Assembly: GCA_045597685.1 (NCBI GenBank)
Contig: JAZLKO010000008.1
Location: 3,097-67,096, forward strand
Source of the DNA: Prevotella sp.
GTDB taxonomy: Bacteria; Bacteroidota; Bacteroidia; Bacteroidales; Bacteroidaceae
Length of the DNA: 64,000 nucleotides
Direction of reading: 5' to 3'
In this document: piece after piece, positions 1 to 64,000 of the stretch
Layout: every line of letters starts with the position of its first letter
Position numbering within the stretch: the stretch's first letter is position 1
Translations under genes and position numbers: made by a program
Notes under the pieces: generated by a model
Databases searched by the model: none
Seen by the model: the letters and a program-made list of their open reading frames with translations, nothing else
What the model was told of the DNA's origin: nothing

Positions 1-1094
1 TTTTTGTTTTGTTCTTGTTCATCCTTATCGACGTAGGTCTGTCCGTCATCCTCATATTTCTTCAAGAGACTAAGGGTAGGGTAGTGGTAGTTTTCAAGAT
101 CTTTCTTCGGGTCGAAAGCTTCCATTTGCTTGTTGCCTACCTGAACAAGAGTTGCACCATGGGCTTTCTCATAGTCTTGACCAACTTCAATCTGCATTTG
201 GGTATTTGTCACTGGTTGTGGGTCACCGGTTGTGGATTGTGGGTTGTGGGTTGAGGGTTGAGGATTATCGTTATCGTCAGAGTCAGTGTTATCGTTATTA
301 ATTATTGGTTGTTCCCATTCGATAATATTAGTTGTGGATTGTGGGTCGTCGGTTGTGGATTGTTGGTTATCGTTATCGTTATCGTCATCGTTATCGAATG
401 TGTCAGGGGTGTTTTCTACGACTTCAAAAGGTATGCGGTTGAACAGGTGTGATGGATTAAGTATGGTGCGAATGATGTTTATCGTGTTGATGCTGAGATA
501 AATTAGATATGCTATAAGTGTAAGTACGAGGATTCCTACCAGCCCTGGTTCACCGATGATATTCTGAACATAATCCATGATGTATTCGCCATGGTCTCCA
601 CCTGGTGAGAATGGTGTGGATTCAAAGAATGGTGACAAAAATTTTGCAAATGCAACAGAACTCCAGAGCATGAAAATCATCAATGTGAAGAAACTTTTTA
701 TCAGATTGATTTTATTGACTTTCATCAGTCGTAAGGATAATAAGATGATGAATACTGGGATGCAGAAAGCACCTATCCCGAAATATTTACCAATGAAATA
801 GTGGGCTGTATATGCTCCGAGTGACCCACAATAGTTTTGGAATACGTGTTTGGTGTTTTCCAAATCACCATCCTGCATATTGATGAGTGTGCTCTGGTCG
901 GCAAAACCAGTGGTAAAAAACGATATGAACGAAAGAATCATTATGATTCCGATGCAAAGCAACAGTATTCCTGTAAAGAAATTCAATTTCTCATTCTGGA
1001 AAAGACTTGTGCAACCTATTGCATCTAAAAAAGTGCTATTTGGCTTATTGCTCTTTCTTCGGCTTGGAGTTGATGAAGTTTTTCTTGATTTCAT
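1..1094 (-). CDS. ftsK: FtsK/SpoIIIE DNA translocase, N-terminal membrane domain and linker; runs off the left edge (not in the ORF track)
   Basis: Manual translation from ATG 1094: MKSRKTSSTP..., several hydrophobic segments, GGDHG, then AFDPKKDLENYHYPTLSLLKKY, typical of the Bacteroidetes FtsK linker/motor junction. Confidence 0.85.
   Translation of the reverse strand, partial: MKSRKTSSTPSRRKSNKPNSTFLDAIGCTSLFQNEKLNFFTGILLLCIGIIMILSFISFFTTGFADQSTLINMQDGDLENTKHVFQNYCGSLGAYTAHYFIGKYFGIGAFCIPVFIILLSLRLMKVNKINLIKSFFTLMIFMLWSSVAFAKFLSPFFESTPFSPGGDHGEYIMDYVQNIIGEPGLVGILVLTLIAYLIYLSINTINIIRTILNPSHLFNRIPFEVVENTPDTFDNDDDNDNDNQQSTTDDPQSTTNIIEWEQPIINNDNTDSDDNDNPQPSTHNPQSTTGDPQPVTNTQMQIEVGQDYEKAHGATLVQVGNKQMEAFDPKKDLENYHYPTLSLLKKYEDDGQTYVDKDEQEQNK
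213..396. repeat. Hexamer (GTTATC) and heptamer (GGGTTGT/GGATTGT) tandem repeats inside the ftsK linker
   Basis: Two blocks, 213-296 and 331-396, encoding DNDDDNDNDNQQSTTDDPQSTT and DNTDSDDNDNPQPSTHNPQSTT. Confidence 0.9.
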
Positions 1095-1117
1095 ATTTTT
1101 ATATGCGTATTTGGTTG

Positions 1118-1248
1118 CAAAGATAATGAAAGGTTGAAGGTTGAGGGTTGAGGGTTGAGGGTTTTTAACCTTTTTTATTAAAAAATCATAATTATCAATT
1201 GTCAATTGTCAATTGTCAATTAAAAAACGCAGTTTTTTTTTACTTTTG
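1118..1248. promoter_or_regulatory. Divergent promoter pair with a heptamer-repeat cassette between the -7 boxes
   Basis: TAnnTTTG on - at 1118-1125 and on + at 1241-1248; (GGGTTGA)n - AT-rich core - (CAATTGT)n between them. Confidence 0.7.
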
Positions 1249-1266
1249 CTGTGCCAATAGTATGTT

Positions 1267-1863
1267 ATGGATGCAAAGAAATTAAAGAAATGTATAGTTG
1301 ACTATGCTCTTGCAGAGTTTATTTCAAAAGGAATAAAGTCTGTAAAGATGGACGATATCGCCAAAGGTGTGTCAATATCCAAACGCACATTATATTTGAT
1401 TTTTCCTACGAAAGAGTCACTGTTGACATGTTGCATAGAAGAGTCGCGTGAGAAGCAGCATGCAGAAATGGTGAAGATTGATAATGAAACTAATGGTGAT
1501 GTAATCAGTATAATAGTTGGGATGTTGCATCTGCAAATGGATAGATTTTCCAAAATCAATCCGATACTTTATGAAGATATTCAAAAATACCCTGCAATAT
1601 TGAAAAAGCTTGAGTCAGAAGACAAAGAACAAGAGAAACGTATCTTGGCTTTTTTCAAACGTGGTGTTGCCCAGGGGGTATTTCGGAAGAATCTGAACTA
1701 CAAGATTGTTGCAGAACACATGCGAATACAGGCAAGAGGCATTATGGACTACAAAATGTATTTGCGCTATGAGATGGCTGACATTGTCAAGAATATGTCG
1801 ATGGTTATATTGCGCGGACTACTGACCGACAAGGGATTGGCTATTTATAAAGCAAATGTCTAA
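1267..1863 (+). CDS. TetR/AcrR family transcriptional regulator
   Basis: N-terminal HTH GIKSVKMDDIAKGVSISKRTLYLIFPTKESL. Confidence 0.9.
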   Translation: MDAKKLKKCIVDYALAEFISKGIKSVKMDDIAKGVSISKRTLYLIFPTKESLLTCCIEESREKQHAEMVKIDNETNGDVISIIVGMLHLQMDRFSKINPILYEDIQKYPAILKKLESEDKEQEKRILAFFKRGVAQGVFRKNLNYKIVAEHMRIQARGIMDYKMYLRYEMADIVKNMSMVILRGLLTDKGLAIYKANV

Positions 1864-4031
1864 ACACGTTCAACCACCCGAACTCCTTTTATTTTCTTGA
1901 GATTCTTTATTAGCGACTCTATCTTAGTTGTGTCATGGACTGATACTACCAAAGTGCCACTGAATAATCCGTTGTCGCTGTTGATGTTGATTGAGCGAAG
2001 CGACATTTTTTCTTCAACAACAATGTTTCGAGATATGTTGTTCACGATTCCAATATCATCCTTACCAATAATTTTCAGTGTGACATCGTAGAGCGAAGTA
2101 CCTTTTCCATTCCATCTGGCCTTTAATATTCTATAGCCAAAACGCTGTTTCATGTCAGTAGCATTTGGGCAGTTTTCACGATGGATTTTTATACCACCAT
2201 TGGCTGTGACGAAGGCAAAAATCTTGTCGCCGAATACTGGATTGCAGCATTTTGCCAACTGGTAATCAATGCCTTTGAGATTGTGGTCAATAATCAGTTC
2301 GTCGCTATTGTTGGATGAGTCAGTATCGTGAGTCTTGCTCAAATCGAAGGTATCAGCACTCACCTTGTCGTTGCTTTGTAAAGTGTTATCTCTTAGAGCG
2401 ATGTATTTGTCAATTACCTCGCTGACTTCAAGGTTCTTGTCGGCAATGTCTTTATAGAATGAAGTGACGCGTTTATAACCAAGTTTTTTGATGAGTTTCA
2501 TCATCAGCGATTCTTCGATGTCAATCTTATTGTTTTTGAATCGCCTTTCAATCATTTCTTTTGCAAGTGCGCTTTGCTTTACTTCCTGTTCCTTGAGTGC
2601 AAGGCGTATCTTGCTTTTTGCATGACTGCACTTGACAATCTTAAGCCATTCCAAACGTGGTGATTGCACACTTGATGTGATGATTTCCACCTCGTCTCCG
2701 CTACGCAGTTCTTGGCGAATGCTCACTACTTTACCATTTATTTTTGCACCTGTGCATTGGTTGCCTATTCGTGAATGAATGCGATAGGCAAAGTCCAATA
2801 TGGTTGAACCTTTAGGAAACTTAAGCAAGTCGCCTTTCGGAGTGAAAGCATAGACTTCTTCCTCGTCGAGTTCGATGCGGAACTGATCCATCAGCTGCAT
2901 GTCATCGTTGCTTTCAAGTGCTGCGCGTATGCCTGACAACCAATCTTCTATGCCATGACCACTCGTCTTGACACCTTTGTAGCGCCAGTGTGCAGCCAGT
3001 CCATGCTCTGCAATGTCGTCCATCCGTTCTGTACGGATTTGTACCTCGACCCATTTGTTGTCGGGTCCAAGCACTGTTATGTGTAATGACTCATAGCCAT
3101 TGGTTTTCGGGACGGATAACCAGTCGCGCAGACGGTTTGGGTTTGGCTGGTACATATCGGTAACGATGGAATAAGCTTGCCAGCACAGCATTTTTTCGGC
3201 TTTTTCTGGTGAATCAATTATGATGCGTATGGCAAAAATATCATAAACCCCTTCAAATTCACATTTTTGCTTTTTCATCTTCTGCCAGATGCTGTGTATG
3301 CTCTTTGTGCGGGCTTTGATATGGAATTTCATTCCTGCTTCTTCCAGTTTTGCATTAATAGGCTTTACAAACTGCTGTATGTACTGATTGCGCACTTCTT
3401 CGGTGTCGTGGAGTTTTTCCTGAATATGGAAATAAGGTTTTGGTTCAAGATATTTTAGGCTTAGGTCTTCCAACTCCTTCTTCAATGAATACAATCCAAG
3501 TTTATGTGCAAGAGGTGCGTAGAGGAATGATGCTTCACGTGCAACCATTGAACGGGCTTCGATGTTCTCAGTATCGCCAATACTGCGCATGAGGTTTACG
3601 CGGTCGGCGATCATGATGAGTATCACACGCATGTCGGCGGCAAAACTAATCATCAGATTACGGAAATTCTCTGTTTCCACTGATGTGTTTTTTTGGTATA
3701 GCTGGCTGATTTTATTCAGTCCATGTACGATATGAGCAACATCATCGCCAAAGTCGGTTTTTATATTGTCTTCTCCGTTGGAATCATTCTTGCATAAAGA
3801 GTAGAGTAATAGTCCAAGCAAGGCTTCGCGCATTACGCCTATTTCGGTAGCAAAGAGTTTGATAGTCTGCAAATTCATGATTATAGGGTCGAATCCGAAT
3901 GCGTCAGTGGCTGGCTCGTTCTGCATAAAATTATGAATATATTTCTTTAGCAGATTGTCAGTGTCTTGGTTATCACTCTTAATGTATGGTGCTACCTCTG
4001 AAATCAGGGTTTCTAATGCTTGAAGTTTCAT
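1860..4031 (-). CDS. relA: RelA/SpoT (p)ppGpp synthetase with TGS and ACT domains
   Basis: ARTKSIHSIWQKM, YDIFAIRII, PKTNGYESLH, EVQIRT, AAHWRYK, FTPKGD (TGS), C-terminal ACT. Confidence 0.93.
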   Translation of the reverse strand: MKLQALETLISEVAPYIKSDNQDTDNLLKKYIHNFMQNEPATDAFGFDPIIMNLQTIKLFATEIGVMREALLGLLLYSLCKNDSNGEDNIKTDFGDDVAHIVHGLNKISQLYQKNTSVETENFRNLMISFAADMRVILIMIADRVNLMRSIGDTENIEARSMVAREASFLYAPLAHKLGLYSLKKELEDLSLKYLEPKPYFHIQEKLHDTEEVRNQYIQQFVKPINAKLEEAGMKFHIKARTKSIHSIWQKMKKQKCEFEGVYDIFAIRIIIDSPEKAEKMLCWQAYSIVTDMYQPNPNRLRDWLSVPKTNGYESLHITVLGPDNKWVEVQIRTERMDDIAEHGLAAHWRYKGVKTSGHGIEDWLSGIRAALESNDDMQLMDQFRIELDEEEVYAFTPKGDLLKFPKGSTILDFAYRIHSRIGNQCTGAKINGKVVSIRQELRSGDEVEIITSSVQSPRLEWLKIVKCSHAKSKIRLALKEQEVKQSALAKEMIERRFKNNKIDIEESLMMKLIKKLGYKRVTSFYKDIADKNLEVSEVIDKYIALRDNTLQSNDKVSADTFDLSKTHDTDSSNNSDELIIDHNLKGIDYQLAKCCNPVFGDKIFAFVTANGGIKIHRENCPNATDMKQRFGYRILKARWNGKGTSLYDVTLKIIGKDDIGIVNNISRNIVVEEKMSLRSININSDNGLFSGTLVVSVHDTTKIESLIKNLKKIKGVRVVERV

Positions 4032-4035
4032 GATT

Positions 4036-4241
4036 GGTTGTATGTTATTGGTTGTATGTTATTGGTTGTGGGTTGTGGGTTTTCGTTGTCGTCAGTATGA
4101 GGAGTTAAGGAGTTAAAGAAGTTAAGGAGTTAAGACATTACCTGGTTCCTGAGCCTATCGAAGGAGAACCTTGAACTTTGAACCATTTTTTATGGTTATG
4201 GTTATGGTTATCGTTATCGTAGCGCAGCGTATCGTTATCGT
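4036..4241. repeat. Chain of different short tandem repeats in an operon spacer
   Basis: TTGGTTGTATGTTA x2, GGGTTGT, GGAGTTAA x4, REP-like CCTGAGCCTATCGAAGG (4148-4164), GAACCTT/GAACTTT, (G/C)GTTAT hexamers. Confidence 0.85.
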
Positions 4242-4733
4242 TCACTTATTTAGTTCGATTATTTCCAAATCCTTGAAACTGCTACCATCTATGGTCAGCC
4301 GGATGATAGTGCGCTGTTGCTGCCATCCACTCAGTCCAGCTGCTCCAGGGTTGATGTGCAGAAGATTCAGATTTTTATCATATTTTACTTTGAGGATATG
4401 AGAGTGTCCGCTTATAAATAGTTGTGGTGGGTTGCTGTAGATTTTATGTGCAATGCTGGCATCATACTTGCCAGGATAACCGCCAATATGCTTCATCAGC
4501 ACGTCAACATCTTCGCATTTCCAACGGAGTATTTCAGGATAGGTAATCCTCACATCACCACCATCAATATTGCCATGTACGGCACGTAGAAGACAGATTT
4601 CGTTTAATCGTTCTGCTACATCCATATTTCCTATGTCGCCTGCATGCCAAATTTCATCGCATTCTGCAAAGTATTTGGCAAACTTCTCATCCCAGAAGGC
4701 GTGCGTATCACTGATGATGCCTATTTTTTTCAT
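4242..4733 (-). CDS. YfcE-like metallophosphoesterase
   Basis: IISDTH, HAGD, GNID, GHSH, NPGA motifs; likely start ATG 4733 overlapping the upstream stop. Confidence 0.9.
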   Translation of the reverse strand: MKKIGIISDTHAFWDEKFAKYFAECDEIWHAGDIGNMDVAERLNEICLLRAVHGNIDGGDVRITYPEILRWKCEDVDVLMKHIGGYPGKYDASIAHKIYSNPPQLFISGHSHILKVKYDKNLNLLHINPGAAGLSGWQQQRTIIRLTIDGSSFKDLEIIELNK

Positions 4734-5347
4734 AGTAACACCTTCTTTATGTATTCTGCCAAAAACTCTGCTGTACCGTTGATCCCTAATGTGCAGGAGT
4801 TGATGCAAAGGTCATAAAAGAACTTATCGCCCCATCGCTGCCCTGTGTAATAATTGTAGTAGTTGGCACGTTTTCGCTCTGTGTCGTTAATAATCTTTTG
4901 GGCAGTGGCTTCATTACATTGCCTGCGTGCCATAACTTGCTGAATTCTATATGGCAAGTCGGCATAGATGAAAATGCGCACTTTTTGTTTCATTTCACGC
5001 AAGACGTAATCGGCACAGCGACCAACAAATATGCAACGTTTGTCCTGAGCCTGCTGAAGAATGGCGTCGCTCTGAAATTTGAATAGCGAGCCTTGCGATA
5101 TTTGTTCGTTGTAATAATTGGCATGTCCTATGATGGGCACTTTGTTGAAAAGCAGATTGTGCAGCTTTCCATGGCGTTCATCATGGTCAATAAATAGTTT
5201 TTCTGCAAATCCGCTATCTTTGGCGGCAAGTGTCAGGATTTCCTTATCAAAAAGCTGACAATCGAACTTATCAGCCAATATTTTAGAGATTTCTTGTCCT
5301 CCGCTACCTAATTCGCGACCAATTGTTATAGAGAAAACATCATTCAT
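4730..5347 (-). CDS. Cytidylate kinase-like family protein
   Basis: ITIGRELGSGG P-loop, FVGRCADYVL, YDLCINS. Confidence 0.88.
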   Translation of the reverse strand: MNDVFSITIGRELGSGGQEISKILADKFDCQLFDKEILTLAAKDSGFAEKLFIDHDERHGKLHNLLFNKVPIIGHANYYNEQISQGSLFKFQSDAILQQAQDKRCIFVGRCADYVLREMKQKVRIFIYADLPYRIQQVMARRQCNEATAQKIINDTERKRANYYNYYTGQRWGDKFFYDLCINSCTLGINGTAEFLAEYIKKVLL

Positions 5348-6692
5348 CTTGCTTGAATTTTTTTCTGTAAATAAAGAATATTATTGCAGTCATCACAGAT
5401 GCTAAAATATCTGATAGAGGGATAGCATACCAGATTCCGTTGAGTTTGAAAAACAATGGGAGAATAATCAGTCCTGGTAGTAGGAAAATCAGTTGCCGAG
5501 TGAGTGAAAGGAAAATGCTGATTTTTGCCATGCCTATGCTCTGAAAGAAATTTGTGGTTACCATCTGAAAGCCTATAATGGGGAATGTGCATGTGTAGAG
5601 AATCATTGCAGGAGTGGCAATGGCAATGAGTTCGGCATCATGAGTAAACAACTTAACACACGCTTCTGGGAAGCCAACTCCAACTATAAAGGCAACGATG
5701 CAGACAATTGTAGCCAGCCACATGGTGTAGTAATATACCTTCATGAGTCGCGGTATTTGTTGTGCTCCGAAATTATAACCTGCAATAGGCTGCATACCCT
5801 GATTTAGTCCCATAACTACCATAGCAAAGATAAATCCCACGCGGTTAACTATTCCGTAAGCCCCGACTGCAAGGTCACCACCATAATGCAACAGTCCCTT
5901 GTTTACAAAGATTACCACCAGACATGCGCAGCAGTTCATCAGAAATGGTGCCAGTCCGATGGAAAGAATATCTTTTACAACTCGACTGCGAAGTCCATAA
6001 ATTCCACGTTTGTAGCGTATTATGGTATTTGGATTCAGAAATATTCTGGTTTGATATACAAGGCAAATACATTGTGAAACAACGGTCGCAATAGCTGCTC
6101 CTCTTATTCCCCATTCAAAGACGTAAATGAAAATGGGGTCGAGAATTGTATTTATCGCCACGGTGAGGATTGTGCTATACATGGCAATTTTAGGCTTGCT
6201 AATTGAGCGCAACAAAGCATTCTGCCCGAAATAAATATGGGTGAAAACATTTCCGATAAGGATAATAACCATGTAGTCGCGTGCGTATGGCAAAGTGTTT
6301 TCTGTAGCACCAAAAAACTTGAGTATTGGGTCGAGCCATATCAGGCATACAGCCATGAATATCAAGCCAGTGATGATTTTTAGTGACAGGCAGTTGCCGA
6401 AAATCCTGTCGGCTACTGCGTAGTCTCTTTGCCCTAATCTGACTGAAAGAATCGTTGATGCCCCTACACCTACCATTGCTCCGAAGGCAGCACTAAGGTT
6501 CATCAACGGAAAAGTGATTGCAAGTCCCGAAATAGCCAGCGCCCCAACTCCATGACCAATAAAAATACTATCAACCATATTGTAGAGCGATGATGCCGTC
6601 ATCGCTATTATGGCTGGCATGGCATATTGCCACAGCAGTTTACCAATGGGCTTGGTTCCAAGTTCAAGAGTTGCCTGTTTATTGTCTGTCAT
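5340..6692 (-). CDS. MATE family efflux transporter (MepA-like)
   Basis: LYNMVDSIFIG, GIRGAAIAT, about 12 hydrophobic segments. Confidence 0.92.
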   Translation of the reverse strand: MTDNKQATLELGTKPIGKLLWQYAMPAIIAMTASSLYNMVDSIFIGHGVGALAISGLAITFPLMNLSAAFGAMVGVGASTILSVRLGQRDYAVADRIFGNCLSLKIITGLIFMAVCLIWLDPILKFFGATENTLPYARDYMVIILIGNVFTHIYFGQNALLRSISKPKIAMYSTILTVAINTILDPIFIYVFEWGIRGAAIATVVSQCICLVYQTRIFLNPNTIIRYKRGIYGLRSRVVKDILSIGLAPFLMNCCACLVVIFVNKGLLHYGGDLAVGAYGIVNRVGFIFAMVVMGLNQGMQPIAGYNFGAQQIPRLMKVYYYTMWLATIVCIVAFIVGVGFPEACVKLFTHDAELIAIATPAMILYTCTFPIIGFQMVTTNFFQSIGMAKISIFLSLTRQLIFLLPGLIILPLFFKLNGIWYAIPLSDILASVMTAIIFFIYRKKFKQDE

Positions 6693-7822
6693 CTGTTTTT
6701 ATACATATCGTCGTAGTACCGTTCATAGTCGCCAGAGACTATGTTGTCGAGCCAGTCTTGATGGTCTAAATACCAACGCACGGTTTTTTCGATACCTTCT
6801 TCAAACTGCAGACTTGGTTCCCAGCCTAATTCCTTTTGAAGTTTCGATGAGTCAATAGCATAACGTGCATCGTGGCCTAAACGGTCGGTTACGTATGTAA
6901 TGAGATTCATGTCTTCACCTTCTTCTCTACCCAAAAGGCGGTCAACAGTCTTTATTATCACCTTTATAATATCAATATTCTTCCACTCATTGAAACCACC
7001 GATATTGTAAGTCTCAGCAATTGTACCTTTATGGAAAATCAAGTCGATAGCCCTTGCGTGGTCTTCAACAAAGAGCCAGTCGCGCACATTCTCACCTTTT
7101 CCATACACAGGAAGAGGTTTTTTATTTCGTATATTATTGATAAATAATGGTATAAGTTTCTCAGGGAATTGATAAGGACCATAGTTGTTTGAGCAGTTAG
7201 TTACAATTGTAGGCATTCCATAAGTGTCGTGAAATGAACGAACAAAGTGGTCACTACTTGCCTTTGATGCCGAATATGGAGAGTGAGGCATGTATTTAGT
7301 ATCTTCATAGAAAAAATCATCTCCGTATGCCAAATGGTGGTTGCCACTTGATGCCTTTGTGGTGAATGGAGGCTGAATTCCTTCTGGATGCGTCATTTTC
7401 AGAGCACCATAAACCTCGTCTGTACTAATATGATAAAAGCGTTTGCCATCATATTTCTCAGGTAGCGACTCCCAGTAAATCTTTGCAGCCTGGAGAAGAA
7501 CCAAAGTTCCCATGACATTGGTTTGGGCAAAAGTGAAAGGGTCTTTGATGCTGCGATCCACATGACTTTCAGCGGCGAGATGAATAATACCATCTACTTT
7601 TTCGGTTTGTATGAGGTTGAACATAGTGTCGAAGTCGCAGATGTCAGCCTTTACAAATTTATAGTTCGGCATATCCTCAATGTCTTTCAGGTTTGCCAAA
7701 TTACCTGCATAGGTAAGTTTGTCAACATTGATAATTTTATACTCTGGATATTTATTGACGAATAGTCTGACTACGTGGCTGCCGATAAATCCAGCCCCTC
7801 CTGTAATAATAATATTTTTCAT
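6689..7822 (-). CDS. rfbB: dTDP-glucose 4,6-dehydratase
   Basis: ITGGAGFIGS, DKLTYAGN, AAESHVDRS, ISTDEVYG, YSASK, NNYGPYQFPEKLIP. Confidence 0.95.
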   Translation of the reverse strand: MKNIIITGGAGFIGSHVVRLFVNKYPEYKIINVDKLTYAGNLANLKDIEDMPNYKFVKADICDFDTMFNLIQTEKVDGIIHLAAESHVDRSIKDPFTFAQTNVMGTLVLLQAAKIYWESLPEKYDGKRFYHISTDEVYGALKMTHPEGIQPPFTTKASSGNHHLAYGDDFFYEDTKYMPHSPYSASKASSDHFVRSFHDTYGMPTIVTNCSNNYGPYQFPEKLIPLFINNIRNKKPLPVYGKGENVRDWLFVEDHARAIDLIFHKGTIAETYNIGGFNEWKNIDIIKVIIKTVDRLLGREEGEDMNLITYVTDRLGHDARYAIDSSKLQKELGWEPSLQFEEGIEKTVRWYLDHQDWLDNIVSGDYERYYDDMYKNR

Positions 7823-7933
7823 AAAAGATAAATTTTTGCAAAAGTAAGAAAAAACTACATTAATGAATTAATAATTAACAATTGATAATTAATAATTAGA
7901 CTTATTTAGTAATTGATAACGGACTATTCACCA

Positions 7934-9661
7934 TCAACCTTTCTTATACCAAAAAAAGTATTGTCGTTGGGCAAGTTTTTCTTTTTGAGAGCGCGCACTG
8001 AAAACTTTTTCCAGGGTGTAAGGATTCAGTCCTGTGTACCACATTTCGGTGGAAATTGTCATTGGGGTAGGGGTGAAATCCTGCACTTGCTCAAGGCGGA
8101 AGTTCAGGCGACGAGTGATTTGTGACAAGTCTTTCATGTCTCTTTCAGTACAACCAGGATGACTGCTTATGAAATAAGGTATCAACTGTTGCGGCAGACC
8201 AGCCCTGCGGCAAATCTCTTCAAACCAACGATTGAATTCATAGAAAAATTCAAATGAAGGCTTGCGCATGAGTTTTAACACATGGTCGGAAGTGTGCTCT
8301 GGTGCTACTTTCAGTCTGCCACTGACATGATTGCAAATCAGTTCGGTGGCATACTTATATCCATATTCCTTGTCGGCAAGCACAAGGTCATAGCGTACAC
8401 CGCTACCAACAAAACTTTTTTTGACTTTTGGATTTTTATCTACTTCCCGATACAATTCAAGTAGTTGCTGATGGCTGATATTCAGGTTTTTGCATATTGT
8501 AGGATGTGCGCATGACGGCCGTTTGCATTTTTCGCAAATGCTCTTGTCCTTGCCGCTCATTCCATACATGTTTGCCGATGGTCCGCCGAGGTCGGAAATG
8601 TAGCCTTTATAGTCAGGCATCTGGGTTATCCGCTCTATTTCTCGAAGAATACTTTCCTTGCTGCGGTTGACTACAAACTTGCCTTGATGGGCAGAGATTG
8701 TGCAGAATGCGCAACCTCCAAAACAACCTCTGTGCATAGTGATGGAATGCCGTATCATCTCGTAGGCGGGTATGCGCTTGTCTTTGTATTTCGGATGTGG
8801 CAGTCGAGTGAACGGCAAATCGTAAATTCTATCCAATTCTGCTGTTGTGAGCAATGGAAATGGTGGCTCTACTACCACGTATTTCTTGCCATTGTCGTTG
8901 ACCTCCTGTATCAGTCGTTGAGGATGCATCATGTTGGATTGCTCCTCAATAATGCGGATGTTTTCAGCTTGTTTGCGTTTGTCTTTCAGGCATTCCTCAT
9001 GCGACCAGAGAGTTATTGCTTCGTCTGTGGTCTGCTTGTCAAGTTGTTGGTAAATACGAGCTGTTTGTGGAATGGCATTTTTAATACCATTATCTTCTGC
9101 AATGGCTTTTGAAATGCTTACTATAGGCTTTTCTCCCATCCCATAAATAAGCAAATCAGCTTTGGAGTCAATGAGTATTGATGGGCACAACTTATCTTGC
9201 CAGTAGTCATAGTGCGTCAGTCTGCGCATAGAAGCTTCTATACCACCAATAACTACGGGCACATCAGGGAATAGTTCCTTCAGTATTTTTGTATAGACGA
9301 TAGTTGGATATTCTGGACGTTTGTCGTGTGCACCGTTAGGTGAATAGGCATCTTCAGAGCGCAAACGCTTGTTTGCAGTGTATTTGTTTACCATGGAGTC
9401 CATACATCCAGGACATACTCCGAAAAACAAGCGTGGACGACCTAACTTCTTGAAGTCGCGGAAGTCACCATGCCAGTCGGGTTGTGGTACGATTGCAACC
9501 TTGTAGCCTTCAGCCTCAAGCACTCTACCTATGACCGCTGCTCCAAAAGATGGATGATCCACGTATGCATCAGCTGAAAACAGAATTACGTCAAGTTCAT
9601 TCCATCCGCGTAGTTCGCATTCTTTCTTAGTAGTAGGCAGAAAAAGTTTCAAATCCATCAT
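7934..9661 (-). CDS. YgiQ family radical SAM protein (UPF0313)
   Basis: DAYVDHPSFG, RGCFGGCAFC (CxxxCxxC), KVAPEH, QVQDFTPTP; start taken at ATG 9661 because the longer 5' end lies in repeats. Confidence 0.92.
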   Translation of the reverse strand: MMDLKLFLPTTKKECELRGWNELDVILFSADAYVDHPSFGAAVIGRVLEAEGYKVAIVPQPDWHGDFRDFKKLGRPRLFFGVCPGCMDSMVNKYTANKRLRSEDAYSPNGAHDKRPEYPTIVYTKILKELFPDVPVVIGGIEASMRRLTHYDYWQDKLCPSILIDSKADLLIYGMGEKPIVSISKAIAEDNGIKNAIPQTARIYQQLDKQTTDEAITLWSHEECLKDKRKQAENIRIIEEQSNMMHPQRLIQEVNDNGKKYVVVEPPFPLLTTAELDRIYDLPFTRLPHPKYKDKRIPAYEMIRHSITMHRGCFGGCAFCTISAHQGKFVVNRSKESILREIERITQMPDYKGYISDLGGPSANMYGMSGKDKSICEKCKRPSCAHPTICKNLNISHQQLLELYREVDKNPKVKKSFVGSGVRYDLVLADKEYGYKYATELICNHVSGRLKVAPEHTSDHVLKLMRKPSFEFFYEFNRWFEEICRRAGLPQQLIPYFISSHPGCTERDMKDLSQITRRLNFRLEQVQDFTPTPMTISTEMWYTGLNPYTLEKVFSARSQKEKLAQRQYFFWYKKG

Positions 9662-9679
9662 TATGTTTACAATTAATTT

Positions 9680-9860
9680 ATTCAAGTTTCTCAAGTTCTT
9701 CAAACTCTCGAAACTCAAGGAGTTAAGGAGTTTCAATTGTGGAGTTAAGAAGTTAAGGAGTTAAGGAGTTAAGACATGAGCCTTGCGTCAGCAGTCAGAG
9801 TCTGTAGTCAGAGTCAGTAGTCAGAGTCAATAGTTATCGTTATCGTTATCGTTATCGTCC
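9680..9860. repeat. Chain of short tandem repeats between co-oriented genes
   Basis: CAAGTTTCT/AAACTCTCG block, GGAGTTAA x~6, GACATGAGCCTTG, AGTCAG(T/A) repeats, GTTATC x4. Confidence 0.88.
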
Positions 9861-9870
9861 GCAGCCAGTG

Positions 9871-12471
9871 TCATTTTATAAGAAATTTGAGCATTTTAGC
9901 CATTAGGGAGGCTCTGTGATGATTACTCTTTATGCACTCAAAAGGAAATCCCATTGTGATGGCCTTGTAGTTTTTTCCATTGTAGGCTATACACGCAGGA
10001 TTGCCATCACTATACTGCATTGCAACGGTGGCTTTTCCAAGGGGGGCCAGCACATCGGTAGTCGTTGCTGCATAATGTTTCGGGTTGAGAGTGTTGTAGA
10101 ACTCGCATTCCACTCCAAATCCCTTTATGGTGTCAGAACTATTGTTGTGCTGAACCATCGTTTCGTCAATCTTCAATACTTTGTTAAGGAAGAATCTGTC
10201 GAGTCCGTCATACTTCATGTCACTACCTACGTAGCTACCGCTGACCAGCAATGAGCCACCGTTGACTGTATAACCATACAAGATAGCCTGCAACTTTTCA
10301 GGGAAAGTTTTATATTTCACAAGCTGATAGTCGCAATCTTTCTCATTGCCGAGAATGAGATCCAGCATTGCATATTTGTCCAACTGTATCAATCTGTTTT
10401 CAACAGCCTTTGATGAACAGCTACATACAGAATATTTTCCAGTTTGTGCAATTGCAGCAATGTGTGTGTCGGGATAATCAAATTCGTTGCCCATGAAGAA
10501 TTGTCCAACAAGATTGTCCGTGGTGTAGCCTAATCCGCTTGTTGCTTCGCTCCCCATATTACTCATATCGAAAGAGGTTTGTCTGCCATACCAACCAGGA
10601 TTGATTCCTTGCCATACACCAGGGTCTGCCTCAAAATCAAATCCCTGTTGAGTGCTTGTACTTACCTGAGCAGGTGATGACAATCTGTGGAAACCATTGA
10701 CAACCAAAATTTTCTTTTTACTTCCTTTATGGTAGAAAGCAGAGAGAGTTTCCGTAGGAAAACTTATTCCACCGCTATTTGCTGCAGCAACCTTGAAAGA
10801 GTATTGCACTTCTGGACGAAGTTTCATTTTGTATGATGTTCCCTTGACTATTGTTCCGTAGTCCCAATCTCCATTTGCACATTTTGTATAAACAAGAAAA
10901 TGTGTAGCATTTGTGTCACCTTCTTTTTCTATAGTGTCATTTTCTGCAGTCCAAGATAATTTCACCTCATTATCATCTGTAAATTCCACTTTAAAATTAT
11001 CAGGAGCGAGTGGGGTTATCTTGTAATCCACACCATGGGCATCAGAAACAAATTTTAATATCGTCTTGTATATCGATCTTGCCAAAGTGAATTTGAAATT
11101 CGGATCTTGTGCCATTCTTACATCAGGGAAATTCTGGTGCGACAACGTTTCTATTATTGCTGATGGAACCTCTGGAATACGTGATTCGGAATAGTTCTGG
11201 TCTCTCACTCCTCGTGTGTTCCAATCTCCGTATGTCTTTGAAATATCGTTATAAATCCCATCCATCAGATTTCGTGCAAAAGTAGCCGAAATATTGCGCG
11301 AAAGTCCGCTACTCAATGTGTCAGCTTCATTCTTTTTTGTGGTGCAGATGGCAAGTGTGCCGTAGGTATCACGACCATTTGGCTGGTAGCCAGCATCACT
11401 ATGCACAGCAACAGATAGTTCTATTGGCACCTTTGTACCTAAAATAGTTGGCATAAACACAGAACCACCTCCTATGTAGTTAGTCATCAGCGACCTGGCA
11501 TTTATGTCGTCACGATAGTCGTCAGTTCCAGAATAGACACTATAGATGTCATAATTCATGCCAGCCCATTGTGCATAATAGCGTGAGCCTTCAAGGCAAC
11601 GGGCAAATCCGCTTGTCTCGCCACCTCTCTCAATATTTCCCATACCACCACCGAAACGAACTGCATCGGTAGTCACCACACCATTATTATTGCTGGAATT
11701 ATTTATTACCACTTGATTACGTGGGCTTATGCCAGCCTCAAATTCAAAAGTGCCAAGATAAACCCATGTGCCGCCACCCATTTGCTGATTGACGAAAAAA
11801 TCTGTCGGCTGCCCCTTGTGAAACACTGTGTAGTGGGCATCATCCACACTACCGTCAACAGTCTGATAGCTCACATACACAGCATATTTACCATCTTCAG
11901 GAATATTCGGTCGGTAAGTAGCAAACGACAATTTGCTCTTTGGCGTACTTTTTATCTTTCGGGCACTGCCTGCACGGAAAGGATTCTCTCCGTCATGATA
12001 AACTCCTGAGTGCAATGCAAATCCTAAAGAATCAGTCCGTTCCCATTGCTCACCATTGTTCACTTCATAGTAAGATGCCAAATTGCCCATGTCGTTGTCA
12101 ACAATCACCTCATTCTTCTGCCAATCGCGTTCACGTGGAGTAAAAACTATTGCTCCAGCATTTTCAAGCATTGGAATGAGATAAGGTACAACAATAGTCT
12201 GCGTAAACAAGTCTTCACGACTACAGAAAAGCGGTGGACGTTGCCATTTCCATTTGCTTTGTGCAGGGTTGTAGTAAATGCCGTGTGAAGCCCATACCGA
12301 CAAATGCCTGTTTTGGAGTCCATGAGTGATTTTCACAGGTGAAGTGACATTTTTTACCCACGGATTACCCTTGTAGTCAATATTACCCCAGAATTGTGCG
12401 TATGCAGCAACTGACACAAACAGCAATGCTAATATGAATGAGAGTTTTTTCAAAATCACAAATTTTTGCAA
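9871..12471 (-). CDS. Secreted amidase-like/FN3 protein often annotated as xanthan lyase
   Basis: Signal peptide, WASHG, golvesin-like GGGTWVYLGTF, AVHSDA, FN3 region; true start probably TTG ~12453 since 12471 overlaps the -7 box. Confidence 0.75.
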   Translation of the reverse strand: MQKFVILKKLSFILALLFVSVAAYAQFWGNIDYKGNPWVKNVTSPVKITHGLQNRHLSVWASHGIYYNPAQSKWKWQRPPLFCSREDLFTQTIVVPYLIPMLENAGAIVFTPRERDWQKNEVIVDNDMGNLASYYEVNNGEQWERTDSLGFALHSGVYHDGENPFRAGSARKIKSTPKSKLSFATYRPNIPEDGKYAVYVSYQTVDGSVDDAHYTVFHKGQPTDFFVNQQMGGGTWVYLGTFEFEAGISPRNQVVINNSSNNNGVVTTDAVRFGGGMGNIERGGETSGFARCLEGSRYYAQWAGMNYDIYSVYSGTDDYRDDINARSLMTNYIGGGSVFMPTILGTKVPIELSVAVHSDAGYQPNGRDTYGTLAICTTKKNEADTLSSGLSRNISATFARNLMDGIYNDISKTYGDWNTRGVRDQNYSESRIPEVPSAIIETLSHQNFPDVRMAQDPNFKFTLARSIYKTILKFVSDAHGVDYKITPLAPDNFKVEFTDDNEVKLSWTAENDTIEKEGDTNATHFLVYTKCANGDWDYGTIVKGTSYKMKLRPEVQYSFKVAAANSGGISFPTETLSAFYHKGSKKKILVVNGFHRLSSPAQVSTSTQQGFDFEADPGVWQGINPGWYGRQTSFDMSNMGSEATSGLGYTTDNLVGQFFMGNEFDYPDTHIAAIAQTGKYSVCSCSSKAVENRLIQLDKYAMLDLILGNEKDCDYQLVKYKTFPEKLQAILYGYTVNGGSLLVSGSYVGSDMKYDGLDRFFLNKVLKIDETMVQHNNSSDTIKGFGVECEFYNTLNPKHYAATTTDVLAPLGKATVAMQYSDGNPACIAYNGKNYKAITMGFPFECIKSNHHRASLMAKMLKFLIK

Positions 12472-12599
12472 AAGTAAGAAAAAACTCTGTTTTTTAATTG
12501 ATAATTGATAATTGACAATTGATAATTATGTTTTTTTAATAGAAAATCCCAAAAACCATCAGTCATCAATCGTCAACCATCAATCTTTTTATATTTTTG
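12469..12599. promoter_or_regulatory. Divergent promoter pair with the heptamer cassette (reverse orientation of 1118-1248)
   Basis: -7 boxes at 12469-12476 (-) and 12592-12599 (+); (AATTGAT/AATTGAC)n - core - (CATCAAT)-like repeats. Confidence 0.7.
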
Positions 12600-12609
12600 C
12601 ACGAAAATT

Positions 12610-12912
12610 ATGAAAAAAGTAAAAATTACTGCTATACGAAAAATTCAGTATGATGACTTGATGGCAAAATACGAAAATCCCATTGAGCATACATGTGATG
12701 TTTGTGAAGGTCAGTCTTGGATAAGTGAAAATGGAGAATGCCCCAATGGTTTGTGCCCCGAAGCATGGAAGACGATGCGCGAATTTGTTGAAGCCTTGGC
12801 AAAAGGCGAAGGAAATTTTTATGATGGTTGGATGAAAAATCCGAATAGTGCAATGATTAGTTGCAACGATGGTTTCCGTCCTGTGAGCTTTTATATTGAA
12901 ACAATTAAGTAG
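12610..12912 (+). CDS. TIGR04076 family protein
   Basis: MKKVKIT..., CPNGLCPEAW, MISCNDGFRPVSFYIE. Confidence 0.85.
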   Translation: MKKVKITAIRKIQYDDLMAKYENPIEHTCDVCEGQSWISENGECPNGLCPEAWKTMREFVEALAKGEGNFYDGWMKNPNSAMISCNDGFRPVSFYIETIK

Positions 12913-12942
12913 TGATAACCTAATCCAAAGACTGGTTGGGGC

Positions 12943-14214
12943 TTAAAAATCAGGTTTAAGACTTATCGATAGCGGCTTATTGGTTATGGGATGAGTGAAA
13001 CTTAGCGAAATGGCTTGAAGATACAGGCGGTTGGACTTTTTTCCATACAATTCGTCTCCAACGATAGGACATCCTAAACCCTCAGAACTTGCACAATGTA
13101 TTCTCAATTGATGAGTGCGACCTGTATGAGGATAGAGGTTTATAAGCGTTCTACCATTATTCTTTGAAATGACTTCGTATTCTGTAATAGCCGTTTTGCC
13201 GTGTTCGTGGTCTATGCGTTGGCATGGGCGGTTGAGATAGTCCGACGACAACGGCAGACTGATTGTTCCTTTATCATTTTCCACCATTCCATCGAGTAAA
13301 GCCCGATAGCATTTCTTCACCTGTCGGTTTTCAAACATACGTTGCAAGTCTGCCTTCGTACCAATACTTTTCACAAGTATCTGAAGCCCAGAAGTAAACA
13401 TGTCCAATCTGTGTACTGGATAATAGGGGAGGATGTCACTGACACAAGGAGCTTTTATCTTACCTGGTGCTGACAACATTCCTGATGGTTTGTTGACTAT
13501 GGCAAGCCATTCATCTTCATAGACTATTTCAAGTTGTCTTTCAAGTTCCTGGTTTGGTTTGTCCAAAGGATTTTCGTCAACGTCCATTCCTCGAAGCATC
13601 CAATTAAGTATAGGTTTACACCTTCCCTGGCAGGAAGGATAATAGTTCAGGTGGTGGCGAATTGTGTTTTTCGGACTTTTGCCCCACCAAAATTCAGCCA
13701 TACAGATAGGCTTCATATGATGCTGAAATGCATATTGCAATAGTTTTGGGGCGCAGCAATCACCACTCCCAGATGGAGGATAGCCCAATGGTGTGTCGGC
13801 AAAGATGCTGAGCAGATTTCTTGTTTCTCCTTTTGCATTGAGCATTTCATATTGGGAGAAAATAAAATCTTGCAACTGTTGCGACTCTTCTTTTTCAGTT
13901 GGTATGGAGTTTTGTGGCAGACTATAAATTTGAGGTACAAAATAATCTGTATCAGCATTGGGCATAGAACCAGAATATGCTGCAAGGTAGCCTGTTTCGG
14001 AACCATTGCTGACAACTAAAACGCCAAACATTTTGCCGATGGAATCGGCATTTTTGTCTTCTGTGCAGTTGCCTATGGGAAATTTTAGTGATAAGTAGTC
14101 TTGCATCTGCTTTGATGCAAGTATGCTGAGTGGATGTGGATTGTAGCAAAAAGGATAGGTGAACTTCTCAGGAAAGGCAATGTTGACTATGTCGTGTAAT
14201 GGATGAAATAGCAT
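12943..14214 (-). CDS. RluA family pseudouridine synthase
   Basis: VNKPSGMLS, HRLD, TGRTHQLRIH, PIVGDELYG. Confidence 0.92.
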   Translation of the reverse strand: MLFHPLHDIVNIAFPEKFTYPFCYNPHPLSILASKQMQDYLSLKFPIGNCTEDKNADSIGKMFGVLVVSNGSETGYLAAYSGSMPNADTDYFVPQIYSLPQNSIPTEKEESQQLQDFIFSQYEMLNAKGETRNLLSIFADTPLGYPPSGSGDCCAPKLLQYAFQHHMKPICMAEFWWGKSPKNTIRHHLNYYPSCQGRCKPILNWMLRGMDVDENPLDKPNQELERQLEIVYEDEWLAIVNKPSGMLSAPGKIKAPCVSDILPYYPVHRLDMFTSGLQILVKSIGTKADLQRMFENRQVKKCYRALLDGMVENDKGTISLPLSSDYLNRPCQRIDHEHGKTAITEYEVISKNNGRTLINLYPHTGRTHQLRIHCASSEGLGCPIVGDELYGKKSNRLYLQAISLSFTHPITNKPLSISLKPDF

Positions 14215-14229
14215 GGATATTTGAAAAAG

Positions 14230-16221
14230 TTACTTTTTAATATTGATGCCTAACTCTTTGGCAAGTAGGTTTCGGCATTCCATACATCTCTTCAATTCAG
14301 CCATAAGTTCTTTCGCCTTCTCGGGATGTGCTTTCAACTCTGCCTGTAACTCTTTTATGCGCGTCTGGTACTTATCCATCTTGAAGTCCATTATCAGATG
14401 GATAACATGATTCCGAATGTCGTTGTTGTCTTCTGTGTATTTCAGCAATCTGCTTAGATGATAGCGTTCAATTGACATTTGTGTAGCAAGACTGTTTATC
14501 TGCACATCTGGATGATTAGTGAAGAATGATTCAGCCTTGAAATCAGCATCAGCCGAGTGCTCAACAGCCAATTTAAGTATAGTGTTGTAAAGTTCATTAC
14601 TGAAACACATGTCGTCAGCATCAAGGTCATATTCTATGTACTGGGCAACATTAATATTGATTATCCCCCCATCATCGTTCTCAATACCTTCAAAGATTAT
14701 GGTCTCTCCATGCCTGATAATTTCCTGCACAAGCAACGATTCTGGTGTATCGGAAATGCTGGTGGGTTTTAGGTTGTGGGTTGTGGGTTGTGGGTTGAGG
14801 GTTGAGGGTTGTGGGTTATGGGTTGTAGGTTGAGGGTTTTTGTTTTCGTTTTCGTTATTGTTATATATCGCTGCTTCACGTTCACGTTGTTTGCGTTTTT
14901 CCTTTTCCTCCATGTCGGTGCTTATGAACTTGTTCATGGTATTGATAAGCACCTGCTCGCCGATGCCTGTTTGCGAAGAGCATTCATGAATGTATGTGGC
15001 TTTTTTGATAGGATCTGGAATCCCGGAAATGCTTTTCACAATGCTGCTTATCGCCTCGGAGCGTTTTATCGGGTCGGTAACATTGTTGAGAAGGACTTTT
15101 ATCTTGAACTCAATAAAATCGGTTTGGTTCTCGTTGATGTAGTTGTTGTATTCCTCAACGGTGTGGTTGCGTGCAAAACTGTCCGGGTCTTCATTCTCGG
15201 GAAGTAATACAATCTTAACATTCATGCCTTCTTCCAGTAGCATATCGGTACCACGCAATGCTGCATGTATGCCAGCCTCATCACCATCGTATAAGAGGGT
15301 TATGTTCGACGTGAAACGATGGAGCAGTCGGATTTGTGCATTTGTAAGTGCAGTACCAGAATTGGCAACCACATTTTCAATTCCACACTGGTGCATGGAG
15401 ATGACATCAGTGTAGCCTTCAACCATATAGACCTTATCTTGTTTTACGATAGCTTTTTTTGCTTGAAAGATGCCATAAAGTTCATTGCTTTTACTATAGA
15501 TTTCCGATTCAGGGGAGTTGACGTATTTTTGGCTTACTCCCTTTGTTCTGGAATCAAGCACTCTTCCTCCAAAAGCACATACTTTTCCGCTTATTGATAG
15601 CCAAGGGAATATCACACGGTCGTAGTAGCGGTCGCGCAATTTGCCATTCTCATTCTTATAGCAAAGTCCTGTGGCGATGATGTATTTTTCCTGAAAACCT
15701 TTTTTCAGTGCAGCCTGAGCCAAAGCATCATTACCTTTAAGAGAATATCCGAGTTGGAATTTTTTGATAATATCGTCACGGAAACCGCGGCTGCGGAAAT
15801 ATTGCAGACCGATAGTTTTTCCATCAATATCATTATACATAATGTCCTGAAAGTAGTTCATTGCCCATTCGTTGACGATAAACATACTTTCGCGGTCGGT
15901 AGCTTCTTGTTTTTCCTCAGCTGTAAGTTCTTTTTCTACAATTTCAATATTGTATTTCTTTGCCAACCACCGCAAGGCTTCAGGATAGGTCATCTGTTCG
16001 TGCTCCATGAGAAAGCCGATGGTATTTCCACCTTTTCCACATGAAAAACAATGACAATAGCCTTTGGCTGGGGAAACTATAAAGGAAGGTGTCTTTTCGT
16101 TATGGAAAGGGCACAATCCTTTATAATTTACTCCAGACTTCTTGAGCGTAACAAACTCACCAACAACATCAACGATGTTGGCTACATTCATTATGCGGTC
16201 GATGGTTTGTCTGTCAATCAT
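14230..16221 (-). CDS. dnaG: DNA primase
   Basis: CPFHNEKTPSF zinc finger, KYVNSPES, VEGYTDV, YDGDEAG toprim, DPD. Confidence 0.96.
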   Translation of the reverse strand: MIDRQTIDRIMNVANIVDVVGEFVTLKKSGVNYKGLCPFHNEKTPSFIVSPAKGYCHCFSCGKGGNTIGFLMEHEQMTYPEALRWLAKKYNIEIVEKELTAEEKQEATDRESMFIVNEWAMNYFQDIMYNDIDGKTIGLQYFRSRGFRDDIIKKFQLGYSLKGNDALAQAALKKGFQEKYIIATGLCYKNENGKLRDRYYDRVIFPWLSISGKVCAFGGRVLDSRTKGVSQKYVNSPESEIYSKSNELYGIFQAKKAIVKQDKVYMVEGYTDVISMHQCGIENVVANSGTALTNAQIRLLHRFTSNITLLYDGDEAGIHAALRGTDMLLEEGMNVKIVLLPENEDPDSFARNHTVEEYNNYINENQTDFIEFKIKVLLNNVTDPIKRSEAISSIVKSISGIPDPIKKATYIHECSSQTGIGEQVLINTMNKFISTDMEEKEKRKQREREAAIYNNNENENKNPQPTTHNPQPSTLNPQPTTHNLKPTSISDTPESLLVQEIIRHGETIIFEGIENDDGGIININVAQYIEYDLDADDMCFSNELYNTILKLAVEHSADADFKAESFFTNHPDVQINSLATQMSIERYHLSRLLKYTEDNNDIRNHVIHLIMDFKMDKYQTRIKELQAELKAHPEKAKELMAELKRCMECRNLLAKELGINIKK
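14764..14858. repeat. Nine heptamers plus GTTTTC hexamers, in frame inside dnaG
   Basis: 14771-14833 = 9 x (A/G)GGTT(G/A)(T/A) = 63 nt, encoding NPQPTTH NPQPSTL NPQPTTH. Confidence 0.92.
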
Positions 16222-16246
16222 TCAGTTTTTATCGGTATTCTACGAT

Positions 16247-16972
16247 TTAATGGTTGTGGGTTGTAGGTTGTGGGTTTTTGTTTTCGTTTTCGTTTTCGTC
16301 TTTCTGTTGCCTTTTTGAATTCTGATTCATTAAATCTTCATATTCTTCAGAATCCCGACGGATGGTAATGGTGCCTTTTACTATGCTGGCTCCTTTTATG
16401 CCAGCAGCTCTTACACGGCGCAACACGGCTGATGCTTTTTCCTGTGACACATAATTGCCCATTCTGCAAATCCAACGAGGGGAGTAGAAATGCGTATAGA
16501 TAGGCTCATTAGGAAATATTCGTTTGGCTTTTCTGCCAATTGCTTCAGCCTGTTGCCTGTCTGAACGTGTGTTACCACCTGCAAACAATTGTATTCTGTA
16601 GCCTTGCACTTTCTGGGCATCTGCCATAATCTTTTTTCTGCCAGTCACAGCGGTCATTAGCGAATCGCGCTTATACACAAATTTCCGACGAATATTCAAT
16701 TCAGGCTTTTTAGGCTTTTCCATAACGGAATCTTTCCTGACGCGGACTTTGACCGTTACCGCTTCATCATGTTTGACCGTGTCACGCTTGACAACCTCAG
16801 GTTTGCGGTTGTCAATAACATAATTGAGCGAAGGGTCTTGATGAATAGTAATTTGTCCCTTCCCGTTTTCAGCCTTCTTTAAATGCCAAATGAAACTTTG
16901 TGCGTTGGCAGAACTTATAAGCAAAACGTTGTCTGCTATCAGTAAGGCAAGTATTACGAATAAGTGCTTCAT
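16247..16972 (-). CDS. SPOR domain protein with a repeat-derived C-terminal tail
   Basis: Signal peptide; GYRIQLFAGGN...PRWICRMGNY SPOR motif; ends ENENENKNPQPTTHNH. Confidence 0.85.
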   Translation of the reverse strand: MKHLFVILALLIADNVLLISSANAQSFIWHLKKAENGKGQITIHQDPSLNYVIDNRKPEVVKRDTVKHDEAVTVKVRVRKDSVMEKPKKPELNIRRKFVYKRDSLMTAVTGRKKIMADAQKVQGYRIQLFAGGNTRSDRQQAEAIGRKAKRIFPNEPIYTHFYSPRWICRMGNYVSQEKASAVLRRVRAAGIKGASIVKGTITIRRDSEEYEDLMNQNSKRQQKDENENENKNPQPTTHNH

Positions 16973-16978
16973 TGTGTA

Positions 16979-17740
16979 TTATTTCTTCCAAGCATCAATG
17001 ATACCCTTGAAATCAGGAGCCTTCAAAGAAGCACCGCCAATCAGGCCGCCATCAATGTCAGGCTTTGCGAAGAGTTCAGGAGCGTTGCTTGCCTTGCAAC
17101 TGCCACCATACAGAATACTCGTCTCATCAGCTACTTCCTTACCATATTTTTCGGCGATAACGCTACGAATGTAAGCATGAATTTCTTCTGCTTGCTCGGC
17201 AGTAGCGGTCTTACCAGTACCAATAGCCCATATTGGCTCGTATGCAATTACTATCTTCTTGAAATCATCAGCACTCAGATTAAACACGCTGCCTTCAAGT
17301 TCGGCTTTTACTACTTCATTCTGTTTGTTGGCTTCACGCTCTTCAAGACTTTCACCGATGCAGAAAATAACTTTCAGACCATTAGCTTGTGCCAACAATA
17401 CTTTTTCTTTCAGTATTTCTGGAGTCTCCTTGTAGTATTCGCGACGCTCTGAATGACCGAGAATAACATACTGAGCACCAGTGCTCTTAACCATTTCAGC
17501 ACTAACCTCACCCGTGTAGGCACCTTTTGCCTTGTCAGCACAGTTTTCAGCACCAAGTCCGATGATGTCCTGATTCAGGAATTGTGCAATACTTGCCAAG
17601 TGGATGAATGGAGTGCAGATGACTACATCACAGTTTGGCTTTTCGTTAGTCAATGTTTCGTTCAATTCTTTTGCTAAAGCAATACCGTCTTGCAGGTTCA
17701 TATTCATTTTCCAGTTTCCTGCTACAATTTTTTTTCTCAT
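16979..17740 (-). CDS. tpiA: Triosephosphate isomerase
   Basis: [35 protein letters not shown]. Confidence 0.98.
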
Positions 17741-17744
17741 TGTT

Positions 17745-18719
17745 TTATTTAATTAAAGTTTTATAAATATTTGCGGTTTTTATTTTCCAGTTGCTTAATT
17801 TACAGACAATGTTACCATGATTCAGTATCATCAGTCCAGGGTTGCTGCGTACCATTGTTTTCAGAGTCACATCATCCATTCTTGCAAAAGAATATTTGGC
17901 GTGTGTTTGCTGTTGCCACTTTTCTATTTCTTCGTCAGAACTGGCTGTGAGGCAATAGAATTTACACCCTCTTTCGGTACACAATTCATAAACCTCATTT
18001 ATATCAGGGTGATGTGCCTTTGCCGCTTCTTGCAGGAATGGCGCAATGAGAAGACAGATTGTTTCTTCATTGAGAATAGAATCTGTAATGTCTTCACCAT
18101 CCATAGATTCAATATAGAAATCTGTTATTTCAGGCATACTGCCGTCTGGTGGAAGTTCCATTTTGCTTTTTATATTGCTGTCGATTTTATACTGACTGAA
18201 ATCTATCGCAGGCAAATAAAAATAACTATGTGCTGCAAACAGGCAGAAAACAATCATCGCTCCACTCACAAGCCATTTGGCTTTTGGCAGGCAGACGGGT
18301 TTCTGCTTTGTGCAGAGCACCACTATCGCTGCCATGACTAAGAATATTACGTTTTTGGCAAATGTCTGCCAATTAGTCAAGACTATCACGTCCCCAAAGC
18401 ATCCGCAGTCATCAACGGCATTTGTCAAAGCTAACCAAAGAGTGAGCATCGTCATTACTGCCATAAATGCCAAAGCTATTTTTGCCGACAGTTTGCCCCA
18501 GAGATTTAGAAAGAGCAATATGCCTAAAGCAAATTCAATCAGCATTAGTATTGCGGCAAATATTAGGACTGAATCCTGACCTATAGGCAATGACCATGCT
18601 GCAAAATAGTCTTCAATCTTGTAGATTGTCCCCATAGGATCATTTGCCTTCACGAGTGCCGAGAAGGTAAATATTGCTCCGAGCAACAACCTACAAATAT
18701 TACTTGCAACCTTCATCAA
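17745..18719 (-). CDS. DoxX family membrane protein (BT_3928-like)
   Basis: [23 protein letters not shown]; usual tpiA neighbour in Bacteroidales. Confidence 0.85.
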
Positions 18720-19245
18720 GTTTTATCACACCGAATACGGCATAATTTATCATGTCCATGTAATTAGCATCAATGCCTTCCGAAACGAGGGTCTCGCCTT
18801 TTAAGTCTTCAATCTCTTTTGTACGTTGAAGTTTCGTGAGTATAAAGTCTGTGTAACTGCTTATTCGCATACCTCTCCAAGCCTCATTGTAGTCATGGTT
18901 TTTGCGCACCATCAGTTCCAACGCCTCTTTGGAGTACTTGTCGTATAGTTCTAAGGCCTTGTCGTTGTCAATATCAACTTTATCCACATACCCCATGTTC
19001 AGTTGTATCAGTCCTACGATACCATAATTGATGATGGCTATGAATTCTGGTCTGATACCTTCATCCACCAGTCCTTTGCCTCCACTCATTTCCAAAGTGC
19101 GGATACGTTTTGCTTTGATGAAAATCTGGTCGGTGAGTGATTCTGGGCGTAATATGCGCCATGAAGCCTTATAGTCGTGCAGTTTTTTCGAGAACAAACC
19201 CCTGCATTCTGCCATTACTGTTTCGAACTGTTCGTTTGTATTCAT
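18700..19245 (-). CDS. DUF1599 domain protein
   Basis: KKLHDYKASWR, RKNHDYNEAW, DMINYAVF. Confidence 0.88.
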   Translation of the reverse strand: MNTNEQFETVMAECRGLFSKKLHDYKASWRILRPESLTDQIFIKAKRIRTLEMSGGKGLVDEGIRPEFIAIINYGIVGLIQLNMGYVDKVDIDNDKALELYDKYSKEALELMVRKNHDYNEAWRGMRISSYTDFILTKLQRTKEIEDLKGETLVSEGIDANYMDMINYAVFGVIKLDEGCK

Positions 19246-19262
19246 AAATTCGTAATTTGGTG

Positions 19263-19396
19263 CAAAGGTAAGAAAAAGGTTGAGGGTTGAGGGTTGAGGG
19301 TTGAGGGTTTTTATGATTTTTTTAATAAAAAAAACTTAATTGTCAATCGCCAATTATCAATTATCAATTAAAAAACAAAGTTTTTTCATACCTTTG
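19263..19396. promoter_or_regulatory. Divergent promoter pair with the heptamer cassette
   Basis: -7 boxes at 19263-19270 (-) and 19389-19396 (+); (GGGTTGA)x4 - core - (CAATTAT)n. Confidence 0.7.
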
Positions 19397-19414
19397 CGCA
19401 ACAAAATTGTTAGA

Positions 19415-20530
19415 ATGAAAGATTATATTGTATCTGCTCGGAAATATCGTCCAATGACCTTTGAAAGTGTGGTTGGGCAAGAGGCGTTGACTACTACGCT
19501 CAAGAATGCCGTTGTTTCAGGCAAGTTGGCTCATGCTTATCTGTTTTGTGGTCCACGTGGAGTCGGCAAAACCACTTGTGCACGAATTTTTGCAAAATCC
19601 ATCAATTGTTTCAATCCTGCAAGTGATGGCGAGGCTTGCAATGAATGCGAAAGCTGTGTGGCTTTCAACGAACAACGCTCATACAACATTGTAGAACTCG
19701 ACGCAGCGAGCAATAATTCTGTCGAGAACATCAAGGCATTAATCGAACAGACTCGCATTCCGCCACAGGTGGGTAAGTACAAGGTGTTTATTATCGACGA
19801 GGTGCACATGCTTTCCGCAAATGCTTTCAATGCTTTCCTTAAAACGTTGGAAGAGCCAAATCCAAATGTAATCTTCATCCTTGCCACAACCGAGAAACAA
19901 AAAATCTTGCCAACGATTCTCAGCCGTTGCCAGATTTATGATTTTGAACGCATGTCGGTGCAGAATATTATCAACCATTTGGAATCCATCTGCACAAAGG
20001 AAAATGTGGCATACGAAGTCGAGGCTTTGGAACTGATTGCCGAAAAGGCTGACGGGGGAATGCGCGATGCTTTGTCAATCCTCGACCAGACCATAAGCTT
20101 CTGCCAGGGTAAGATAACCTACGAAAAAGTCCTCGAAGACTTAAACATTCTCGACGCAGAAAACTATTTCAAGATAGTTGATTTAAGTCTTGAAAACAAG
20201 GTTGGTGAGGTAATGATTCTGCTCAACAACATCATAAATGCTGGTTTTGACGGGGGCAGACTCGTTGATGGATTAGCCTCGCATTGTCGTAACCTGTTGA
20301 TGGCTAAAGATGATTCCACACTGCCGCTGTTGGAATGTAGCGAAAAAATGCGACAGCGTTATAGCGAACAAGCCAAGAGATGCCCAGTGAAATTCTTGTA
20401 TCAGTCATTGAAGATAATGAATGATTGCGACATTAATTATCGTTCAAGTCATAACAAACGCTTGCTTGTTGAATTGACTTTGATACAAGTGGCTCAAGTT
20501 ACGCAAGAGGGTGAAGCCTCCTTTCCCTAA
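19415..20530 (+). CDS. dnaX: DNA polymerase III gamma/tau, clamp-loader ATPase part (371 aa)
   Basis: ARKYRP, GPRGVGKTT, ELDAASNNSV, IIDEVHML, SRCQ; stops at TCC TTT CCC TAA. Confidence 0.95.
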   Translation: MKDYIVSARKYRPMTFESVVGQEALTTTLKNAVVSGKLAHAYLFCGPRGVGKTTCARIFAKSINCFNPASDGEACNECESCVAFNEQRSYNIVELDAASNNSVENIKALIEQTRIPPQVGKYKVFIIDEVHMLSANAFNAFLKTLEEPNPNVIFILATTEKQKILPTILSRCQIYDFERMSVQNIINHLESICTKENVAYEVEALELIAEKADGGMRDALSILDQTISFCQGKITYEKVLEDLNILDAENYFKIVDLSLENKVGEVMILLNNIINAGFDGGRLVDGLASHCRNLLMAKDDSTLPLLECSEKMRQRYSEQAKRCPVKFLYQSLKIMNDCDINYRSSHNKRLLVELTLIQVAQVTQEGEASFP

Positions 20531-21152
20531 GTTAAAACAGCTCTTTGATTTCACCGTCTCAGCCATACGTCAGCAGACTGCTGGCAACAAGCCTGAATTG
20601 CCGAAGACTCCAGCAATAGTTGCAACTACTCATGTCGCGTCTAATAATAATCCACAACATTCAGAAGTAAAGCGTCCTGCATTAAAGCTGTCGGCAATAG
20701 GCACATCAGCAAGTGCCATATTGGAACGTCGTTATGGCAATAAAGTCGTTGCTTCATCAAATACAGAACAAGCAGAACATGAATCTCAGTCGTTTACTTT
20801 GGAGGATTTGCGCCGCAATTGGATAATAATGTGCAACAACATGCCAGAATGCGATGCTGCCAATGCCGAACGCATGAAAAGCATGGATGTTCATATTACC
20901 ATTTTCCCAGAAGTCATGGTAACGATAACCAACAGCATTTTGGAAAAATACATGTTGCAGATTAAGAGCAACATCGAAGCCACGCTGAAAAGACTGCTGC
21001 ACAATGATGACATCAAGGTGTCGTATCATTTGGCCGCCAACGAAGAACTGAAGGGTAAAGGCCTGACACAACGAGAAATCATGGCAATTCTCTACAAGAC
21101 CAACCCCGCAATAGCACGACTGAACAATTTCTTCAATTTCGAAATCCTCTAA
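20511..21152 (+). CDS. dnaX: Tau C-terminal region in the +1 frame relative to dnaX
   Basis: Low-complexity linker, then FTLEDL..W...KTNPAIARL..FNFEIL, resembling the Bacteroidales DnaX C-terminus as I recall it; overlaps the upstream ORF by 20 nt. Confidence 0.75.
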   Translation: MKPPFPKLKQLFDFTVSAIRQQTAGNKPELPKTPAIVATTHVASNNNPQHSEVKRPALKLSAIGTSASAILERRYGNKVVASSNTEQAEHESQSFTLEDLRRNWIIMCNNMPECDAANAERMKSMDVHITIFPEVMVTITNSILEKYMLQIKSNIEATLKRLLHNDDIKVSYHLAANEELKGKGLTQREIMAILYKTNPAIARLNNFFNFEIL

Positions 21153-21156
21153 CCCC

Positions 21157-21220
21157 TATTGCTATCTATTGAAATCTATTGCTATCTATTGCTATCTATT
21201 GAAATCTATTCCCAACTATT
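21157..21220 (+). repeat. Decamer tandem array
   Basis: CTATTGCTAT/CTATTGAAAT x5 plus degenerate copies. Confidence 0.9.
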
Positions 21221-21228
21221 ACTCCCCC

Positions 21229-22656
21229 ATGAACTATCGTAAATTATTTTTTCTCGTTTTCGCCTTTGCAGTAAGCAGTTTATCTGCTAACAACGTAAAA
21301 GATTTTGGAGCCAAAGGCGATGGTGTTTCTCTCGACCATAAAGCCATCGATGCAGCCATCAACGATTGTGCTGCTTATGGCGGTGGCACGGTAACAGTCC
21401 CTGTAGGAACATACCTTTGTGGCACCATACATCTCAAGAGCAACGTAAACCTCTACTTAGAGTCAGGAGCAAAGATCCTTGCAGCACCAGCATCGATGAA
21501 TGCCTACGATGCACCAGAAGTTTTCGATGGCGTGGCTTATCAGGATGGTGGCCACACTTATTTCCATAATTCACTTATTTGGGCAGAAAATGAAGAAAAC
21601 ATCTCCATCACCGGACGTGGAATGATTGATGGTGAAGGACTGACCACACGCGATACAGACAATGGCGGCATCTTGCAAGGAGGAAATGTTGGCACGGGCG
21701 ATAAGGCTATTGCTTTTAAAAATTGCAAGAATATTCTTCTTCGCGACATTACTATTTACAGAGGTGGACATTTTGCTGTCATCATCACAGGTTGCGACAT
21801 AGGAACTATCGACAACCTTACCATTGATACAAACCGTGACGGAATAGACATCGACTGCTGCAAATACATCACCGTTTCCAATACAAAGGTGAACAGCCCG
21901 AATGATGATGGTATTGTTCTAAAGAGCTCATACGCTCTCAAGCGCCCTGTGCTTTGCGAGAATATTATGATTACTAATTGCTTGGTATCAGGCTATAAGT
22001 TAGGCACTTTCCTCGACCGCACATACGTGCCAGCAAAGGTAAATTGGGTTTGCGGCAGAATTAAGTTAGGCACAGAAAGCAATGGCGGTTACAGAAACAT
22101 TGCCATTTCCAACTGCACTTGCATCTACAGCAGCGGACTGGCTTTTGAAGAAGTTGACCAAGGCAAGATGGAGAATATTGTCGTGAGCAATATCTCTTTG
22201 AGCCACGTGCATCATTATCCTATCTACATAACCACAGGCTGCCGCAATCGTGGACCGAAGGAGGTTACCACACCATCAACAGGCAGAAACATCAGCATTA
22301 CCAATGTCATCGCCGATGATGTGGATTCCTTGGCAGGTATAATCATCACTGGCATGAAAGACGTGCCATTGCGTGATATTGCCTTGAGCAACATTCAGAT
22401 TGAATATCGCGGAGGCGGTACGGCTGATTTGGCTAATCGTGAATATCGCGAACAGGGTACCAACTATCCAGAACCACGCTGGGCAGGTCCTACACCAGCC
22501 TACGGAATGTTTGTCCGCCACGTTGACGGACTCTCTGTTAGCAACGTGAAGTTCACAACAAAAAAGGCAGACTCTCGTCCGCCTGTTATCCTCGATGATG
22601 TCACCAACTGGAAAATAGAAGACCTCTATACTCCATCTGGCAAATGGACACCATAA
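21229..22656 (+). CDS. GH28-like pectin-degrading glycoside hydrolase (parallel beta-helix)
   Basis: Signal peptide, NVKDFGAKGDG, NRDGIDID, DDGIVLKS, IKLGTES. Confidence 0.88.
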   Translation: MNYRKLFFLVFAFAVSSLSANNVKDFGAKGDGVSLDHKAIDAAINDCAAYGGGTVTVPVGTYLCGTIHLKSNVNLYLESGAKILAAPASMNAYDAPEVFDGVAYQDGGHTYFHNSLIWAENEENISITGRGMIDGEGLTTRDTDNGGILQGGNVGTGDKAIAFKNCKNILLRDITIYRGGHFAVIITGCDIGTIDNLTIDTNRDGIDIDCCKYITVSNTKVNSPNDDGIVLKSSYALKRPVLCENIMITNCLVSGYKLGTFLDRTYVPAKVNWVCGRIKLGTESNGGYRNIAISNCTCIYSSGLAFEEVDQGKMENIVVSNISLSHVHHYPIYITTGCRNRGPKEVTTPSTGRNISITNVIADDVDSLAGIIITGMKDVPLRDIALSNIQIEYRGGGTADLANREYREQGTNYPEPRWAGPTPAYGMFVRHVDGLSVSNVKFTTKKADSRPPVILDDVTNWKIEDLYTPSGKWTP

Positions 22657-22700
22657 TCTGCACACCCCAAGGAAATCTTCAATGTCCAAAGTAAAGTTTG

Positions 22701-22750
22701 AACTATCTCAAACTATCCGCTACTATTCCAAACTATCTCGCACTATTCCT
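22701..22750 (+). repeat. Degenerate decamer array (ACTAT periodicity)
   Basis: AACTATCTCA AACTATCCGC TACTATTCCA AACTATCTCG CACTATTCC. Confidence 0.75.
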
Positions 22751-22754
22751 TCGG

Positions 22755-24926
22755 TTATCGGGCTATGTATTTTTTTCCGTTTATGATGTAAATCTGTCCG
22801 CTCTGGATACTCGTCACCTTCTGTCCCTGCAGGTTATAGATGTTTTCGTCATCGTTTTGAGCTCGCCCTGAGCCTGTCGAAGGGTTATCGTACGAAGTTA
22901 TTCCCATTGGCTCATCATCACCAAACACAGTCATGTCAACAAATTCCTTGGCACTGGTTGCTGGATTATAGTATGGTCCGTCTCTTCTTGTGGAAATATT
23001 CAGTCTGAATCGCATTGGACGTAACTCCACTCCTTCGCCCATCTTCTGGAATACACCATTCAAGTTCAGCGTGTAGCAGTCATTGAAGTACTTTGACTCG
23101 TAGTTGCCCGTGAAGGTGAAGTCCTCGTATGAAGACTGGTCGGTGAACGAGGTCTCGTTTGTTGACTTTAGGCTTAATCCATTAAACTCAAGGTTCACAT
23201 TCTTATTCTCAACATCCTTCCCGATTCGGACAACGTAAGGCGTGTTGGCTTTCAAGGTTCCCTCTGTCATCTTCTTGAATGCCACAATGGTTTCGCTCTT
23301 TTCGTTGAGCAGTATGCCTGCTATCTCGGCTGCGTCGATACCATTCTCCTTCAGTATATCTAACGGAGCATTGAAAGGCACGAACCAGCATTGCCAGTTG
23401 CCTGCCGATAAGGTGAAATCGCGGGTGTAGGTCAGGTCGATGTTTCCAACGGTTCCCTTAGTCACAATATGTTTGATATTTTCGTTCAGGACAAGGATGT
23501 CTCCACTTTTCAGATACCTGTTCTCTTCAGTATTATCTGCATTCACGATATGCAGGTTTGGTTCTATGATGCTTTTAAAAGTTTTCCAATAGTTTTTTTC
23601 TCCATAGAGTTTTGTCGTCCCATAAGGAACGTACAGGTCGCATTGATAATAAGGGAATTGATCCGCTTCCAAGCCTGGTATTTCGTAAGCATCCGTCCAT
23701 TCTACAAAAACACTTTTCAGACCTACGCCACGGAATGCCATGTGACCAATTGATTCCAGTGATTCCGGGAGTGTGATGCTTGCCAAACTTGGACAGTAAA
23801 AGAAAACTTGCTCTCCAATCGATTTCAAAGAATTTGGCAATATGACGCTTGCCAAGCTGGAACAATTATAAAAAGCATAGTCTCCTATTGATGTCACCGC
23901 TTCAGGGAGTCTGATGCTTACCAAACTTTGACATGCATTGAAAGTATAATTCTCAATCGATGTTACTGATTCAGGGATTTCGATGCTTGCCAAACTACTA
24001 CAATTATCGAAAGCCTTCTCTCCTATCGATAGCAAAGACTTAGGCAATCCGATGCTCACCAAACCCGAACAGTCTTCGAAAGCAGAGTATCCAATCGAAG
24101 TCACAGATTCAGGTATTCTGATGCTCGTCAACTTGGAGCATTCATGAAAAGATTTTTCCCCAATCGTGCTTATGTCGCCATCAAACGTGATAATGCCTTT
24201 CCCATCCTCGTATGTGCTTGACAGATATTCTGCACCGAACATCACTTTCTGTGTGTAAGTTGGTGTTATCGGTTGACCATTTGATGATGTGTACCAAATC
24301 TGGTTGAACGGAATGTGTACATTGATGCTCTTGAACGTCTTCCAGTAGTTTTTGCCGGAATAGATGTTCGTTGTTCCCTCAGGGACATACAGATTGCATG
24401 TTTCATAAGGGAAAGAACCACTGGTCAGGCTTGGTATCTTGTTGGCATCTGTCCATGCCACGATGACACTTTTCAAGCTGGAGCAATCACAGAAAGCATT
24501 AGCTCCAATCGATGCCACGGATTCAGGGATTCTGAGGCTTGTAAGACCTATGCACCATTGAAAAGCAGACTCTCCAATCGATTTCACGGCTTTAGGAATT
24601 TCAATGCCTGTCAAGCCAGAACAGCCACCAAAGGCAGCCAATCCAATCGAAGTCACGGTTTCGGGAATCTGGATGCTCGTCAAAGTTGAACAACTTGTGA
24701 AAGCACCTTGCCCAATCGTAGTTACCGCACCCTCAAACGTGATAACGCCTTTCCCGTTGATGTATGTGTTTGACAGATATCCTGCACCGAAAACATCATA
24801 ATTCGACAGTTCTATCCGTTCACCATTTGATGTTGTGTACCAAATTTCAGTATTAGGAATGACTTCTGCTTCCGCTCCAATGCTTATCATCCCGAACAAG
24901 CAGAGTAGAGTAAAAAAAATTTTCAT
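22755..24926 (-). CDS. BspA-type leucine-rich repeat surface protein with probable T9SS C-terminal signal
   Basis: Repeated IPESVTSIGxxAFxxCxSL; ends IYNLQGQKV...GQIYIINGKKY. Confidence 0.9.
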   Translation of the reverse strand: MKIFFTLLCLFGMISIGAEAEVIPNTEIWYTTSNGERIELSNYDVFGAGYLSNTYINGKGVITFEGAVTTIGQGAFTSCSTLTSIQIPETVTSIGLAAFGGCSGLTGIEIPKAVKSIGESAFQWCIGLTSLRIPESVASIGANAFCDCSSLKSVIVAWTDANKIPSLTSGSFPYETCNLYVPEGTTNIYSGKNYWKTFKSINVHIPFNQIWYTSSNGQPITPTYTQKVMFGAEYLSSTYEDGKGIITFDGDISTIGEKSFHECSKLTSIRIPESVTSIGYSAFEDCSGLVSIGLPKSLLSIGEKAFDNCSSLASIEIPESVTSIENYTFNACQSLVSIRLPEAVTSIGDYAFYNCSSLASVILPNSLKSIGEQVFFYCPSLASITLPESLESIGHMAFRGVGLKSVFVEWTDAYEIPGLEADQFPYYQCDLYVPYGTTKLYGEKNYWKTFKSIIEPNLHIVNADNTEENRYLKSGDILVLNENIKHIVTKGTVGNIDLTYTRDFTLSAGNWQCWFVPFNAPLDILKENGIDAAEIAGILLNEKSETIVAFKKMTEGTLKANTPYVVRIGKDVENKNVNLEFNGLSLKSTNETSFTDQSSYEDFTFTGNYESKYFNDCYTLNLNGVFQKMGEGVELRPMRFRLNISTRRDGPYYNPATSAKEFVDMTVFGDDEPMGITSYDNPSTGSGRAQNDDENIYNLQGQKVTSIQSGQIYIINGKKYIAR
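22866..22884. repeat. REP-like element CCCTGAGCCTGTCGAAGGG inside the LRR gene
   Basis: Near-identical to 4148-4164; read as PSTGSG in the protein. Confidence 0.7.
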
Positions 24927-25019
24927 AACAATTATGTTTTCGCAATTTGTGTGCAAAGATAGAAAAAAAACTACATTAATGAATTAAAAATTAATAGTTA
25001 AAAATTAATAATTCATCTT

Positions 25020-25198
25020 ATTTAACAATTGACAACTGACGACAAACCGAGTGCAATCAAATTTATTTGAATTGCCAAGGTGCGGAGGAAGAAAAGCCGC
25101 GAAGCGGATTAATTGCCAATTGATAATTGACAATAGGAGTTAAGAAGTTAAAGGAGTTAAGACATGAGCCTTGAGTCAGAGTCAGTAGTCAAAGCATC
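25020..25198. repeat. Chain of short repeats at the left island boundary
   Basis: CAATTGA heptamers, a CCGAGTGCAATCAAATTTATTTGAATTGCC element, GGAGTTAA x3, GACATGAGCCTTG, AGTCAG repeats; octamer-onward order matches 9680-9860. Confidence 0.8.
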
Positions 25199-25240
25199 AC
25201 CTGCGAACAGACATTTGCCCCCAGTATTTTTCCACTGACC
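25199..25240. repeat. Left copy of a 42-bp imperfect inverted repeat (partner 51194-51235)
   Basis: 39/42 match to the reverse complement of 51194-51235. Confidence 0.85.
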
Positions 25241-25297
25241 CCAAAAAGCCATTCAATGAATAAGATCAAATGTATTAAGCAAGTTATAATTTCTCTA

Positions 25298-25384
25298 TCA
25301 AATCGGCCTGCAATATATTTTCACCTTTCCGTTCCAACTTTTGTTTTCTAATTGCTGTATGTAGTGTTGACGATCAATAACCAT
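25298..25384 (-). pseudogene. 5' stub of an AAA-family ATPase gene
   Basis: MVIDRQHYIQQLENKSWNGKVKI matches the stub at 48857 in 13 of 23 residues; homology stops before Walker A. Confidence 0.7.
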
Positions 25385-25619
25385 ATCACTTCAAATTTAG
25401 TCACATATTCCACCTTTTTTGTATTAATTCGCGCTGCAAAAATACTATGCTATCTCCTAAATTCCAAGGAGTATCATAGATTTTTAGTAAATTTTATAAT
25501 ATTTTATCTTTGTATTCGCATATTTGTAACTGCTCAGCGTTTTTTACACGGAAATTGTAAATCGCAAATAACTACTCAGTTAACTCGCATTGAGGGCGAT
25601 CAATGTACTACTATTGTCT

Positions 25620-25690
25620 TAACTCCTCTAACTTCTTAACTCCTTAACTCCTTGTGAGTTTCGAAAGTTTGAAAAACTTGCGAAAGCTCC
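25620..25690. repeat. Reverse-complement copy of the octamer block
   Basis: TTAACTCC repeats plus GAGTTTCGAAAGTTTGAAAAACTTG, the reverse complement of the 9685-9730 block. Confidence 0.8.
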
Positions 25691-25712
25691 AGTGTAACAA
25701 CTCAGCTATTTT

Positions 25713-26199
25713 AAAAAGGGTGAGTAGTTACAAAGAAGCCTTATCTAAGGGATATCTAAGGGACAACAAAGGGTAACATCCTTAGATATCCCTTAGATAT
25801 CCCTTAGATATGCCTGCGACAAGGTGCGAAAACGGTTCAGTGGAAAAATAAACAATTCAAAAGCTTCGCAAGTGTGACTGGAAGACACTAAAGCCTCGTA
25901 GTGGATTAATACAGAACGTCACCACTTGCTTCTGGGTAGAGGCCAGTACCTTGTTGCGAGGTAGTGCCCTCTATGCACGTGTACTTGTTGGTTGCCATAT
26001 TCTGAGGGCGCTGCCCCCAGTTACTGACCGCTCGCTACGCTCGCTGTATCGCCTTCCAGGCGAATATAAGGTAACATGTATCAGTTACTCCTGCGCCATA
26101 AATAGCAAATGTCCAAGAACCGACTAAAGTCGATGATGTCTTTTGATCTTATTGAACATACTGCGTTTTGCATGTGAGCCAAAAAGGGTGAGTAGTTAC
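25713..26199 (+). repeat. 19-bp direct repeat AAAAAGGGTGAGTAGTTAC (25713-25731 and 26181-26199)
   Basis: Exact match; the first copy also pairs with GTAACAACTCA at 25694-25704. Confidence 0.85.
25742..25810. repeat. 22-bp perfect inverted repeat built from 11-mer tandem units
   Basis: TATCTAAGGGA x2 (25742-25763) versus TCCCTTAGATA x2 (25789-25810). Confidence 0.92.
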
Positions 26200-26289
26200 G
26201 TTTTTAGTGAATAAAATATAAAAAACGTTAATTTTTTAATGAAGAATCGTCTGCTTGTTATACCTTTGCGCAAATTTTCGCTATTTGAT

Positions 26290-27186
26290 ATGAAAAGAAT
26301 GTTGGTTTTTATGCTTGCATTTGTAGTATTACTCTCATGCAGCATATCGTCTCAGGCTGTTATAATAGCAGATTCTCTAAATCTGAAAATTCACTTTAGA
26401 GTGAATTCTTCACAGATTGACATGACTTATCTTAATAATCGGAAGCTGCTCAGCGAGTTTATTTCAGAGATGAAAAAAGTAATGTCCGACCCATCGTGTC
26501 ATATAAATAATGTGGTCATACATTCCAGAGCATCTCTTGAGGGTGGTAATGAGAATAATCAGGAGCTTAGTCTCAAGCGTGGTGTAAATTTAATGTTATA
26601 CCTTCAAAGTGCGCTATCTCTTCCTGCAAAAACATTTGTATTAGATGCTGTAGGAGAGGACTGGGCGGAATTCAGAAATATTGTTGAGAAAAACAATATA
26701 CCTGATAGAGCAGACATACTGGATGTTCTCGACAGATACCAGAAATACCTGGATGGTGAACAGACCTTTGTTTATGGTGATCCGAAGAAAGATCTGATGG
26801 ACCTGAATGGAGGACGTACCTGGAAGTGGCTTATGGAATATGTGTTTCCGGAATTGCGCAGCACTGGCAACAATACAGTCTGCAGGTTCACTCGTGATGT
26901 TAAACCGATAGGTTACGCTGCAGAAAGAGTCTGTGACACAGTGGTTGTTATCCATAAGTATGTTATCGAGGTTGATTCCACAAAGATATCAAAAAATACT
27001 CCTTTGAAGGTGGAGATTGTGATACCTGGCGAAGTTGATACATCTAATAGTAATCAGATTAAAGTGGGCAACACAATCATTGATACATCATCATTTGGGC
27101 CTAACGTTGAAGTGAGGTCGCCAAATGAGAAAAATGTCGATGTAACCGTTGATAATAAGGTAGTTCTCCCACGAAAAAGGGAGTAA
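26290..27186 (+). CDS. OmpA-like periplasmic-domain protein of the type V pilus locus
   Basis: Signal peptide, IHFRVNSSQID, RASLEG..NQELSLKRG, GEDW, VFPELR; similar to the region usually fused to DUF3575. Confidence 0.7.
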   Translation: MKRMLVFMLAFVVLLSCSISSQAVIIADSLNLKIHFRVNSSQIDMTYLNNRKLLSEFISEMKKVMSDPSCHINNVVIHSRASLEGGNENNQELSLKRGVNLMLYLQSALSLPAKTFVLDAVGEDWAEFRNIVEKNNIPDRADILDVLDRYQKYLDGEQTFVYGDPKKDLMDLNGGRTWKWLMEYVFPELRSTGNNTVCRFTRDVKPIGYAAERVCDTVVVIHKYVIEVDSTKISKNTPLKVEIVIPGEVDTSNSNQIKVGNTIIDTSSFGPNVEVRSPNEKNVDVTVDNKVVLPRKRE

Positions 27187-27460
27187 GATACTCTGCTATC
27201 CCAATAGGACTAATGATGGGATGCTTGTTACACGAGGGCTCGTGCCTCGCCTAATTTGTTCCATCCTTTCATGATTTAGTCAGAGTGGATTGTAGTTAAG
27301 TTTTGTTAAATTGCTGCAGAGAATAACAGTATTTAATTAAATATTGTTACCTTTGCGCCAATTTTCGCGCCATGTGCGCGCTCGCATGATAATAATATAT
27401 AATTATTCTTAATTCGCTAAAGGTAATAAGTTAGTCCTAACGGTATAAATAACCAACTGA

Positions 27461-28402
27461 ATGATGTCAGGTACGTGTTTTTTTCTTCATCTAAGAAAGC
27501 TTTTGTCTGAGATACGCAGTATTATCAGACCTTGTGCCGACTTTTTGATTTTTGCCACTGGGGGGGGTAAATCAAAAAGTGTTGGCATTTTCCGCCTGCC
27601 ATTCATTTTTGTCCTGCTTTTCTTCGCTACATCTTTAAGCGCTCAGACCATCTTGCGGTCTAAGGGTTCAAAGGATACAGTCTTCATATACAACAGCATC
27701 AAAATCAAGGTTAACGGTGATTCTGGAAACTCAGGAGTCAGTGGCGCATCTGTTAGCACTAACAAGGCTGCGCTTTCTGATTCGGTGCAGAAAAAGAAGA
27801 AGAAAGAAAAGATTATCGAGGAATTCGACAGAAAACTTATCTTCGCCTTGCGCAGCAACTTGTTGGTTCCATTTTTAAACGTGGGAGTACAGGTTCCTAT
27901 TGGAAACAGATTTTCAGTAGGTATTGATTGGTATTACCCTTTCATTCGCAGGGAATGGTCAGAAAACCTCGACCAGACCAACTGCTTCGAGGCACTTGGT
28001 CCTGGTGTTGACTTCCGCTACTATTTTGGTAAGAAACATTCAAAAGGCCGTGAGAACTGGCTCTACCGCCTCTCTGGGCATTCTGTGGGAGTGTTCGGCA
28101 TGTTCGGCAGATACGACTGGGAAAGGGAGTTCTGGGGGCATCAGGCAAACTTCGTAAATGTGGGAGTGGACTATATGTGGTCGTCGAGAATAGGTAAGAA
28201 GAAGCGTATGCGTCTCGACATGAGCATAGGAGTAGGAGGTTTCTTCTCTCATGGCACGGAATATCATGTGTTCCGTCCGAAAGGACTTGCCTACAGAACA
28301 GGAAAGAAGAAGAACATCACGTGGATTGGTCCCAACAAGGCAACCATCTCACTGGTGATTCCAATATATACTAAAATAAGGAAGAAAGCGGTAAATGAAT
28401 AA
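27461..28402 (+). CDS. DUF3575 outer-membrane beta-barrel protein
   Basis: FALRSNLL, GHSVGVFG..YD, LDMSIGVGG, WIGPNKATISL; start codon uncertain. Confidence 0.85.
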   Translation: MMSGTCFFLHLRKLLSEIRSIIRPCADFLIFATGGGKSKSVGIFRLPFIFVLLFFATSLSAQTILRSKGSKDTVFIYNSIKIKVNGDSGNSGVSGASVSTNKAALSDSVQKKKKKEKIIEEFDRKLIFALRSNLLVPFLNVGVQVPIGNRFSVGIDWYYPFIRREWSENLDQTNCFEALGPGVDFRYYFGKKHSKGRENWLYRLSGHSVGVFGMFGRYDWEREFWGHQANFVNVGVDYMWSSRIGKKKRMRLDMSIGVGGFFSHGTEYHVFRPKGLAYRTGKKKNITWIGPNKATISLVIPIYTKIRKKAVNE

Positions 28403-29351
28403 GTTTCTGGCATTAGTGGCAACAATGATTTGCATTTCCGGATGCGACTTCATTCCCCTTTACGACCTTGAGGGTAATGTGATGATATACATAGACTATA
28501 ATCTGGAGCAGCAGGTAACAGTACGCGATGGTTTCGACCCTACTGGCGTGCCGACATTCAGCGAGAAAGTGCACGGGAAAATGCCCGAGCACGTTCAGGT
28601 GCAGTTCTATGAAGTCGGCACACATACCCTTGTGAAAGACGAGTTCCTTGATGCCGAGGGAGGCATGATGAGCGTACAGCCAGGATTCTACGACATCATT
28701 ATCTACAGCCTCGAAACCAAGGTCACTCAGGTTGAAGGCACAACGCTCAGCGGAATGCTTGCAAATACAGAGATGACCCACAGCCTGTATAGCATCGGAG
28801 GCTATTACGACGTGATAACCGAGCCCGACCACCTTTATTTAGCAACACTCGAAAACGTGGAAGTGCTCCCTGCTATGGACGATTTGAACACCATAACCTA
28901 CGTCTATGCCGATGCATCCAGCATCTTAGAAACATGGACCTTCGAGATGCTCAATGTGGATGGAATGGCATACATTGCCAGTTGTGAACTCTACATAACC
29001 AGTCAGGAAGGTCGCGCCTTTCTCTGGGGCGACAGAAATGGAAACAAGCCAGGAGCACTGAAAATAAGTGCCTATCCCGACTTCCAGGACAAGCGGCTCT
29101 ACTCCGTATTCAATACCTTCGGCAGATACCCCGACTACAGGGATGGGGTAAGTGCCGTACTTAAGGTTACCAACACGGCAGGCAATGAGTATATCTACGA
29201 GTTCGACGTCACCGACCAGATTGACGACCCTGGCAACACAGGTCACAACATCGTGGTAGATCAGCATTTCACCATTCCCGATGATGGAGGCACGGGCGGT
29301 TTCGAACCAGTCGTTGACCCATGGTGGGACCCGATAATAGTATCAAATTGA
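28395..29351 (+). CDS. DUF5119 / Mfa2-FimB-like pilus anchor lipoprotein
   Basis: Lipobox ISG-C, PGFYDIIIYS, EPDHLY, FNTFG, C-terminal GGFEPVVDPW; no TR cleavage motif. Confidence 0.8.
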   Translation: MNKFLALVATMICISGCDFIPLYDLEGNVMIYIDYNLEQQVTVRDGFDPTGVPTFSEKVHGKMPEHVQVQFYEVGTHTLVKDEFLDAEGGMMSVQPGFYDIIIYSLETKVTQVEGTTLSGMLANTEMTHSLYSIGGYYDVITEPDHLYLATLENVEVLPAMDDLNTITYVYADASSILETWTFEMLNVDGMAYIASCELYITSQEGRAFLWGDRNGNKPGALKISAYPDFQDKRLYSVFNTFGRYPDYRDGVSAVLKVTNTAGNEYIYEFDVTDQIDDPGNTGHNIVVDQHFTIPDDGGTGGFEPVVDPWWDPIIVSN

Positions 29352-29424
29352 CAAAACATTTTTAATCTAAATATATAAATCAAACAATTACAAACTTTAA
29401 AAATTTAAAAAAAATCAAACAATT

Positions 29425-31449
29425 ATGAAAAAAACTTTTTTCCTGCTTGCAGCAATGACATTGTTTGTGTCATGTGCAGATGTAGTAGATGTAGCAGAAG
29501 TTAGCGGAGGTGGAGAGACTGGGACAACATCACAGGAACTCACTCTCAGTACAATGGCCAATCAGACACGTGCCATTGCAGAAGGTACACAGGTTCCAAC
29601 TGGCAATGTCATCGGACTTTTTACCAATTTCTATTCGGATGTTAATTCCAGAGATTACTCTAATTATAATGGCATCAGAAACTTTGGATATGATTTCAAA
29701 AAGAATTTGTGGCGTGGTGCCAGTTCTGTTCAAAGTCTTTCTCAAGCATTGCAGAACTTGAGCAATGCGAACACAGATTATAGTTGCTTGCTTGACGAGT
29801 TGCTGGCAAATTTTTATGCAAGCACACCATTCTATTGGCCTGTAGGTGAGAATATCAATATGGACTACACCGCTTATTCGTGCAGCAACCTTGTATCTTT
29901 AGCAGGTCAGATGCTGAATCTTTATTTCAGCGACGAATTGGCTGGATTAGGAGGAGACATATCTGGAATGTTGGAGGATTATGTTACATTGAATCCTACG
30001 AGGGTTAATCCTAACCGAATGGACATTGGATACAATTTCAGCGCGTTCAACTATCTTCCTTATGCAATGGAATATGCACTTGATGGCGCTTATATAGAAC
30101 CAGAGGCAATAGCTATTATTCTCGCACTCTGCGTACTGACAGACACACCTACCGGATTCCAGGGTGTTGACATCCATCTGGAGGATTTGCATTCACTCAT
30201 CATGGAGTATCTTCCTAACGGACAACTTGATATGGGTAAAATTGAAGCTTTGACATCAGACAAGAATGGATTACGCAATTTATTGGAAGAGAAGGTTAAA
30301 GAATTCAACCTTGACGAGATTTTCACATTCGTTCAGGATTATGATGACGCTTGCCGCCAATTGAAAAACGAATCCATCATCGACAGCGGTAAGGAAAATT
30401 TATTACCGCAAGAGAGAGTGGAAGAAGTGATGAGTAAAGCATACTGGATTTTCATGACACGTGTACCTTTGATAAGCAAATATATTCAGGACGACCTTAT
30501 GTATGCTTATGACAGAAACCTCAGAAACGATGCCAAAGGCACGATTAAGGCAACTTTCAACCATGCAAAGTCATGGGTTAAGGTTGTTGTGAATAATCAG
30601 ACCAACAAAGACATCTTCGTTTCTGGAATAGCCTTCAACGACGTGAAGACAAGCGGTACACTTATTGTTGACAATAGCAAGTCTGGGTTTGAGGCATACT
30701 GGGATTTCACAAAGCCTATACATCAGCAGCAGCCAGACCTGCATGATACTAACGTAGATCCTTTTGAGAGTTATGAAGCCATAAATCTTGACGGGGAATC
30801 ACAGTCTGGTTCAAACGATAAACCAAACGAGGCAAAACCTTCGAATGCAAAAGATGTGAAGGGTGAACAAAAACAAAAAGAATCAGTAGTAGGTTTTATT
30901 CCTGATATGTATTATGTTCCAGCTGGCTGTTATGGTCCTGCCCAGTTAATTGCACCATGCGATTTCCATACATCGAATGATGCATCAAGTCCGAAACACG
31001 GATTAAAATTCGACTTCCTTAGTGGCGATCAGTCATTCGATGCCAGTGTGGCAAACAATCTTGGCGGAGCAATGTTCCCAGCTCAGGAACCAGGAAAAAT
31101 CGCTATCGCATATTATGCTTGGGATGGTAAGAACCAGCCTGAAACTAATGGCGCTTATGTCAGCCATACGCTCGAAATGGGAAGCACGGCACAAGAGTGG
31201 GATAAGTACTTTGTCGAGGATAACCTGCATAAGGTTGAACTGAATCTGCCTCGACTACGTTGGGAGATGGGCAAGGTGTATATCTATGTCATCAACATTT
31301 CTGATAGTGAAATCACCATCAATCCTACTGTCACAGAGTGGGAGAATAGTGAATATAATCCTATTATCGTTCCTGAAGAGAGTGGAATGAGAAGTGGCGA
31401 TCCGACTGAGACCTTCGGCAACGGCGATACTTCTAACTGGGGATTTTAA
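29425..31449 (+). CDS. Fimbrillin family (Mfa1-like) lipoprotein, probable stalk pilin with a large insertion
   Basis: Lipobox FVS-C, QTR, YWP, ATFNHAKSWV, WEMGKVYIYVINI, C-terminal INPTVTEW donor-strand-like segment. Confidence 0.82.
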   Translation: MKKTFFLLAAMTLFVSCADVVDVAEVSGGGETGTTSQELTLSTMANQTRAIAEGTQVPTGNVIGLFTNFYSDVNSRDYSNYNGIRNFGYDFKKNLWRGASSVQSLSQALQNLSNANTDYSCLLDELLANFYASTPFYWPVGENINMDYTAYSCSNLVSLAGQMLNLYFSDELAGLGGDISGMLEDYVTLNPTRVNPNRMDIGYNFSAFNYLPYAMEYALDGAYIEPEAIAIILALCVLTDTPTGFQGVDIHLEDLHSLIMEYLPNGQLDMGKIEALTSDKNGLRNLLEEKVKEFNLDEIFTFVQDYDDACRQLKNESIIDSGKENLLPQERVEEVMSKAYWIFMTRVPLISKYIQDDLMYAYDRNLRNDAKGTIKATFNHAKSWVKVVVNNQTNKDIFVSGIAFNDVKTSGTLIVDNSKSGFEAYWDFTKPIHQQQPDLHDTNVDPFESYEAINLDGESQSGSNDKPNEAKPSNAKDVKGEQKQKESVVGFIPDMYYVPAGCYGPAQLIAPCDFHTSNDASSPKHGLKFDFLSGDQSFDASVANNLGGAMFPAQEPGKIAIAYYAWDGKNQPETNGAYVSHTLEMGSTAQEWDKYFVEDNLHKVELNLPRLRWEMGKVYIYVINISDSEITINPTVTEWENSEYNPIIVPEESGMRSGDPTETFGNGDTSNWGF

Positions 31450-31493
31450 TACGTATATCAATAACACATTATATATAATAATAAGAAACAAAA

Positions 31494-33572
31494 ATGAAAA
31501 AGAATATCATATTTGCGGCAATAGTCGCAGCAGTAACATTAGTTTCTTGTTCTCAGCAGGAACAGACTGCAATGTTAGACAAAAATAGTACCTTTACTGC
31601 CAGTATTGAACAGGAATTTACCAGAACCACACTTGCTTCCACAAACAAGGTGAACTGGGAATACAATGACAGAATCAATATCAACGGAGCAGAATATATG
31701 GCAGCGCCTAAAAACCCAGCCACCAAAGCTGTTTTCCAATATATGAAAGGTGACCTTCCAAAGCGCACACCTTATTGTGCCATCTATCCGGCAAACCTCT
31801 ATACATGGAATGGTTATGAGTTTCCTTCTATATTAGAGTATAAGGAAGGTAGCCTCAACACTCCGATGTATGCAGAGAGCAACACCGAGGAACTCTGCTT
31901 CAAGAACATCTGCGGTGTGCTTCATCTTTCACTCAATGGAATTGGTAAAGTTGCACGTATTACCGTCTCTGCCGATCAGAATATTTGCGGACCATTTGAA
32001 GTGGATGAATCGATGACTGCCAGACTTGTTGCTGGTATTGATAATGCTGAAATGATGAACCACAATACCGTTACCCTTGATTGTGGGGAGAGAGGCGAAC
32101 TGCTTGACGAGTGGGATTATAAGGACTTTTACATTCCACTTCCCGCTGGTGAATACACTGGTCTGATGATTACCATCACTGGAACCAACGGTGCAGAGTT
32201 TGTAAAGGTTGCAAGTAATAATGTCAATGTACAAAGAAATTCCATTTATTCCCTTAATTTTACGACCGTCTTTACGCTCAAGGAGACTCTCGCTGACTAT
32301 TTTCTCGGTTTGTCGGCAGATCAAGCCAATCTCACCGCTGCTACCGATGAGGCTATGTGGTCAATGACCCAAAGTCAGATTGAGGCATCAAAGAACAATC
32401 CGCAGAAATTCTTCCTTCCTGAAATCCATACATGGGACAATGCCTATGCAGCAATTGAGTTAATCGACAAAGGCTTGGCATACATTAATAACGGTATGCT
32501 TACAGATGTGCAGGGACTTACGAGTGCAGAATTGTATTTCCTTGAGGCATATCTGTATTTCGAACTTTTCAGGGCATACGGTGGTGTGGTGCCAGTATTG
32601 TCAGGAGACTTTACCCCGACTACCAATGACGAAATGGTTGGGATAATTACAGAGTTAGGAGAAAGGTGCATTAATAATATTAGTACCTTATCTTCTAAAA
32701 CCATCACACTTGTTAATAATGATGATAAGCACATCGAGATGATTCGTCCTACAAAATGGGCAGCACAAGCCCTTCTGGGTCGTCTATATCTTTATTACGC
32801 TTCGCCTCTGTTTAGCTCAACAAGTGACCAATCAAGATGGACTAAGGCATCGACTTATTTAGACGCAGTTATTAATTCGGGAGAAGTTGTCCTGCAGAGT
32901 TCTTATGAAGGTATTTGGAATGCGTGGGGCGAAGATAGCAATAATAAGGAAATACTCTTCGGTGTTCGCATCAAAACAAAAGACAATGCTTATGAAGGAC
33001 TTCACCCGACACAGAGCATAGTTGACCAGTATGGAGATGGTAGTGGTGAAAAAACATTCGGTATGGAATATCCGAATAATAGCATTCCGTTATATACTGA
33101 GTGGGATAAATCGCCATACAATTTCATTAAAGACCATCGTTTTGAAGTTACCATTCAAACACCTTTATCAACTGCAGGTTATTCACTTCTAAAACACGTG
33201 GCTCATATTATGCCGATTATCCGTTATGGCGAAGTTCTGCTTAATTGTGCAGAAACATATTTTAACACAGGAAATAATACAAAGGCTCGCGAATATGTCA
33301 ATCAAATTCGTCAGCGTGCAGGCCTTGCGCCAATTTCTCAACTTGATAATGAGGATATTGACATTATCAAGCAGGAGCGCCTTCTTGAACTTGCGTTCGA
33401 AGGTCACCGCTTCTGGGATGTGCGTCGCTGGAAACAAGGAGAGGATTGTTTCGGAATAATCAATGCAGCAGTTGTGACGGAACAGAATGAAGGACCTCTG
33501 TTGCTGACACGCACACCGATAAATCGCGCATGGAGCGAGAAGTATTACTTCTATCCTGTATCTCGAAAATAA
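31494..33572 (+). CDS. Pilin-like N-terminal domain fused to a SusD/RagB domain
   Basis: Lipobox LVS-C, FTRT, AIYPA, FKNICGVL; then AELYFLEAYLYFELFRAYGG, TKWAAQALLGRLYLY, IRYGEVLLNCAE, VNQIRQRAGL, ERLLELAFEGHRFWDVRRWK. Confidence 0.85.
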   Translation: MKKNIIFAAIVAAVTLVSCSQQEQTAMLDKNSTFTASIEQEFTRTTLASTNKVNWEYNDRININGAEYMAAPKNPATKAVFQYMKGDLPKRTPYCAIYPANLYTWNGYEFPSILEYKEGSLNTPMYAESNTEELCFKNICGVLHLSLNGIGKVARITVSADQNICGPFEVDESMTARLVAGIDNAEMMNHNTVTLDCGERGELLDEWDYKDFYIPLPAGEYTGLMITITGTNGAEFVKVASNNVNVQRNSIYSLNFTTVFTLKETLADYFLGLSADQANLTAATDEAMWSMTQSQIEASKNNPQKFFLPEIHTWDNAYAAIELIDKGLAYINNGMLTDVQGLTSAELYFLEAYLYFELFRAYGGVVPVLSGDFTPTTNDEMVGIITELGERCINNISTLSSKTITLVNNDDKHIEMIRPTKWAAQALLGRLYLYYASPLFSSTSDQSRWTKASTYLDAVINSGEVVLQSSYEGIWNAWGEDSNNKEILFGVRIKTKDNAYEGLHPTQSIVDQYGDGSGEKTFGMEYPNNSIPLYTEWDKSPYNFIKDHRFEVTIQTPLSTAGYSLLKHVAHIMPIIRYGEVLLNCAETYFNTGNNTKAREYVNQIRQRAGLAPISQLDNEDIDIIKQERLLELAFEGHRFWDVRRWKQGEDCFGIINAAVVTEQNEGPLLLTRTPINRAWSEKYYFYPVSRK

Positions 33573-33614
33573 AAAAGCATTAATTTATACATGAACTTTT
33601 CTAATAGGGTAAAT

Positions 33615-34970
33615 ATGAAAATATATAAATTCATGATAGCAGCATTTGCTGCAACGATGGCACTTACGTCATGCACAAAGGATAGTGCAGATATGAATGG
33701 TGCCAACACACAACCAGACGGGACTCGTGTTATTACAGTATCTTTCAACAACACTACCCGTACTTATCTTGATAGTGACGGACTTACTCCTCGGTTCGAA
33801 GATGGAGACATGATTTTGGTTTCCAACGGAACTACCACAAAAATTCTTCCAATCAAAATGGATAAAGGAATACCAACATTCAGCACCATTCTTACAGGTG
33901 AACTGACTGCAGTCTATCCTGCAAGTGCTGCCGTGGTGGAAAATAATGTGATAAAGGGTGTCAAGGTTCCTGCTGAACAAAGCGGAAGATTTTCCGATGC
34001 CAATATCGCAATCGCAGAGCATATTATGGATGATTCTGAATATGGAAATAATCACGCATATTTTCGCAATGCTACCGCTATCTTGAGGTTCTATGTCCAT
34101 TACAGTGTTGGCGTTGAACGACTTGTGATAGAGAGTGCATCTGAAAATATTGCAACTGGCTCTAAAACAATCAGTATAGGAGCAGATAAAGATATGCTGA
34201 GCGATAACGTTGAAGACGCGACGTTGTGCTATGTAGCACTACTTCCTGGTGAAATTCAGAAGCTGGACATCACCTCATACGCACCAAGTCAGACCGAAAC
34301 CGATGGTATCGTGAAGAAAACGTATGAGAATATCAAAATCAAGGCAGGACAAATGGCAAGTGTCTTCATGCCTTATTATGTGCAAATCGGCACCCAGAAA
34401 TGGGCATATTGCAACCTCGGTGCCTTCCTGCCAGAAGAACCGGGCTATTACTATTCATGGGGTGATAGCAAAGGCCATTTCCTGAACGGAAATTGGGAGG
34501 ACTATTATTTTACTCCAGAAGCTTATCCTGCATCTGACCTTGTTACAAATATCGATCCTATGTCTAAATATGATGCAGCTCATGTTGCTTTAGGCGGCAA
34601 GTGGCGCATGCCTACACCTGAAGAATGCAAGGTCCTTACGGGACGGAATCCAAGTTTTGATAATTCCAAGAAAGTGTGGCGCTTTTCTGATAACATGAAT
34701 ACTCTTTATCTTCCTGTTACTGGTTATTACGAAAAGGATCAGAAAAGCGGTATTGAGAATAATCAATGTCGCTATTGGACATCAGAATATGTTGATAATG
34801 GAAAAGCTGTAGCCTTAAAGATTAACGGTAAATTACTTGGTGAGGGGCAAATTGGAGCAGAGATGCAAATTGACGCAGATACGCGTTTTAATGGCTTCTC
34901 CATCCGCCCATTCTTTGATGAGAGCAAAGAAGTTGACATTGACCCATACAAACAAGGTCCTAACTTATAA
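33615..34970 (+). CDS. Pilin-like lipoprotein 1 with a C-terminal CLec-like (DUF1566/FISUMP-like) domain
   Basis: LTS-C, TRT, LTAVYPA, QSG.F.DANI; KWAYCNLGA, DAAH, WRMPT, YWTS, GFSIRP. Confidence 0.8.
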   Translation: MKIYKFMIAAFAATMALTSCTKDSADMNGANTQPDGTRVITVSFNNTTRTYLDSDGLTPRFEDGDMILVSNGTTTKILPIKMDKGIPTFSTILTGELTAVYPASAAVVENNVIKGVKVPAEQSGRFSDANIAIAEHIMDDSEYGNNHAYFRNATAILRFYVHYSVGVERLVIESASENIATGSKTISIGADKDMLSDNVEDATLCYVALLPGEIQKLDITSYAPSQTETDGIVKKTYENIKIKAGQMASVFMPYYVQIGTQKWAYCNLGAFLPEEPGYYYSWGDSKGHFLNGNWEDYYFTPEAYPASDLVTNIDPMSKYDAAHVALGGKWRMPTPEECKVLTGRNPSFDNSKKVWRFSDNMNTLYLPVTGYYEKDQKSGIENNQCRYWTSEYVDNGKAVALKINGKLLGEGQIGAEMQIDADTRFNGFSIRPFFDESKEVDIDPYKQGPNL

Positions 34971-34988
34971 TCAGGAGAATATCAGATT

Positions 34989-36509
34989 ATGAAAATGACG
35001 ATTAAATATATCGCAGCACTCTTCGCTGCAGGTGCCTTGCTGGCATCCTGTACGGATGAGGCTTTCGAAAATCAAAACATTTCTAATCCTCAGTCCGAAG
35101 GCACTCGCGTAATTGCGGTGTCCTTCGGTCAGCAAACCCGTACCGCCCTCGGTGATGATGGACTTACGCCTGAGTTTGTGGGAGGGGAGAGTGTATTAGT
35201 ATCCAATGATGAGGCTATCGAATACTGTACGGTTACAATTTCTGGCGAAAAGACAATTATCACCACCAGTCTTAAAGGTGACCTCACAGCAGTAAATCCA
35301 GTCCGTGCCGCAAAAGTTATAAAATCAGAAAAAACAGGAGGCAATATTATCGACCCTGACGACGTGCTAATATCCACCAATCAGTCCGGTACCTTTGCCG
35401 ATGCAAATATCTGCATGGCAAGAATGAAGGACGGTGAAGAAAAGATGACATTCCACAACAAGACCGCCATCTTGAGATTTTATGTGGATAAAAGTATAGA
35501 TGTTTATTACATACGCGTAATAGGAAAAGATATTGCAGGCGAAAGTAAAAAAAGTATAGATGTTTTTGACGAAAAAAAGCGGTCGTTGTGTGAAGCCACT
35601 GATGACCCTAATAAGCGGATTTGTTATGTGGCAGTATCACCTGGCGTCTCTACCCGTTTGTTGGAGTTTTCAGCGGACACTAAAACTCAGGGAACAGTTA
35701 CCAGAACATCATCGGCAAAAAATGTCACTCTTGAAGCAGGAAAGATGTACAATGCCTTTATACCTTATTACATTAAGGTAAACGTGGGTACAGAAGATAA
35801 CCCTACCTATCAGAAATGGGCATACTGCAACATTGGTGCCTTTCTGCCAGAAGAAGCTGGAGAATATTTTGCCTGGGGCGAAGTGAAGGGGCACAAACCG
35901 GATCTCAGTATATCACCGGAAAGTAATGGTAATATACGTGGAGCATTTACCAGTGACTTTAATGCTTTTGACCATAGCGATGTCAGATATCCTGATTCAT
36001 ATACACCTTCAAAAGGCTTTCAATATAGTAATACACCATATTACAACGGCACTTATTGGGATAAGTACAGTGGTAATTATAATGAAAAACTTTTGCCTGA
36101 AGATGATGCAGCCAATGTTAACTGGGGTAATGGTTGGCGTATTCCAACCAAAGCCGAACTGGATGCATTGAAAAACATTTCCAATGAAGTTGTGTCAGAT
36201 TATAGGTCATCAGGAAAATCCGGAAGAGTTTTCACGGATTCTGATAAGAGAACTGTTTTTTGGCCTTTTACCGGTTATGGATATGGGTTGGAACTTTGTG
36301 ATGCATTCAGCAACAATGATTATTATTGGTTCACATCACCATACGTTGGAAATTCGAATGCCATATATTATTCCGATTTTGGAAATACAAAGGAACAACA
36401 TTATCAGACTCAAACTCGATTTGAAGGCCTTAACATCCGCCCTATCTGTGATAAGACATTTGATAATTTGCCTATAGAAGAATATTCTGATGAAGGGAAT
36501 CTGGAATGA
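34989..36509 (+). CDS. Pilin-like lipoprotein 2 with a CLec-like domain
   Basis: LAS-C, QTRTALGDDGLTPEF; WAYCNIGA, DDAA, WRIPT, GLNIRP. Confidence 0.8.
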   Translation: MKMTIKYIAALFAAGALLASCTDEAFENQNISNPQSEGTRVIAVSFGQQTRTALGDDGLTPEFVGGESVLVSNDEAIEYCTVTISGEKTIITTSLKGDLTAVNPVRAAKVIKSEKTGGNIIDPDDVLISTNQSGTFADANICMARMKDGEEKMTFHNKTAILRFYVDKSIDVYYIRVIGKDIAGESKKSIDVFDEKKRSLCEATDDPNKRICYVAVSPGVSTRLLEFSADTKTQGTVTRTSSAKNVTLEAGKMYNAFIPYYIKVNVGTEDNPTYQKWAYCNIGAFLPEEAGEYFAWGEVKGHKPDLSISPESNGNIRGAFTSDFNAFDHSDVRYPDSYTPSKGFQYSNTPYYNGTYWDKYSGNYNEKLLPEDDAANVNWGNGWRIPTKAELDALKNISNEVVSDYRSSGKSGRVFTDSDKRTVFWPFTGYGYGLELCDAFSNNDYYWFTSPYVGNSNAIYYSDFGNTKEQHYQTQTRFEGLNIRPICDKTFDNLPIEEYSDEGNLE

Positions 36510-36526
36510 TAAATAAGATTATAATT

Positions 36527-38542
36527 ATGAAAGTATCACATAGGCTTATAGTAGCAATGCTCACCGTATGTGTGATAATGACATCTTGTACGGACTCATT
36601 TATTGGTGAACAGGAAAATTTAGATATGCAGGTGGGAGGCACCCGCGTAATTACGGTTTCATTTGACTCTCAGACTCCGACACGTACAACGCTTAGTGGG
36701 TTCAAACCAACGTTTAAAGAAGGAGATGAGATTATGGTCGCCACAATAGATGGTTCTGGCACTCCGGAAATATGCAAAGTTGTGGAAGGCAATAATAAGA
36801 GATTGGTGATACAAACCAAGCTTCAAGGAAGGCTCAAAGCTGTTTATCCAGCGGAATCTGCGAAGATGGATGGCAAGATGATTGATGGTGTAAAAGTTAA
36901 ATCCATTCAGTCAGGTAAATTTGAAGATGCAAATATCTGTATGGCAACGATGAATGGTACGGATGATTCCTTTCTCGAATTTATAAATCAGACCGCAATT
37001 TTGAAATTTTATATAGGTGAGGACATAGGTGTGACATCTATAAAGGTGACGAGCAGTGAAAGTTACATTACCGATGATGAAAATACCACCAATTCTATTA
37101 CTGTTACAGCCACAGGAACTTCGCTGTATGAAGATATGCCAACCAGTGGGCAGCCAAAGAATATCTGTTACGTTGCTATAAAGGAAGGCGTAAGTGCCAA
37201 TACCCTTACGTTCACGGGCATCACATCTACACAAGGAGAGGTCAATAAGACAATAAAATCAACTGCTCAACTCAAAAAGGGAGGTATGTACAATGCTTTC
37301 ATACCTTATTATATAAAGGTAAATGCAGGTACGGAAGAAAACCCTATTTATCAGAAATGGGGTTACTGTAACATAGGAGCCTTCCTGCCTGAAGAAAAGG
37401 GTTACTTTTTCACGTGGGGTAATGCCGATGGTCATTGGCTGAACGGGAATACGGATAGTTATGTTTTCAACTCTGACTCATACAGTGGTACATCAGGAAG
37501 TCAAATACCAGAAGGTGATAAAATTGACCCAACTTCCGACAATGATGCAGCCCACGCTAACTGGGGTGATAATTGGAGAATGCCTACATCTTCAGAATTG
37601 GGTAAGCTTATTAGCACGTCCAGTTATACTGCTCAGGGCATTTCAGGGAAAAAAGGTTATTATTGCTTTAATGGCAAAATTTTTCTACCTACCGCTAGTA
37701 AGCAGTCTGGAAGTAATTGGAGCGAAGGTGAAGATTGTGTTTTCTGGTCATCAGATGCAGACAATAAAAGTAATGGTGCCAGTTGGGTTGGCAGAGATCC
37801 AGATGCGTACACGTCAGGAGAAGAAGATAAATATTACGGTATGGCCATCCGTCCTATATATGAAGAACCAGTTGTTATTCCAGGCGAGTTCACGGTCAAT
37901 AGCGATAGTAAAAAAGTGAAATTTGCGAAAGGTCTTTTGTATTGGGATGGTGACTCTTTTGAGTTTGAAGAGAATCAGCTTGCGTACGCTACGACATGGG
38001 ACGCATCGCATATAAGCCATTTCTATTGGAGTAAATCAGAATCAGTTGCGAGAGCCTCATCTTACAGCGATGCAAGCGCGAGTGCTAATGATGTTCTATT
38101 CACAAATGCCACGGAGACCACAGCAAACCCAAATTTTACAGTAAATGGAGAGACAGGGAAGTATCGAGCACTCTCACAGGGTGAGATGGAGTATCTTATT
38201 CAAAATAATATTTGCTATAATAAAGTGACAATAGGCGATGATTATTTCATTGTCATTGCTACGCCTAACTGTTCGGATAAGTTGAAGTATTCATATACCA
38301 TTGAGGAGTGGGCCGAAGCAGAGAAGGCTGGTTTGATAAGTATTCCATATGGTGGATGGAGATCCAATAATGACATTAAATCGCGCAATTCTTATATGTA
38401 CATTTATACGGATAGTCCTAAAGGCAGTACAGACGCTTATTCTGTACTATATTATACAGATGGACGTTGTTGGTTAGATCATACCGAACCACGTTATTAT
38501 GGGTATATCATCCGTCTGGTTTGTGATGTAGATAATAAATAA
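36527..38542 (+). CDS. Pilin-like lipoprotein 3 with two CLec-like domains
   Basis: MTS-C, TRT; WGYCNIGA...GMAIRP; second domain PGEFTVN...KFAKG...GYIIRLV. Confidence 0.8.
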   Translation: MKVSHRLIVAMLTVCVIMTSCTDSFIGEQENLDMQVGGTRVITVSFDSQTPTRTTLSGFKPTFKEGDEIMVATIDGSGTPEICKVVEGNNKRLVIQTKLQGRLKAVYPAESAKMDGKMIDGVKVKSIQSGKFEDANICMATMNGTDDSFLEFINQTAILKFYIGEDIGVTSIKVTSSESYITDDENTTNSITVTATGTSLYEDMPTSGQPKNICYVAIKEGVSANTLTFTGITSTQGEVNKTIKSTAQLKKGGMYNAFIPYYIKVNAGTEENPIYQKWGYCNIGAFLPEEKGYFFTWGNADGHWLNGNTDSYVFNSDSYSGTSGSQIPEGDKIDPTSDNDAAHANWGDNWRMPTSSELGKLISTSSYTAQGISGKKGYYCFNGKIFLPTASKQSGSNWSEGEDCVFWSSDADNKSNGASWVGRDPDAYTSGEEDKYYGMAIRPIYEEPVVIPGEFTVNSDSKKVKFAKGLLYWDGDSFEFEENQLAYATTWDASHISHFYWSKSESVARASSYSDASASANDVLFTNATETTANPNFTVNGETGKYRALSQGEMEYLIQNNICYNKVTIGDDYFIVIATPNCSDKLKYSYTIEEWAEAEKAGLISIPYGGWRSNNDIKSRNSYMYIYTDSPKGSTDAYSVLYYTDGRCWLDHTEPRYYGYIIRLVCDVDNK

Positions 38543-38554
38543 CTACAGAATCGT

Positions 38555-40888
38555 ATGAGATTACTATTTAAATTAAACATAGTAAAACAATATTTCCGCT
38601 TAATCCTCGCTGCCATCGGTACAAGTATATCACTGGTATCCTGCTCTGATGAATTTTTCAGCGGTGAGAATGGTATAGCTCAGCCTGAAGGCTCGCGTGT
38701 GATTGCAATATCCTTTGGTACGCAGACTAGAACAGCCCTCGGTGATGATGGGCTGACTCCTGAGTTTGTGGGCGGAGAGATGATATTGGTATCGAATGAT
38801 GAAACAACCCAAGAATGTCAGGTTACATTTTCGGGTGAAAAGGCAATTATCACCACCAGTCTTAAAGGTACGCTCACAGCAGTATATCCAGCGACAGCGG
38901 CACAGATTGAAAATAATGTAATTGCAGGGGTCAAAGTCTCCACTGAACAGTCTGGTAAAATTGCCGATGCCAATATCTGTATGGCGAAGAATATCACAGA
39001 TGCTGCGACTTTTGTGAATCAGACGGCAATCCTGAAATTCTATGTTGGTGAGGAGATAGGAGTGACTTCTATCAATGTAACGAGTTCTGGAGAAGAAATA
39101 GCAGATGGGTCGAAAACAATAACGGTTGCAGCTTCTGGAGGCAAAACGCTGTATGATAATATGCCAACCGGTCAGGACAGGAGAATATGCTATGTGGCAG
39201 TAAAATCTGGCGCGAATGCAAATACGCTCACGTTTACAACAAAAACCAACACACAAGGTCAGCAAACCAAAACAGCAACGGTTGATGCCACCCTTGCAAT
39301 AGGTATGATGTACAATGCCTTCATACCTTATTATGTAGAGGTCGGTGACCAGAAATGGGCATACTGTAACATCGGTGCCTTCCTTCCTGAAGAACCAGGT
39401 GAGTATTTCGCATGGGGAGAGGTAAAAGGTCACAAAGCGGATTTCAGCATATCACCTGATAATGATGGTAATATACCTGAAGCATTTGCCAGTGACTTTA
39501 AAGTTTTTAACCATAGCGATGCCAGATATACTGGTACTTATAATTCTTCAAGTGGTTTCGCATTTTGCAATACGCCATACTATAATGGCACTTCTTTCGA
39601 CAAGTACACAGGTTCAGATGGTAATACACTTCTACGAGAAGATGATGCAGCCAATGCTAATTGGGGCAATAATTGGCGTATGCCGACCTCACAGGATTTT
39701 TATAATTTGTATGATGCCTGTGCCATTAACGGCTATGGCATAACCACATACGCAGGAACTGAGCGCGGAGAAGTCCCTACATTTGGCAAGGGAGTCTATT
39801 GGTGCGGTAATTACGACGGGGTAGCAGGCTGTCTTTTCTGTGACGGCACCAACAAGTTGTTCTTCCCCGCTATGGGTTGTGGCAGTGGTACCAAACTCAT
39901 CGATGTAGGCAAATACGTCCGCTATTGGTCAAGTACTGAAGCGAGTTATGATCATTACGCGTACCGCCTGGACATCAGCGACAGCGATGTCGATCTGCAG
40001 CTCTACGGCAACCGTTTCGACGGCAACTCCGTCCGCCCTATCTATGATTACACAATTCCCGATGGGGCATTGCCTGGAGTGTTCTCAGTTGGTCCTAATG
40101 AAGAAGATAAGGTGCACTTCTCTAAAGGAAACCTGTATTGTGACAATTCAAATTCCAGCGCTCCAATATGGGGTTTTGAAGAAAAGCAGTATTATTTCCG
40201 TACTATCTCTGGTAAGGGCAAGTGCGATGCTTCTGGATACAGTATAAATACTGGTACGCTCACTAATCACTGGGGACTTTTTGGATGGTCGTCAGAAAAT
40301 GATGATAATTATGGTATGAATTTGTCAGACGATTATAAAGATTATTCAGGAGAATTCAAGGATTGGGGAGAGAATATTGGCGGAGGAAATATTTGGCGGA
40401 CAATGTCAATTGATGAATGGATATATTTATTAGAAACACGCAACGCTTCCACAATAAACGGTGTAAGTAATGCTCGATATATGTTCTGCAGAATTAAGAT
40501 AGATGATTCTAATTCCGTTCCGGGCATGCTTGTTTTTTCAGATGATTTCAGTTGGCCAACAGGAACTGCTCCTGTAGAATCTGCTGCAACCACGATCAAT
40601 GGAAATTATGGTTCTTATACCGAATATGAAATAGCAGAATTTGAGAGTTTGGAGTCTGCTGGAGCCGTGTTCCTTCCTGAAGCAGGACAACGAAAATCAG
40701 GTACCGAAATTATGGAAGTGGATATTTACGGTGGATATCGGTCATCTACGGCCATTGATGAACAATATGCTCGTTACCTAAGTTTTTATTATACCACAGT
40801 TGATATGAACTGGATGACAGATTCACGACATTTTGGCGATCTGTCCGATTGGTCACGAATGTCAAATAAACATAATGGAATTGTCTGA
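38555..40888 (+). CDS. Pilin-like lipoprotein 4 with two CLec-like domains; last codons apparently frameshifted
   Basis: LVS-C, QTRT; YWSS...GNSVRP; PGVFSVG...FSKGNL; SVRLV motif present only in another frame at 40840-40854. Confidence 0.8.
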   Translation: MRLLFKLNIVKQYFRLILAAIGTSISLVSCSDEFFSGENGIAQPEGSRVIAISFGTQTRTALGDDGLTPEFVGGEMILVSNDETTQECQVTFSGEKAIITTSLKGTLTAVYPATAAQIENNVIAGVKVSTEQSGKIADANICMAKNITDAATFVNQTAILKFYVGEEIGVTSINVTSSGEEIADGSKTITVAASGGKTLYDNMPTGQDRRICYVAVKSGANANTLTFTTKTNTQGQQTKTATVDATLAIGMMYNAFIPYYVEVGDQKWAYCNIGAFLPEEPGEYFAWGEVKGHKADFSISPDNDGNIPEAFASDFKVFNHSDARYTGTYNSSSGFAFCNTPYYNGTSFDKYTGSDGNTLLREDDAANANWGNNWRMPTSQDFYNLYDACAINGYGITTYAGTERGEVPTFGKGVYWCGNYDGVAGCLFCDGTNKLFFPAMGCGSGTKLIDVGKYVRYWSSTEASYDHYAYRLDISDSDVDLQLYGNRFDGNSVRPIYDYTIPDGALPGVFSVGPNEEDKVHFSKGNLYCDNSNSSAPIWGFEEKQYYFRTISGKGKCDASGYSINTGTLTNHWGLFGWSSENDDNYGMNLSDDYKDYSGEFKDWGENIGGGNIWRTMSIDEWIYLLETRNASTINGVSNARYMFCRIKIDDSNSVPGMLVFSDDFSWPTGTAPVESAATTINGNYGSYTEYEIAEFESLESAGAVFLPEAGQRKSGTEIMEVDIYGGYRSSTAIDEQYARYLSFYYTTVDMNWMTDSRHFGDLSDWSRMSNKHNGIV

Positions 40889-40908
40889 TAAAAAACATAA
40901 TAAGTAAT

Positions 40909-43245
40909 ATGAAAAAAACCTACAAACTCATTATCGCAGCCATTGCCATAAGCATGGCACTGGCATCCTGCTCTGATGAGCTTATCACCGGAGAGAATGA
41001 CTATGCTCAGTCTGAAGGCTCGCGTGTAATCGCAATATCCTTTGGTTCACAAACCAGAACTGCCCTCGGTGATGATAGGCTGACGCCTGAGTTCACGGGT
41101 GAAGACGAGTGGATCAGGGTTTCCAACTCGTTTATGAGTGAGAACTGCAAGGTGGTGGTGTATCAGAATGGTAGAGCATCCATCACAACGAGTCTTACTG
41201 GTGCTCTCACAGCTGTATATCCAGCAAGTGCTGCTCAAATGGATGGAGGTCGCATATCTGGGATTTCCATTTCTCCATATCAGGATGGTACTTTCGCATC
41301 AGCCAACATCTGTATGGCAGAAATGGAGGATGAGAAGGAAGAGAGCCTGACATTCCATAACAAAACTGCCCTGTTTGCAATCACTCCTCCAGAAGAGACA
41401 ACACAACTCAAGGTCACTTCGCTCCGGCCAGTCGAGAACGGTGGAGCTCGTTCAGGGTATTCATTGCCGATTACGACTGGACAGGATTTCGATGCCATAA
41501 CCATCACAACCACCGGGAAAGATCCTGACGACAAGGTGTATCTCTCCCTTTGTCCAGGTGTCAATCTGAGCGACCTGTCGTTCGAAGCAGAATTTGCGAC
41601 AACAGGCACAGGCTCTATCAAGGGGATCCCGATGAAGGCAATTGAAGAGGCTAAGGCTGAGAATACTACAGTAGGTGGCACCATATACACAATCAACGGA
41701 AACAATTGGCATGAATATGTAACCATTAACGGAGTGAAATGGGCTACGATGAATATTGGAGCCAGCAAGTCAGAAGAGTATGGTAGATATTTTGCTTGGG
41801 GTGATATTATAGGGCATGTACCAACTGGCGGTAGTTTTATTTTCCCTACCACTAATCCTGATCCGTCAAGATATACTGGTTCTTGGAACGCCTCGAAAAG
41901 TTTTGATCATTGTAATGCTCCATATTACGATGGTAAGGACTACTCAAGCGGTAAATATAATGTTACCAACAATGGTAAGACAGAACTCGATCTCATAGAT
42001 GATGCAGCATATATGAATTGGGGCGGTGCTTGGCATATGCCAAAAGGAGGAGGCAATAGCGAATTCAATTATTTTATAAGTAACTCCACTTGGACAGACA
42101 ATTACAATAATACAAACGTCAGCGGTCGGGTGGTCACAGATGGACAGTTGTCATTGTTTTTACCAGCTGCCGGTGATGGGTATCAGGTGACCAACTATAA
42201 TCCAGGCTATATGGTTCACTATTGGACAAGAACTCTTTCAAATTCAAGCTCTGGAGACGGTCAAAATACAAATGCATACATGCTTCATGCACCATCTGGA
42301 CAAGCATTATTAAATAATGAAACAGGCCGTTTCCGTGGTAATTCAGTCCGTGCCATCGTCAACGATGAAGATTCAAGAATGAAAAAAGTCATCTGGGAGA
42401 ATGACGGCTCGCACGGGGGTATATCTTGGAGCGGTGATTATCGTTTTTCAAATGAAGAGCGTACTACAGGAGAAGAGATTTATGCCATTCCGATGGATGA
42501 ATGGAATAATGTCATAAAGAGTGGCACTTTTTATCTGTTGGCAAGGCTTGACGGTTGGGCTCAAGTCAGAATCACAACTGGTTGGTGGAGTACTGTTTGG
42601 ACAGGAAATGATATTACCCCTGGGGACAGTCACTATACCGACAATGGAGACGGTACTTTTTTGATTGAAATCAATTTTGCGGGGGATGCTATTCTTGATA
42701 TGTTGGATGAACAGCATCTGCTCTTCACGGGTGGTGGTTACACTCCGTTGGAATTGTATTATTATGCGGCACCTCTGAAACCGGCTCCAAGAGAACTCGT
42801 GCTTTGGAAAGGAGAGGCGTATGCCGATGATTTTACCAATCAACCATCTTTTCTTGACAATTATGGTCAGGAATTTTTGGCCGCAGGAGCCAAAGCAGGA
42901 CGTGAAGTACGCTTCTACATTACTCCAACGGAAACAGATTGGCACTTTGAGATAGTGGAAGGCCATTGGGGATGGGTCACGGCCTGGAACGACCTGACTG
43001 ACGATGAACGAAATGAAAAGATGATTTACCGCAGTTATTGCTCACCATTGAGCGATACAGAGGGCGGCAAGTATATACATTGGGACCTTGATGCCAATGG
43101 AGGCTATGTTCCCCTTACCCTTACGCAGGAAATGCTGGATGTGATGGTTTCTCCAAACCCCGATGTCGATTGGGGCGGAACCTTCATAGGCAATGGTGAC
43201 AATGTCATTGTTACCAAAATCACATTGCTGTCCGAGGAAAACTAA
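40909..43245 (+). CDS. Pilin-like lipoprotein 5: CLec-like domain plus two SGBP-like carbohydrate-binding modules
   Basis: LAS-C, QTRT; KWATMNIGA...GNSVRA; then Trp-rich modules VIWENDG...TTGWWS and LWKGEAYADD...EGHWG...NGDNVIVTKITL. Confidence 0.75.
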   Translation: MKKTYKLIIAAIAISMALASCSDELITGENDYAQSEGSRVIAISFGSQTRTALGDDRLTPEFTGEDEWIRVSNSFMSENCKVVVYQNGRASITTSLTGALTAVYPASAAQMDGGRISGISISPYQDGTFASANICMAEMEDEKEESLTFHNKTALFAITPPEETTQLKVTSLRPVENGGARSGYSLPITTGQDFDAITITTTGKDPDDKVYLSLCPGVNLSDLSFEAEFATTGTGSIKGIPMKAIEEAKAENTTVGGTIYTINGNNWHEYVTINGVKWATMNIGASKSEEYGRYFAWGDIIGHVPTGGSFIFPTTNPDPSRYTGSWNASKSFDHCNAPYYDGKDYSSGKYNVTNNGKTELDLIDDAAYMNWGGAWHMPKGGGNSEFNYFISNSTWTDNYNNTNVSGRVVTDGQLSLFLPAAGDGYQVTNYNPGYMVHYWTRTLSNSSSGDGQNTNAYMLHAPSGQALLNNETGRFRGNSVRAIVNDEDSRMKKVIWENDGSHGGISWSGDYRFSNEERTTGEEIYAIPMDEWNNVIKSGTFYLLARLDGWAQVRITTGWWSTVWTGNDITPGDSHYTDNGDGTFLIEINFAGDAILDMLDEQHLLFTGGGYTPLELYYYAAPLKPAPRELVLWKGEAYADDFTNQPSFLDNYGQEFLAAGAKAGREVRFYITPTETDWHFEIVEGHWGWVTAWNDLTDDERNEKMIYRSYCSPLSDTEGGKYIHWDLDANGGYVPLTLTQEMLDVMVSPNPDVDWGGTFIGNGDNVIVTKITLLSEEN

Positions 43246-43365
43246 AACAGCAAATTATCTAAACAGTGAATTCGCACTCCTACAAATTTCCCATGCTACA
43301 CAAAATAGATAATTACCTAAAAGTAACTATAAAATAAATGCTGAAAATAATATAAATAAAATAGT

Positions 43366-44940
43366 ATGAAAAGGACCTATAAACTCATTCATGCAGTTAT
43401 CGCTACAAGTTTGGCATTTACCTCCTGTTCTGATGAACTTTTCACTGGAGTGAATGGCTACTCGCAGTCCGAAGGCTCGCGCACTATCGCTGTGTCCTTC
43501 GGCCCGCAGACACGTACTGCCCTCGGTGATGATGGACTGACTCCTGAGTTTACGGGTCAAGACAAAATATTCTTGTGTACCAATCCTAAGAATCCAGACG
43601 AGGTGAAAACTCAAATTTGCACGGTGAATGTCGATAAGACAGGCAAAGCCACAATCTCTACAAACCTTGCTGGTGAACTGACTGCTATTTATCCTGCAAA
43701 AGGTGCTGAATATTTCGATAAACTTGAGCGTTACGACATAGGTGTACCCCAAATACAGTCTGGTAAATTTGCCGATTCCAATATCTGCAAGGCAACCATT
43801 GCTGCGGATGAAAGTACTGCTCAATTCAAGAATCAGTTTGCACTGTTCGTCATCACTCCTCCAAAGGGTACTCAAAAGCTCACCATCAAGTCACTCCCGA
43901 CAATAGGAGATGACGGTCAGCGTTCAGGAGATGCGAAATTTGTCAATAATCTCGCATCAGGCGATGGTATGTATTATGTGACGGTTGAGACCCCACCTGC
44001 CGATGGTAAATATTATGTTGCCCTTTTCGATGGTGCCAAGCTTAGTGACCTGTCGTTCGAAGCGGAATTTTCGACAGCAGGCACTGGCTCAATCAAGGGA
44101 ATCCCGATGAAGGCAATTGAAAAGGCTAAGGCTGTAAATAGTATAGCAAGTGGCACTATGTACACCATCAACGAAAACAACTGGCATGAGTACGTCACCA
44201 TCGGTGGCAAGAAATGGGCAACGGAAAATATCGGTGCGACCGACTCAGATCCTTACGGCACATATTTCATGTGGGGAGCAGTTGAGAAGGCATACACCAG
44301 TCTTTCAAACAAAACCTTCACATTCGGTGACAAGCCTTCAAGTTACGTTAACTCAACTTGGAATGCAAGCAAAGGTTTTGTTTGGGATAATTGCAATTTT
44401 ACCGATGGTGTATATATAAAAGATTCTAAAATGGCTGTCTTCACAAAGTACACCAGCAATAATACCTATGCGAAAAGCGGCACTGCTGACAATAAGACTG
44501 TCCTCGACCTTACCGACGATGCGGCGTATGTCAATTGGGGCGGTGCCTGGCGTATGCCTACGGGAGGAATTGATGCCACTGCGGATTTTACCGCTTTGAC
44601 TAAGGCCTGCAAAAATTATACTTCAGGAACGTTAACATATACAGGCAAGGTCACCGAAGAACCTACATCTAAGGGAATATATTATTACAATGTGTCAGGC
44701 AGCAAGGGTGTTTATCTCGTTGCCGACAGTAATCATAAGTTGTTCTTCCCAGCTGCAGGTGGTGGCCGCAGTGAGGATAACAAGCTCTTCAATTCTGACA
44801 ATCACGGCAACTATTGGTCAAGTACCCTCTGCCCGTCCAATCAAAACGCATACATCTTTCGCATCGAGGGTGATTTACTCAATCCACAGAACAACTTCAT
44901 GCGTTGCCATGGCCGCACCATCCGTCCCGTTGCAGATTGA
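43366..44940 (+). CDS. Pilin-like lipoprotein 6 with a terminal CLec-like domain
   Basis: FTS-C, QTRT; KWATENIGA, DDAA, WRMPT, GNYWSS, GRTIRPVAD*. Confidence 0.8.
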   Translation: MKRTYKLIHAVIATSLAFTSCSDELFTGVNGYSQSEGSRTIAVSFGPQTRTALGDDGLTPEFTGQDKIFLCTNPKNPDEVKTQICTVNVDKTGKATISTNLAGELTAIYPAKGAEYFDKLERYDIGVPQIQSGKFADSNICKATIAADESTAQFKNQFALFVITPPKGTQKLTIKSLPTIGDDGQRSGDAKFVNNLASGDGMYYVTVETPPADGKYYVALFDGAKLSDLSFEAEFSTAGTGSIKGIPMKAIEKAKAVNSIASGTMYTINENNWHEYVTIGGKKWATENIGATDSDPYGTYFMWGAVEKAYTSLSNKTFTFGDKPSSYVNSTWNASKGFVWDNCNFTDGVYIKDSKMAVFTKYTSNNTYAKSGTADNKTVLDLTDDAAYVNWGGAWRMPTGGIDATADFTALTKACKNYTSGTLTYTGKVTEEPTSKGIYYYNVSGSKGVYLVADSNHKLFFPAAGGGRSEDNKLFNSDNHGNYWSSTLCPSNQNAYIFRIEGDLLNPQNNFMRCHGRTIRPVAD

Positions 44941-44998
44941 ATCATGATAGCTTTTTTAACTACGATTGGAATTGAATTATATAAACAGATATAAAATC

Positions 44999-47002
44999 AT
45001 GAAAAGAACCTACAAACTCATTTTCGCAGCTATTGCTGCAAGTCTTGTATTTGCGTCATGCACGAATGAAAATTACGATGGAACACAGCCGGAAGGTACT
45101 CGCGTAATTACCGCATCATTCGACCCACAGACTCGAACTTATCTTGACGGTCTTACTCCTAAATTCAACGACGGAGATGAAATCTTAGTTTCTAACGGAA
45201 CTACAATAAAAATTCTTCCAATTTATGTGAATGATGGCCGATCATTGTTCAGCACTATTCTTACAGGTGAACTGACTGCGGTCTATCCTGCAGAAGCTGC
45301 CGTGGTGGAAAACAATGTGATAAAGGGTGTCAAGGTGCCGGCTGAACAGAGTGGCAGATTTGCTGATGCAAATATCGCTATTGCAGAACGTGTAGTCAAA
45401 AGTGCCCACTTCAGCAACCAAACAGCGCTCTTTATCATTACTCCACAGGAAGGAGCAGGAAGGCTTACAATCACTTCTGCTGTTGCTCCTATCAATACCA
45501 AAGGTGCTAACGATGAAGAAAAAAGAAAAGTGACAGTCAAGGGAACAGATTCAGACGGGAAATTCTATGTAGCCCTTCTTTCAGGGGCAAAACTCAGTGA
45601 CCTTACGTTTGACACAGGAGGTGAGAAAGTGAAATACTCCGTTGCAGAAATTGAAGCAATGCAAACGGAAGATATTGTCGTAACTGGCAGGGCTTACCAA
45701 ATAGGTCGGTCTAAATGGGTGTCATGCGTGAACACCATCAAGGGTGCAATAGAGGCTCTGAGGGGAGGAAAAACAGCTGTTGAAATTACGTCCCCAACAG
45801 ATATTGGTACTCCTGTGGATCTTCCATCCTCAACCGATGGAAAAGATATTTCCATCAGCATAAAAGGTGTTACGGGTAGCACTATTACCTTCCAATTGGA
45901 AGATGATGCTAAAGGTCCTGAAAATCTATATATTGATACCGATGCCAAGGAACTTGTAATCAATTGCCCGAACTCTCATGTTGAGGTTAATGGAGGCAAT
46001 TATCAGACTGTCACAGCCACTACTTCGGCCTCTACTCTCGTGGTGGGCAAGGGCGTGACAATCGGTACACTCGACATAAAGGGCGGTAATGCCGAAATAT
46101 GCGGACTCGTGAGCAAGGTCACCAGACAGGGGAGTGAGAAAATTCAGTTCTCTATCTCTACTCCAGAGACTTTGGTACGTCTCTCGGAACTTGTCAATGG
46201 TGGGAATGTTCCTTCCTGTACGGCAGTGCTGACGGAAGATATTGACTTGTCCGGTCGGAAATGGAAATCCATCAATACGAACAGTCGTCTCACATCGTTC
46301 GATGGTCAGGGACATACCATAGACAATATGGATGTTGATACCGAAAATGCAAAAGACTGGGCAGGATTCATCAGCAAAGCATACAACGACTTCACTATCA
46401 AGAACGTGACCTTCACCAATGCTAAACTTGAATGGCCAGCGAGCGCGGTGACCGATGCTCGTGGTGGTATTGTGGTCGGAAGCATATATAAAGGGGAATT
46501 CATCAACTGTCACGTGAAGAACTCTCACATCAGCGCTTTCCAGAAAATCGGCGGTATTGTGGGCTGCATATTTGAAACAACGGCGGACGTTACGGTCAAG
46601 GACTGCACGGTTGAAGGTCTCTCTATGGAATACAGCATTGAAGACCCAGACGGCTCCTACACTTGGCAGGCTGGTGGCATTGCCGGATACGTGACTACCT
46701 GTGGCAACCGCACGTTCGAGAATTGCAGCGTGAAGAATATCACGGTGAAGAGCCCTTGTACGGATTATAACCTTGCTTATTTCTCTCACGCCTTTGTTGG
46801 CAATCTCATCACTTATGGAAATAACTGCGGTAGCAAAACCATCACATTCAAAGGCAACAAGGTTGATGCACAGCTCAGCGGTGTGACTCCAGGTATGTAT
46901 TCTTCCGACTTCTTCGGATGGGCAGACAACAAGGAAAGGGTGAGCGTGCCTCTGCCTAAGATTATCATCGATGGCAAGACTTGGGAACCGAAGAATCCAT
47001 GA
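44999..47002 (+). CDS. Pilin-like lipoprotein 7 with GLUG/beta-helix-like C-terminal repeats
   Basis: FAS-C, QTRTYLDG; LTEDIDLSG..W, FDGQGHTIDNM, GGIVVG, IGGIVG, AGGIAG. Confidence 0.75.
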   Translation: MKRTYKLIFAAIAASLVFASCTNENYDGTQPEGTRVITASFDPQTRTYLDGLTPKFNDGDEILVSNGTTIKILPIYVNDGRSLFSTILTGELTAVYPAEAAVVENNVIKGVKVPAEQSGRFADANIAIAERVVKSAHFSNQTALFIITPQEGAGRLTITSAVAPINTKGANDEEKRKVTVKGTDSDGKFYVALLSGAKLSDLTFDTGGEKVKYSVAEIEAMQTEDIVVTGRAYQIGRSKWVSCVNTIKGAIEALRGGKTAVEITSPTDIGTPVDLPSSTDGKDISISIKGVTGSTITFQLEDDAKGPENLYIDTDAKELVINCPNSHVEVNGGNYQTVTATTSASTLVVGKGVTIGTLDIKGGNAEICGLVSKVTRQGSEKIQFSISTPETLVRLSELVNGGNVPSCTAVLTEDIDLSGRKWKSINTNSRLTSFDGQGHTIDNMDVDTENAKDWAGFISKAYNDFTIKNVTFTNAKLEWPASAVTDARGGIVVGSIYKGEFINCHVKNSHISAFQKIGGIVGCIFETTADVTVKDCTVEGLSMEYSIEDPDGSYTWQAGGIAGYVTTCGNRTFENCSVKNITVKSPCTDYNLAYFSHAFVGNLITYGNNCGSKTITFKGNKVDAQLSGVTPGMYSSDFFGWADNKERVSVPLPKIIIDGKTWEPKNP

Positions 47003-47048
47003 TGCCCCATCACCTCTCGGCTCAAAACAGGCTGAGTAAATCATAAAT

Positions 47049-47080
47049 CAAAAGAGCCTTGCGACTGCGAGGCTCTTTTG
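47049..47080 (+). terminator. Intrinsic terminator ending the pilus operon
   Basis: CAAAAGAGCCT-TGCGACTGCG-AGGCTCTTTTG hairpin with A/T tails. Confidence 0.8.
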
Positions 47081-47341
47081 GGCACAGTGGTCATCGGCTT
47101 GCCGCTTGGCTCGTCCAAGAATTTTAGTGAGGGAAGTCTTGTTTAGACAAAAACCGAGAAAACCCCTTGAAGAGTATGGACGCTTATCAGCGCCTGATAC
47201 TATGAGCATGAGATTTTCCTTGAAAGCAGCTTTCAGATAAAACCTCCCACTCATACCATCACCTTCATACAGAAGGCTACAATGGAAGCAGGACTAACGA
47301 AAACACAATAAAAGCCGTAGATTTATCGTTTATACTTTTAT

Positions 47342-47464
47342 ATGGAAGAAAATAAGATAACAACGGGCATAATGACTATTCCCGCAGATTTGTTCTCGGA
47401 TTTGTGTGGCATCATTGAAACATTGTGTACGCATGCGTACATTTTATGCCCAACTTCCAAATAA
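47342..47464 (+). pseudogene. Possible 5' stub of a second DUF1016 gene
   Basis: LFSDLCGIIETLCTHAY resembles DUF1016 N-termini; 40 codons only. Confidence 0.4.
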
Positions 47465-47483
47465 GATAGTAAAAATTTGCGGT

Positions 47484-48686
47484 ATGAAAAACGAAGATAA
47501 CAATAATGATAAAAGAGTCGTGAAAATTCACGATGTGCAGATTGACAGCGATTACGCTCAGTGGCTTAATGAGATTAAGTCACGTTATCGTAGTGCCCAA
47601 GTCAAGGCGGCGGTAAAGGTGAATGCTGAGCAGCTGCTTTTCAACTGGCAGTTGGGAAGGGATCTTGTGACTCGTAAGGCCGAAGAACAATGGGGTGCCG
47701 GTGTTGTCGAGCAACTCAGCCTTGACCTACAAAACGCCTTTCCCGAATCAAAGGGTTTCAGTACCACGAATCTGTGGTACATGAAACAATGGTACGAATT
47801 CTACTCATCAGAAAGTGCTATGCAAAAACTCCAACAAGTTGTTGGAGAATTACAAACAACAGACAATCAGTCTGTTGCAAAACTCCACCAACTTGGTGGA
47901 GAAATATTTGAGTCTCAAATAATGCTTCCCAATGGCGCAAAATTTCCAACCATTTTCAGTTTTGTACCATGGGGGCATCATATAGAAATTATCAGCAAAT
48001 GCAAATCCACCGAGGAAGCACTCTTCTATGTAAAGAAATGCGCCACCGAAGGTTGGAGCCGTAACACCCTGGTGAATTGCATAAAGGGCCATTACTATGA
48101 GAACCTTGGAGGTGCAATCACAAACTTTGCCGACAAACTCCCGTCCCCTCAAAGTGAACTGGCGCAGGCTATTACCAAAGATACATACGACTTTGGCTTC
48201 ATTTCATTGGAGGAGGGATACAAAGAAGAAGCTCTCGAAACCGAACTTGAGAAGCAGCTCACACGCTTCCTGTTGGAACTTGGAACAGGCTTCGCATATA
48301 TGGGCAGGCAGAAACAACTTATCATTGCTGGCAAGACTCGGAAACTTGATATGCTCTTTTTCCATATTCCGCTCAACTGCTATGTGGTTGTCGAACTCAA
48401 GACTGTACCATTCCAACCTGAATTTGCAGGAAAGCTGAACTTCTATGTAAATGCCGTTGATGACCTGATTAAGACTCCATCACAGAATCCGACCATTGGT
48501 CTTCTGATATGCAGCAACAAGGACGAAACAGAAGTACAATATGCATTCAACGGAATAACAACCCCTATGGGTGTGGCATCATACGACAATGTTCAAGTGA
48601 AGAGGCTTCAGGAACAACTGCCTTCTGTTGAAGAGTTGAAGGCAAGGATTCGGCTGCTCGAAGAAGAACTCCGGGATTCAGGTTAG
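47484..48686 (+). CDS. DUF1016/YhcG PD-(D/E)XK nuclease-like protein
   Basis: VNAEQLLFNWQLG, KGFSTTNLWYMKQWY, WGHH, FLLELGTGF, VVELK, NFYVNAVDD. Confidence 0.92.
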   Translation: MKNEDNNNDKRVVKIHDVQIDSDYAQWLNEIKSRYRSAQVKAAVKVNAEQLLFNWQLGRDLVTRKAEEQWGAGVVEQLSLDLQNAFPESKGFSTTNLWYMKQWYEFYSSESAMQKLQQVVGELQTTDNQSVAKLHQLGGEIFESQIMLPNGAKFPTIFSFVPWGHHIEIISKCKSTEEALFYVKKCATEGWSRNTLVNCIKGHYYENLGGAITNFADKLPSPQSELAQAITKDTYDFGFISLEEGYKEEALETELEKQLTRFLLELGTGFAYMGRQKQLIIAGKTRKLDMLFFHIPLNCYVVVELKTVPFQPEFAGKLNFYVNAVDDLIKTPSQNPTIGLLICSNKDETEVQYAFNGITTPMGVASYDNVQVKRLQEQLPSVEELKARIRLLEEELRDSG

Positions 48687-48856
48687 AGGAGGCTTCGCAA
48701 ACGAAAACGAAAACTGGCGAAGTTAAGGTTAGGGACTATAGATGTTAACAAGCGTTAAACTGTAAAGAAAATTCCATGAAATCCTTTTCTTCGTTGGGAA
48801 AAAGTTGTATCTTTGCAGCGGAAATTATTGTATATTTATACTGAAATATCCGCTAT

Positions 48857-48931
48857 ATGGTTATAAATCGTGATAGATATTTGCAAAGGCTTATTGCCAA
48901 AAAGTGGAATGGCAAGATTAAGGTCATAACC
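48857..48931 (+). pseudogene. 5' stub of an AAA_14/DUF4143-type ATPase gene
   Basis: MVINRDRYLQRLIAKKWNGKIKVIT breaks just before the expected GxRRxGKS Walker A; -7 box TATCTTTG upstream. Confidence 0.75.
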
Positions 48932-48992
48932 GTGGCGGATTTTCAACGATGACGATTCGCTGGCGCTACGATACGTTTCACTACGATAACCA

Positions 48993-49373
48993 ATGGAAGA
49001 ACACGAAAAGAAGACAAGAAACTTTAGGAAGTACCCAGTTTATCAAGCTACTGTTGAATACGCCACTTACATCTATCAAGTCACAAGTAAGATGCCTTGG
49101 TTTGAGAAGAAAGGACTTTGTGACCAGTTGCAACGTGCAGTTGTTTCTATAAGTAGCAATATTGCAGAAGGTGCAGCTCGACCTACAGATGCAGACTTCG
49201 CTCATTTTCTTGACACATCGCTTGGTTCCGCATACGAAGTCGAGACACAATTGGCTATTGCAAGAAATGTTGGCTATTTGGATGAGGACACATTCTTTGA
49301 GATGAATAAAAAGCTTCAGTCAATAGAAAAGCAATTGACTGCATTTATTAGTTCAATCCGAAAGTCATCGTAG
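48993..49373 (+). CDS. Four helix bundle protein (TIGR02436 / 23S-IVS-protein / Avd-like fold)
   Basis: DQLQRAVVSISSNIAEG, FLDTSLGSAYEVETQL. Confidence 0.92.
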   Translation: MEEHEKKTRNFRKYPVYQATVEYATYIYQVTSKMPWFEKKGLCDQLQRAVVSISSNIAEGAARPTDADFAHFLDTSLGSAYEVETQLAIARNVGYLDEDTFFEMNKKLQSIEKQLTAFISSIRKSS

Positions 49374-49409
49374 CCGAAGGCGTATCGTTATCGTCATCGT
49401 GCGAAGTTC

Positions 49410-49695
49410 GGTAGTGCCATACCACCGGAAGGAGGAGGATGGCAAGACCGTCCATTCGCAGTTAGAGATTGATTTTGTTGTAAACAAGGGTTTTCAGCGA
49501 TACTATATCCAATCGGCACTCAATGTTGACTCCAAGGAGAAGCGGGAGCAGGAGACTGCCTCACTGAACAGGGTCAGTGACTCGTTCAGGAAGATTGTGG
49601 TGGTGAAGGATGACATCATCCCCTGGACGGATGAGTCGGGTATCACTTATGTGGGCATCGAGGAGTTCCTGCTCAAGCATATCGAACGGCTGTAG
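49410..49695 (+). pseudogene. 3' remnant of the AAA/DUF4143 ATPase
   Basis: VVPYHRKEEDGK..QLEIDFVVNKG..YYIQSA...SFRKIVVV. Confidence 0.8.
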
Positions 49696-49785
49696 CTTAA
49701 GGTAAAAGCGCCAACCTTGCGGCTGAGGCTCTTTGACGTTGGATCCCTTCGAGTGACTCCTGCATAACAAGAATTATTTGTCATT

Positions 49786-50493
49786 TCAAATTTCGCTTTT
49801 GGGAGCTACCAAAGGGAATGCAGAAAACAATTGAAGAGCCGATGAAGTCTCATCAATGAGTTTGTTCTTGACAAAGGTCTTTGACTTCATGTCGTTCAGC
49901 ACTTCGCCGAGTCCTTGCATCAGGAGTTTGGGGCTTGCTTCACGCACATGCTTTGCACACCATGCAGCATACTCGCTAACGCTCTTATCGGTTCTTAATC
50001 GTACAATCTCTTCGTTTATCTCTGCATGATTCTGTAAGAAGAAATGCACATCAAAAATGTCGCGAGGCGAAAGACGTTCACCCATAGCACATAGTTTATG
50101 CGCGAACATATCAGGCATGGTCATCACTCTTATATCTGTTCCTGCCAACGAACGCATCTCGTAGTGATTCGGGTATTGACGGATTGAAATCTCCACCTTC
50201 AGCATTCGCTCACCTTTGTCATAGTTCAGCACAAGCACAGGACCATAAAGTTTCTTAGCTTCATCATCAATAGTTCCAAAGCGAGTCAGAATAGCACGTA
50301 CTTTATCATATACCATGTCGAGTCTGGCTGGATCAAGCAGGTTGAAATCCAGGTCAGTGGAGAAGCGGTTCAGATTGTGGAAGAACATCAATGAAGTTCC
50401 ACCCTTGAATGCTAATACGTTGCAGAGATCCTTGTCCTTGAAGATAAGGCTCAGGATCTGCGCCATATATAGTTTATGTTTGTTCTTGTTCAT
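49786..50493 (-). CDS. AbiEii/AbiGii nucleotidyltransferase (type IV TA toxin-like)
   Basis: FKGGTSL, RFSTDLDF, HKLCAM, RDIFD. Confidence 0.88.
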   Translation of the reverse strand: MNKNKHKLYMAQILSLIFKDKDLCNVLAFKGGTSLMFFHNLNRFSTDLDFNLLDPARLDMVYDKVRAILTRFGTIDDEAKKLYGPVLVLNYDKGERMLKVEISIRQYPNHYEMRSLAGTDIRVMTMPDMFAHKLCAMGERLSPRDIFDVHFFLQNHAEINEEIVRLRTDKSVSEYAAWCAKHVREASPKLLMQGLGEVLNDMKSKTFVKNKLIDETSSALQLFSAFPLVAPKSEI

Positions 50494-50495
50494 GG

Positions 50496-51071
50496 TTATT
50501 TGAGATTTAACAGTTCGGTAGTTCTCTCAGTCAATGCCTTTGACTGATAAAATGGAAGCAATTGTTTGATTTTTGTTTTTTTCAATGGATGAAGGTTGTC
50601 GAAATAGCAGTTACCTGCACTCAAATAAATCATGTCGAGGAATGCTCGTTCTGGGGTTGCTATCAGGATGTTGTCATACTGCTCAATACCCTCCATCCCA
50701 ATCCATAATTCATGATTGATGATTCGAAACTGATAGGACTTGCCATCTATTTCAACGATACGATTCAGGTAACTCACACATGTTATGGCGTCGTCATACT
50801 GAAACACTACTCCTGCACGCTGAAGCACATACTCCAACGAAACGTAGGCCGGCCGAAACAAGCTGCAAGCCATCTCCCGCTCATCATAGGATGCTTTGGT
50901 ATAGATGCCTCGACGTGGATTGCGAATCTTGCCCTCCTTTATATAATAATGAAGTGATTGAGTAAGTTTCTGACTATTTTCATACTCCGTCAACATTCTT
51001 AGTGATTGGATGTTGAACACAGATCGTGAACTGTTCAAAATCACCTCTAATACATTCTTTTGCGAACTCAT
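50496..51071 (-). CDS. AbiEi-like antitoxin / transcriptional regulator
   Basis: RRGIY, AYVSLEYVL, ATPERAFLDMIYL; immediately upstream of the AbiEii gene. Confidence 0.8.
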   Translation of the reverse strand: MSSQKNVLEVILNSSRSVFNIQSLRMLTEYENSQKLTQSLHYYIKEGKIRNPRRGIYTKASYDEREMACSLFRPAYVSLEYVLQRAGVVFQYDDAITCVSYLNRIVEIDGKSYQFRIINHELWIGMEGIEQYDNILIATPERAFLDMIYLSAGNCYFDNLHPLKKTKIKQLLPFYQSKALTERTTELLNLK

Positions 51072-51193
51072 AATATAAATTATTTCTATTATTGGTTCGC
51101 AAAAGTAATAATAATTATTGAATCACACAAGAATTTACGGACAATTTGACATTTTTTATCATTTACTGACCAATGCCGTGAAAAAAAAGGTGC

Positions 51194-51280
51194 GGTCAGT
51201 GGAAAAACACTGGGGGTAAATGTCTATTCGCAGGTTATGCTTTGACAAAAACCAAGTTAAACCCCTTGAAGAGTATGGAC
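51194..51280. repeat. Right inverted-repeat copy (51194-51235) plus a block shared with 47146-47181
   Basis: AAACCCCTTGAAGAGTATGGAC is identical at 47160-47181 and 51259-51280. Confidence 0.8.
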
Positions 51281-51426
51281 GGAATAGCGGAAAGGGTGCT
51301 GTGAACAGGACACAAGATGGAGATAAGGTGTGACTTTGCAATAAATATGCATTTTTATTTGCATGGATGAAAAATGTTTTGTAACTTTGCGCGGATTTTT
51401 ATTGAATAATTAGAAAATATCATATT

Positions 51427-53760
51427 ATGAAAAGAATTTCAGTTTCAGTTTTCGTTTTAGTTTTCGTCTTCAACCATTCTGCCATTGCTGCAATTAACAA
51501 GGCTGAGATGGAGGTGGCTTATAAGGCAATGACAGGCGAGAAGGTAGATTTTACAGTCTATAACAAAGCCGACAACAAGGGCTTTGTGGTTTTGGACAAT
51601 CAGGATCAGGTGTTAGGCTATTCCGACCAAGGTAGTTTTGATTATGACGATATTCCAGACAACTTCAAGTGGTGGCTCAGTCAGTATCAGGAGCAGATAA
51701 ACTGGGCTCGCACAAACCATATAAAAACAGCCCCGATTAAAAGTGACGACGGTAGGGATTCCATTATGGTGCGTCCGTTATTGGGAGATATTGCATGGTC
51801 GCAAAGTTCACCTTACAATAATATGTGTCCTACAGTCGGTGGACAACGTTGTATTGTGGGATGTGCCGCAACAGCAATGGCGCAGATAATGTTCTACTAC
51901 AAATGGCCTTTGAAGGGACATGGTTATTATGCATACGACTGGAACGGAAAGACTCTTTCGTGCAATTTCAGTGAATCCACATACGACTGGGACAATATGC
52001 TGCCATCCTATCTTCGTTCTTATTCAAACGAACAGGCCAATGCTGTTGCAAAACTGTGTTCAGATGTGGGTATAAGCTTGGATATGAACTATGGTGTTAG
52101 CGGTAGTGGTGCATTAGTGGATAGACAATATTATGCATTCCCTCGCAACTTTGCCTATTCGAGCAATATTAAATACTACAACAAGGATAATTTCACCGAA
52201 GCAGAATGGGACAGCATGCTCAGGGCCGAACTTGATGCCGCACGTCCAATATTTTACTCTGGTCAGGATGGTAATGCAGGTGGACATGCTTTTGTGTGTG
52301 ACGGATATACAAAATTCGGATATTTCCATTTCAACTGGGGTTGGAATGGTGCTTATAACAGCTTTTTCAAAATCGGAGCGTTGAATGTTTCGGGTTATCA
52401 GTACAACACTGGTAATGAAATAACAATCGGATTGGAACCTCGCAAAACCATTCTTATCGATGGTTTGTGCTATGAATTTCTTGCCGACTCTACAGTTACA
52501 CTTACATATAAAGATGATGGCGAATACACCGAATCAGTTTCTATACCAGAAGAAATAGCATACAATGGCAAGACATACAGAGTGAGCAAGCTGACGGCAG
52601 GATTCCTGCCAATGCTTGATTGTGTGCCATCATTGCAAGTGCCATGGACCACACCTATTGAAATATCCAATGGAGTATTTAACGATTCAGTCTATTATTA
52701 TACGGAACTTATCGTGCCTGATAATAGTGTTGAGACATACGCCAACGCTGCAGGATGGAATAGGTTTAAGTGTATTAAGGATACAATAGGTCATGTTCTT
52801 GAGTGGGGTGACTGGGAACCAGTAGGAGAAGGAACGGGAACTTACACTTATTCTGCAAATTATTTATATACATTAGGTACTGTAGGTAAAGATGATCCAG
52901 GTTTGCCGATTACATACAGACCTTGCGTATCGGAAGAGGGTAGAGGACAGTTTTGGATTCAGCATTGGTCGTATAATACTGATTTCTTTATCAACTATGA
53001 TGCCAATACTGGAAATTGCACCATCCCTAAACAATATGCAGGTTTTGATGTTAACTATACTTTTGCCTCTGAAAAGAAAGTAGCAGGTGTGTATGTTTCA
53101 GACATTCCTACTTTCAATCCTGATTATACATACGAAACTTATCCTTGTAAGTATGAACCTAACAAAGGATTGTTCACACTGAATGTTGCTTACATGATTG
53201 GAGATGAATCCTGGATGACTTCACAAACTGGGGAAGAGACATTCTTGATTGATGGATTCAAATTCGACATTTCAGCCACCTATGATTACGAACAGACTTT
53301 CGGCAAGAAGATTGGTGTCAGAATCACAGCCGACAAGTCGGTCAAAAAATGCAGATATGTCTTTGTAGAGGGTGAAATCAGCGTGGATTCTGTGGCAATC
53401 GTGGCACAGCAGATAGCCGACAGCCTTATCGAAAGCAAAACAGCGTATGTGGGTACATCTTCCTACAAACCAGCTTCATTAAGCAAGACTTATACAATGG
53501 TAATTGCAGCCTTTGACAAAGATGGTGAATACCGTAACTATACATCCACTATCTTGAACTATAACGATATTTACGATATGATTCCTGGTGATTCAAACAA
53601 GGATAAAGTCGTCAATGTCAACGACATCACGACCACAGCATCTTACATACTTGGTGACAAGCCTGAAGCATTCAATCGCTTCTCTGCCGATGTGAACAAG
53701 GATGCAGTCATCAATATCAACGACATCACCGAAACAGCAAACCTGATTTTGGAAAAGTAA
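51427..53760 (+). CDS. C10 (streptopain-like) cysteine peptidase with propeptide and C-terminal dockerin-like domain
   Basis: GCAATAMAQIM (Cys), GGHAFVCDGY (His), FNWGWNG; GDSNKD..VNVNDIT...ADVNKD..ININDIT. Confidence 0.88.
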   Translation: MKRISVSVFVLVFVFNHSAIAAINKAEMEVAYKAMTGEKVDFTVYNKADNKGFVVLDNQDQVLGYSDQGSFDYDDIPDNFKWWLSQYQEQINWARTNHIKTAPIKSDDGRDSIMVRPLLGDIAWSQSSPYNNMCPTVGGQRCIVGCAATAMAQIMFYYKWPLKGHGYYAYDWNGKTLSCNFSESTYDWDNMLPSYLRSYSNEQANAVAKLCSDVGISLDMNYGVSGSGALVDRQYYAFPRNFAYSSNIKYYNKDNFTEAEWDSMLRAELDAARPIFYSGQDGNAGGHAFVCDGYTKFGYFHFNWGWNGAYNSFFKIGALNVSGYQYNTGNEITIGLEPRKTILIDGLCYEFLADSTVTLTYKDDGEYTESVSIPEEIAYNGKTYRVSKLTAGFLPMLDCVPSLQVPWTTPIEISNGVFNDSVYYYTELIVPDNSVETYANAAGWNRFKCIKDTIGHVLEWGDWEPVGEGTGTYTYSANYLYTLGTVGKDDPGLPITYRPCVSEEGRGQFWIQHWSYNTDFFINYDANTGNCTIPKQYAGFDVNYTFASEKKVAGVYVSDIPTFNPDYTYETYPCKYEPNKGLFTLNVAYMIGDESWMTSQTGEETFLIDGFKFDISATYDYEQTFGKKIGVRITADKSVKKCRYVFVEGEISVDSVAIVAQQIADSLIESKTAYVGTSSYKPASLSKTYTMVIAAFDKDGEYRNYTSTILNYNDIYDMIPGDSNKDKVVNVNDITTTASYILGDKPEAFNRFSADVNKDAVININDITETANLILEK

Positions 53761-53803
53761 ACAACAAAACTTTTTAAATATTCTATTAATCTCTTTACAA
53801 ACT

Positions 53804-56437
53804 ATGAAGAAATTTATTACTCTATTGATTCTCAGTATTTTTGCCGTATCGGAAATAAATGCTGATAAAATTCGTAGAACATGGGACTTCACACAAGGAT
53901 TCAGTGAAACATCTATCGCCATGTTCAATACTGACGTAGCCAGCGGAAGCGGCTATTGGAATACCACCAGCACAGGATTTGAATCAAAGGCTCGTAGTGC
54001 TGGTCCTCTCGTAGTGAAAATCAATGGTGTTGACCAGGTGATTCCTGAAACTGAAGGACTTATCTTTGGTGCAAAATCAGCTCAGCATCTGAATGTAATC
54101 ATCAATCCACAGAGTTCTTGGCCTGAGGGAGGAGCAATCTGGTTCAATGGCAAGAAAGACGAAGACTGCGTAACAGTTCCACTCGTTCCTGCCAAAGAAA
54201 ATGTCAGAGTTGCCTATACTACTCACAAGAATGGTGAAGGCAGAGGATTCACTGTCGAAACAGCTGGATTTGCTGATGAGGCTGGCAATACAAAATTCAC
54301 CACTTCCGATGGTTCACAAAATGTTGAGGTTACTCTCATTAATTCAAACGATGTTGACAGCGAACTGAAACTGAAAGCAACAAATGGTTTCCACATCTCT
54401 TATATAATAATAGGTGAAGGCGATGTTCCTGTTACTGAAAAGATTGGCTTCCTCTATGACGGAGGTGAAAATCTCGTACTTGCTGAAGACCCATTGTACA
54501 AACGGGTTGCAAAACAGGAAATGGCTACCATCACTCCTATTGACATAAATACTGAAATCACAGACAAGCAATTGCTGGAATATTCAGCCATCGTCCTGAG
54601 CAACAACATCCCAGCCGACAATGTCAACGTCAGCATGCTCAAAGATGCAATCGCATTTGTCCCAACTCTCAACTGCAACCCAGACCTCTACGAAGCTTGG
54701 GGACTCGGCACAATTGGTGAGGCTACATCAGAATTGGGCATCCTGACAACTGGAATCAAAGCTTTCAGTAAAAATCTCGAAATCAATACGGAAGACGATG
54801 GTACAATGCTCGTTACTCTTACCAATGGTGACGTGTTGCCAGTGCCACTACAGACTCTGACAGGCAAATTTGCCGATGATGAAATCTATATGAAGGATTT
54901 GGAAAATCCTGAACTCATCATGTCGCATGCACACAATATCGGTCACAATGGTTATATCTACCTTCCTTACAGCAAGGAAGCAGCAAGCGATATGTATGAA
55001 CCAAACGGTGTGCTTATCAATAATGCACTCACACTACTCTGTAGCTCAAAGGCAGAAATCACTCCAACAGGAGCACCAATCGTGTTGCCATCCTATGCCG
55101 AAATGCAGACAACTATCGCCTTTGGTAATGTTAACGACAAGGCACAGACTTATTACACACTTGATGGCAGTGAACCTACATTAGAAAGCACTCTCTACAC
55201 AGAACCAATAGTTTTGACAAACGAGTGTACTGTCAAGGCAATCGCCATTGCAGAAGGTTATACATTGAGTGAAGTTACGACTTTCGACGTGCTACTGAAA
55301 CATCAGGCAAAGAAGCCTATCATTGCTATCAGCGGCAACAAAGACTATGAAGATGCATTAGTGGCTCTGAGCACTCCAGAAGAGAATGTTGACATCTGGT
55401 ATAATTTCACAGGTTCTACCGATACCACTTATTCAAGTCGCTATGTTGCTCCGCTGACAATCCACAGCGTTCAGACACTCACAGCATTTGCATTGGGTAA
55501 TGATAGCATCAACGAACTCGTGCAGTCTGAAATCCTGACTGTTGAGATTCTTGCAAACGTCAAGAACATACGCAAGGACGTAGTTTCACATTTCGATGGA
55601 AACCAGACCGACTATTCGTTCGGTGCAGCCAACAACAAGGGAATCTTCTCATGGGGAGCAAGTGCAGTAACTATGTATATTGAAGATGTTGACCCTGAAA
55701 CTGGCGAACTCATTAATATTCCTAAAGAGCCAGAAGTAAAAGTTCCTGAAAATGCAGAAGCAGGCTGGAAAGCCATTTCCTATGGTGAATGCGTGATTTG
55801 GCAGGACATTTCTCCAGGTAAATATGTAGGCGATGAAAGTGGTTACAATCCAGCACGTGCTGAAGATTGCGACTTAGACAAACTGCTGACAGGCAAGGCT
55901 CTTACATTCTACAAGTGGATTGCTGACGAAGGTCACAATGCTTCAATCGAAACAAGAGACAAGATTGAAGGTCCATTCGACGTGATGACATACGCAACAA
56001 ATACTTCTGGTAGTTCGGGATGCGCTTTCGTGGTTGAAGTTTCGCTCGATTCTCTCGAATGGACACAACTTGGCGACACTTGCGTTCTTCAGTCAACAAA
56101 ACGTCTGTACAACAAACACATACGTTCATACGGTAAAGATGGAGAAGTTTATGTGAGAGTTCGTCCTACAGGTACATCAACGGGCTTTGGATTTTTCGAC
56201 ATCATTATTCTCAATGAGGGTGAAAAGTCAAAGGAGATGGAAGAGAAGTATGCTGGCATGAAGGGTGATGCTAATGATGACGGCCAGGTTAACGTCAATG
56301 ATATCACGACTATTGCTGCTTATATTCTGAATGGCAATGCTGAGAACTTTAATTATGACAATGCCGATGTCAACAACGATGGTTTCATCAATGTAAACGA
56401 TATCACAGGCACAGCCGCAATAATTTTAGGAAACTAA
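53804..56437 (+). CDS. Secreted protein with two CHB/HEX C-terminal (FN3-like) domains and a dockerin-like domain
   Basis: YYTLDGSEPT...YTEPI, WYNFTG...YVAPL; GDANDDGQVNVNDIT...ADVNNDGFINVNDIT. Confidence 0.75.
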   Translation: MKKFITLLILSIFAVSEINADKIRRTWDFTQGFSETSIAMFNTDVASGSGYWNTTSTGFESKARSAGPLVVKINGVDQVIPETEGLIFGAKSAQHLNVIINPQSSWPEGGAIWFNGKKDEDCVTVPLVPAKENVRVAYTTHKNGEGRGFTVETAGFADEAGNTKFTTSDGSQNVEVTLINSNDVDSELKLKATNGFHISYIIIGEGDVPVTEKIGFLYDGGENLVLAEDPLYKRVAKQEMATITPIDINTEITDKQLLEYSAIVLSNNIPADNVNVSMLKDAIAFVPTLNCNPDLYEAWGLGTIGEATSELGILTTGIKAFSKNLEINTEDDGTMLVTLTNGDVLPVPLQTLTGKFADDEIYMKDLENPELIMSHAHNIGHNGYIYLPYSKEAASDMYEPNGVLINNALTLLCSSKAEITPTGAPIVLPSYAEMQTTIAFGNVNDKAQTYYTLDGSEPTLESTLYTEPIVLTNECTVKAIAIAEGYTLSEVTTFDVLLKHQAKKPIIAISGNKDYEDALVALSTPEENVDIWYNFTGSTDTTYSSRYVAPLTIHSVQTLTAFALGNDSINELVQSEILTVEILANVKNIRKDVVSHFDGNQTDYSFGAANNKGIFSWGASAVTMYIEDVDPETGELINIPKEPEVKVPENAEAGWKAISYGECVIWQDISPGKYVGDESGYNPARAEDCDLDKLLTGKALTFYKWIADEGHNASIETRDKIEGPFDVMTYATNTSGSSGCAFVVEVSLDSLEWTQLGDTCVLQSTKRLYNKHIRSYGKDGEVYVRVRPTGTSTGFGFFDIIILNEGEKSKEMEEKYAGMKGDANDDGQVNVNDITTIAAYILNGNAENFNYDNADVNNDGFINVNDITGTAAIILGN

Positions 56438-56446
56438 TACAATAAA

Positions 56447-56492
56447 AAGCATGGCAGAAGGTTATTATATAAAAAACTTTCTGCCAATGCTT
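56447..56492 (+). terminator. Probable stem-loop terminator
   Basis: AAGCAT-GGCAGAAG pairs with CTTTCTGCC-ATGCTT. Confidence 0.6.
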
Positions 56493-56547
56493 AAATTGTT
56501 AATTATTAATTATCAATTGTCAATTATCAATTGTCAATTATTTTAAA

Positions 56548-56621
56548 GGTCTCGTAGCTCAGTTGAATAGAGCATCAGATTCCGGTTCTGAGTGTCGCGG
56601 GTTTGAGTCCCGCCGAGATCA
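56548..56621 (+). tRNA. tRNA-Arg (anticodon CCG)
   Basis: Acceptor GGTCTCG/CGAGATC, D arm GCTC/GAGC, anticodon stem TCAGA/TCTGA with loop TTCCGGT, T arm GCGGG/CCCGC; CCA not encoded. Confidence 0.93.
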
Positions 56622-56626
56622 CAAAA

Positions 56627-58201
56627 ATGAAGAGATTCACTACAACTGGACCCTGTCGCCCAAATGAGCACTATATGGTGGACATCACTGAGCGTTTGGA
56701 AATCATCCGCAAGATGGTTGCCCAAGGCGATTATTTCTGTATCAACCGAGGCAGACAGTATGGCAAGACTACCACATTGAATGCCATCAAGTCCACTTTG
56801 GAGAGTGATGGATATACTGTATTCTCCTTGTCTTTTGAAGATTTGGGGCAAGGATTATTCTGTTCTGATGAGAAATTCTGTGCCACCGTATTGTGGCTTA
56901 TGAAGGATGCTATTGAGAATGAAATGGTGTGTGGGCTATCAGATAAGTCGAGGGATTTGATTCTTAACTCAGTTGATGATTCAATCAGTCCTGTTGAAAC
57001 AGTAATTCTGACAAGCATCTTTAGCAAAGTATGCAAGTTCAACAATAGGCCTGTAGTTCTGACTATTGATGAAACTGATAAAGCCTCTGATAATAGCAGT
57101 TTGATTTCTTTGTTAAGTATCTTGCGCAAGTTGTTTCTTGACAGGCAAAACAAAGCTACTTTCCAGTCAGTAATTCTTTCAGGAGTTTATGACGTAAAAA
57201 ATCTCAAATTAAAAATTCGTCCAGATGACGAACATCAATACAATTCGCCATGGAACATTGCTGTTCCATTTAAAGTAGATATGAGCTTGTCCGCCTATGG
57301 GATAAAGGGTATGCTTGATGATTATGAGTTTGACCATCATAGGGGTATGGACACCGAAGAGGTTGCTTTATGGATTCGTGAATATACTGGTGGTTATCCC
57401 TTCCTCGTTTCTCGTCTGTGCCAGTTAATGGATGAGCAGAATGACTGGACTCATGAGGGACTTCGCAATGCTGTAAAGTCATTGCTCAACGAGCACAACA
57501 TGCTCTTTGATGACATGATTAAAAAGATAGAACAATTCCCTGACTTGAAATCTTTGCTCAAGAATCATCTCTTCTCGGGTGAATCCCGAAAGTATAATCC
57601 GCTAAACGAGGCGTTCCAACTTGCAGAAAGGTTCAATTTCATCAATGTCCATAATGGAACATTCTCCGTTTCATGCCGTATCATAGAAACTGCCATCTAC
57701 GAGTATTTCATGTCGCAAGAAAAGGATTCTGAGATTTATACTGCAGGATCCATAGAGAAACTTCAGTTTGTCAAAGGTGATGAATTGGACATGCCTTTGC
57801 TATTACAGAAATTCTCTGAGCATTTCAATGAAATTTTTCGCACAGAAGATGGAACAATGGATGCCAAATTTGTAGAAAAGCATGGACGCAAGCAGTTTCA
57901 ACTATATCTCCGTCCTATCATCAATGGTGTTGGCCATTATTATGTAGAGGCAGAGACACGTGATGAAACTCGTACTGACCTTATCATCAACTACAACAAC
58001 CATGAGTATGTGATTGAACTGAAGATATGGCGAGGTGACAGTTACAACTACAAAGGTGAAACCCAATTGTTCGAGTATCTTGAACTTAAAAAGCAAACGA
58101 TAGGTTACCTTGTGTCATTCTGTTTCAACAAGGGGAAAACTCCAGGGTTACTTCCTTCTGTAGAACACAATGGTCGCACTCTCATAGAAGTAATAGTGTA
58201 A
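56627..58201 (+). CDS. AAA-like ATPase with C-terminal PD-(D/E)XK domain
   Basis: MKRFTTTGPC, RGRQYGKTT, TIDETD, TGGYPFL, RTDLII..VIELKIW; start 56627 because the earlier start lies inside the tRNA. Confidence 0.88.
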   Translation: MKRFTTTGPCRPNEHYMVDITERLEIIRKMVAQGDYFCINRGRQYGKTTTLNAIKSTLESDGYTVFSLSFEDLGQGLFCSDEKFCATVLWLMKDAIENEMVCGLSDKSRDLILNSVDDSISPVETVILTSIFSKVCKFNNRPVVLTIDETDKASDNSSLISLLSILRKLFLDRQNKATFQSVILSGVYDVKNLKLKIRPDDEHQYNSPWNIAVPFKVDMSLSAYGIKGMLDDYEFDHHRGMDTEEVALWIREYTGGYPFLVSRLCQLMDEQNDWTHEGLRNAVKSLLNEHNMLFDDMIKKIEQFPDLKSLLKNHLFSGESRKYNPLNEAFQLAERFNFINVHNGTFSVSCRIIETAIYEYFMSQEKDSEIYTAGSIEKLQFVKGDELDMPLLLQKFSEHFNEIFRTEDGTMDAKFVEKHGRKQFQLYLRPIINGVGHYYVEAETRDETRTDLIINYNNHEYVIELKIWRGDSYNYKGETQLFEYLELKKQTIGYLVSFCFNKGKTPGLLPSVEHNGRTLIEVIV

Positions 58202-58369
58202 AAACGAAATAAGTCATTTTCGCTTGTTTTTTATTTGCAGCACAAAATTAAGTAAAATTTCTGACACGGCAAAAATCCTATGCCACAACTTTTTGTTGCT
58301 TAGGACCTTAAAAAAGTAAAATATTATTGTGCTGCGGAATTAAGGTTATAGACTCAAAACAACATTTAA

Positions 58370-60199
58370 GTGTTAACACTACAGAAAACAACATTCTTTA
58401 TATTTGCAGCAATCCTATTGTGTTCCTGTAACCGTCACAGAGTAGTACAGGATGGCACTTATACGGCACAGTCCGAGAGTTTCAGTTGGAATGAGCCGAT
58501 GACCTGTGAAGTGACATTCAAAAATGGAAAGATTGCAGATATTAGGGTAATCGAAGAATATGACAGCCACACCTCCGACATTGCATCAATGGCATTCAAC
58601 CTCTTCATTCCTCGTCTGATTGATTCGCAGAATATGGGAATAGATGCCGTAACAGGAGCTACCTATACCTCAAACGCAATTAGGAACTGTACCGCCAAGG
58701 CAATAAAACAGGCTGGAGGAAATGTCTCCGACTGGTATCGCAAGGTAAGGAAGTCCTGTTCAACGGTCAATGAAAAAGGATACGACGTCATTGTTGTGGG
58801 ACTTGGCGGGTCTGGAATATATGCATACGCTGCTGCCGCATTCGCTGGTGCAAAGGTTTTTGGAATTGAAAAGTCGGCGAAACTTGGAGGACAGTCTGCT
58901 ACTGTGTCCGGTCCCATGGCAATAAAGTCTGTTAACGCTACAAGGCTGTATGGTCCCAGTAATGTAACTCCAGAAGAATTATACAACGTCTGGACAGATT
59001 ATGCTGGTCACGAAAAAGCAAACATAATCTGGCAGGCAATAGACAAATCAGGACCTACGCTTGATTTCTATATGGACAAATTCGGTGTAAACATATTAAG
59101 AGGTGCTACATCAATATCCAATCGGGAATGGCAGAACCTTTGGTTTCCATTTGTGCCTGATAGCACGACAACAGGCACCACTCGAAATAAGACGTATATG
59201 TTCCAGAACATAATGGACAAGGCTGTTGCAGCCAGAAATGGCAACCGGTACGAATTGGAGCTCACAGCAAAATCTCTGATAACAGATGGGAACAACAGGA
59301 TTTGCGGTGTTCTTGCGGAGAAGCGTGATGGCACGCTATGCAGGATTTACGGGAAGAACGTGATTCTTGCAACTGGGGGATATATCGGCAACAGTAATAT
59401 GGTACAGCAGTATCTGGGGGATATACCAGCCACTCTGGCATATACCATAAACGATGGAGCTGGTATCAATATGGCAGTCGAAGCCGGTGCCGCAACGTAC
59501 AATATCGCTGCGCCACCTATCATTCACATCATACAAGTGCCGAATCTGATAAGGAACGATGACCTTTCTCCCGAGCAGAAAGGGATCCTGACCGCACTGG
59601 CACTTGCAAAAGACCAGTTGTGTGTCACAACGGAGGGGGAGATATGGGACGTTAAGGAAGAAATCTGCTTGGCACCAGGTTTCAGATACTACGTCATCTT
59701 CCCTGAATCCAAGATAGAACAATTCAGAAAAATGGGACTGCCCACCAGTTATGAAGGAAACGTTCCTCGGGTTATCAATCAGACAGAACTGTCTGGTGTA
59801 CCTATCGGAAAGCCTGTGGAATCAATTCATTCCATTCTTGATGTCGGAATCCGTTATGGTAACGTTTTCAAGGCAGAATCTATCACCGAACTGGCAAACA
59901 AACTCCAATGCCCCACTTGGAAACTGGAGAAATCCCTTCAGGGGAAGGAAGGCACATACTACGCTGTGATTGCCGCAGGATACACATACGGAACTGTCGG
60001 AGGCCTGGATGTCGATTCTGACTGCCACGTGCTTGACATCAAGGGTAAGCCCATTCCAAATCTTTTCGCTGTAGGAAACGACTGTCTCGGCGTTGAGAAT
60101 AACGAGAGTAAACCATATACTCCATGGGGTGGAATGGCACATTCATGGGCAATGACATCCGGATATATAGCCGGAACCAATGCTGCCAAGGAACGCTAA
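58370..60199 (+). CDS. Lipoprotein flavoenzyme: FMN_bind domain plus FAD_binding_2 (fumarate/urocanate reductase superfamily)
   Basis: LLCS-C lipobox, DAVTGAT flavinylation motif, VIVVGLGGSG, VILATGG, IPNLFAVGND. Confidence 0.85.
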   Translation: MLTLQKTTFFIFAAILLCSCNRHRVVQDGTYTAQSESFSWNEPMTCEVTFKNGKIADIRVIEEYDSHTSDIASMAFNLFIPRLIDSQNMGIDAVTGATYTSNAIRNCTAKAIKQAGGNVSDWYRKVRKSCSTVNEKGYDVIVVGLGGSGIYAYAAAAFAGAKVFGIEKSAKLGGQSATVSGPMAIKSVNATRLYGPSNVTPEELYNVWTDYAGHEKANIIWQAIDKSGPTLDFYMDKFGVNILRGATSISNREWQNLWFPFVPDSTTTGTTRNKTYMFQNIMDKAVAARNGNRYELELTAKSLITDGNNRICGVLAEKRDGTLCRIYGKNVILATGGYIGNSNMVQQYLGDIPATLAYTINDGAGINMAVEAGAATYNIAAPPIIHIIQVPNLIRNDDLSPEQKGILTALALAKDQLCVTTEGEIWDVKEEICLAPGFRYYVIFPESKIEQFRKMGLPTSYEGNVPRVINQTELSGVPIGKPVESIHSILDVGIRYGNVFKAESITELANKLQCPTWKLEKSLQGKEGTYYAVIAAGYTYGTVGGLDVDSDCHVLDIKGKPIPNLFAVGNDCLGVENNESKPYTPWGGMAHSWAMTSGYIAGTNAAKER

Positions 60200-60236
60200 T
60201 GAACGATTCTGGTTTATCGTATAACCGCAATTACAT

Positions 60237-62594
60237 TTATTCTTTCAAAATCATGTTTGCGGTTTCGGTGATGTCGTTGACATTGATAATGCCATCACCA
60301 TTGGCATCAGCATTAATCAGATTGTATGTGCTAAGTCCGCCAGTAAGAATTATGTCGGCAATTGCCGTGATGTCGTTGACATTGACAAATCCATCGTTAT
60401 TAGCATCGCCTTTTTTCAGTTTTTTAATGTCGTAAGGTCCATAATAGCCAAGTCGGAAGTTCGTGCAGGCAGTCCACCATGATGAGGTGTTGTTGGCTCC
60501 AGAGATGGCAATTTTCAGGTTGCCTGCTGTAGGGAGGAAGTAGGTTACGGAAGTGTTGTAATAGCCTTTCTTGAAATATGCGGCTGCACTTGCCATTGTG
60601 TTTGGCACATAAGTGCCGTCGCTCATGCGAGCATCATCACTGTGGACTTGCGTCTTGGAGCGTTCTTCCATGATGTTTTTAACGTACACCCCGTCACTGA
60701 ATTTTGCAAGATAGAGTTTCACCTTGACATCATTTTTGCCCGACTGATAGGCTGTATAGGCATTGTTGTTGTTGCCAGGACGCTGGAAGGCATTGGCAGA
60801 CAAACGGTAACTGCCTTTTGGCATACTGGAAAGTGTTTGCGACAGGCTTGGATTCTTCTCGTAGTATTCCACAAGCTGATAGTTGTAAGCATAGCCTGCA
60901 TTCATTGTCCACCCGCTGATATCATTAAGTAAATCAGGGTTTTCAATCATGAAGGTAAGGTCAAACGGCTGATTGGTATCGGTAGCTTGGCTGTGAGTGA
61001 TAAAAGTTTTTCCAGCAGCAAGCAGTCTTGTTGTAAAATTGCTTATTTCGGCTGATGTTGTGGCTTCGTTTGCTTGTTGTGTCAATGTGGCGATGGTTTC
61101 TCTCAGATTTTCGTCAGTGCCTTCTGTAAGCTGGATGTGTGGAACATCAAGCATTTTTTCATAATTTGCCTTGGTGATGAAAAACTCGTCTCTTGCAGCG
61201 ATGATGGAGGCATCATCAAGAGCAGCAGCCTGTTCTGCAGTGAGCAGCAGCCAGTGTTGCTTGGTTGCAGTGGTGGCAATATTGAATGCAGTGGCTGTTA
61301 CAGCACTACCCGAAGATGCACTCATGCATGGAGGTGTGGAAGTGCCATTGTCGGGGAAGATAATCCAATATGGGCGTTGAGTGGTTATCAGACTGCCACT
61401 GCTGCTTTTCATGTCCTTGCGTGAACGCATGAGGTGAAGGTCGCACTTCGAGGAAGAGGTTTGGAAAGTTGATGCTGAATAGGAAATATAATAGCCTGTT
61501 GCTGCATTTCGGAACTGGTAGTACTGGTTGTTTGGAGTAAAGGTGATATACCATGCAGCAGCATCTTTAGCCTGAGCCTCTGCAGCAGTCATTTTTACCC
61601 ATTGCAGTTTATGTGTAGCTGATTCCATAAGATAAGAGGTGTAGAGTCCGCAACTCTCATCCTCGTTTTTGATGTAGTATTTTATGGTGTCTTCCTGGTT
61701 GAACACATAAGCCGGACTACCAAAGCTTCGTGCTCCAGAGCAAGGAAGTCCGTCTTCACATAAAGCTTGTGCAATCAGACTGGTACCGATATAGAGCTGG
61801 TCGGTTCCTGCATCTTCATGAGCACCGTTTATTCCGTACGGCCACAAGTGGGTGTTGTCGCCATGAAGTGTTGCAGTCTCACTGTTGTCCCAGAAGCGAA
61901 GAACTTCAGTGGCACGGTCGCCTAACCAGTCACCAGTGGTGCTGCCAGAGCGCATTACCGACGGACCCGTCCAAATGGAGTGTGTGCCTACTCCAATACC
62001 ATGTAAAGCCTCGTGCATGATGGTTCCTGTGCGTTGATAGGAAGCATTAGGACCAACACGCATCCATCCGCCATAGCTACAGTCGGCAGTTGGAGTGCTG
62101 CTACCATAATGACAGCTTATGCCAAAGCCTGTGATACTGGTGAGTTCGTTCCAGTATTCTACGCATGATTCCACAGCCGAATTGATGCGGGCGTTGGCTT
62201 GAGAATCGCCTCCATTGTCGTACGTCCATGTGACAGTACCTTTAGGCAAGGTTACAATCTTGATTACGTCGCCATAGAAAGAATCATAGGCAGTCTGGCA
62301 GTAAGCACGTGCATAATATACAGTGGCAGGTTTCATATTTTTCATCCAATAAATAACTCCATTGCTGGAGATTGTAGCCGACGAAAGGCTATCCTCGACA
62401 GTAGGATTTGGATGTGTGGCAAAGCAGAAGCCACGTTTTCTGATTGTATTGCCGTTGGCAGTGACGGTGAGACGGCCAAATGCCTGAGTAGCTCCCCTGG
62501 CAAATCGTGGATTAGTTGTTACTACAGGATAAGCAGCATAACAGTTTGATGCTGAAATAATGCAAGCAAGCAAGAAAATAGAAAAATGTTTCAT
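60237..62594 (-). CDS. Secreted FN3 + HExxH putative metallopeptidase with a C-terminal dockerin-like domain
   Basis: Signal peptide, PATVYYARAY (FN3), TIMHEALHGIG, GDANNDGFVNVNDIT...ADANGDGIINVNDIT. Confidence 0.72.
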   Translation of the reverse strand: MKHFSIFLLACIISASNCYAAYPVVTTNPRFARGATQAFGRLTVTANGNTIRKRGFCFATHPNPTVEDSLSSATISSNGVIYWMKNMKPATVYYARAYCQTAYDSFYGDVIKIVTLPKGTVTWTYDNGGDSQANARINSAVESCVEYWNELTSITGFGISCHYGSSTPTADCSYGGWMRVGPNASYQRTGTIMHEALHGIGVGTHSIWTGPSVMRSGSTTGDWLGDRATEVLRFWDNSETATLHGDNTHLWPYGINGAHEDAGTDQLYIGTSLIAQALCEDGLPCSGARSFGSPAYVFNQEDTIKYYIKNEDESCGLYTSYLMESATHKLQWVKMTAAEAQAKDAAAWYITFTPNNQYYQFRNAATGYYISYSASTFQTSSSKCDLHLMRSRKDMKSSSGSLITTQRPYWIIFPDNGTSTPPCMSASSGSAVTATAFNIATTATKQHWLLLTAEQAAALDDASIIAARDEFFITKANYEKMLDVPHIQLTEGTDENLRETIATLTQQANEATTSAEISNFTTRLLAAGKTFITHSQATDTNQPFDLTFMIENPDLLNDISGWTMNAGYAYNYQLVEYYEKNPSLSQTLSSMPKGSYRLSANAFQRPGNNNNAYTAYQSGKNDVKVKLYLAKFSDGVYVKNIMEERSKTQVHSDDARMSDGTYVPNTMASAAAYFKKGYYNTSVTYFLPTAGNLKIAISGANNTSSWWTACTNFRLGYYGPYDIKKLKKGDANNDGFVNVNDITAIADIILTGGLSTYNLINADANGDGIINVNDITETANMILKE

Positions 62595-62645
62595 TATTAA
62601 TTATTAATTGCCAATTGTCAATTATCAATTAAAAAACATAGTTTT

Positions 62646-64000
62646 TTATAATAGTGGCGACAGCATTCTTATGATTGAATCCCATAGATGGACAAACATA
62701 TTTTTGCTGCGAATTTGGTTGATATTGCTGATGAGACGACTTTTTCTCATGTCGGCTCTTACGATACGGGCAATCTGCTGAGCGGTGCTCTTGTCATAGA
62801 TAAAGGCATTGACTTCCATATTGTTCTCGAAACTGCGTGGGTCGATATTGGTTGAACCAACGCTGCATAGCATATCATCAGAAACAAGAATTTTGGAATG
62901 GTTGAATCCTGCCTTATAATAATAGACTTTTGCTCCAGCTTTAAGCACCTCTGGCAAAAAACTGCGACACGCACAATCAACGAAGAAATTGTCGCCTTTT
63001 GCAGGGACAATTATGCGTACGTCGATACCAGAGAGAGCTGCTGTCTGGATGGCAAACAGGATGGGTTGCGTAGGAATGAAATATGGTGTCTCAAGATAGA
63101 CATACCGACGTGCATTGTTCAGCACTTTCACATAGCCTTGCATAATGTCAGGCCAAAGTGACGCGCTGCTGCTGGCGACTATCTGCACAAGGCAATCGTT
63201 TGTTATCTGAGGCGATATTTCAGGATAGTATTTTTTATTTTTTAGTAGTTTACGAGTCATGAAATACCAGTCCATCAGGAATGTGCGCTGGAGTCCATAA
63301 ACAGACTTGCCGATGATTTTCAGATGAGTGTCGCGCCATGCTTGATTCTTTGTCCCATTGACGTAGCGGTCGGCAATGTTCATTCCACCAATATAGCCGA
63401 TTCCACCGTCAATAATACAGATTTTTCGGTGGTTGCGATAATTGATTTTACTTGTGAACAGAGGAAAGATAACAGGCATGAAGCTATGAATGTCAACACC
63501 CTCTTTTTTCATACGCTTGAAAAACCTGTCGTGCACATTCCAGCATCCCACATCATCGTAGAGCACACGGATTTCCAATCCTTCATGTGCTTTTTCTATC
63601 AAGGCATCGGCTATGGTGTTCCCCAAATCGTCGTCCTCAAAAATATAGGTTTCCAAATGGATATGTTTTTTAGCCTGCTTGATGTCGCTGAGTAATGAGT
63701 CGAACATCTGCTTGCCATGAGTGAATATCTGTATTGAATTGTCCTTAAAAGGCAGGGATTTATTCTGATTTACAAATAGTTGGATTAATTCGCGGTGAGC
63801 TTCTGGAAGGGCAATGTCATGCTGGGTGACTGATTCCAGCATAGAATGCTTGGTCAACTGACTTACACTCTTGCGGTTGATATGGCGCTCCTTGCGCATA
63901 TTCTGTCCAAAGAAGAAATACAGGATTACCCCGATAATAGGCAGAAAAAAAAGCACCAACAGCCAAGCCATAGTCTTGACTGGCTCTTTCCTGTCGAGCA
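62646..64000 (-). CDS. cls: Cardiolipin synthase (5' end outside the window)
   Basis: Two HKD motifs (NHRKICIID, NHSKILVSD), WRDTH, GSTNIDPRS. Confidence 0.93.
   Translation of the reverse strand, partial: LDRKEPVKTMAWLLVLFFLPIIGVILYFFFGQNMRKERHINRKSVSQLTKHSMLESVTQHDIALPEAHRELIQLFVNQNKSLPFKDNSIQIFTHGKQMFDSLLSDIKQAKKHIHLETYIFEDDDLGNTIADALIEKAHEGLEIRVLYDDVGCWNVHDRFFKRMKKEGVDIHSFMPVIFPLFTSKINYRNHRKICIIDGGIGYIGGMNIADRYVNGTKNQAWRDTHLKIIGKSVYGLQRTFLMDWYFMTRKLLKNKKYYPEISPQITNDCLVQIVASSSASLWPDIMQGYVKVLNNARRYVYLETPYFIPTQPILFAIQTAALSGIDVRIIVPAKGDNFFVDCACRSFLPEVLKAGAKVYYYKAGFNHSKILVSDDMLCSVGSTNIDPRSFENNMEVNAFIYDKSTAQQIARIVRADMRKSRLISNINQIRSKNMFVHLWDSIIRMLSPLL

Follow-up and report, generated by a model that had tools for sequence, protein, structure and literature searches.

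The spacer between a phosphoesterase gene and relA in the genome of an uncultured gut Prevotella sp. is filled with stacked short repeats, one of which resembles the flank of a four-helix-bundle (4HB) gene found elsewhere on the same contig. A sequence-only reading had taken this stack for scars of repeated 4HB cassette insertion and loss between co-transcribed genes, and we asked whether that interpretation holds or whether the repeats have a different origin. The stretch of DNA analysed (hereafter the window) comprises 64,000 nt, positions 3097-67096 of contig C8, in a genome of 2.32 Mb (117 contigs, 41.5% G+C), labelled G000 where it is compared with other genomes of the genus.

Two genes on the minus strand border the spacer:

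4242-4808, minus strand: Metallophos_2 calcineurin-like phosphoesterase (Pfam PF12850, E = 2.8e-29)
1860-4031, minus strand: bifunctional RelA/SpoT, with HD_4, RelA_SpoT, TGS and ACT_4 domains (Pfam)

The phosphoesterase, which likely starts at the ATG at 4733, ends in a TGA at 4244-4242, and because its orthologues align from about residue 24 to their last residues, this stop sits at the conserved C-terminus. The relA start codon (ATG) occupies 4031-4029, leaving a spacer of 210 nt (4032-4241) between two genes that we infer to be co-transcribed. RelA is 97-98% identical to that of one Prevotella sp. metagenome-assembled genome and about 60% identical to those of other species. An exact-protein look-up of the phosphoesterase returned no match, and a metagenome scan returned no same-species contig, yielding only relatives at 75% identity or less. 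In the nearest public genome, the relA contigs (L007 and L008; JAZLEX010000237.1 and JAZLEX010000055.1) begin within the coding sequence, at residues 141 and 161, which suggests assembly breaks or strain mixtures near the locus.

Tandem Repeats Finder placed five arrays in the spacer, together covering 74% of 4032-4241. The stack consists of hexamer, heptamer, octamer and 14-mer arrays with an interspersed "REP-like" word, all head-to-tail; its heptamer, REP-like and octamer modules are as the sequence-only reading had described them. Its order on the sense strand is 35-nt module, (CCATAA)x3, GTTCAAG-type heptamers, TCCTTCGATAGGCTCAGGAACCA, (TAACTCCT)x4, CTGACGACAACGAAAA, (CCCACAA)x2.6, (CCAATAACATACAA)x2.6, CCAATC and ATG. 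The individual elements are:

4208-4242, minus strand: 35-nt dispersed module, sense AACGATAACGATACGCTGCGCTACGATAACGATAA, the putative "orphan arm", recognised by its BLAST copies and its match to the 4HB left flank
4216-4235, minus strand: 20-nt core ACGATACGCTGCGCTACGAT of the 35-nt module
4190-4207, minus strand: (CCATAA)x3 hexamers, continuing the AACGAT hexamers (Tandem Repeats Finder, TTATGG x4.7, 95% matches)
4166-4184, minus strand: heptamers, sense GTTCAAG / AAGGTTC, x2.7 (Tandem Repeats Finder, GAACCTT x2.7)
4143-4165, minus strand: dispersed "REP-like" word TCCTTCGATAGGCTCAGGAACCA, recognised by GAYAGGCTCAGG copies genome-wide
4100-4134, minus strand: octamers, sense TAACTCCT, x4.2 (Tandem Repeats Finder, unit AGGAGTTA)
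4082-4099, minus strand: degenerate hexamers, sense CTGACGACAACGAAAA, opening a second hexamer-to-heptamer chain (read from the sequence)
4064-4081, minus strand: heptamers, sense CCCACAA (GGTTGTG), x2.6 (Tandem Repeats Finder)
4033-4069, minus strand: 14-mer CCAATAACATACAA x2.6, abutting the relA ATG (Tandem Repeats Finder)

According to Tandem Repeats Finder, the TTATGG/TTATCG hexamers together span 4190-4242. The repeat had been said to begin right after the upstream stop codon; the two do adjoin, but the module runs from 4208 to 4242 and its first A is shared with the phosphoesterase TGA, so that its true start lies one base inside the stop. Every module of the spacer points the same way, and a search of 4032-4241 turned up no inverted repeat. 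The term "arms" is therefore apt insofar as sequence is shared with cassette arms, and fails insofar as it implies an inverted pair.

The spacer is built almost entirely from material that recurs in the genome. With a match defined as 16 nt or longer and no less than 90% identical, 92% of it is found again at one other locus at least and 82% at no fewer than three, the sole locus-unique part being the 14-mer CCAATAACATACAA, which has no second genomic copy. Copies within the 14-mer array, and likewise within the GGTTGTG array, are 100% identical to one another. The GTTCAAG heptamer unit also comes after the 35-nt module on C46 and C28, the AACTCCTT octamer family comprises 48-53 arrays genome-wide, and GAYAGGCTCAGG has 18 genomic copies distributed over spacers and ORFs alike. 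The word (C)CTTCGAYAGGCTCAGG(A/G), found for instance at C10:7523, C99:7487 and C28:35099, is read in different reading frames (STGSG, LRQAQ), and hypothetical proteins from many phyla may contain words like it.

The sense strand of the spacer is poor in G (39% A, 29% C, 22% T, 11% G). Its RNA is predicted to fold no better than shuffled sequences (z = +0.93), with roughly 110 nt before the relA AUG unpaired in the predicted fold. No terminator-like site, sigma-70-like site or TAnnTTTG box was detected on the sense strand of the spacer, and the only known RNA family scoring above threshold in the window was a tRNA located outside the spacer.

BLAST and pattern scans identified about 14 free-standing copies of the 35-nt module in the genome: four on C28, two on C96, one each on C40, C46, C59, C93, C99, C108 and C116, and the one in this spacer. 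The spacer copy is identical at 35 of 35 positions to C40:26548-26582 and 91-97% identical to the others. At least 12 of the 14 copies are in sense orientation relative to the neighbouring genes, and 11 of the 14 fall in open frames 60 codons long or longer, each of these copies encoding the peptide N-D-(N/D)-D-T-L-R-Y-D-N-D-N (the NDNDTLRYDNDN frame). A second frame through the module (TITIRFATITI) is equally stop-free, yet none of the eleven uses it. Pfam matches place the module between the activator-interacting and core-binding domains of sigma-54, inside the single AMP-binding (adenylation) domain match of an NRPS-like protein, in the central loop of an MFS transporter and between the domains of a DUF5107-TPR protein; in a ComEA-like protein it lies in a linker. 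In NadD (C116:2793-3509), the module is part of an insertion absent from six orthologues. The same protein has a second insertion of 28 residues (about LRTSQTQRESLLSLCFGANEEKTRSGLKQSLP), also missing from the six orthologues and probably repeat-derived. On C28 and C96 copies of the module form C-terminal tails, and on C108 the module supplies the stop codon of the upstream gene. The copy in the phosphoesterase-relA spacer is among the few that are non-coding.

The companion arrays are similarly widespread. Genes were delimited with a crude longest-ORF caller that swallows arrays into ORFs, so that the intergenic counts given here are underestimates and start sites are approximate. Even so, 416 of 881 spacers contain arrays of period 5-9, compared with about 40 once the sequences are shuffled; array rows number 694 in the real spacers and 30-49 in shuffled ones, and intergenic DNA, roughly 11% of the genome, holds 845 of the 1,390 arrays. 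The array families of the other modules in the phosphoesterase-relA spacer are among those filling these 416 spacers. Array density reaches 0.29 per kb here, against 0.05-0.06 per kb at other Prevotella loci, and arrays probably fragment the assemblies of this lineage as well as misleading ORF callers. Both the orientation and the order of arrays are constrained: sense-to-antisense counts are 40:8 for AACGAT, 27:1 for AACCCTC and 18:2 for AACCCAC, hexamers precede heptamers in 11 cases and follow them in none, and AACGAT precedes AACTCCTT in 4 cases and follows it in none. A second spacer in the window, at 9662-9870 between two minus-strand genes, carries sense (GATAAC)n, (TACTGAC)n, TCTTAACT/AACTCCTT octamers and GAACTTGAA, and so has the same grammar as the phosphoesterase-relA spacer.

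The phosphoesterase-relA spacer is thus probably a non-coding, one-directional chain of dispersed modules belonging to this lineage, forming an open relA leader, rather than a graveyard of 4HB cassettes. The 35-nt module and its companion arrays are copied between unlinked sites, and such copies, with slippage on the spot, make up the spacer. No transposase was found; we infer that copying might proceed by recombination or template switching between arrays, accompanied by local slippage. Copies would survive where reading of the sense strand is harmless, that is, in protein loops, linkers and tails, and otherwise between cistrons. At this locus, the outcome would be a G-poor (11% G), predicted-unpaired stretch running up to the relA start codon, which might thereby be kept accessible. 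Translation in Bacteroidota initiates without Shine-Dalgarno pairing and unstructured A-rich leaders are favoured, so that an unpaired leader should leave the relA start codon open to initiation. In line with such a role, predicted structure at the start site is weaker in about 160 genes with array-rich leaders (-6.4 versus -9.0 kcal/mol, p = 7e-12, with crude gene starts). Composition, predicted folding and ORF-based starts of this crude kind point to leader accessibility as a candidate function, and the arrays may be neutral or tolerated passengers.

Among the other explanations, the one that fares best holds that the arrays are cis-elements, tandem sites on mRNA or single-stranded DNA bound by a sequence-specific or single-strand-binding protein (S1, a Csp-like protein or the 4HB protein), and that they set the translation or stability of relA. 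The arrays abut the start codon in sense polarity, their modules follow a fixed order, about 160 genes carry array-rich leaders, and a comparable proposal has been made for the TAACTGA repeats of Beggiatoaceae (PMC4679880). The multiplicity of unit sequences, often several to a spacer, nevertheless speaks against a single specific binder; these modules are also translated as parts of proteins, and no candidate binding protein was identified. We regard this explanation as unlikely.

The cyanobacterial STRR heptamers belong to the class of long simple sequence repeats (LSSR), and the closest known kind for the spacer is this LSSR/STRR-like group of long-unit tandem repeats. LSSR have units of 5-11 nt (Mrazek et al., 2007, as summarised in PMC4679880); in Beggiatoaceae, Cyanobacteria and Bacteroidetes, TAACTGA repeats precede start codons (PMC4679880), and Xanthomonas carries GGGAATC heptamers both singly and as inverted pairs (PMC4692102). 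The spacer likewise consists of head-to-tail units within the 5-11-nt range, beyond chance expectation and enriched between genes. In common with LSSR, the arrays of this genome have tandem units of 6-8 nt, far above chance and concentrated intergenically; they are often "forward", with a start codon devoid of a Shine-Dalgarno site only a few nucleotides away; and they comprise single arrays and inverted pairs that are lineage-specific, their position not being conserved between species. Two features set them apart from LSSR: here the chains join many unit families, whose 5'-to-3' order is fixed, and they include a non-tandem 35-nt element, 91-100% identical at unlinked sites, which lies mostly in-frame inside proteins.

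The in-frame copies call to mind the Rickettsia palindromic elements (RPEs), short repeats found in-frame in unrelated protein genes (reviewed in PMC10969869), and the tandem repeats of Borgs, which create disordered protein regions (PMC9879509). In this Prevotella lineage the module has spread by copying both to operon spacers and to housekeeping proteins, namely sigma-54, NadD, an NRPS adenylation domain and an MFS transporter. Like RPEs, it sits in-frame in many unrelated housekeeping proteins, where it encodes a conserved hydrophilic peptide located in loops or linkers and absent from orthologues. Dispersed in-frame insertion thus describes the module family, with its 11 such copies, the spacer copy being non-coding. 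Unlike RPEs, which measure about 150 nt, the module is 35 nt long, has a core palindrome of 2 bp only, is embedded in tandem hexamers and also occupies spacers; nor were terminal inverted repeats or target duplications evident in the module contexts viewed.

The module belongs to a wider family of units. It is composed of AACGAT hexamers around a core, ACGATACG-CTKCG-CTACGAT, this core being the minimal form in a family of units built as ACGATACG-hairpin-CTACGAT (pattern ACGATACG-N(4-22)-CTACGAT). Allowing at most one mismatch, the 20-nt core ACGATACGCTKCGCTACGAT occurs 13 times in this genome, and it is present in only 5 of 201 genomes of the genus. A reversed-pattern control was absent from all 201, which, set against the 13 core copies here, indicates that the similarity is not due to chance. 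The family is most developed in G091, another species of the genus, which has 93 units with 60 different inserts, arranged in head-to-tail chains of two to five; 67 of the 93 have perfect stems of 4-6 bp, flanking G and C included. A further genome, G016, has 10 units, and the present genome 13, all of the minimal CTKCG form except those in 4HB arms. Chains in G091 and G016 have a constant 10-mer linker, CTACGATACG, between mini-hairpins whose stem differs from unit to unit, and often open with AACTTCGT (e.g. G091 L127, L134 and L136; G016 L116, L125 and L175). They are intergenic and often antisense to the flanking genes, so the sense rule seen here is not valid for the unit family as a whole.

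These chains of short intergenic hairpins, with constant flanks and varied yet paired stems, resemble REP/BIME elements. They differ in that their units run head-to-tail rather than alternating and in that no Y1/RAYT transposase (PF01797) was found in G000, G091 or G016 (92%, 85% and 90% complete, respectively), control genomes being positive. The spacer core itself permits only a 2-bp stem (GC-TGC-GC), compared with 4-6 bp in its G091 relatives. A REP/BIME-RAYT identity for the spacer was rejected on these grounds, there being essentially no hairpin and no Y1 transposase. We matched the mini-hairpin family of G091 and G016 to no described repeat. A reverse-transcriptase partner for the units was also considered and dropped: such genes occur in G000 alone, and the unit-rich G091 has none.

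The same units recur in the arms of 4HB cassettes. The comparator in the window comprises the following features:

48945-49410, plus strand: 4HB cassette, with an upstream arm at 48945-48992 and an inverted downstream arm at about 49374-49410
48993-49373, plus strand: 4HB gene (PF05635, 23S rRNA IVS protein; Pfam E = 7.4e-32)

The resemblance reported between 4208-4242 and the reverse complement of the left flank of this gene was borne out at 26 of 29 positions: when 4214-4242 is aligned to the reverse complement of 48945-48973, the two agree in 26 of the 29 columns and differ in 2, the remaining column being a 1-nt gap. The upstream arm of the cassette contains the units ACGATTCG-CTGGCG-CTACGAT and ACGATACG-TTTCA-CTACGAT, its downstream arm the inverted unit ACGATACG-CCTTCGG-CTACGAT, and the two arms pair in the predicted RNA, in both minimum-free-energy and centroid folds. 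In another species (G195, contig C43) a 72%-identical 4HB gene carries inverted copies of the ACGATACG-type unit on both flanks. A unit common to the arms of these two cassettes, in the window and in G195, is the likeness that ties the module to ORF-bearing 23S rRNA intervening sequences and to 4HB genes (PF05635/TIGR02436, Avd-like) bordered by inverted repeat arms. More generally, in this genome and four others, inverted tandem arrays border the 4HB genes on both sides, and their units are of many types. Two of these types, GGAGTTAA and GTTCAAG, both present in the spacer, serve as 4HB arms in G016 (GTTCAAG at L156), bringing to three the unit types of the spacer that act as 4HB arms somewhere in the genus. 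The module, copied into proteins and spacers and sharing its unit with 4HB arms, links long-unit tandem repeats, in-frame selfish insertions and IVS-like cassettes, which are customarily kept separate.

The kinship between module and arm is real and most likely reflects a shared repeat pool, although a closer tie of the spacer units to cassettes than such a pool is conceivable. Inverted copies drawn from the same pool would form the stem of a 4HB cassette, and a common source of this kind explains the sequence match between spacer and arm. A bolder proposal is that ACGATACG-x-CTACGAT units and their companion arrays are cis-elements of a so far unrecognised, transposase-free copy-and-paste process that builds the arms of 4HB (Avd-like) cassettes, one-ended events scattering single sense copies over spacers and protein loops. 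Were this so, the trans-acting part would be played by the 4HB protein or some host factor, and the spacer would record several one-ended events; we consider it quite unlikely.

Also considered, and very unlikely in our judgement, is that the first half of the spacer is a former translated, repeat-built C-terminal tail or inter-domain linker, cut off by a stop codon or frame change when the phosphoesterase gene met relA. On the minus strand, 4137-4245 holds a 35-codon frame that opens at a GTG overlapping the phosphoesterase stop (VNDNDTLRYDNDNHNHNHKKWFKVQGSPSIGSGTR, then a stop codon) and may be due to chance or be a former coding tail. In this frame the module, the GTTCAAGG unit and the GGCTCAGGA word give the same peptides as in some proteins (NDNDTLRYDNDN, VQGS, TGSG); module copies on C28 and C96 do form C-terminal tails, and the phosphoesterase-relA junction is new in this lineage. 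On the other hand, the phosphoesterase ends at its conserved C-terminus in another frame, the 35 codons may be open simply because A/C-rich repeats contain few stop codons, and the GGCTCAGG word is read in other frames elsewhere (e.g. SLRQAQG on C46).

The scar interpretation supposes that each module is the surviving arm of a 4HB cassette inserted between the co-transcribed genes and later lost, over repeated rounds. It draws on the 26/29 match of a spacer piece to the window cassette arm, on the ACGATACG-type unit flanking the related 4HB gene in G195, on the GGAGTTAA-type and GTTCAAG-type arrays serving as 4HB arms in G016, and on the occurrence of 4HB cassettes between operon genes. The most direct comparison, with the same junction in relatives, found no counterpart: the phosphoesterase-relA junction was present at none of 78 relA loci, none of 28 phosphoesterase loci and none of 80 metagenome phosphoesterase loci, and was absent in G091 and G195. 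With the junction missing from every relative examined, a 4HB gene at this site is missing from them too. The frdA-frdB junction, occupied by a 4HB gene in this genome (C83:8842-9301), served as a stand-in (loci L283-L312), sampled in 29 genomes of the genus with both genes on one locus. In 7 of the 29 it is filled by an insert of 450-538 nt that contains a 4HB homologue 41-55% identical to that of G000, flanked by complementary arms. The unit type of the arms varies among the filled genomes, and the comparison suggests that the two arms of the cassette co-vary. The remaining 22 are empty, with a spacer of 0-46 nt that carries no tandem-repeat arm, and an orphan arm was never seen. At this junction there is either a gene with both arms or a plain spacer, which indicates that gene and arms come and go together.

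Absence without an orphan arm at frdA-frdB, together with the sense bias and in-frame location of the module copies, argues against scars at the phosphoesterase-relA locus. Cassettes are likewise found between operon genes and share arm sequence with the spacer, but their arms pair into a long stem, and the spacer falls outside the 4HB/IVS class in having no gene, no partner arm and no stem. No PF05635 ORF or fragment was found between the phosphoesterase gene and relA, the PF05635 matches in the genome lying at six places, all outside the spacer. Abundances do not fit either. The sequence-only reading had expected the arms to be associated genome-wide with the 4HB family; the units are indeed akin, but about 14 free-standing modules stand against a single matching cassette, and random scars would not be sense-oriented in at least 12 of 14 cases and in-frame in 11. 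Against about 1,390 arrays, this genome has 4 good 4HB genes and no more than about 29 inverted pairs of arrays, while G091 combines 93 units with one 4HB gene, on whose contig no matched unit was found. Cassette insertion and loss is accordingly a highly improbable source of the stack, and with that account removed for the locus, the spacer joins a group of more than 400 in the genome that are likewise filled with repeats. The filled and empty frdA-frdB junctions, together with array-bearing and array-free leaders in a setting where initiation is not led by Shine-Dalgarno sites, constitute testable material.

Least probable of all is that the stack is a contingency (phase-variation) locus in which gain or loss of 7- or 8-nt units changes relA expression between cells: the perfect copies of the 14-mer and GGTTGTG arrays (100% identical) imply recent slippage, and long-unit simple repeats have been tied to variable expression in other bacteria (PMC4679880; PMC12721329), but copy numbers are low (2.6-4.7), arrays are present in nearly half of all spacers, those of housekeeping operons included, and no promoter whose spacing could be tuned was found in the spacer.

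At 12495-12585 of the window (C8:15591-15681), the two halves of an inverted heptamer pair, TAATTGA / CATCAAT, are separated by 30 nt and enclose no gene. This pair is one of the about 29 in the genome, some of which are likewise closely spaced, with 23-110 nt between the two arrays.

Follow-up and report, generated by a model that had tools for sequence, protein, structure and literature searches.

Two arrays of short tandem repeats in adjacent genes of an uncultured Prevotella lineage probably belong to a lineage-private microsatellite that occupies disordered stretches of protein and changes there in in-frame steps. We regard the arrays as tolerated linker DNA and not as an on/off switch. 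The arrays lie in a 64,000-nucleotide stretch of a draft genome (referred to here as the window), within the primase gene dnaG and at the end of the gene for a SPOR-domain protein encoded just upstream. The relevant features are as follows.

14230 to 16221, minus strand: dnaG (DNA primase), an ORF of 663 aa with the Pfam domains Zn_ribbon_DnaG, DNAG_N, Toprim, and DnaB_bind
14755 to 14859, minus strand: predicted disordered interdomain linker (DnaG residues 455 to 489; AlphaFold2 and alignments), nearly all repeat coded
14764 to 14840, minus strand: heptamer array of 11 imperfect units (sense AACCCAC type, six variants), encoding NPQPTTH and NPQPSTL repeats
14841 to 14864, minus strand: hexamer array AACAAT AACGAA AACGAA AACAAA (sense), encoding NNNENENK and adjoining the heptamers on their 5' side
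14814 to 14856, minus strand: 43-nt junction module of dnaG, common with the SPOR gene except for 2 synonymous differences
16247 to 16972, minus strand: gene for a SPOR-domain protein, an ORF of 241 aa with Pfam SPOR at residues 123 to 195
16252 to 16294, minus strand: 43-nt junction module of the SPOR gene, encoding the final residues NENENKNPQPTTHNH, with the TAA stop (16247 to 16249) immediately after
16252 to 16304, minus strand: hexamers (GACGAA AACGAA AACGAA AACAAA) and approximately 3.6 heptamer units that form the C-terminal tail of the SPOR protein (Tandem Repeats Finder)

The gene dnaG encodes the replicative primase and is essential. It was the sole full-length copy found in this genome, and orthologs were present in 39 of 41 related genomes. 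The product has the zinc ribbon, catalytic core with Toprim, helical subdomain, and C-terminal domain of a DnaG-type primase (Pfam assignments and an AlphaFold2 model), and its 663 aa are a usual length (matched regions of orthologs, approximately 638 to 669 aa). In bacterial DnaG proteins, a variable linker separates the catalytic core from the C-terminal helicase-binding domain. The repeat tract coincides with the predicted disordered linker at exactly this place: pLDDT fell below 50 only at residues 455 to 489, where no secondary structure was modeled, while the domains at residues 1 to 454 and 493 to 662 and the flanking helix (residues 422 to 456) were confident. The linker was unconserved and variable in length at this position in all 24 orthologs aligned.

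The heptamer array had been described, in a reading of the sequence only, as exactly nine units (63 nt), a number said to preserve the frame. The actual array has 11 in-register units (GGGTTTT, AGGTTGT, GGGTTGT twice, GGGTTGA twice, GGGTTGT, GGGTTAT, GGGTTGT, AGGTTGA, and GGGTTTT), and the count drops to nine only if units with more than one mismatch to GGGTTGT are excluded. Because 77 nt (11 units) cannot be divided evenly by three, the frame is held jointly by the array and its flanking sequence. Tandem Repeats Finder reported 11.0 copies with 84% matches, and the longest run of identical units was at most three. The same reading had predicted that gain or loss of one unit would truncate the primase, and simulation agreed with it: DnaG stopped at 481 to 512 aa after a change of one or two units in either direction, and kept its C-terminal domain, at 656 or 670 aa, after a change of three.

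The second array ends the SPOR gene; the stop codon of this gene precedes the dnaG start by 25 nt. Tandem Repeats Finder divided this tail into a period-7 part (16252 to 16276) and a period-6 part (16274 to 16304). The 23-nt sequence GGGTTTTTGTTTTCGTTTTCGTT occurred exactly at 14834 to 14856 and at 16272 to 16294 and at no third site in the window, also when as many as 3 mismatches were tolerated. The chance expectation for such matches in the window was 0.01, and chance identity was thus ruled out there. Throughout the 2.32-Mb genome, exact matches were again confined to these two sites, and 22 matches were found with up to 3 mismatches; partial matches are common because the repeat vocabulary is small. 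The 23-nt identity noted earlier is real and is part of a longer similarity of 43 nt (14814 to 14856 versus 16252 to 16294), whose two differences (CCT/CCA and CAT/CAC) are both synonymous. The hexamer-heptamer junction was also correctly placed in frame in both genes: the two copies encode the same peptide, NENENKNPQPTTHN, in the same frame and in minus-strand ORFs. Repeat-coded peptides include NPQPTTHNPQPSTLNPQPTTHNLK in DnaG and NPQPTTHNH at the SPOR C terminus and, by the logic of the ORFs, both tracts are presumably translated.

The junctions of dnaG and the SPOR gene are distinguished by 2 of 43 nt (median over 66 junction pairs, 11) and have two rare variants in common, AACAAA and AACCTAC; one other pair among the 66 was equally close. 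Copying from one neighboring array to the other, through gene conversion or template switching, would most likely account for this near-identity of sites 1.4 kb apart, in preference to independent slippage. The support for copying between these loci is one pair out of 66, drawn from a small repeat vocabulary.

Both tracts belong to a repeat family that is dispersed throughout the genome. Tandem repeats with periods of 6, 7, and 8 are abundant in this Prevotella genome, and period 7 is the commonest class (407 arrays), with 264 arrays in intergenic regions and a further 61 at ORF 5' edges. The period-7 excess, the dispersal, and the mainly intergenic sites near gene borders are those of a prokaryotic heptanucleotide simple-sequence repeat family. 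Genes were called genome-wide as stop-to-stop ORFs, and the class of arrays interior to ORFs includes some false positives. Arrays of the form AACCYNN numbered 87 (53 intergenic), and all 34 of those touching an ORF had the C-rich strand as sense, an orientation bias that is partly built into stop-to-stop ORF calling because GGGTTGA contains TGA. Hexamers were followed by heptamers 10 times and the reverse order occurred 0 times; all coding copies of the composite read (D/E)N...NPQP, and similar tracts were present in FtsK and many other proteins of this genome. Among 47 GGGTTGT-like arrays, 22 had four units and hence four G-tracts, more than had any other size; four is also the unit number favored by G-rich heptamer families that fold as quadruplexes. 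The dnaG array was the longest of the AACCYNN family, all others having at most 6 units; a difference of 11 versus at most 6 units is not predicted by simple neutral filling.

The heptamer family is, as far as the compared genome sequences indicate, private to this uncultured lineage: three consecutive GGGTTGW units were matched 20 times in this genome and not once in 38 of 40 relatives. A literature search found no paper on these Prevotella repeats. The closest relative (L031; 88% identical) has the same SPOR-dnaG gene order, and its dnaG shares with the window the flanks of the tract and the first hexamers. Heptamers are absent from its dnaG and from the 3' end of its SPOR gene, of which the tail and the following intergenic spacer are nonhomologous to those of the window. 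Orthologs that lack the repeat family but carry the same peptide were found neither among the 24 relatives nor among 115 database proteins. Our search for a second strain of the species returned none (the DnaG protein is the sole member of its 90% cluster), and an exact scan of JGI metagenome contigs with the conserved 26-nt right flank gave no match.

Different heptamers occupy the same DnaG linker in at least three other Prevotella lineages (AGGAGTC, CACCCCT, and CAATTCT). The AGGAGTC and CAATTCT linkers are without G3 tracts, and quadruplex formation was rejected as a general cause. Long arrays (7.7 and 9.3 units) are likewise seen in the linkers of other lineages, a hint that arrays in this position tend to expand, and an inverted repeat pair was seen in dnaG of another lineage. 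From strain to strain, the length of the linker changes by exactly 21 nt, or 7 aa, at a time (37/44/51 aa, 44/37 aa, and 40/47/54 aa), so that the steps in threes that had been expected between strains were found in comparable related lineages. One 42-aa allele among 44-aa alleles is an exception to the 7-aa steps, and there are many unrelated linker types; therefore, recombination and other indels also act. A repeat-free lineage has a linker of 24 aa that is invariant in 21 clusters; across lineages, the linker ranges from 19 to 54 aa and its sequence varies widely. A protein search that used as query the first 440 residues from a relative whose linker contains heptamers revealed no truncated DnaG allele in the best 120 clusters (at least 94% identity over these residues; all 632 to 670 aa), and linker truncation was seen in 0 of 115 clusters of another DnaG set of relatives. 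In our literature search, we found no description of a primase linker taken up repeatedly by different heptamer families.

We propose that G-rich heptamers (GGGTTGW; sense AACCCWC) and A-rich hexamers (GAWAAC) settled where nearly any hydrophilic filler would be tolerated. Two such sites would be the linker between the DnaG core and its C-terminal domain and the SPOR protein's C-terminal tail, which is not conserved. The C-rich strand is nearly stop-free and would encode a Pro/Gln/Thr/Asn-rich, disorder-friendly peptide; because three heptamers make 21 nt, the array would be read in all three registers in turn, giving the 7-residue NPQPTTH. Tract length probably changes through replication slippage and through recombination between arrays. 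Only changes that keep the frame (for whole units, multiples of three) would survive in dnaG, and gains or losses of one or two units, which cost the C-terminal domain, would be purged as probably lethal or severely harmful in this organism. Selection here most likely does nothing but purge out-of-frame slips. The suggestion that the repeat count is under selection thus holds in part: out-of-frame slips are likely to be purged, but nothing indicates that a particular count is maintained.

The sequence-only reading had gone further and viewed the tract as a possible contingency locus in an essential gene. Such a locus would be a hypermutable bet-hedging device, at which production of full-length primase is switched on and off or a truncated form is made. 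A unit size not divisible by three inside a coding region does shift the frame at each unit change, and a true precedent exists in neuO, which gives protein only at multiples of three units (PMC13001214). Several observations nevertheless make such a switch extremely improbable. The tract is not near-perfect (84% matches, six unit variants, and no more than three identical units in a row), and the gene is neither dispensable nor environment-facing: the part lost on truncation is the part of the replicative primase that docks on the helicase. Relatives with heptamer linkers had linker truncation in 0 of 120 and 0 of 115 clusters, compared with 65.6% OFF at neuO, and the occurrence of such tracts in FtsK and many other proteins fits tolerance better than a dedicated switch. 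A second functional explanation, that the array is kept for quick 7-residue changes that tune primase-helicase coupling, draws on the independent presence of heptamer arrays in this linker in at least four Prevotella lineages, on the rank of these arrays among the longest seen (11, 9.3, and 7.7 units), and on the coexistence of several length alleles within one lineage. However, lineages do well with a linker that is short (24 aa), invariant, and free of repeats, and linker sequence and length (19 to 54 aa) vary without visible constraint, as for a neutral spacer; we consider adaptive tuning of this kind highly improbable. Slightly less probable still is the specific proposal that the DnaG linker is a preferred site of heptamer landing and expansion and a useful "tuning knob" on primase-helicase coupling, turned in 7-residue steps and supplied by each lineage's own heptamer family.

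Two further explanations concern the origin of the tracts. The hexamer-heptamer composite could be a small dispersed element that is copied and pasted ready-made, like the in-frame palindromic elements of Rickettsia. Its fixed order (10 versus 0), the single reading frame of all coding copies, the closeness of the dnaG and SPOR copies (2 of 43 nt, with both rare variants), and the lack of heptamers at both sites in the closest relative would all fit such an element. The composite has no fixed length or ends (2 to 11 units), though, and target-site duplications are absent, as is a palindrome or inverted arm in the dnaG copy. Moreover, dnaG already had its hexamer run before the closest relative diverged, and at least part of the tract therefore grew in place; GATAAC and ATAACCC also overlap in sequence, and slippage could derive one from the other. 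On balance, we hold insertion of a ready-made element to be unlikely. An assembly artifact, by which the repeat count or the identity of the two loci would result from a misassembled metagenome-assembled genome, might be suspected in a draft of 117 contigs, given that assemblers can collapse short repeats. We give this very little credence: ordinary reads are longer than either array (77 and approximately 50 nt), the flanking sequences are unique, both ORFs remain open through the arrays into conserved sequence, and the same kind of tract occurs in many independent assemblies of other lineages.

Tolerated in-frame filling, the explanation that we prefer, would illustrate how a lineage-private microsatellite can enter essential genes harmlessly, through disordered linkers and tails and in the nearly stop-free strand orientation, after which only three-unit (21-nt) changes would survive. 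In terms of annotation, low-complexity segments of this kind in Prevotella proteins would be real coding sequence and not frameshift errors, and strain differences of 7 residues in DnaG length are to be expected. It is a modest observation that the primase linker has been used repeatedly, in several lineages, by different families of heptamers.

The tract resembles the linker of bacterial DnaG proteins in general in its position in the protein, with disorder predicted here; it differs in that the linkers of this lineage and of several Prevotella lineages consist of heptamer microsatellites and are polymorphic in length in 7-residue steps. Rickettsia palindromic elements are in-frame repeats of fixed length that form palindromes and are tolerated in proteins. 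As with these elements, repeats of a noncoding type lie in frame in structurally tolerant places of unrelated housekeeping proteins, but the repeats described here are open-ended tandem arrays with undefined ends.

Heptanucleotide repeats are known from Xanthomonas (GGGAATC) and Nostoc [GGGGA(T/C)T] as G-rich arrays (Rehm et al. 2015, PMC4692102), and an excess of heptamers among bacterial repeats was reported in a 2007 survey, as cited in that article. The Prevotella family is like these repeats in being tandem, 7 nt in period, genome-wide, restricted to one lineage, mainly intergenic near gene starts and ends, and most often of four units. Rehm et al. found such repeats to be underrepresented in coding regions (PMC4692102), whereas the tracts studied here are intragenic and presumably translated, and the array in dnaG reaches 11 units. 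The gene neuO, which encodes the phase-variable O-acetyltransferase of Escherichia coli K1, is a dispensable prophage gene whose 5' end carries 3 to 53 near-perfect units, and the OFF state accounts for 65.6% of genomes (PMC13001214). Both loci have heptamers in a coding region, a 7-residue repeat, and a full-length protein only in one class of unit number modulo three. Unlike that of neuO, the dnaG array is imperfect, has 11 units, and lies in the middle of an essential gene, with no OFF allele seen in relatives. The same arithmetic would thus lead to the opposite outcome of neuO phase variation because dnaG is essential.

The 23-mer GGGTTTTTGTTTTCGTTTTCGTT was identical at 14834-14856 and 16272-16294, as the sequence-only reading had claimed, and both copies encode NENENKNPQPTTHN in the same frame. 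No further match (≤3 mismatches; chance expectation, 0.01) was found in the window, and the whole 2.32-Mb draft genome contained these two exact copies only. Both are located inside minus-strand ORFs, as follows:

14230-16221, minus strand: dnaG (DNA primase) ORF, 663 aa, with Pfam zinc-ribbon, DNAG_N, Toprim, and DnaB_bind domains
16247-16972, minus strand: SPOR-domain ORF, 241 aa, with the SPOR domain (Pfam) at residues 123-195

The SPOR stop codon precedes the dnaG start by 25 nt. The likeness between the two genes extends beyond the 23 nt first noticed, spanning 43 nt (14814-14856 versus 16252-16294); the two mismatches, CCT/CCA and CAT/CAC, are synonymous. Among the 12 junctions in the genome at which A-rich hexamers (GAWAAC) meet heptamers, the median was 11 differing positions; one more pair was as close as the dnaG/SPOR pair, which also has two uncommon variants in common. 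Given that the two arrays are neighbors with a common orientation, separated by 1.4 kb, copying from one to the other (i.e., gene conversion or template switching) appears more likely than independent slippage, on the evidence of this one pair.

Regarding the unit number in dnaG, the in-register count was 11 heptamers (14764-14840; Tandem Repeats Finder, 11.0 copies with 84% matches) rather than the nine (63 nt) reported earlier, a count reached only under a strict mismatch rule. Because 11 units amount to 77 nt, the earlier description of the count as frame-preserving does not hold in the strict sense; the point is that any later change has to keep the frame. The expectation that gain or loss of a single unit truncates primase was borne out by simulation: changes of one or two units yielded products of 481 to 512 residues, and changes of three units left the C terminus intact (656 or 670 residues). 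A degenerate unit at 14771-14777 (plus strand, AGGTTTT; sense, AACCTAA) carries a TAA that closes the frame entered on loss of one unit or gain of two, and the shifted products thus end within the array (481 or 488 aa).

In an AlphaFold2 model of the window DnaG (115-sequence alignment; mean pLDDT, 82), the repeat-coded segment (residues 455-489) had a pLDDT below 50 and no secondary structure. The predictions on either side, for a long helix at 422-456 and a C-terminal domain at 493-662, were confident, and the model thus places the tract in a predicted linker preceding the helicase-binding domain. This linker was the sole unconserved, length-variable region in an alignment of 24 DnaG orthologues from related genomes, none of which contained NPQPTTH. 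The window DnaG is not longer than these orthologues (663 aa versus matched regions of approximately 638 to 669 aa).

The window DnaG was the sole member of its 90% cluster, and an exact scan of JGI metagenome contigs for the conserved 26-nt right flank gave no match, which left no second strain of this species for comparison. The idea of a contingency locus was tested on relatives, i.e., on the heptamer linkers of other Prevotella dnaG genes. In the 30 genes examined, period-7 linker arrays were present in the window and in at least three other lineages, each with its own unit:

AGGAGTC lineage: 7.7 or 4.7 units, then an inverted CTGACTC array
CACCCCT lineage: 9.3 units
CAATTCT lineage: 5.1 perfect units

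Two strain sets of the AGGAGTC lineage differed by exactly 21 nt. When clusters of proteins sharing ≥95% identity with the linker excluded were compared, one lineage showed linkers of 37, 44, and 51 aa, and a second showed 44- and 37-aa linkers along with a single 42-aa linker; a repeat-free lineage had a 24-aa linker that was invariant across 21 clusters. A second search, queried with the first 440 residues of the DnaG from the AGGAGTC lineage, was evaluated for the best 120 clusters (≥94% identity). Their linkers comprised 51 different sequences and fell into 12 length classes, among them a 40/47/54-aa series of SQESGxx repeat linkers; some linkers looked like mosaics, suggestive of recombination. 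All 120 were full length (632 to 670 aa), and none ended in or near the linker. The predicted change of unit number in threes holds in the relatives (21-nt strain steps and 7-aa length series), whereas the contingency reading fails there for want of any truncated allele among these clusters. Such a linker pattern would be expected from purifying selection acting on an essential gene.

Other features of these genes were also observed. In the AGGAGTC arrays (L033:2833-2955 and L034:2833-2934), (AGGAGTC)n is followed approximately 40 nt later by inverted (CTGACTC)4, forming a potential hairpin within the coding region, with translations SQESGVG... and ...LLTPDSRLLSP. A 704-aa DnaG of another lineage has a second in-frame insert (L036:2074-2208) of approximately 41 residues in the N-terminal part of the catalytic core, made of octamers of CAAGTTGA, a REP-like piece encoding ...PNPSPKGEGS..., and heptamers of ATCCCTC; directly upstream of this dnaG is a gene of the 23S_rRNA_IVP family.

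The closest protein in a large database (88% identical overall) is encoded by a Logan contig on which the genes follow the order seen in the window (MauE/DoxX, triose-phosphate isomerase, SPOR, dnaG, and pseudouridine synthase). Its dnaG DNA aligns well with the window through the first hexamers (AATAACGAAAACGA) and resumes at TTTCCGAT; between these points heptamers are absent, and the DNA consists of hexamers of other types, a repeat of 12-mers, and unique sequence. Its SPOR gene ends in a different tail, KPKEKKQTETAEGDN. Since both heptamer tracts are missing from the closest relative found, they arose by gain or replacement in one lineage or the other after divergence. The SPOR-dnaG spacer of this relative (L031:3030-3135) is an inverted repeat of approximately 110 nt (CCCCAACCCTCCCCTTTCAAGGGAGAGAG ... 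CTCTCCCCTAAGGGGAGTTGGAGGGG), compared with 25 nt in the window.

Seven was the commonest tandem-repeat period in the genome of this uncultured Prevotella (407 arrays; 264 intergenic and 61 at ORF 5' edges). The AACCYNN (sense) family used in dnaG comprised 87 arrays of at least three units, 53 of them intergenic; the dnaG array was the longest, every other having at most six units. The C-rich strand was sense in all 34 arrays touching an ORF; because TGA occurs within GGGTTGA, defining ORFs from stop to stop accounts for part of this bias. With 20 matches to (GGGTTGW)x3 in this genome and zero in 38 of 40 related genomes, the GGGTTGW family is private to this lineage.

The hexamer-then-heptamer composite occurred at ten or more places (order, 10 versus 0 for the reverse), and coding copies invariably read (D/E)N...NPQP. 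The fixed order could reflect a composite copied as a unit, or one repeat could seed the other because GATAAC overlaps ATAACCC. The junctions at C28:~26122 and C96:~43721, on two contigs of the draft genome, have a common nonrepeat left flank, CTTCGCTACGATAACGATAACCCACAACCCA (read ...RYDNDNPQP...), and are identical at all but 2 of 43 nt, suggestive of interlocus copying of the composite along with a unique part. Two composites (translated DNDDDNDNDNQQSTTDDPQSTT and DNTDSDDNDNPQPSTHNPQSTTGDPQPVT) at 213-396, in the linker of a minus-strand ORF (3 to ~1095; FtsK N-terminal part), match those of dnaG and the SPOR gene in units and order.

Outside genes, divergent promoter regions at 1132-1221, 12495-12585 (reversed), and 19278-19370 have one common layout: a Bacteroidetes-type -7 box (TAnnTTTG) followed by (GGGTTGA)4 TTTT and an AT-rich core, then by (AATTRTC)3-4 AATTAAAAAAC and finally another -7 box. 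With its four G3 tracts, the G-rich arm could in principle form a quadruplex. The spacers at 4032-4241 and 9737-9870 are nearly all stacked short arrays (heptamers of GGTTGTG, hexamers of GTTWTC, octamers of AGGAGTTA, and both 13- and 14-mers).

We propose that slippage and recombination act on this lineage-private microsatellite family. Arrays falling in disordered linkers or tails, in a near-stop-free hydrophilic orientation, would be tolerated and presumably translated. Shifted dnaG alleles would probably be lethal in this organism, and only frame-preserving changes would persist; the SPOR tail would be under weaker constraint because its stop codon directly follows the array. Long arrays in the primase linker (the longest of the family here, and long in other lineages) could mark the most permissive site. 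That its length variability is itself of some use, as such arrays might hint, is improbable.

The dnaG tract is very probably not a contingency locus, and it is not a new kind of system; it is a real, tidy case of apparently tolerated repeats. In the classical heptanucleotide switch, neuO of Escherichia coli K1, the count is not a multiple of three in 65.6% of 64 complete genomes (PMC13001214), whereas 0 of 120 DnaG clusters of the Prevotella relatives were truncated. Heptamer excess in bacterial genomes is already known, including G-rich families favoring four units in Xanthomonas and Nostoc (PMC4692102), and four is likewise the modal unit number here. What is distinctive is the recurrent use of an essential primase linker by heptamer arrays.

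What the first reader, a model, noticed from the sequence alone, without database searches (positions are those of the whole stretch)
20505..20535. Candidate programmed +1 frameshift making full-length DnaX tau
The ATPase ORF ends TCC TTT CCC TAA and the tau-like C-terminal ORF continues in +1. A +1 slip re-pairs cognately (TTT to TTC Phe, CCC to CCT Pro) with a stop codon in the A site, the shifty-stop geometry known from prfB; TCC TTT C also matches the influenza PA-X +1 motif. Termination would give a 371-aa gamma and shifting a ~578-aa tau, the opposite logic to E. coli dnaX, where a -1 shift yields the short form. I cannot confirm whether this site has been described.
Basis: partly seen in the sequence, partly recalled or inferred. 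Interest (0 to 1): 0.75.

Follow-up and report, generated by a model that had tools for sequence, protein, structure and literature searches.

The report
Conserved +1 frameshift site in dnaX
In a group of uncultured gut Prevotella species, the essential replication gene dnaX is split between two reading frames at an invariant CCC-stop site, so the full-length tau subunit can most likely be made only when ribosomes slip forward one base, a route I did not find described for this gene.

Summary
dnaX ORF1 (19415-20530, 371 aa) ends TCC TTT CCC TAA, and the tau C-terminal half continues in the +1 frame to 21152. It is not an assembly error. Ten protein clusters 82-100% identical to ORF1 are all exactly 371 aa long, and 22 independent assemblies besides the window carry the split. 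These genes form one clade (100/100 support) nested among continuous ~600-aa Prevotella dnaX genes.

Synonymous sites between lineages are saturated, yet every lineage keeps [TTT|TAC] CCC TA[A|G] [G|A] at codon 371-372. Of 70 conserved four-fold-degenerate codons in ORF1, only this CCC is invariant, and CCC makes up 6% of Pro codons in this genome.

ORF2 stays open (191-241 codons) and conserved from its first residues (P-[K/R]-L-K-x-[L/I]-F, as in continuous relatives). Five of eight lineages have no ATG/GTG/TTG upstream of that motif, and the window's GTG 20511 is not conserved.

Best reading (0.8): a programmed +1 ribosomal frameshift. Peptidyl-tRNA-Pro(UGG) slips from CCC to CCU while a UAA/UAG stop sits in the A site. 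Termination gives a gamma-like protein and the shift gives tau. I found no SD-like element or RNA structure acting as stimulator.

Two-ORF dnaX genes that need recoding for tau are known, but with -1/poly-A sites. This is a new variant. No reads or protein data could be checked.

The parts
19415..20530 (+). dnaX ORF1: clamp-loader ATPase domains I-III, 371 aa plus TAA. This is the gamma-like termination product.
   Evidence: Pfam hits DNA_pol3_delta2, DNAX_ATPase_lid and DNA_pol3_gamma3 cover residues 22-363. The 371-aa length is the same in 10 related protein clusters.
20522..20531 (+). Proposed shift site TTT CCC TAA G. The P-site codon CCC (20525-27) re-pairs as CCU (20526-28), the stop TAA (20528-30) sits in the A site, and the +1-frame A-site codon is AAG (20529-31).
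   Evidence: CCC_TAR_R is invariant in all lineages. It is the only invariant codon among 70 conserved four-fold-degenerate columns of ORF1. CCC makes up 6.1% of Pro codons in the genome.
20526..21152 (+). dnaX ORF2 in the +1 frame: the tau-specific linker and C-terminal domain, 208 codons from CCT, then TAA.
   Evidence: Open in all 8 lineages analysed in full (191-241 codons), with indels in multiples of 3 and pN below pS. It aligns with the C-terminal part of continuous DnaX; P1, L3 and K4 are conserved in at least 90% of sequences. The model of residues 90-208 has pLDDT above 90.
20484..20530 (+). Overlap zone in which both frames are open. Any frame change must occur here; in the tightest relatives the zone is only 24 nt.
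20511..20513 (+). GTG in the +1 frame, the candidate independent start for ORF2. Rejected because it is not conserved.
   Evidence: The corresponding codon is GCG or GAA in L033, L034, L040, L041, L045 and L047. There is no ATG/GTG/TTG for 294-321 nt after the site in L041-43, or for 153 nt in L045.

Best explanation
This is a programmed +1 ribosomal frameshift at a 'shifty stop'. Ribosomes translating dnaX reach codon 371, CCC, which is rare in this genome. ARAGORN finds only tRNA-Pro(UGG) and tRNA-Pro(CGG) genes, so CCC is apparently read only by tRNA-Pro(UGG) through wobble. The next codon is a stop (UAA here, UAG in most relatives).

While the stop waits for a release factor, a fraction of peptidyl-tRNA-Pro slips one base forward from CCC to CCU. 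The new A-site codon AAG (AGG or AGA in relatives) is then read, and translation continues in the +1 frame to give a 578-aa tau (...GEASFP-KLKQLF...). Ribosomes that terminate release a 371-aa gamma-like protein made of clamp-loader domains I-III only. In lineages with TTT before CCC, a slip of tRNA-Phe from UUU to UUC while the rare CCC waits in the A site would give the same protein and may add to the yield.

Shown here: the split is real and inherited. The site is under nucleotide-level selection. ORF2 is a maintained coding region homologous to the tau C-terminus from its first codon. Most lineages offer no canonical start codon for it.

Inferred: the ribosome is the agent, CCC-to-CCU re-pairing is the mechanism, and both products are made. 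The efficiency is unknown.
For: (1) Not an error. Ten clusters 82-100% identical to ORF1 are all exactly 371 aa. The split occurs in 22 further independent assemblies from ENA, Logan, NCBI and JGI, in different gene neighbourhoods.

(2) Single origin. The split genes form one clade with 100/100 support and a stem of 0.22, nested among continuous genes.

(3) Old and maintained. pS between lineages is 0.70-0.89, which is saturated. ORF1 pN is 0.06-0.15. ORF2 stays open with pN 0.36-0.56, below pS.

(4) Site-level selection. [TTT|TAC] CCC TAR R is invariant. Codon 371 is the only invariant codon among 70 conserved four-fold columns, and the 8 other conserved Pro columns use CCC in 1 of 64 cells. 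CCC is 4 of 146 other Pro codons in these genes and 6.1% genome-wide.

(5) ORF2 is translated from the junction. P-[K/R]-L-K-x-[L/I]-F directly follows the site and matches P-KRLKSLF in continuous relatives. Five of eight lineages have no ATG/GTG/TTG between the upstream +1-frame stop and this motif.

(6) Only the fused protein passes the full-length DnaX model NF011531, and the genome holds no second dnaX.

(7) tRNA supply. G000 has tRNA-Pro UGG and CGG only. No GGG-type gene was found in 20 Prevotella genomes, while the UGG control pattern hit 16 of 20. Cognate tRNAs exist for AAG, AGG and AGA.

(8) Precedent. CCC_UGA gives +1 shifting in Listeria phage tsh genes, and 15% in E. coli pheL, where the penultimate Phe matters (review PMC5009743). 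Here the penultimate residue is always F or Y. Bacteroidia prfB shifts +1 at about 7% without SD pairing (PMC10798248).

(9) Internal control. A second split gene in this genome (mutS2) is continuous in the three clade members where it was found, as expected of an ordinary mutation or error and unlike dnaX.
Against: No stimulatory element was found. The upstream purine-rich GARGGNGAR lies about 13 nt from CCC and varies at third positions. No RNA structure is conserved, the downstream fold has z = 0.01, and there is no Rfam match. Efficiency could therefore be low for an essential product.

The stop is followed by G or A, which from general knowledge of E. coli is not a weak termination context.

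Relative to the N-terminal part, the C-terminal domain evolves somewhat faster in the split clade than in continuous relatives (ratio 4.25 against 3.2). This could mean relaxed constraint.
Confidence: 0.8

Rival explanations
1. Genuinely split gene. ORF2 is translated on its own, by internal initiation or by termination-reinitiation after the ORF1 stop, and works as a separate polypeptide.
For: Gene callers annotate ORF2 as a separate gene with various starts. Some lineages have a GTG or TTG near the junction: window GTG at -15, L044 GTG at -15, L047 GTG at -39 and TTG at +6, L033/34/40 TTG at +15.
Against: No start position is conserved. L041-43 have no ATG/GTG/TTG for 294-321 nt after the site, and L045 none for 153 nt. 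Yet the P-[K/R]-L-K-x-[L/I]-F motif at the junction is conserved in all lineages, and in L045 the L-G-T-S motif also lies upstream of the first start. This reading does not explain the invariance of the rare CCC codon in ORF1. From general knowledge of E. coli tau, its role is to tether the polymerase and helicase to the clamp loader through a covalent link.
Confidence: 0.08
2. The shift happens one codon earlier. tRNA-Phe slips from UUU to UUC while the rare CCC codon waits in the A site, the PA-X-like reading offered by the first reader.
For: TTT CCC is present in most lineages. UUU to UUC re-pairs cognately, CCC is rare (6.1%), and the product is identical.
Against: Lineages L045/46, L047-49 and L065 have TAC CCC, where a +1 slip of tRNA-Tyr to ACC is not cognate. 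They still keep the same architecture. The stop after CCC would not need to be conserved under this model. At most this is a contributing route in the TTT lineages.
Confidence: 0.1
3. The correction is at the RNA level. RNA polymerase slips at the short T/C runs, so that some mRNAs lack one base and encode tau in a single frame.
For: Transcriptional realignment is used by Thermus dnaX and is proposed for the two-ORF poly-A dnaX genes (PMC3711429).
Against: Those cases need runs of 7-10 A. Here the longest run is 3-4 nt (TTT, CCC or CCCC), and there is no poly-A or poly-T tract.
Confidence: 0.03
4. Assembly or sequencing error, or a recent inactivating mutation (pseudogene).
For: The genome is a 117-contig MAG. 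Distant relatives have one continuous ORF. Another gene in the same genome (mutS2) carries a non-conserved frame break.
Against: The identical frame break is present in 22 other assemblies made by different pipelines and in lineages with saturated synonymous divergence. ORF2 has stayed open and conserved throughout.
Confidence: 0.01

Closest known systems
Two-ORF dnaX genes in which tau requires recoding (Antonov et al. 2013, NAR 41:6514, PMC3711429; noted in Atkins et al. 2016, PMC5009743)
   Same: The logic is the same. Standard decoding stops right after the recoding site and yields the short gamma-like product. The long tau needs a frame change at the domain III/linker boundary.
   Different: Those 17 genes (12 genera, including Chlorobi) need a -1 change. 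Twelve of them carry runs of 7-10 A and are attributed to transcriptional realignment or an E. coli-like -1 shift. Here the change is +1 at CCC_UAR, with no homopolymer run, in Prevotella.
CCC_UGA +1 shifty stops: Listeria phage PSA/A118-type tsh genes and E. coli pheL (as reviewed in PMC5009743)
   Same: The P-site codon is CCC and the next codon is a stop. tRNA-Pro re-pairs on CCU. CCC is rare in the host (5% of Pro codons in Listeria, 6% here). In pheL the peptide ends F-P and the Phe matters; here it always ends F-P or Y-P.
   Different: The stop here is UAA or UAG, never UGA, because the +1 codon must encode K or R. The phage sites use 3' pseudoknots, and none is found here. The pheL shift is regarded as incidental, whereas here an essential protein depends on it.
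prfB (RF2) programmed +1 frameshift, CUU_UGA_C
   Same: It is a +1 slip of a P-site tRNA with a stop codon in the A site, in a bacterial chromosomal gene, and the full-length product needs the shift. In Bacteroidia it works without SD pairing (PMC10798248).
   Different: The shift codon differs (CCC, not CUU). There is no SD-like element 3 nt upstream and no obvious autoregulatory loop. [quoted passage not shown] This genome's own prfB appears to be unframeshifted.
E. coli dnaX -1 programmed frameshift (A_AAA_AAG with SD-like element and 3' stem-loop)
   Same: The same gene, and the same position at the end of domain III. Both gamma-like and tau-like proteins are expected from one mRNA.
   Different: The direction is opposite, and the product made by recoding is opposite (tau here, gamma there). 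There is no heptamer, no stem-loop and no Rfam match.

Membership tests
Shifty-stop +1 programmed ribosomal frameshift (prfB / CCC_UGA class) | A 0-frame stop codon lies immediately 3' of a codon whose P-site tRNA can re-pair in the +1 frame | tested here: met
   CCC TAA G; CCC to CCU is cognate for tRNA-Pro(UGG). Present in all lineages.
Shifty-stop +1 programmed ribosomal frameshift (prfB / CCC_UGA class) | The shift site is conserved at nucleotide level beyond what the encoded protein requires | tested here: met
   It is the only invariant codon among 70 conserved four-fold-degenerate columns, at saturated pS. CCC is otherwise avoided.
Shifty-stop +1 programmed ribosomal frameshift (prfB / CCC_UGA class) | The +1 ORF encodes the continuation of the same protein and lacks its own conserved start | tested here: met
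Shifty-stop +1 programmed ribosomal frameshift (prfB / CCC_UGA class) | A stimulator is present: an SD-like element 3 nt upstream (prfB) or a 3' pseudoknot (Listeria phages) | tested here: not met
   The purine-rich tract is about 13 nt upstream and variable. There is no conserved structure and no covariation. SD-less prfB sites in Flavobacteriales show that this feature is not obligatory.
Shifty-stop +1 programmed ribosomal frameshift (prfB / CCC_UGA class) | The trans-frame protein has been demonstrated | not testable with these tools
   This needs mass spectrometry, a western blot or a reporter.
E. coli-type dnaX -1 frameshift element (Rfam DnaX element) | A_AAA_AAG heptamer with a 3' stem-loop, where the recoding product is gamma | tested here: not met
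   There is no heptamer at the junction, no Rfam hit at E up to 1 and no stable downstream hairpin. The frame offset is +1.
Two-ORF dnaX with tau by recoding (Antonov 2013) | The gamma stop directly follows the recoding site, and tau is encoded across two ORFs | tested here: met
Two-ORF dnaX with tau by recoding (Antonov 2013) | A -1 offset at a poly-A tract | tested here: not met
   The offset is +1 and there is no A-run.
DnaX (DNA polymerase III gamma/tau) protein family | A full-length match to the curated equivalog model, with ATPase domains I-III | tested here: met
   NF011531 scores 741.6 bits against a cut-off of 685 for the fused protein. TIGR02397 dnaX_nterm scores 442.6 bits. Pfam domains cover residues 22-363.
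DnaX (DNA polymerase III gamma/tau) protein family | The C-terminal tau-specific domain is homologous to that of continuous-ORF relatives | tested here: met
   ORF2 aligns end to end with the C-terminal part of 25 continuous DnaX proteins (15-34% identity, with W99 and N160 invariant). PF28557 is recorded on ORF2 in relatives. Similarity to solved E. coli tau domain V was not found by Foldseek, so equivalence with E. coli domains IV and V is inferred only.

The most novel reading that the evidence does not exclude
The site is more than a tolerated 'saviour' of an old indel. It would be a working switch that gives these Prevotella a true gamma subunit, which Bacteroidia are not known to have. 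It would set the gamma:tau ratio by competition between release factor (RF1 alone at the UAG sites) and slippage of wobble-paired tRNA-Pro(UGG). Replisome composition would then respond to termination capacity or proline-tRNA status. With no SD or RNA-structure stimulator, the signal would be the minimal motif plus the nascent ...[F/Y]-P peptide. It would also be a rare bacterial chromosomal essential gene, besides prfB, that depends on a +1 frameshift.
Probability: 0.25. Interest if true: 0.8.

Novelty: new variant of a known kind. Interest (0 to 1): 0.65.

Why it matters
dnaX is the textbook bacterial recoding gene, and known examples use -1 slippage or transcriptional slippage. From my own knowledge, chromosomal bacterial genes that rely on +1 frameshifting are few; prfB is the main one.

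Here an essential replication subunit appears to depend on a +1 shift at a minimal CCC-stop motif. The organisms are ones whose ribosomes ignore Shine-Dalgarno sequences, and the site has been kept through a species radiation.

The case offers a natural system for asking three questions. How efficient can a stimulator-less shifty stop be? Does a gamma subunit have a role outside Proteobacteria? How does an indel in an essential gene become fixed and then maintained by recoding?

There is also a practical consequence. Annotation pipelines call these genes as a truncated 'gamma/tau' plus a DUF8439 protein, so tau appears to be missing from these genomes.

Tried and rejected

Independent start at GTG 20511: rejected because it is not conserved.

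SD-like stimulator: the GGAGG-like tract is about 13 nt upstream and variable, unlike prfB.

RNA structure: RNAalifold gives -3.6 kcal/mol with no covariation. The window's downstream 93 nt fold no better than shuffles. There is no Rfam hit.

Clade-specific loss of tRNA-Pro(GGG) as the trigger: rejected. The gene is absent from all 20 Prevotella genomes tested, split clade or not. It is a genus-wide predisposition.

Quadruplet-reading tRNA: ARAGORN finds none in this genome.

Genome-wide use of CCC-stop recoding: one other CCC_TAA site with a +1 continuation (mutS2) turned out not to be conserved in relatives. A third site (C23) is not a credible gene continuation. CCC-stop gene ends are not depleted: 4 observed against 3.2 expected.

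Fold match of ORF2 to solved tau domain V: there was no significant PDB match. The best hits are weak KH-like folds.

Literature: searches for dnaX with frameshifting in Prevotella, Bacteroidetes or Bacteroidales, or with 'shifty stop', found no description of this site.

Full report
**What is in the window.** The dnaX ATPase ORF runs from ATG 19415 to TAA 20528-30 and encodes 371 aa. It ends GAA GCC TCC TTT CCC TAA. The +1 frame is open from about 20484 to 21152 and encodes 208 further codons counted from CCT 20526. The fused 578-aa protein passes the curated full-length DnaX model NF011531 at 741.6 bits against a cut-off of 685. Pfam places clamp-loader domains I-III in residues 22-363. The genome is a 2.3-Mb, 117-contig MAG, 92% complete, assigned to Prevotella by the names on related records. 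It has no second dnaX.

**Error, mutation or inherited feature.** All 24 same-genus species representatives, and most of the other families sampled, have one continuous dnaX ORF of about 560-680 aa. The same holds for every genome other than G000 among the best rows of a 400-genome sample of the genus, where identity to ORF1 is at most 79%.

A protein search with ORF1 then found ten clusters at 82-100% identity, and every one is exactly 371 aa. Hits at 80% identity or lower are about 590 aa.

I fetched their contigs, and a pattern scan of GTDB genomes and JGI metagenomes added more. Besides the window this gives 22 independent assemblies: ENA MEGAHIT contigs, Logan contigs, NCBI MAGs including horse-faeces MAGs and 'Candidatus Equicola faecalis', and a JGI co-assembly. 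They fall into about ten lineages with different gene neighbourhoods. All end ORF1 at the same codon and continue in the +1 frame.

On a tree of the ATPase part, the split genes form a single clade (100/100 support, stem 0.22) nested among continuous Prevotella genes. Synonymous differences between the lineages are saturated (pS 0.70-0.89). The split arose once, is old, and has been kept through a species radiation. An assembly error or recent pseudogene is excluded.

A useful internal contrast is a second frame-broken gene in this genome, mutS2 on contig C111. It breaks inside an octamer repeat, and it is continuous in the three clade members where it was found. That is how an ordinary mutation or error behaves.

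**What is conserved.** Across all lineages the junction reads [TTT or TAC] CCC TA[A or G] [G or A], while flanking synonymous positions vary freely. ORF1 has 70 columns in which a four-fold-degenerate amino acid is conserved in all eight lineages. Exactly one of these has an invariant codon: CCC at position 371. The eight other conserved Pro columns use CCC in 1 of 64 cells. CCC accounts for 4 of 146 other Pro codons in these dnaX genes and for 6.1% of Pro codons in 1,472 long ORFs of the genome. This is selection on nucleotides, not on the protein.

**ORF2 is translated, and from the junction.** In the eight lineages analysed in full, ORF2 stays open for 191-241 codons. Length differences are multiples of three, including a polymorphic repeat tract in L041-43 (714, 696 and 723 nt). 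pN is below pS.

The first residues after the site, P-[K/R]-L-K-x-[L/I]-F, match P-KRLKSLF in the continuous relatives. In the relatives' DNA the homologous codons are CCT AAG AGA CTG AAA. The ancestral CCT is therefore retained in the +1 frame, and the extra base is the C in front of it. That C came with a shortening of the variable linker.

In five of eight lineages there is no ATG, GTG or TTG between the upstream +1-frame stop (24-54 nt before the site) and this motif. L041-43 have none for about 100 codons after the site, and L045 none for 51. The window's GTG 20511 corresponds to GCG or GAA elsewhere. Independent initiation cannot explain why the junction motif is conserved.

**Mechanism.** The geometry is that of a shifty stop. 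Peptidyl-tRNA-Pro on CCC can re-pair with CCU one base downstream while a stop codon occupies the A site. The incoming +1 codon is AAG, AGG or AGA, and the genome encodes cognate tRNAs for all three.

ARAGORN finds only tRNA-Pro(UGG) and tRNA-Pro(CGG) in the genome, whereas the Thr, Ser, Leu and Gly boxes each have a G34 species. Pattern searches found no GGG-anticodon tRNA-Pro in any of 20 Prevotella genomes, while the UGG control pattern hit 16 of 20. CCC is therefore read by U34 wobble throughout the genus. This fits its rarity and should weaken 0-frame pairing; the weakening is an inference. The trait is a genus-wide predisposition and is not specific to the split clade.

The nascent chain always ends F-P or Y-P. 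In E. coli pheL, which ends F-P-stop at CCC_UGA and shifts +1 at 15%, the penultimate Phe matters (review PMC5009743).

I found no stimulator. The purine-rich tract lies about 13 nt upstream and is variable. No RNA structure is conserved, the downstream fold is no better than shuffled sequence, and Rfam gives nothing. In Flavobacterium johnsoniae, prfB shifts +1 at about 7% without SD pairing (PMC10798248), so a stimulator-less site is plausible in this class.

In the TTT lineages, a UUU-to-UUC slip with the rare CCC in the A site would give the same protein and may contribute. It cannot be the common mechanism, because three lineages have TAC.

**Comparison with what is known.** Antonov et al. 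2013 described two-ORF dnaX genes in which tau needs recoding. Those have a -1 offset, mostly at runs of 7-10 A, and are attributed to transcriptional realignment. The 2016 review by Atkins et al. repeats this. CCC_UGA +1 sites are known from Listeria phages and pheL.

My searches found no paper describing a +1 site in dnaX. Earlier notes of this scan report other, different dnaX recoding motifs in uncultured Bacteroidales. I did not test them; they suggest that this gene acquires recoding repeatedly.

I class the present case as a new variant of a known kind. The logic is the known one (tau by recoding) and the site type is known (CCC-stop), but the combination is new, in a new lineage and in an essential gene.

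**Caveats.** The efficiency is unknown. The stop is followed by a purine, not a classically weak context. Relative to the N-terminal part, the C-terminal domain evolves somewhat faster in the split clade than in continuous relatives (ratio 4.25 against 3.2). The ORF2 C-terminal domain models confidently (pLDDT above 90 for residues 90-208) but has no significant match among solved structures, so its equivalence to E. coli tau domains IV and V rests on position and homology to continuous DnaX only.

**Verdict.** Confidence is 0.8 for a programmed +1 ribosomal frameshift at CCC_UAR, and interest is 0.65.

Noticed in passing
G000 contig C111:13699-16219, minus strand (outside the window): A mutS2-like gene is split. 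A 674-codon ORF ends ...ESPNP at AAT CCC TAA A, inside an AAATCCCT octamer repeat that is preceded by GGAATCAAG-type repeats. The KOW-like and Smr part continues in the +1 frame. In the three other members of the split-dnaX clade where it was found (G417, G419, G420; not found in G418) and in two continuous-dnaX relatives (G012, G013), MutS2 is one continuous ORF of 830-860 aa. This break is therefore lineage-specific: a repeat indel, an assembly error, or possibly rescued at the same kind of site.
   Followed up: partly
G000 contigs C14 and C23 (loci L063, L062): prfB (SPF motif) appears as one uninterrupted ORF, with no CUU_UGA frameshift site at its start. prfA is also present. This organism therefore seems to lack the classical RF2 autoregulatory frameshift.
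   Followed up: partly
20 Prevotella genomes (G000, G002-G060 sample, G417-G420): No tRNA-Pro with anticodon GGG was detected in any of these genomes. The tRNA-Pro(UGG) control pattern hit 16 of 20. CCU and CCC therefore appear to be read by a U34 tRNA across the genus, which fits CCC being only 6% of Pro codons.
   Followed up: partly
L041:4112-4825, L042, L043, L068 (tau linker): In one lineage the tau linker holds an in-frame, length-polymorphic repeat that encodes (G/R/E)-(A/T)-N units. ORF2 is 696, 714 or 723 nt in different samples. The changes are always multiples of 9, so the +1 frame is preserved.
   Followed up: partly
window 20790-21149 (ORF2 residues 90-208): The tau C-terminal domain (DUF8439 in relatives) models confidently as a small alpha/beta domain. 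Its best PDB neighbours, all weak (E of 0.004 or higher), are KH-like helicase-interacting modules: DnaA domain I and DciA DUF721. This hints that the domain may contact DnaB.
   Followed up: partly
G035:C1:102886-103992 (another family of the same order): The dnaX match there lies in an open frame of only 380 aa and is apparently not at a contig end. It may be another, independent split of dnaX.
   Followed up: no
window 21153-21225 and 19263-19396: dnaX is flanked by heptamer-type repeat tracts: CTATTGC/CTATTGA units just after the ORF2 stop, and a CAATTAT/CAATCGC tract upstream. These are the repeat cassettes that other notes on this genome describe.
   Followed up: no
protein P0131 (642 aa): A continuous-type Prevotella DnaX carries an exact internal duplication of about 49 aa (EPPAHVIFILATTEKHK...NVAQQE) in the ATPase domain. 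It sits on a 2.6-kb contig and is probably an assembly artefact.
   Followed up: no

Follow-up and report, generated by a model that had tools for sequence, protein, structure and literature searches.

Gene organization surrounding the fusion

The window analyzed here is a 64-kb stretch of DNA from an uncultured Prevotella-like gut bacterium. Listed in Table 1 are the features of an operon within it, the focus of which is a 692-residue lipoprotein that combines a pilin-like module with a SusD domain.

Table 1. Positions of the genes and protein features of the operon, numbered along the window
Feature	Position	Strand	Basis of assignment
First operon gene, 315-residue secreted protein	26239..27186	+	Pfam OmpA, E = 0.0012, below cut-off (weak)
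DUF3575 protein	27461..28402	+	Pfam DUF3575, E = 5.5e-10; conserved synteny
DUF5119 lipoprotein, pilin-like fold, candidate anchor/base subunit	28395..29351	+	Pfam DUF5119, E = 1.2e-11
674-residue Mfa-like (fimbrillin-like) lipoprotein, candidate stalk/adaptor and strand donor	29425..31449	+	Weak Mfa_like_1 match
Whole fusion gene, 692-residue lipoprotein, pilin-like module plus SusD domain	31494..33572	+	Open reading frame and translation
Signal peptide and lipobox (MKKNIIFAAIVAAVTLVSC, Cys 19)	31494..31550	+	Sequence inspection; Cys 19 invariant in alignments A1-A4
Module with the type V pilin fold, built of two β-sandwiches (mature residues ∼20-260)	31551..32273	+	AlphaFold, Foldseek, hhalign
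Predicted anchor strand FTASIEQ (32-38) and loop with T43-R44-T45, candidate maturation site	31587..31628	+	Model and conservation
Complete SusD/RagB domain, residues 262-692	32277..33569	+	Pfam, Foldseek, secondary structure of model
Set of seven paralogous lipoproteins sharing the pilin-like N-module (GTRVIxVSFxxQTRT) but bearing other heads	33591..47002	+	All-against-all BLASTP, hhalign, Pfam

The same gene order, namely DUF3575, DUF5119, an Mfa-like protein of ∼680 residues, the fusion, and then further heads, is observed in the window and in the loci designated L001, L002/L003, L008/L009, and L011. Each of the six loci read has a gene of the 674-residue type directly upstream of the fusion, and the first gene of the operon has a positionally equivalent orthologue in L001, L002, and L003. 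DUF3575 is a family of predicted outer-membrane β-barrels, and the true start of the protein encoded here is probably internal to the listed open reading frame.

By sequence, the DUF5119 protein matches PDB entry 5cag with an E-value of 4.6e-7, and that same entry is found among the pilin-fold matches of the model for the N-terminal module of the fusion. The C-terminus of the DUF5119 protein, GGFEPVVDPWWDPIIVSN, is near-identical in its orthologues. A conserved arginine (VTVR44DG) is positioned at a distance from the cysteine similar to that in the fusion. The textbook anchor of a type V pilus is uncleaved, and a conserved arginine in a candidate anchor is a misfit with that description.

The 674-residue protein is characterized by a ELTLSTMANQTR motif and by a conserved C-terminal region, ...EITINPTVTEWE...PIIVPEE. 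The PF13149 family was matched by 12 of its 41 homologues. Searches of the PDB by phmmer with this protein and with the DUF3575 protein returned nothing useful. A small stalk pilin of the FimA/Mfa1 type was not found in the fusion operon. Scanning for sigma-70 promoters and terminators carries no information in Bacteroidota.

Structure of the N-terminal module

Residues ∼1-260 were described in the initial annotation as containing a lipobox, a TR maturation motif, and fimbrillin-like strands. Each of these can be located: the lipobox, a feature of type V pilins, reads LVSC19, the TR motif corresponds to T43-R44-T45, and the strands are accounted for by the predicted pilin fold. The model was calculated separately with AlphaFold for residues 1-265 (pLDDT 83, pTM 0.78), and its β-rich portion extends from residue ∼32 to 258. 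Foldseek aligned it along the full length with the type V pilins 3t2l (E = 5e-8), 3ufi (2e-7), and 4k4k (4e-6), and further matches were obtained with 4rdb (7e-5), Mfa3 (5nf4, 5.5e-4), Mfa4 (5dhm), and 4h40. The 4rdb entry is PG0181, which corresponds to Mfa4. For all of the named pilins the alignments are full length, with E-values of 5e-8 to 6e-3 and TM-scores of 0.27-0.49. The better matches show moderate TM-scores of 0.41-0.49 over 253-300 columns, with a Foldseek probability of 1.00 and E-values of 5e-8 to 5e-4. Predicted in isolation, the N-terminal part of the fusion folds as a type V pilin, and the accessory pilins Mfa3 and Mfa4 are among the complete pilins that the model matches. A paper published in Cell in 2016 reportedly classified 20 pilin structures.

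Pfam and NCBIfam, fimbrillin families included, gave no significant match to residues 1-264 of the fusion, and only a few relatives reached Mfa_like_1 (1/19, 2/21, and 3/85; best E = 1.2e-5). When the PDB sequences were searched with a profile of the module, the signal peptide alone was matched. Among the HMM families named in the initial annotation, SusD-like_3 and SusD_RagB scored above their cut-offs in the fusion, whereas the expected Mfa-like match was not obtained in the fusion itself. This lack of a Pfam fimbrillin match and the moderate TM-scores count against the explanation favored below. With hhalign, the module profile could be aligned to the downstream paralogue at positions 33591-34970 with a probability of 96.6% and an E-value of 6.5e-10. 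With the 674-residue and DUF5119 proteins its similarity was confined to the signal peptide, and these therefore do not represent the same module.

The first strand is modeled at residues 34-38, and the loop formed by residues 43-49 has pLDDT values below 50. In type V pilins, the N-terminal anchor strand leads into a loop that contains a basic cleavage residue, and a corresponding arrangement is predicted here. The known maturation proteases of these pilins are Arg-specific. The alignment column of R44 is occupied by lysine or arginine in 85/85 representative clusters and in 44/44 homologues. Sequences with the strict motif (n = 95) contain 80 lysines versus 15 arginines at this position, and given the specificity of the known proteases, the lysine majority counts against the explanation favored below. 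R44 is the candidate residue at which the fusion would be cleaved. In BfrT, a tip adhesin from Bacteroides, cleavage occurs at R43 (bioRxiv 10.1101/2024.11.15.621889).

The SusD domain and the integrity of the junction

SusD/RagB hallmarks had been noted at residues ∼265-692, an assignment upheld by both Pfam and the structural comparisons. For SusD-like_3 (residues 263-433) the score is 41.2 bits with a cut-off of 27, and for SusD_RagB (residues 573-689) it is 111.2 bits with a cut-off of 23.1; both are matched in 19/19 fusion homologues. The SusD profile match opens at residue 263, which corresponds to profile position 19, and the C-terminal motif ER..EL.FEGHRFWD.RRW is present. In the full-length AlphaFold model, for which the pLDDT is a moderate 73, the polypeptide chain is helical from residue 262 onward, with the SusD helix beginning ∼4 residues past the last pilin strand. 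The Foldseek list for this model is headed by 49 SusD/RagB chains, with 3qnk (E = 2e-17), BT3013, BT4246, SusD, and RagB as the best matches in the PDB. The lipidated cysteine of the SusD family directly precedes the fold, whereas in the fusion a pilin module of ∼240 residues is positioned between Cys 19 and the SusD domain.

Approximately 20 full-length homologues of the fusion, with amino acid sequence identities of 38-77%, were retrieved from separately assembled metagenomes (NCBI MAGs, ENA, and Logan assemblies). The junction is kept within one continuous open reading frame in the 19 homologues that were aligned, the pilin-like and SusD halves co-diverge across the homologues (Pearson r of 0.72), and the GC content displays no break at position ∼32280, where the two halves meet. 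The misassembly that the initial annotation had warned of was rejected because the junction and the architecture are conserved across the homologues, and an artifact of either kind, be it a chimeric contig or stop-codon loss that merged a pilin gene with a SusD gene, is exceedingly improbable given that conservation, the co-divergence, and the smooth composition. As originally proposed, a module with the type V pilin fold is joined to a complete SusD domain, and this fusion is real and conserved: the fold matches and both Pfam SusD domains are in place, and its architecture and gene order are retained in the ∼20 homologues.

In a phylogenetic tree of SusD domains, the heads of the main fusion family form one clade (support 100/99), the sister of which is a SusD head carried on an unrelated helical stalk (P0026, locus L010). 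A second fusion family (P0024/P0025) has a head from another SusD lineage in the same operon slot. The heads include a long subfamily, with inserts at 515-560 and 650-675, and a short one. SusD heads have been captured at least two times onto a pilin-type carrier from different SusD lineages, and once onto a helical stalk.

Absence of SusC

In the textbook description, SusD closes the SusC barrel as its lid. The two genes are normally adjacent, and such a susC/susD pair serves to define polysaccharide utilization loci (PULs). Every open reading frame of the window that was large enough to encode a SusC was tested for Plug and TonB-dependent receptor domains, and none was found in the large open reading frames of the 64 kb. 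Likewise, SusC is not encoded beside the fusion in L001, L002, L003, L008, L009, or L011. The earlier statement that the locus is devoid of SusC is in keeping with both the domain scan and the other loci read. As a control, the nearest canonical SusD (P0051) was examined, and its gene is located directly behind that for a SusC-like Plug protein. The conserved SusD domain of the fusion has lost its adjacency to SusC as well as its own lipid anchor.

The carrier family

The heads of the seven downstream paralogues are Lcl_C/FISUMP-like, GLUG, and others. The N-module family as a whole comprises 12,662 representative clusters. The module is always N-terminal, and the C-terminal heads that follow it are of many kinds, with C-type-lectin-like, Big_2, LRR, and CBM-like domains among them. 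In locus L006 the module-bearing protein is encoded by a solitary gene, with anchor and stalk genes absent within 10 kb. The SusD fusion is no isolated oddity: its pilin-like carrier is very common, and SusD is just one of the many heads that it bears.

Discussion

Tip pilins of the type V class lack a free C-terminal donor strand and possess an extra distal domain (PMC13655056; PMC12632263), and the fusion is built in the same manner. It further shares with the known members of this class the lipoprotein signal, the predicted anchor strand followed by a basic residue, and the double β-sandwich body, and it lies downstream of genes for candidate anchor and stalk subunits. The differences lie in the head, which is a SusD/RagB domain of ∼430 all-helical residues rather than a C-type-lectin, vWA, or β-sandwich domain; in the basic site, which is mostly lysine in the relatives of the fusion; and in the partners, with genes for DUF5119 and ∼680-residue Mfa-like proteins instead of recognizable FimA/Mfa1 and FimB/Mfa2 genes. 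Tip pilins with ligand-binding heads are already known. In the searchable literature on SusD with type V pili, fimbrillin, or pilin, and on orphan or unpaired SusD, no description of a SusD-pilin fusion was found, in agreement with the initial annotation, which could point to no described example.

The explanation that we favor, and which we regard as moderately probable, is that the fusion is a tip-type, type V pilin-like lipoprotein that displays SusD as a SusC-independent binding head. The polypeptide would consist of a signal peptide, a lipidated Cys 19, an anchor strand, a flexible loop containing R44, and a two-sandwich pilin body, with the whole SusD domain serving as the distal head at the place otherwise taken by a free C-terminal donor strand. 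Following export and lipidation, a surface protease would cleave after R44. By strand exchange, the emptied groove would then take up the C-terminal strand of the upstream 674-residue Mfa-like protein, itself presumably held by the DUF5119 base subunit. The resulting polymer would be a short fiber on which the SusD head is exposed at the cell surface, distant from the membrane. There it may bind a glycan or peptide ligand, either as an adhesin or as a capture module, independently of a SusC barrel. The seven downstream paralogues would provide alternative heads on the same scaffold.

An alternative, which we consider unlikely although deserving of weight, is that the fusion is a lipid-anchored surface binding protein resembling the surface glycan-binding proteins (SGBPs) of PULs, with the pilin module functioning as a rigid spacer, or pedestal, that raises the SusD head over the capsule, and with the protein being neither cleaved nor polymerized. 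The SGBPs (SusE/SusF-like) are surface lipoproteins in which the binding module is held off the membrane by β-sandwich domains, and in this respect they are functional analogues of the fusion. They differ in that they are encoded beside susC/susD and the SusD fold is not their binding module, whereas the fusion has a pilin fold as its spacer, in which a candidate processing site is conserved. That the N-module is such a generic carrier of very diverse heads speaks for a pedestal, as does the lack of a canonical small stalk pilin in the operon. Solitary genes such as that in L006, with no pilus genes nearby, indicate that the module may serve as a lipid-anchored pedestal, and the helical, non-pilin stalk of the sister SusD head suggests that the decisive factor is the distance from the membrane. 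A mere spacer, however, would not require a Lys/Arg of 100% conservation in the flexible loop that follows the first strand, and the equivalent arginine is cleaved in homologous tip adhesins from Bacteroides. The tight linkage of the fusion to genes for DUF5119 and ∼680-residue Mfa-like proteins with conserved C-terminal strands likewise argues against it.

It is improbable that the fusion still functions as the lid of a SusC, with the pilin module as an accessory extension and a SusC-like transporter from another part of the genome as its partner in trans. Both Pfam domains, the SusD fold, and the C-terminal motif are indeed shared with the SusD/RagB lids of SusCD systems such as RagAB, the domain is complete and its family motifs are strong, and its nearest canonical relative is SusC-paired. 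Unlike those lids, however, the fusion has a pilin module of ∼240 residues after the cysteine and belongs to a pilus-type operon. In six independent loci it follows an Mfa-like gene and has no adjacent SusC, and this one slot of the pilus operon has been filled from two independent SusD lineages. As an insertion of ∼240 residues separates the lipid anchor from the SusD fold, cleavage at R44, if it occurs, would deprive the head of its membrane tether. Because the SusD domain resides in a pilus-type operon without SusC, it is probably an adhesin or glycan-capture head rather than a transporter lid.

The loss of both SusC adjacency and the lipid anchor, together with repeated capture, suggests that the SusD fold can be a free-standing binding module. 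A broader scenario, possible but decidedly tentative, is that rumen and gut Prevotellaceae-like bacteria have repeatedly transferred the SusD fold from the SusCD transporter to the tips of short type V pilus-like fibers and to other stalks for long-reach glycan capture or adhesion. The operon, with eight interchangeable heads on one scaffold, might then constitute a pilus-based, cellulosome-like attachment device operating upstream of, or without, TonB-dependent import.

Automated PUL prediction could score such fusions as orphan SusDs. According to recent reviews, the ligands of the type V pili of Bacteroidota are largely unknown (PMC12632263), and the fusion provides a tractable case for asking what these pili bind. 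The fusion also illustrates the modularity of the pilin carrier in uncultured herbivore-gut Bacteroidales. As a separate observation, a pilin-like GH5 protein is encoded nearby in a related MAG.

Results

The plus-strand open reading frame of the fusion is uninterrupted in the window and encodes a protein of 692 residues. Its C-terminal part, assigned to the SusD family in the initial annotation, is well supported, with Pfam matches to SusD-like_3 at residues 263-433 (41.2 bits against a cut-off of 27) and SusD_RagB at residues 573-689 (111.2 bits against 23.1). Because the first match begins at profile position 19, this part lacks only a signal and lipobox region of its own. The full-length AlphaFold2 model, built on a 19-sequence alignment (pLDDT 73), is β-rich over residues 32-258 and helical over residues 262-692, and its best PDB matches belong to the SusD family, namely 3qnk (E 2e-17), BT3013, BT4246, B. 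thetaiotaomicron SusD, and RagB. In the alignment of homologues (A1), "long" forms of 669-701 residues, including this fusion, P0007/8, P0009, P0015, and P0022, can be distinguished from "short" forms of 625-655 residues. Insertions in the SusD head, at residues 515-560 and 650-675 of the fusion, set most long forms apart and may be ligand-site loops.

Residues 1-262 match no family in Pfam or NCBIfam, and a profile of this N-terminal module matched nothing in the PDB by sequence. Residues 1-265 were also modelled on their own, using 44 homologues, with a pLDDT of 83 and a pTM of 0.78. The top Foldseek matches of this model are type V pilins from Bacteroidota, aligned over nearly their whole length: 3t2l (E 5e-8), 3ufi (E 2e-7), 4k4k (E 4e-6), 4rdb (PG0181, which we take to be Mfa4; E 7e-5), 4h40, 3up6, 4gpv, Mfa3 (5nf4; E 5.5e-4), and Mfa4 (5dhm). 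The TM-scores of the best matches are moderate (0.41-0.49), as expected given that two-domain proteins have variable domain angles. The model thus agrees with the pilin fold originally proposed, and the whole-length alignment indicates that the module is a complete, if small, two-sandwich pilin body. The N-terminus follows the pattern described for type V pilins (PMC13655056), with the lipobox LVSC19, a first strand, FTASIEQ, modelled at residues 34-38, and a loop at residues 43-49, including T43-R44-T45, where the pLDDT falls below 50. The column corresponding to R44 is Lys or Arg in all 85 representative clusters and all 44 closer homologues. The tip adhesin BfrT of B. fragilis is cut at R43 as judged by mass spectrometry (bioRxiv 10.1101/2024.11.15.621889).

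From 26239 to 47002 every gene lies on the plus strand, and most intergenic gaps are 0-120 nt.

Features of the pilus-like operon and its surroundings
Feature	Coordinates	Strand	Basis or remark
BspA-type leucine-rich-repeat protein	22755-24956	-	LRR_5, E 7e-78
30-nt inverted repeat	25135-25164 / 25615-25644		97% complementary, 450 nt between
Palindromic TATCTAAGGGATATCTAAGG repeats	25737-25824
315-aa secreted protein, weak OmpA-like match	26239-27186	+	Pfam
DUF3575 protein	27461-28402	+	Pfam
DUF5119 lipoprotein	28395-29351	+	Pfam
674-aa lipoprotein, weak Mfa_like_1 match	29425-31449	+	Pfam
Pilin-SusD fusion	31494-33572	+
Seven paralogous lipoproteins	33591-47002	+
C10 peptidase with Inhibitor_I69 prodomain	51427-62594 region		dockerin type I
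Fn3_assoc/CHB_HEX_C protein	51427-62594 region		dockerin type I
Ricin-lectin-like protein	51427-62594 region		dockerin type I

The DUF5119 protein matches PDB entry 5cag by sequence (E 4.6e-7), a structure also found among the pilin-fold Foldseek matches of the N-terminal module. For the 674-aa protein, 12 of 41 homologues contain Mfa_like_1 (PF13149). The C-terminus is strongly conserved in each of the two proteins, as GGFEPVVDPWW[DE]P.I[IV].N in the DUF5119 protein and EITINP.V..WE...PI..PEE in the 674-aa protein, and both are candidate donor strands. Downstream, the seven paralogous lipoproteins are homologous to one another, and the first aligns with the profile of the fusion module (226 columns; hhalign probability 96.6%, E 6.5e-10). 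The operon thus comprises eight proteins that share a pilin-like carrier and differ in their heads. The order DUF5119, ~680-aa Mfa-like protein, fusion, and further heads recurs in the related loci L001, L002/L003, L008/L009, and L011, preceded by a DUF3575 gene in L001, L002, and L003, where the contigs extend so far. In four orthologues the DUF5119 protein, the anchor candidate, carries a conserved Arg (VTVR44[DE]G) 27 residues past the lipobox Cys, and it may also be processed.

The 1.3-kb gap upstream of the operon contains the inverted repeat, which might mediate phase variation as an invertible promoter; no adjoining recombinase gene was found. The palindromic repeats follow, and the BspA-type gene lies just upstream of the operon, in divergent orientation; LRR_5, its domain type, is also one of the carrier-module heads found elsewhere.

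At E ≤ 1e-3, a profile of six N-terminal modules matched 12,662 representative clusters; 7,322 of these reach ≤ 1e-10 and 697 reach ≤ 1e-30. The proteins of the 150 best matches span 234-1300 residues, and the module occupies approximately residues 1-265 in all but P0190 (267-472). Most of 85 representatives have a head with no Pfam match; the remainder include Lcl_C (8) and Fib_succ_major (6), both presumably C-type-lectin-like, Big_2 (2), and single cases of Flg_new_2, DUF4957, LRR_5, and SusD. Heads seen in closer relatives are CBM_4_9-like, Laminin_G_3 with a metallophosphatase, and Endonuclease_NS. In a related MAG (L004, 903-5400), the gene for a carrier-module protein that faintly matches CBM_4_9 precedes one for a lipoprotein of 687 residues, which has a GH5 cellulase domain and faintly matches Mfa_like_1; carbohydrate-active enzymes seem to be joined to pilin-like modules here.

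The heads of the main fusion family form a single clade in a maximum-likelihood SusD-domain tree (100/99). Sister to this clade is P0026 (96/97), whose SusD head follows a long, unrelated helical N-terminal region and whose gene lies within an array of pilin-module proteins (L010); the next outgroup is the canonical, SusC-paired P0051. The heads of a second fusion family, P0024/P0025 (~770-790 residues), derive from a different SusD lineage and group with the canonical P0057/P0063/P0078 (99/99). This family occupies the same operon slot, directly after the genes for DUF5119 and a 703-aa Mfa-like protein (L011). This tree, limited as its sampling is, is at odds with a single origin, and SusD heads were recruited more than once. 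In two adjacent lipoproteins of the L010 array (788 and 896 residues; 4543-9625), the SusD head is carried by an N-terminal region that is long, helical, and rich in alanine, with a β-rich segment after it. This arrangement represents a second stalk type bearing SusD.

Discussion

The fusion resembles tip pilins, the class with an extra distal domain, in its processing-type N-terminus, full pilin body, and distal domain, a putative binding head. It has no free C-terminal strand, since the SusD helix begins ~4 residues past the last β-strand, and upstream of its gene are genes for pilin-fold proteins whose C-terminal strands are conserved. On these features we favor, with modest confidence, the view that a tip-type, pilus-like structure displays SusD, whose head would bind independently of SusC. 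That tip pilins bear a variety of heads is established; the literature that could be searched gave no description of a SusD head on a pilin, of its repeated occurrence, or of a context lacking SusC.

The operon departs from expectation in that its DUF5119 "anchor" has a conserved Arg at a similar position, whereas textbook anchor pilins are not processed, and in that it contains no small FimA/Mfa1-like stalk gene. In relatives of the fusion the basic residue is mostly Lys, and known maturation proteases are Arg-specific. As the main alternative to tip-type display, the protein would stay uncleaved and lipid-anchored and bind at the cell surface, with the pilin fold serving only as a spacer. 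Some module-bearing genes are solitary (L006), which suits such a pedestal role; we regard this alternative as the less likely one.

A SusC partner acting in trans is improbable. The absence of SusC from the locus, noted at the outset, was borne out: no Plug or TonB-dependent receptor domain was detected in any SusC-sized open reading frame of the 64-kb window, all of which were scanned, and no SusC lies beside the fusion in the related loci. By contrast, the gene for the control P0051, the closest canonical SusD (29% identity to the SusD part), directly follows that for a 942-aa Plug-domain protein.

That the fusion is an artefact is very improbable, and misassembly at the junction is contradicted by approximately 20 full-length homologues from separate NCBI MAG, ENA, and Logan assemblies that share its architecture and keep the junction (38-77% identity, 100% coverage), by the co-divergence of the two halves, and by a GC content that is continuous across ~32280. 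Both SusD Pfam domains are matched in 19 of 19 aligned homologues. The pairwise identities of the halves co-vary (Pearson r 0.72; means of 52% and 49%), and thus both have evolved together since an old fusion. The annotated source of one partial homologue is a Prevotellaceae MAG. RelA/SpoT, encoded elsewhere in the window, shares 95% identity with proteins from metagenomes and only ~63% with its counterparts in named Prevotella and Prevotellaceae (Prevotella sp. kh1p2, Prevotellaceae bacterium KH2P17), and the host is thus an uncultured bacterium of the Bacteroidales that resembles Prevotellaceae.

Three secreted proteins farther along the window end in type I dockerins, and no cohesin could be recognized in this stretch of 64 kb. 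From these neighbors and the names of Prevotellaceae relatives, our guess is that the host inhabits the herbivore gut.
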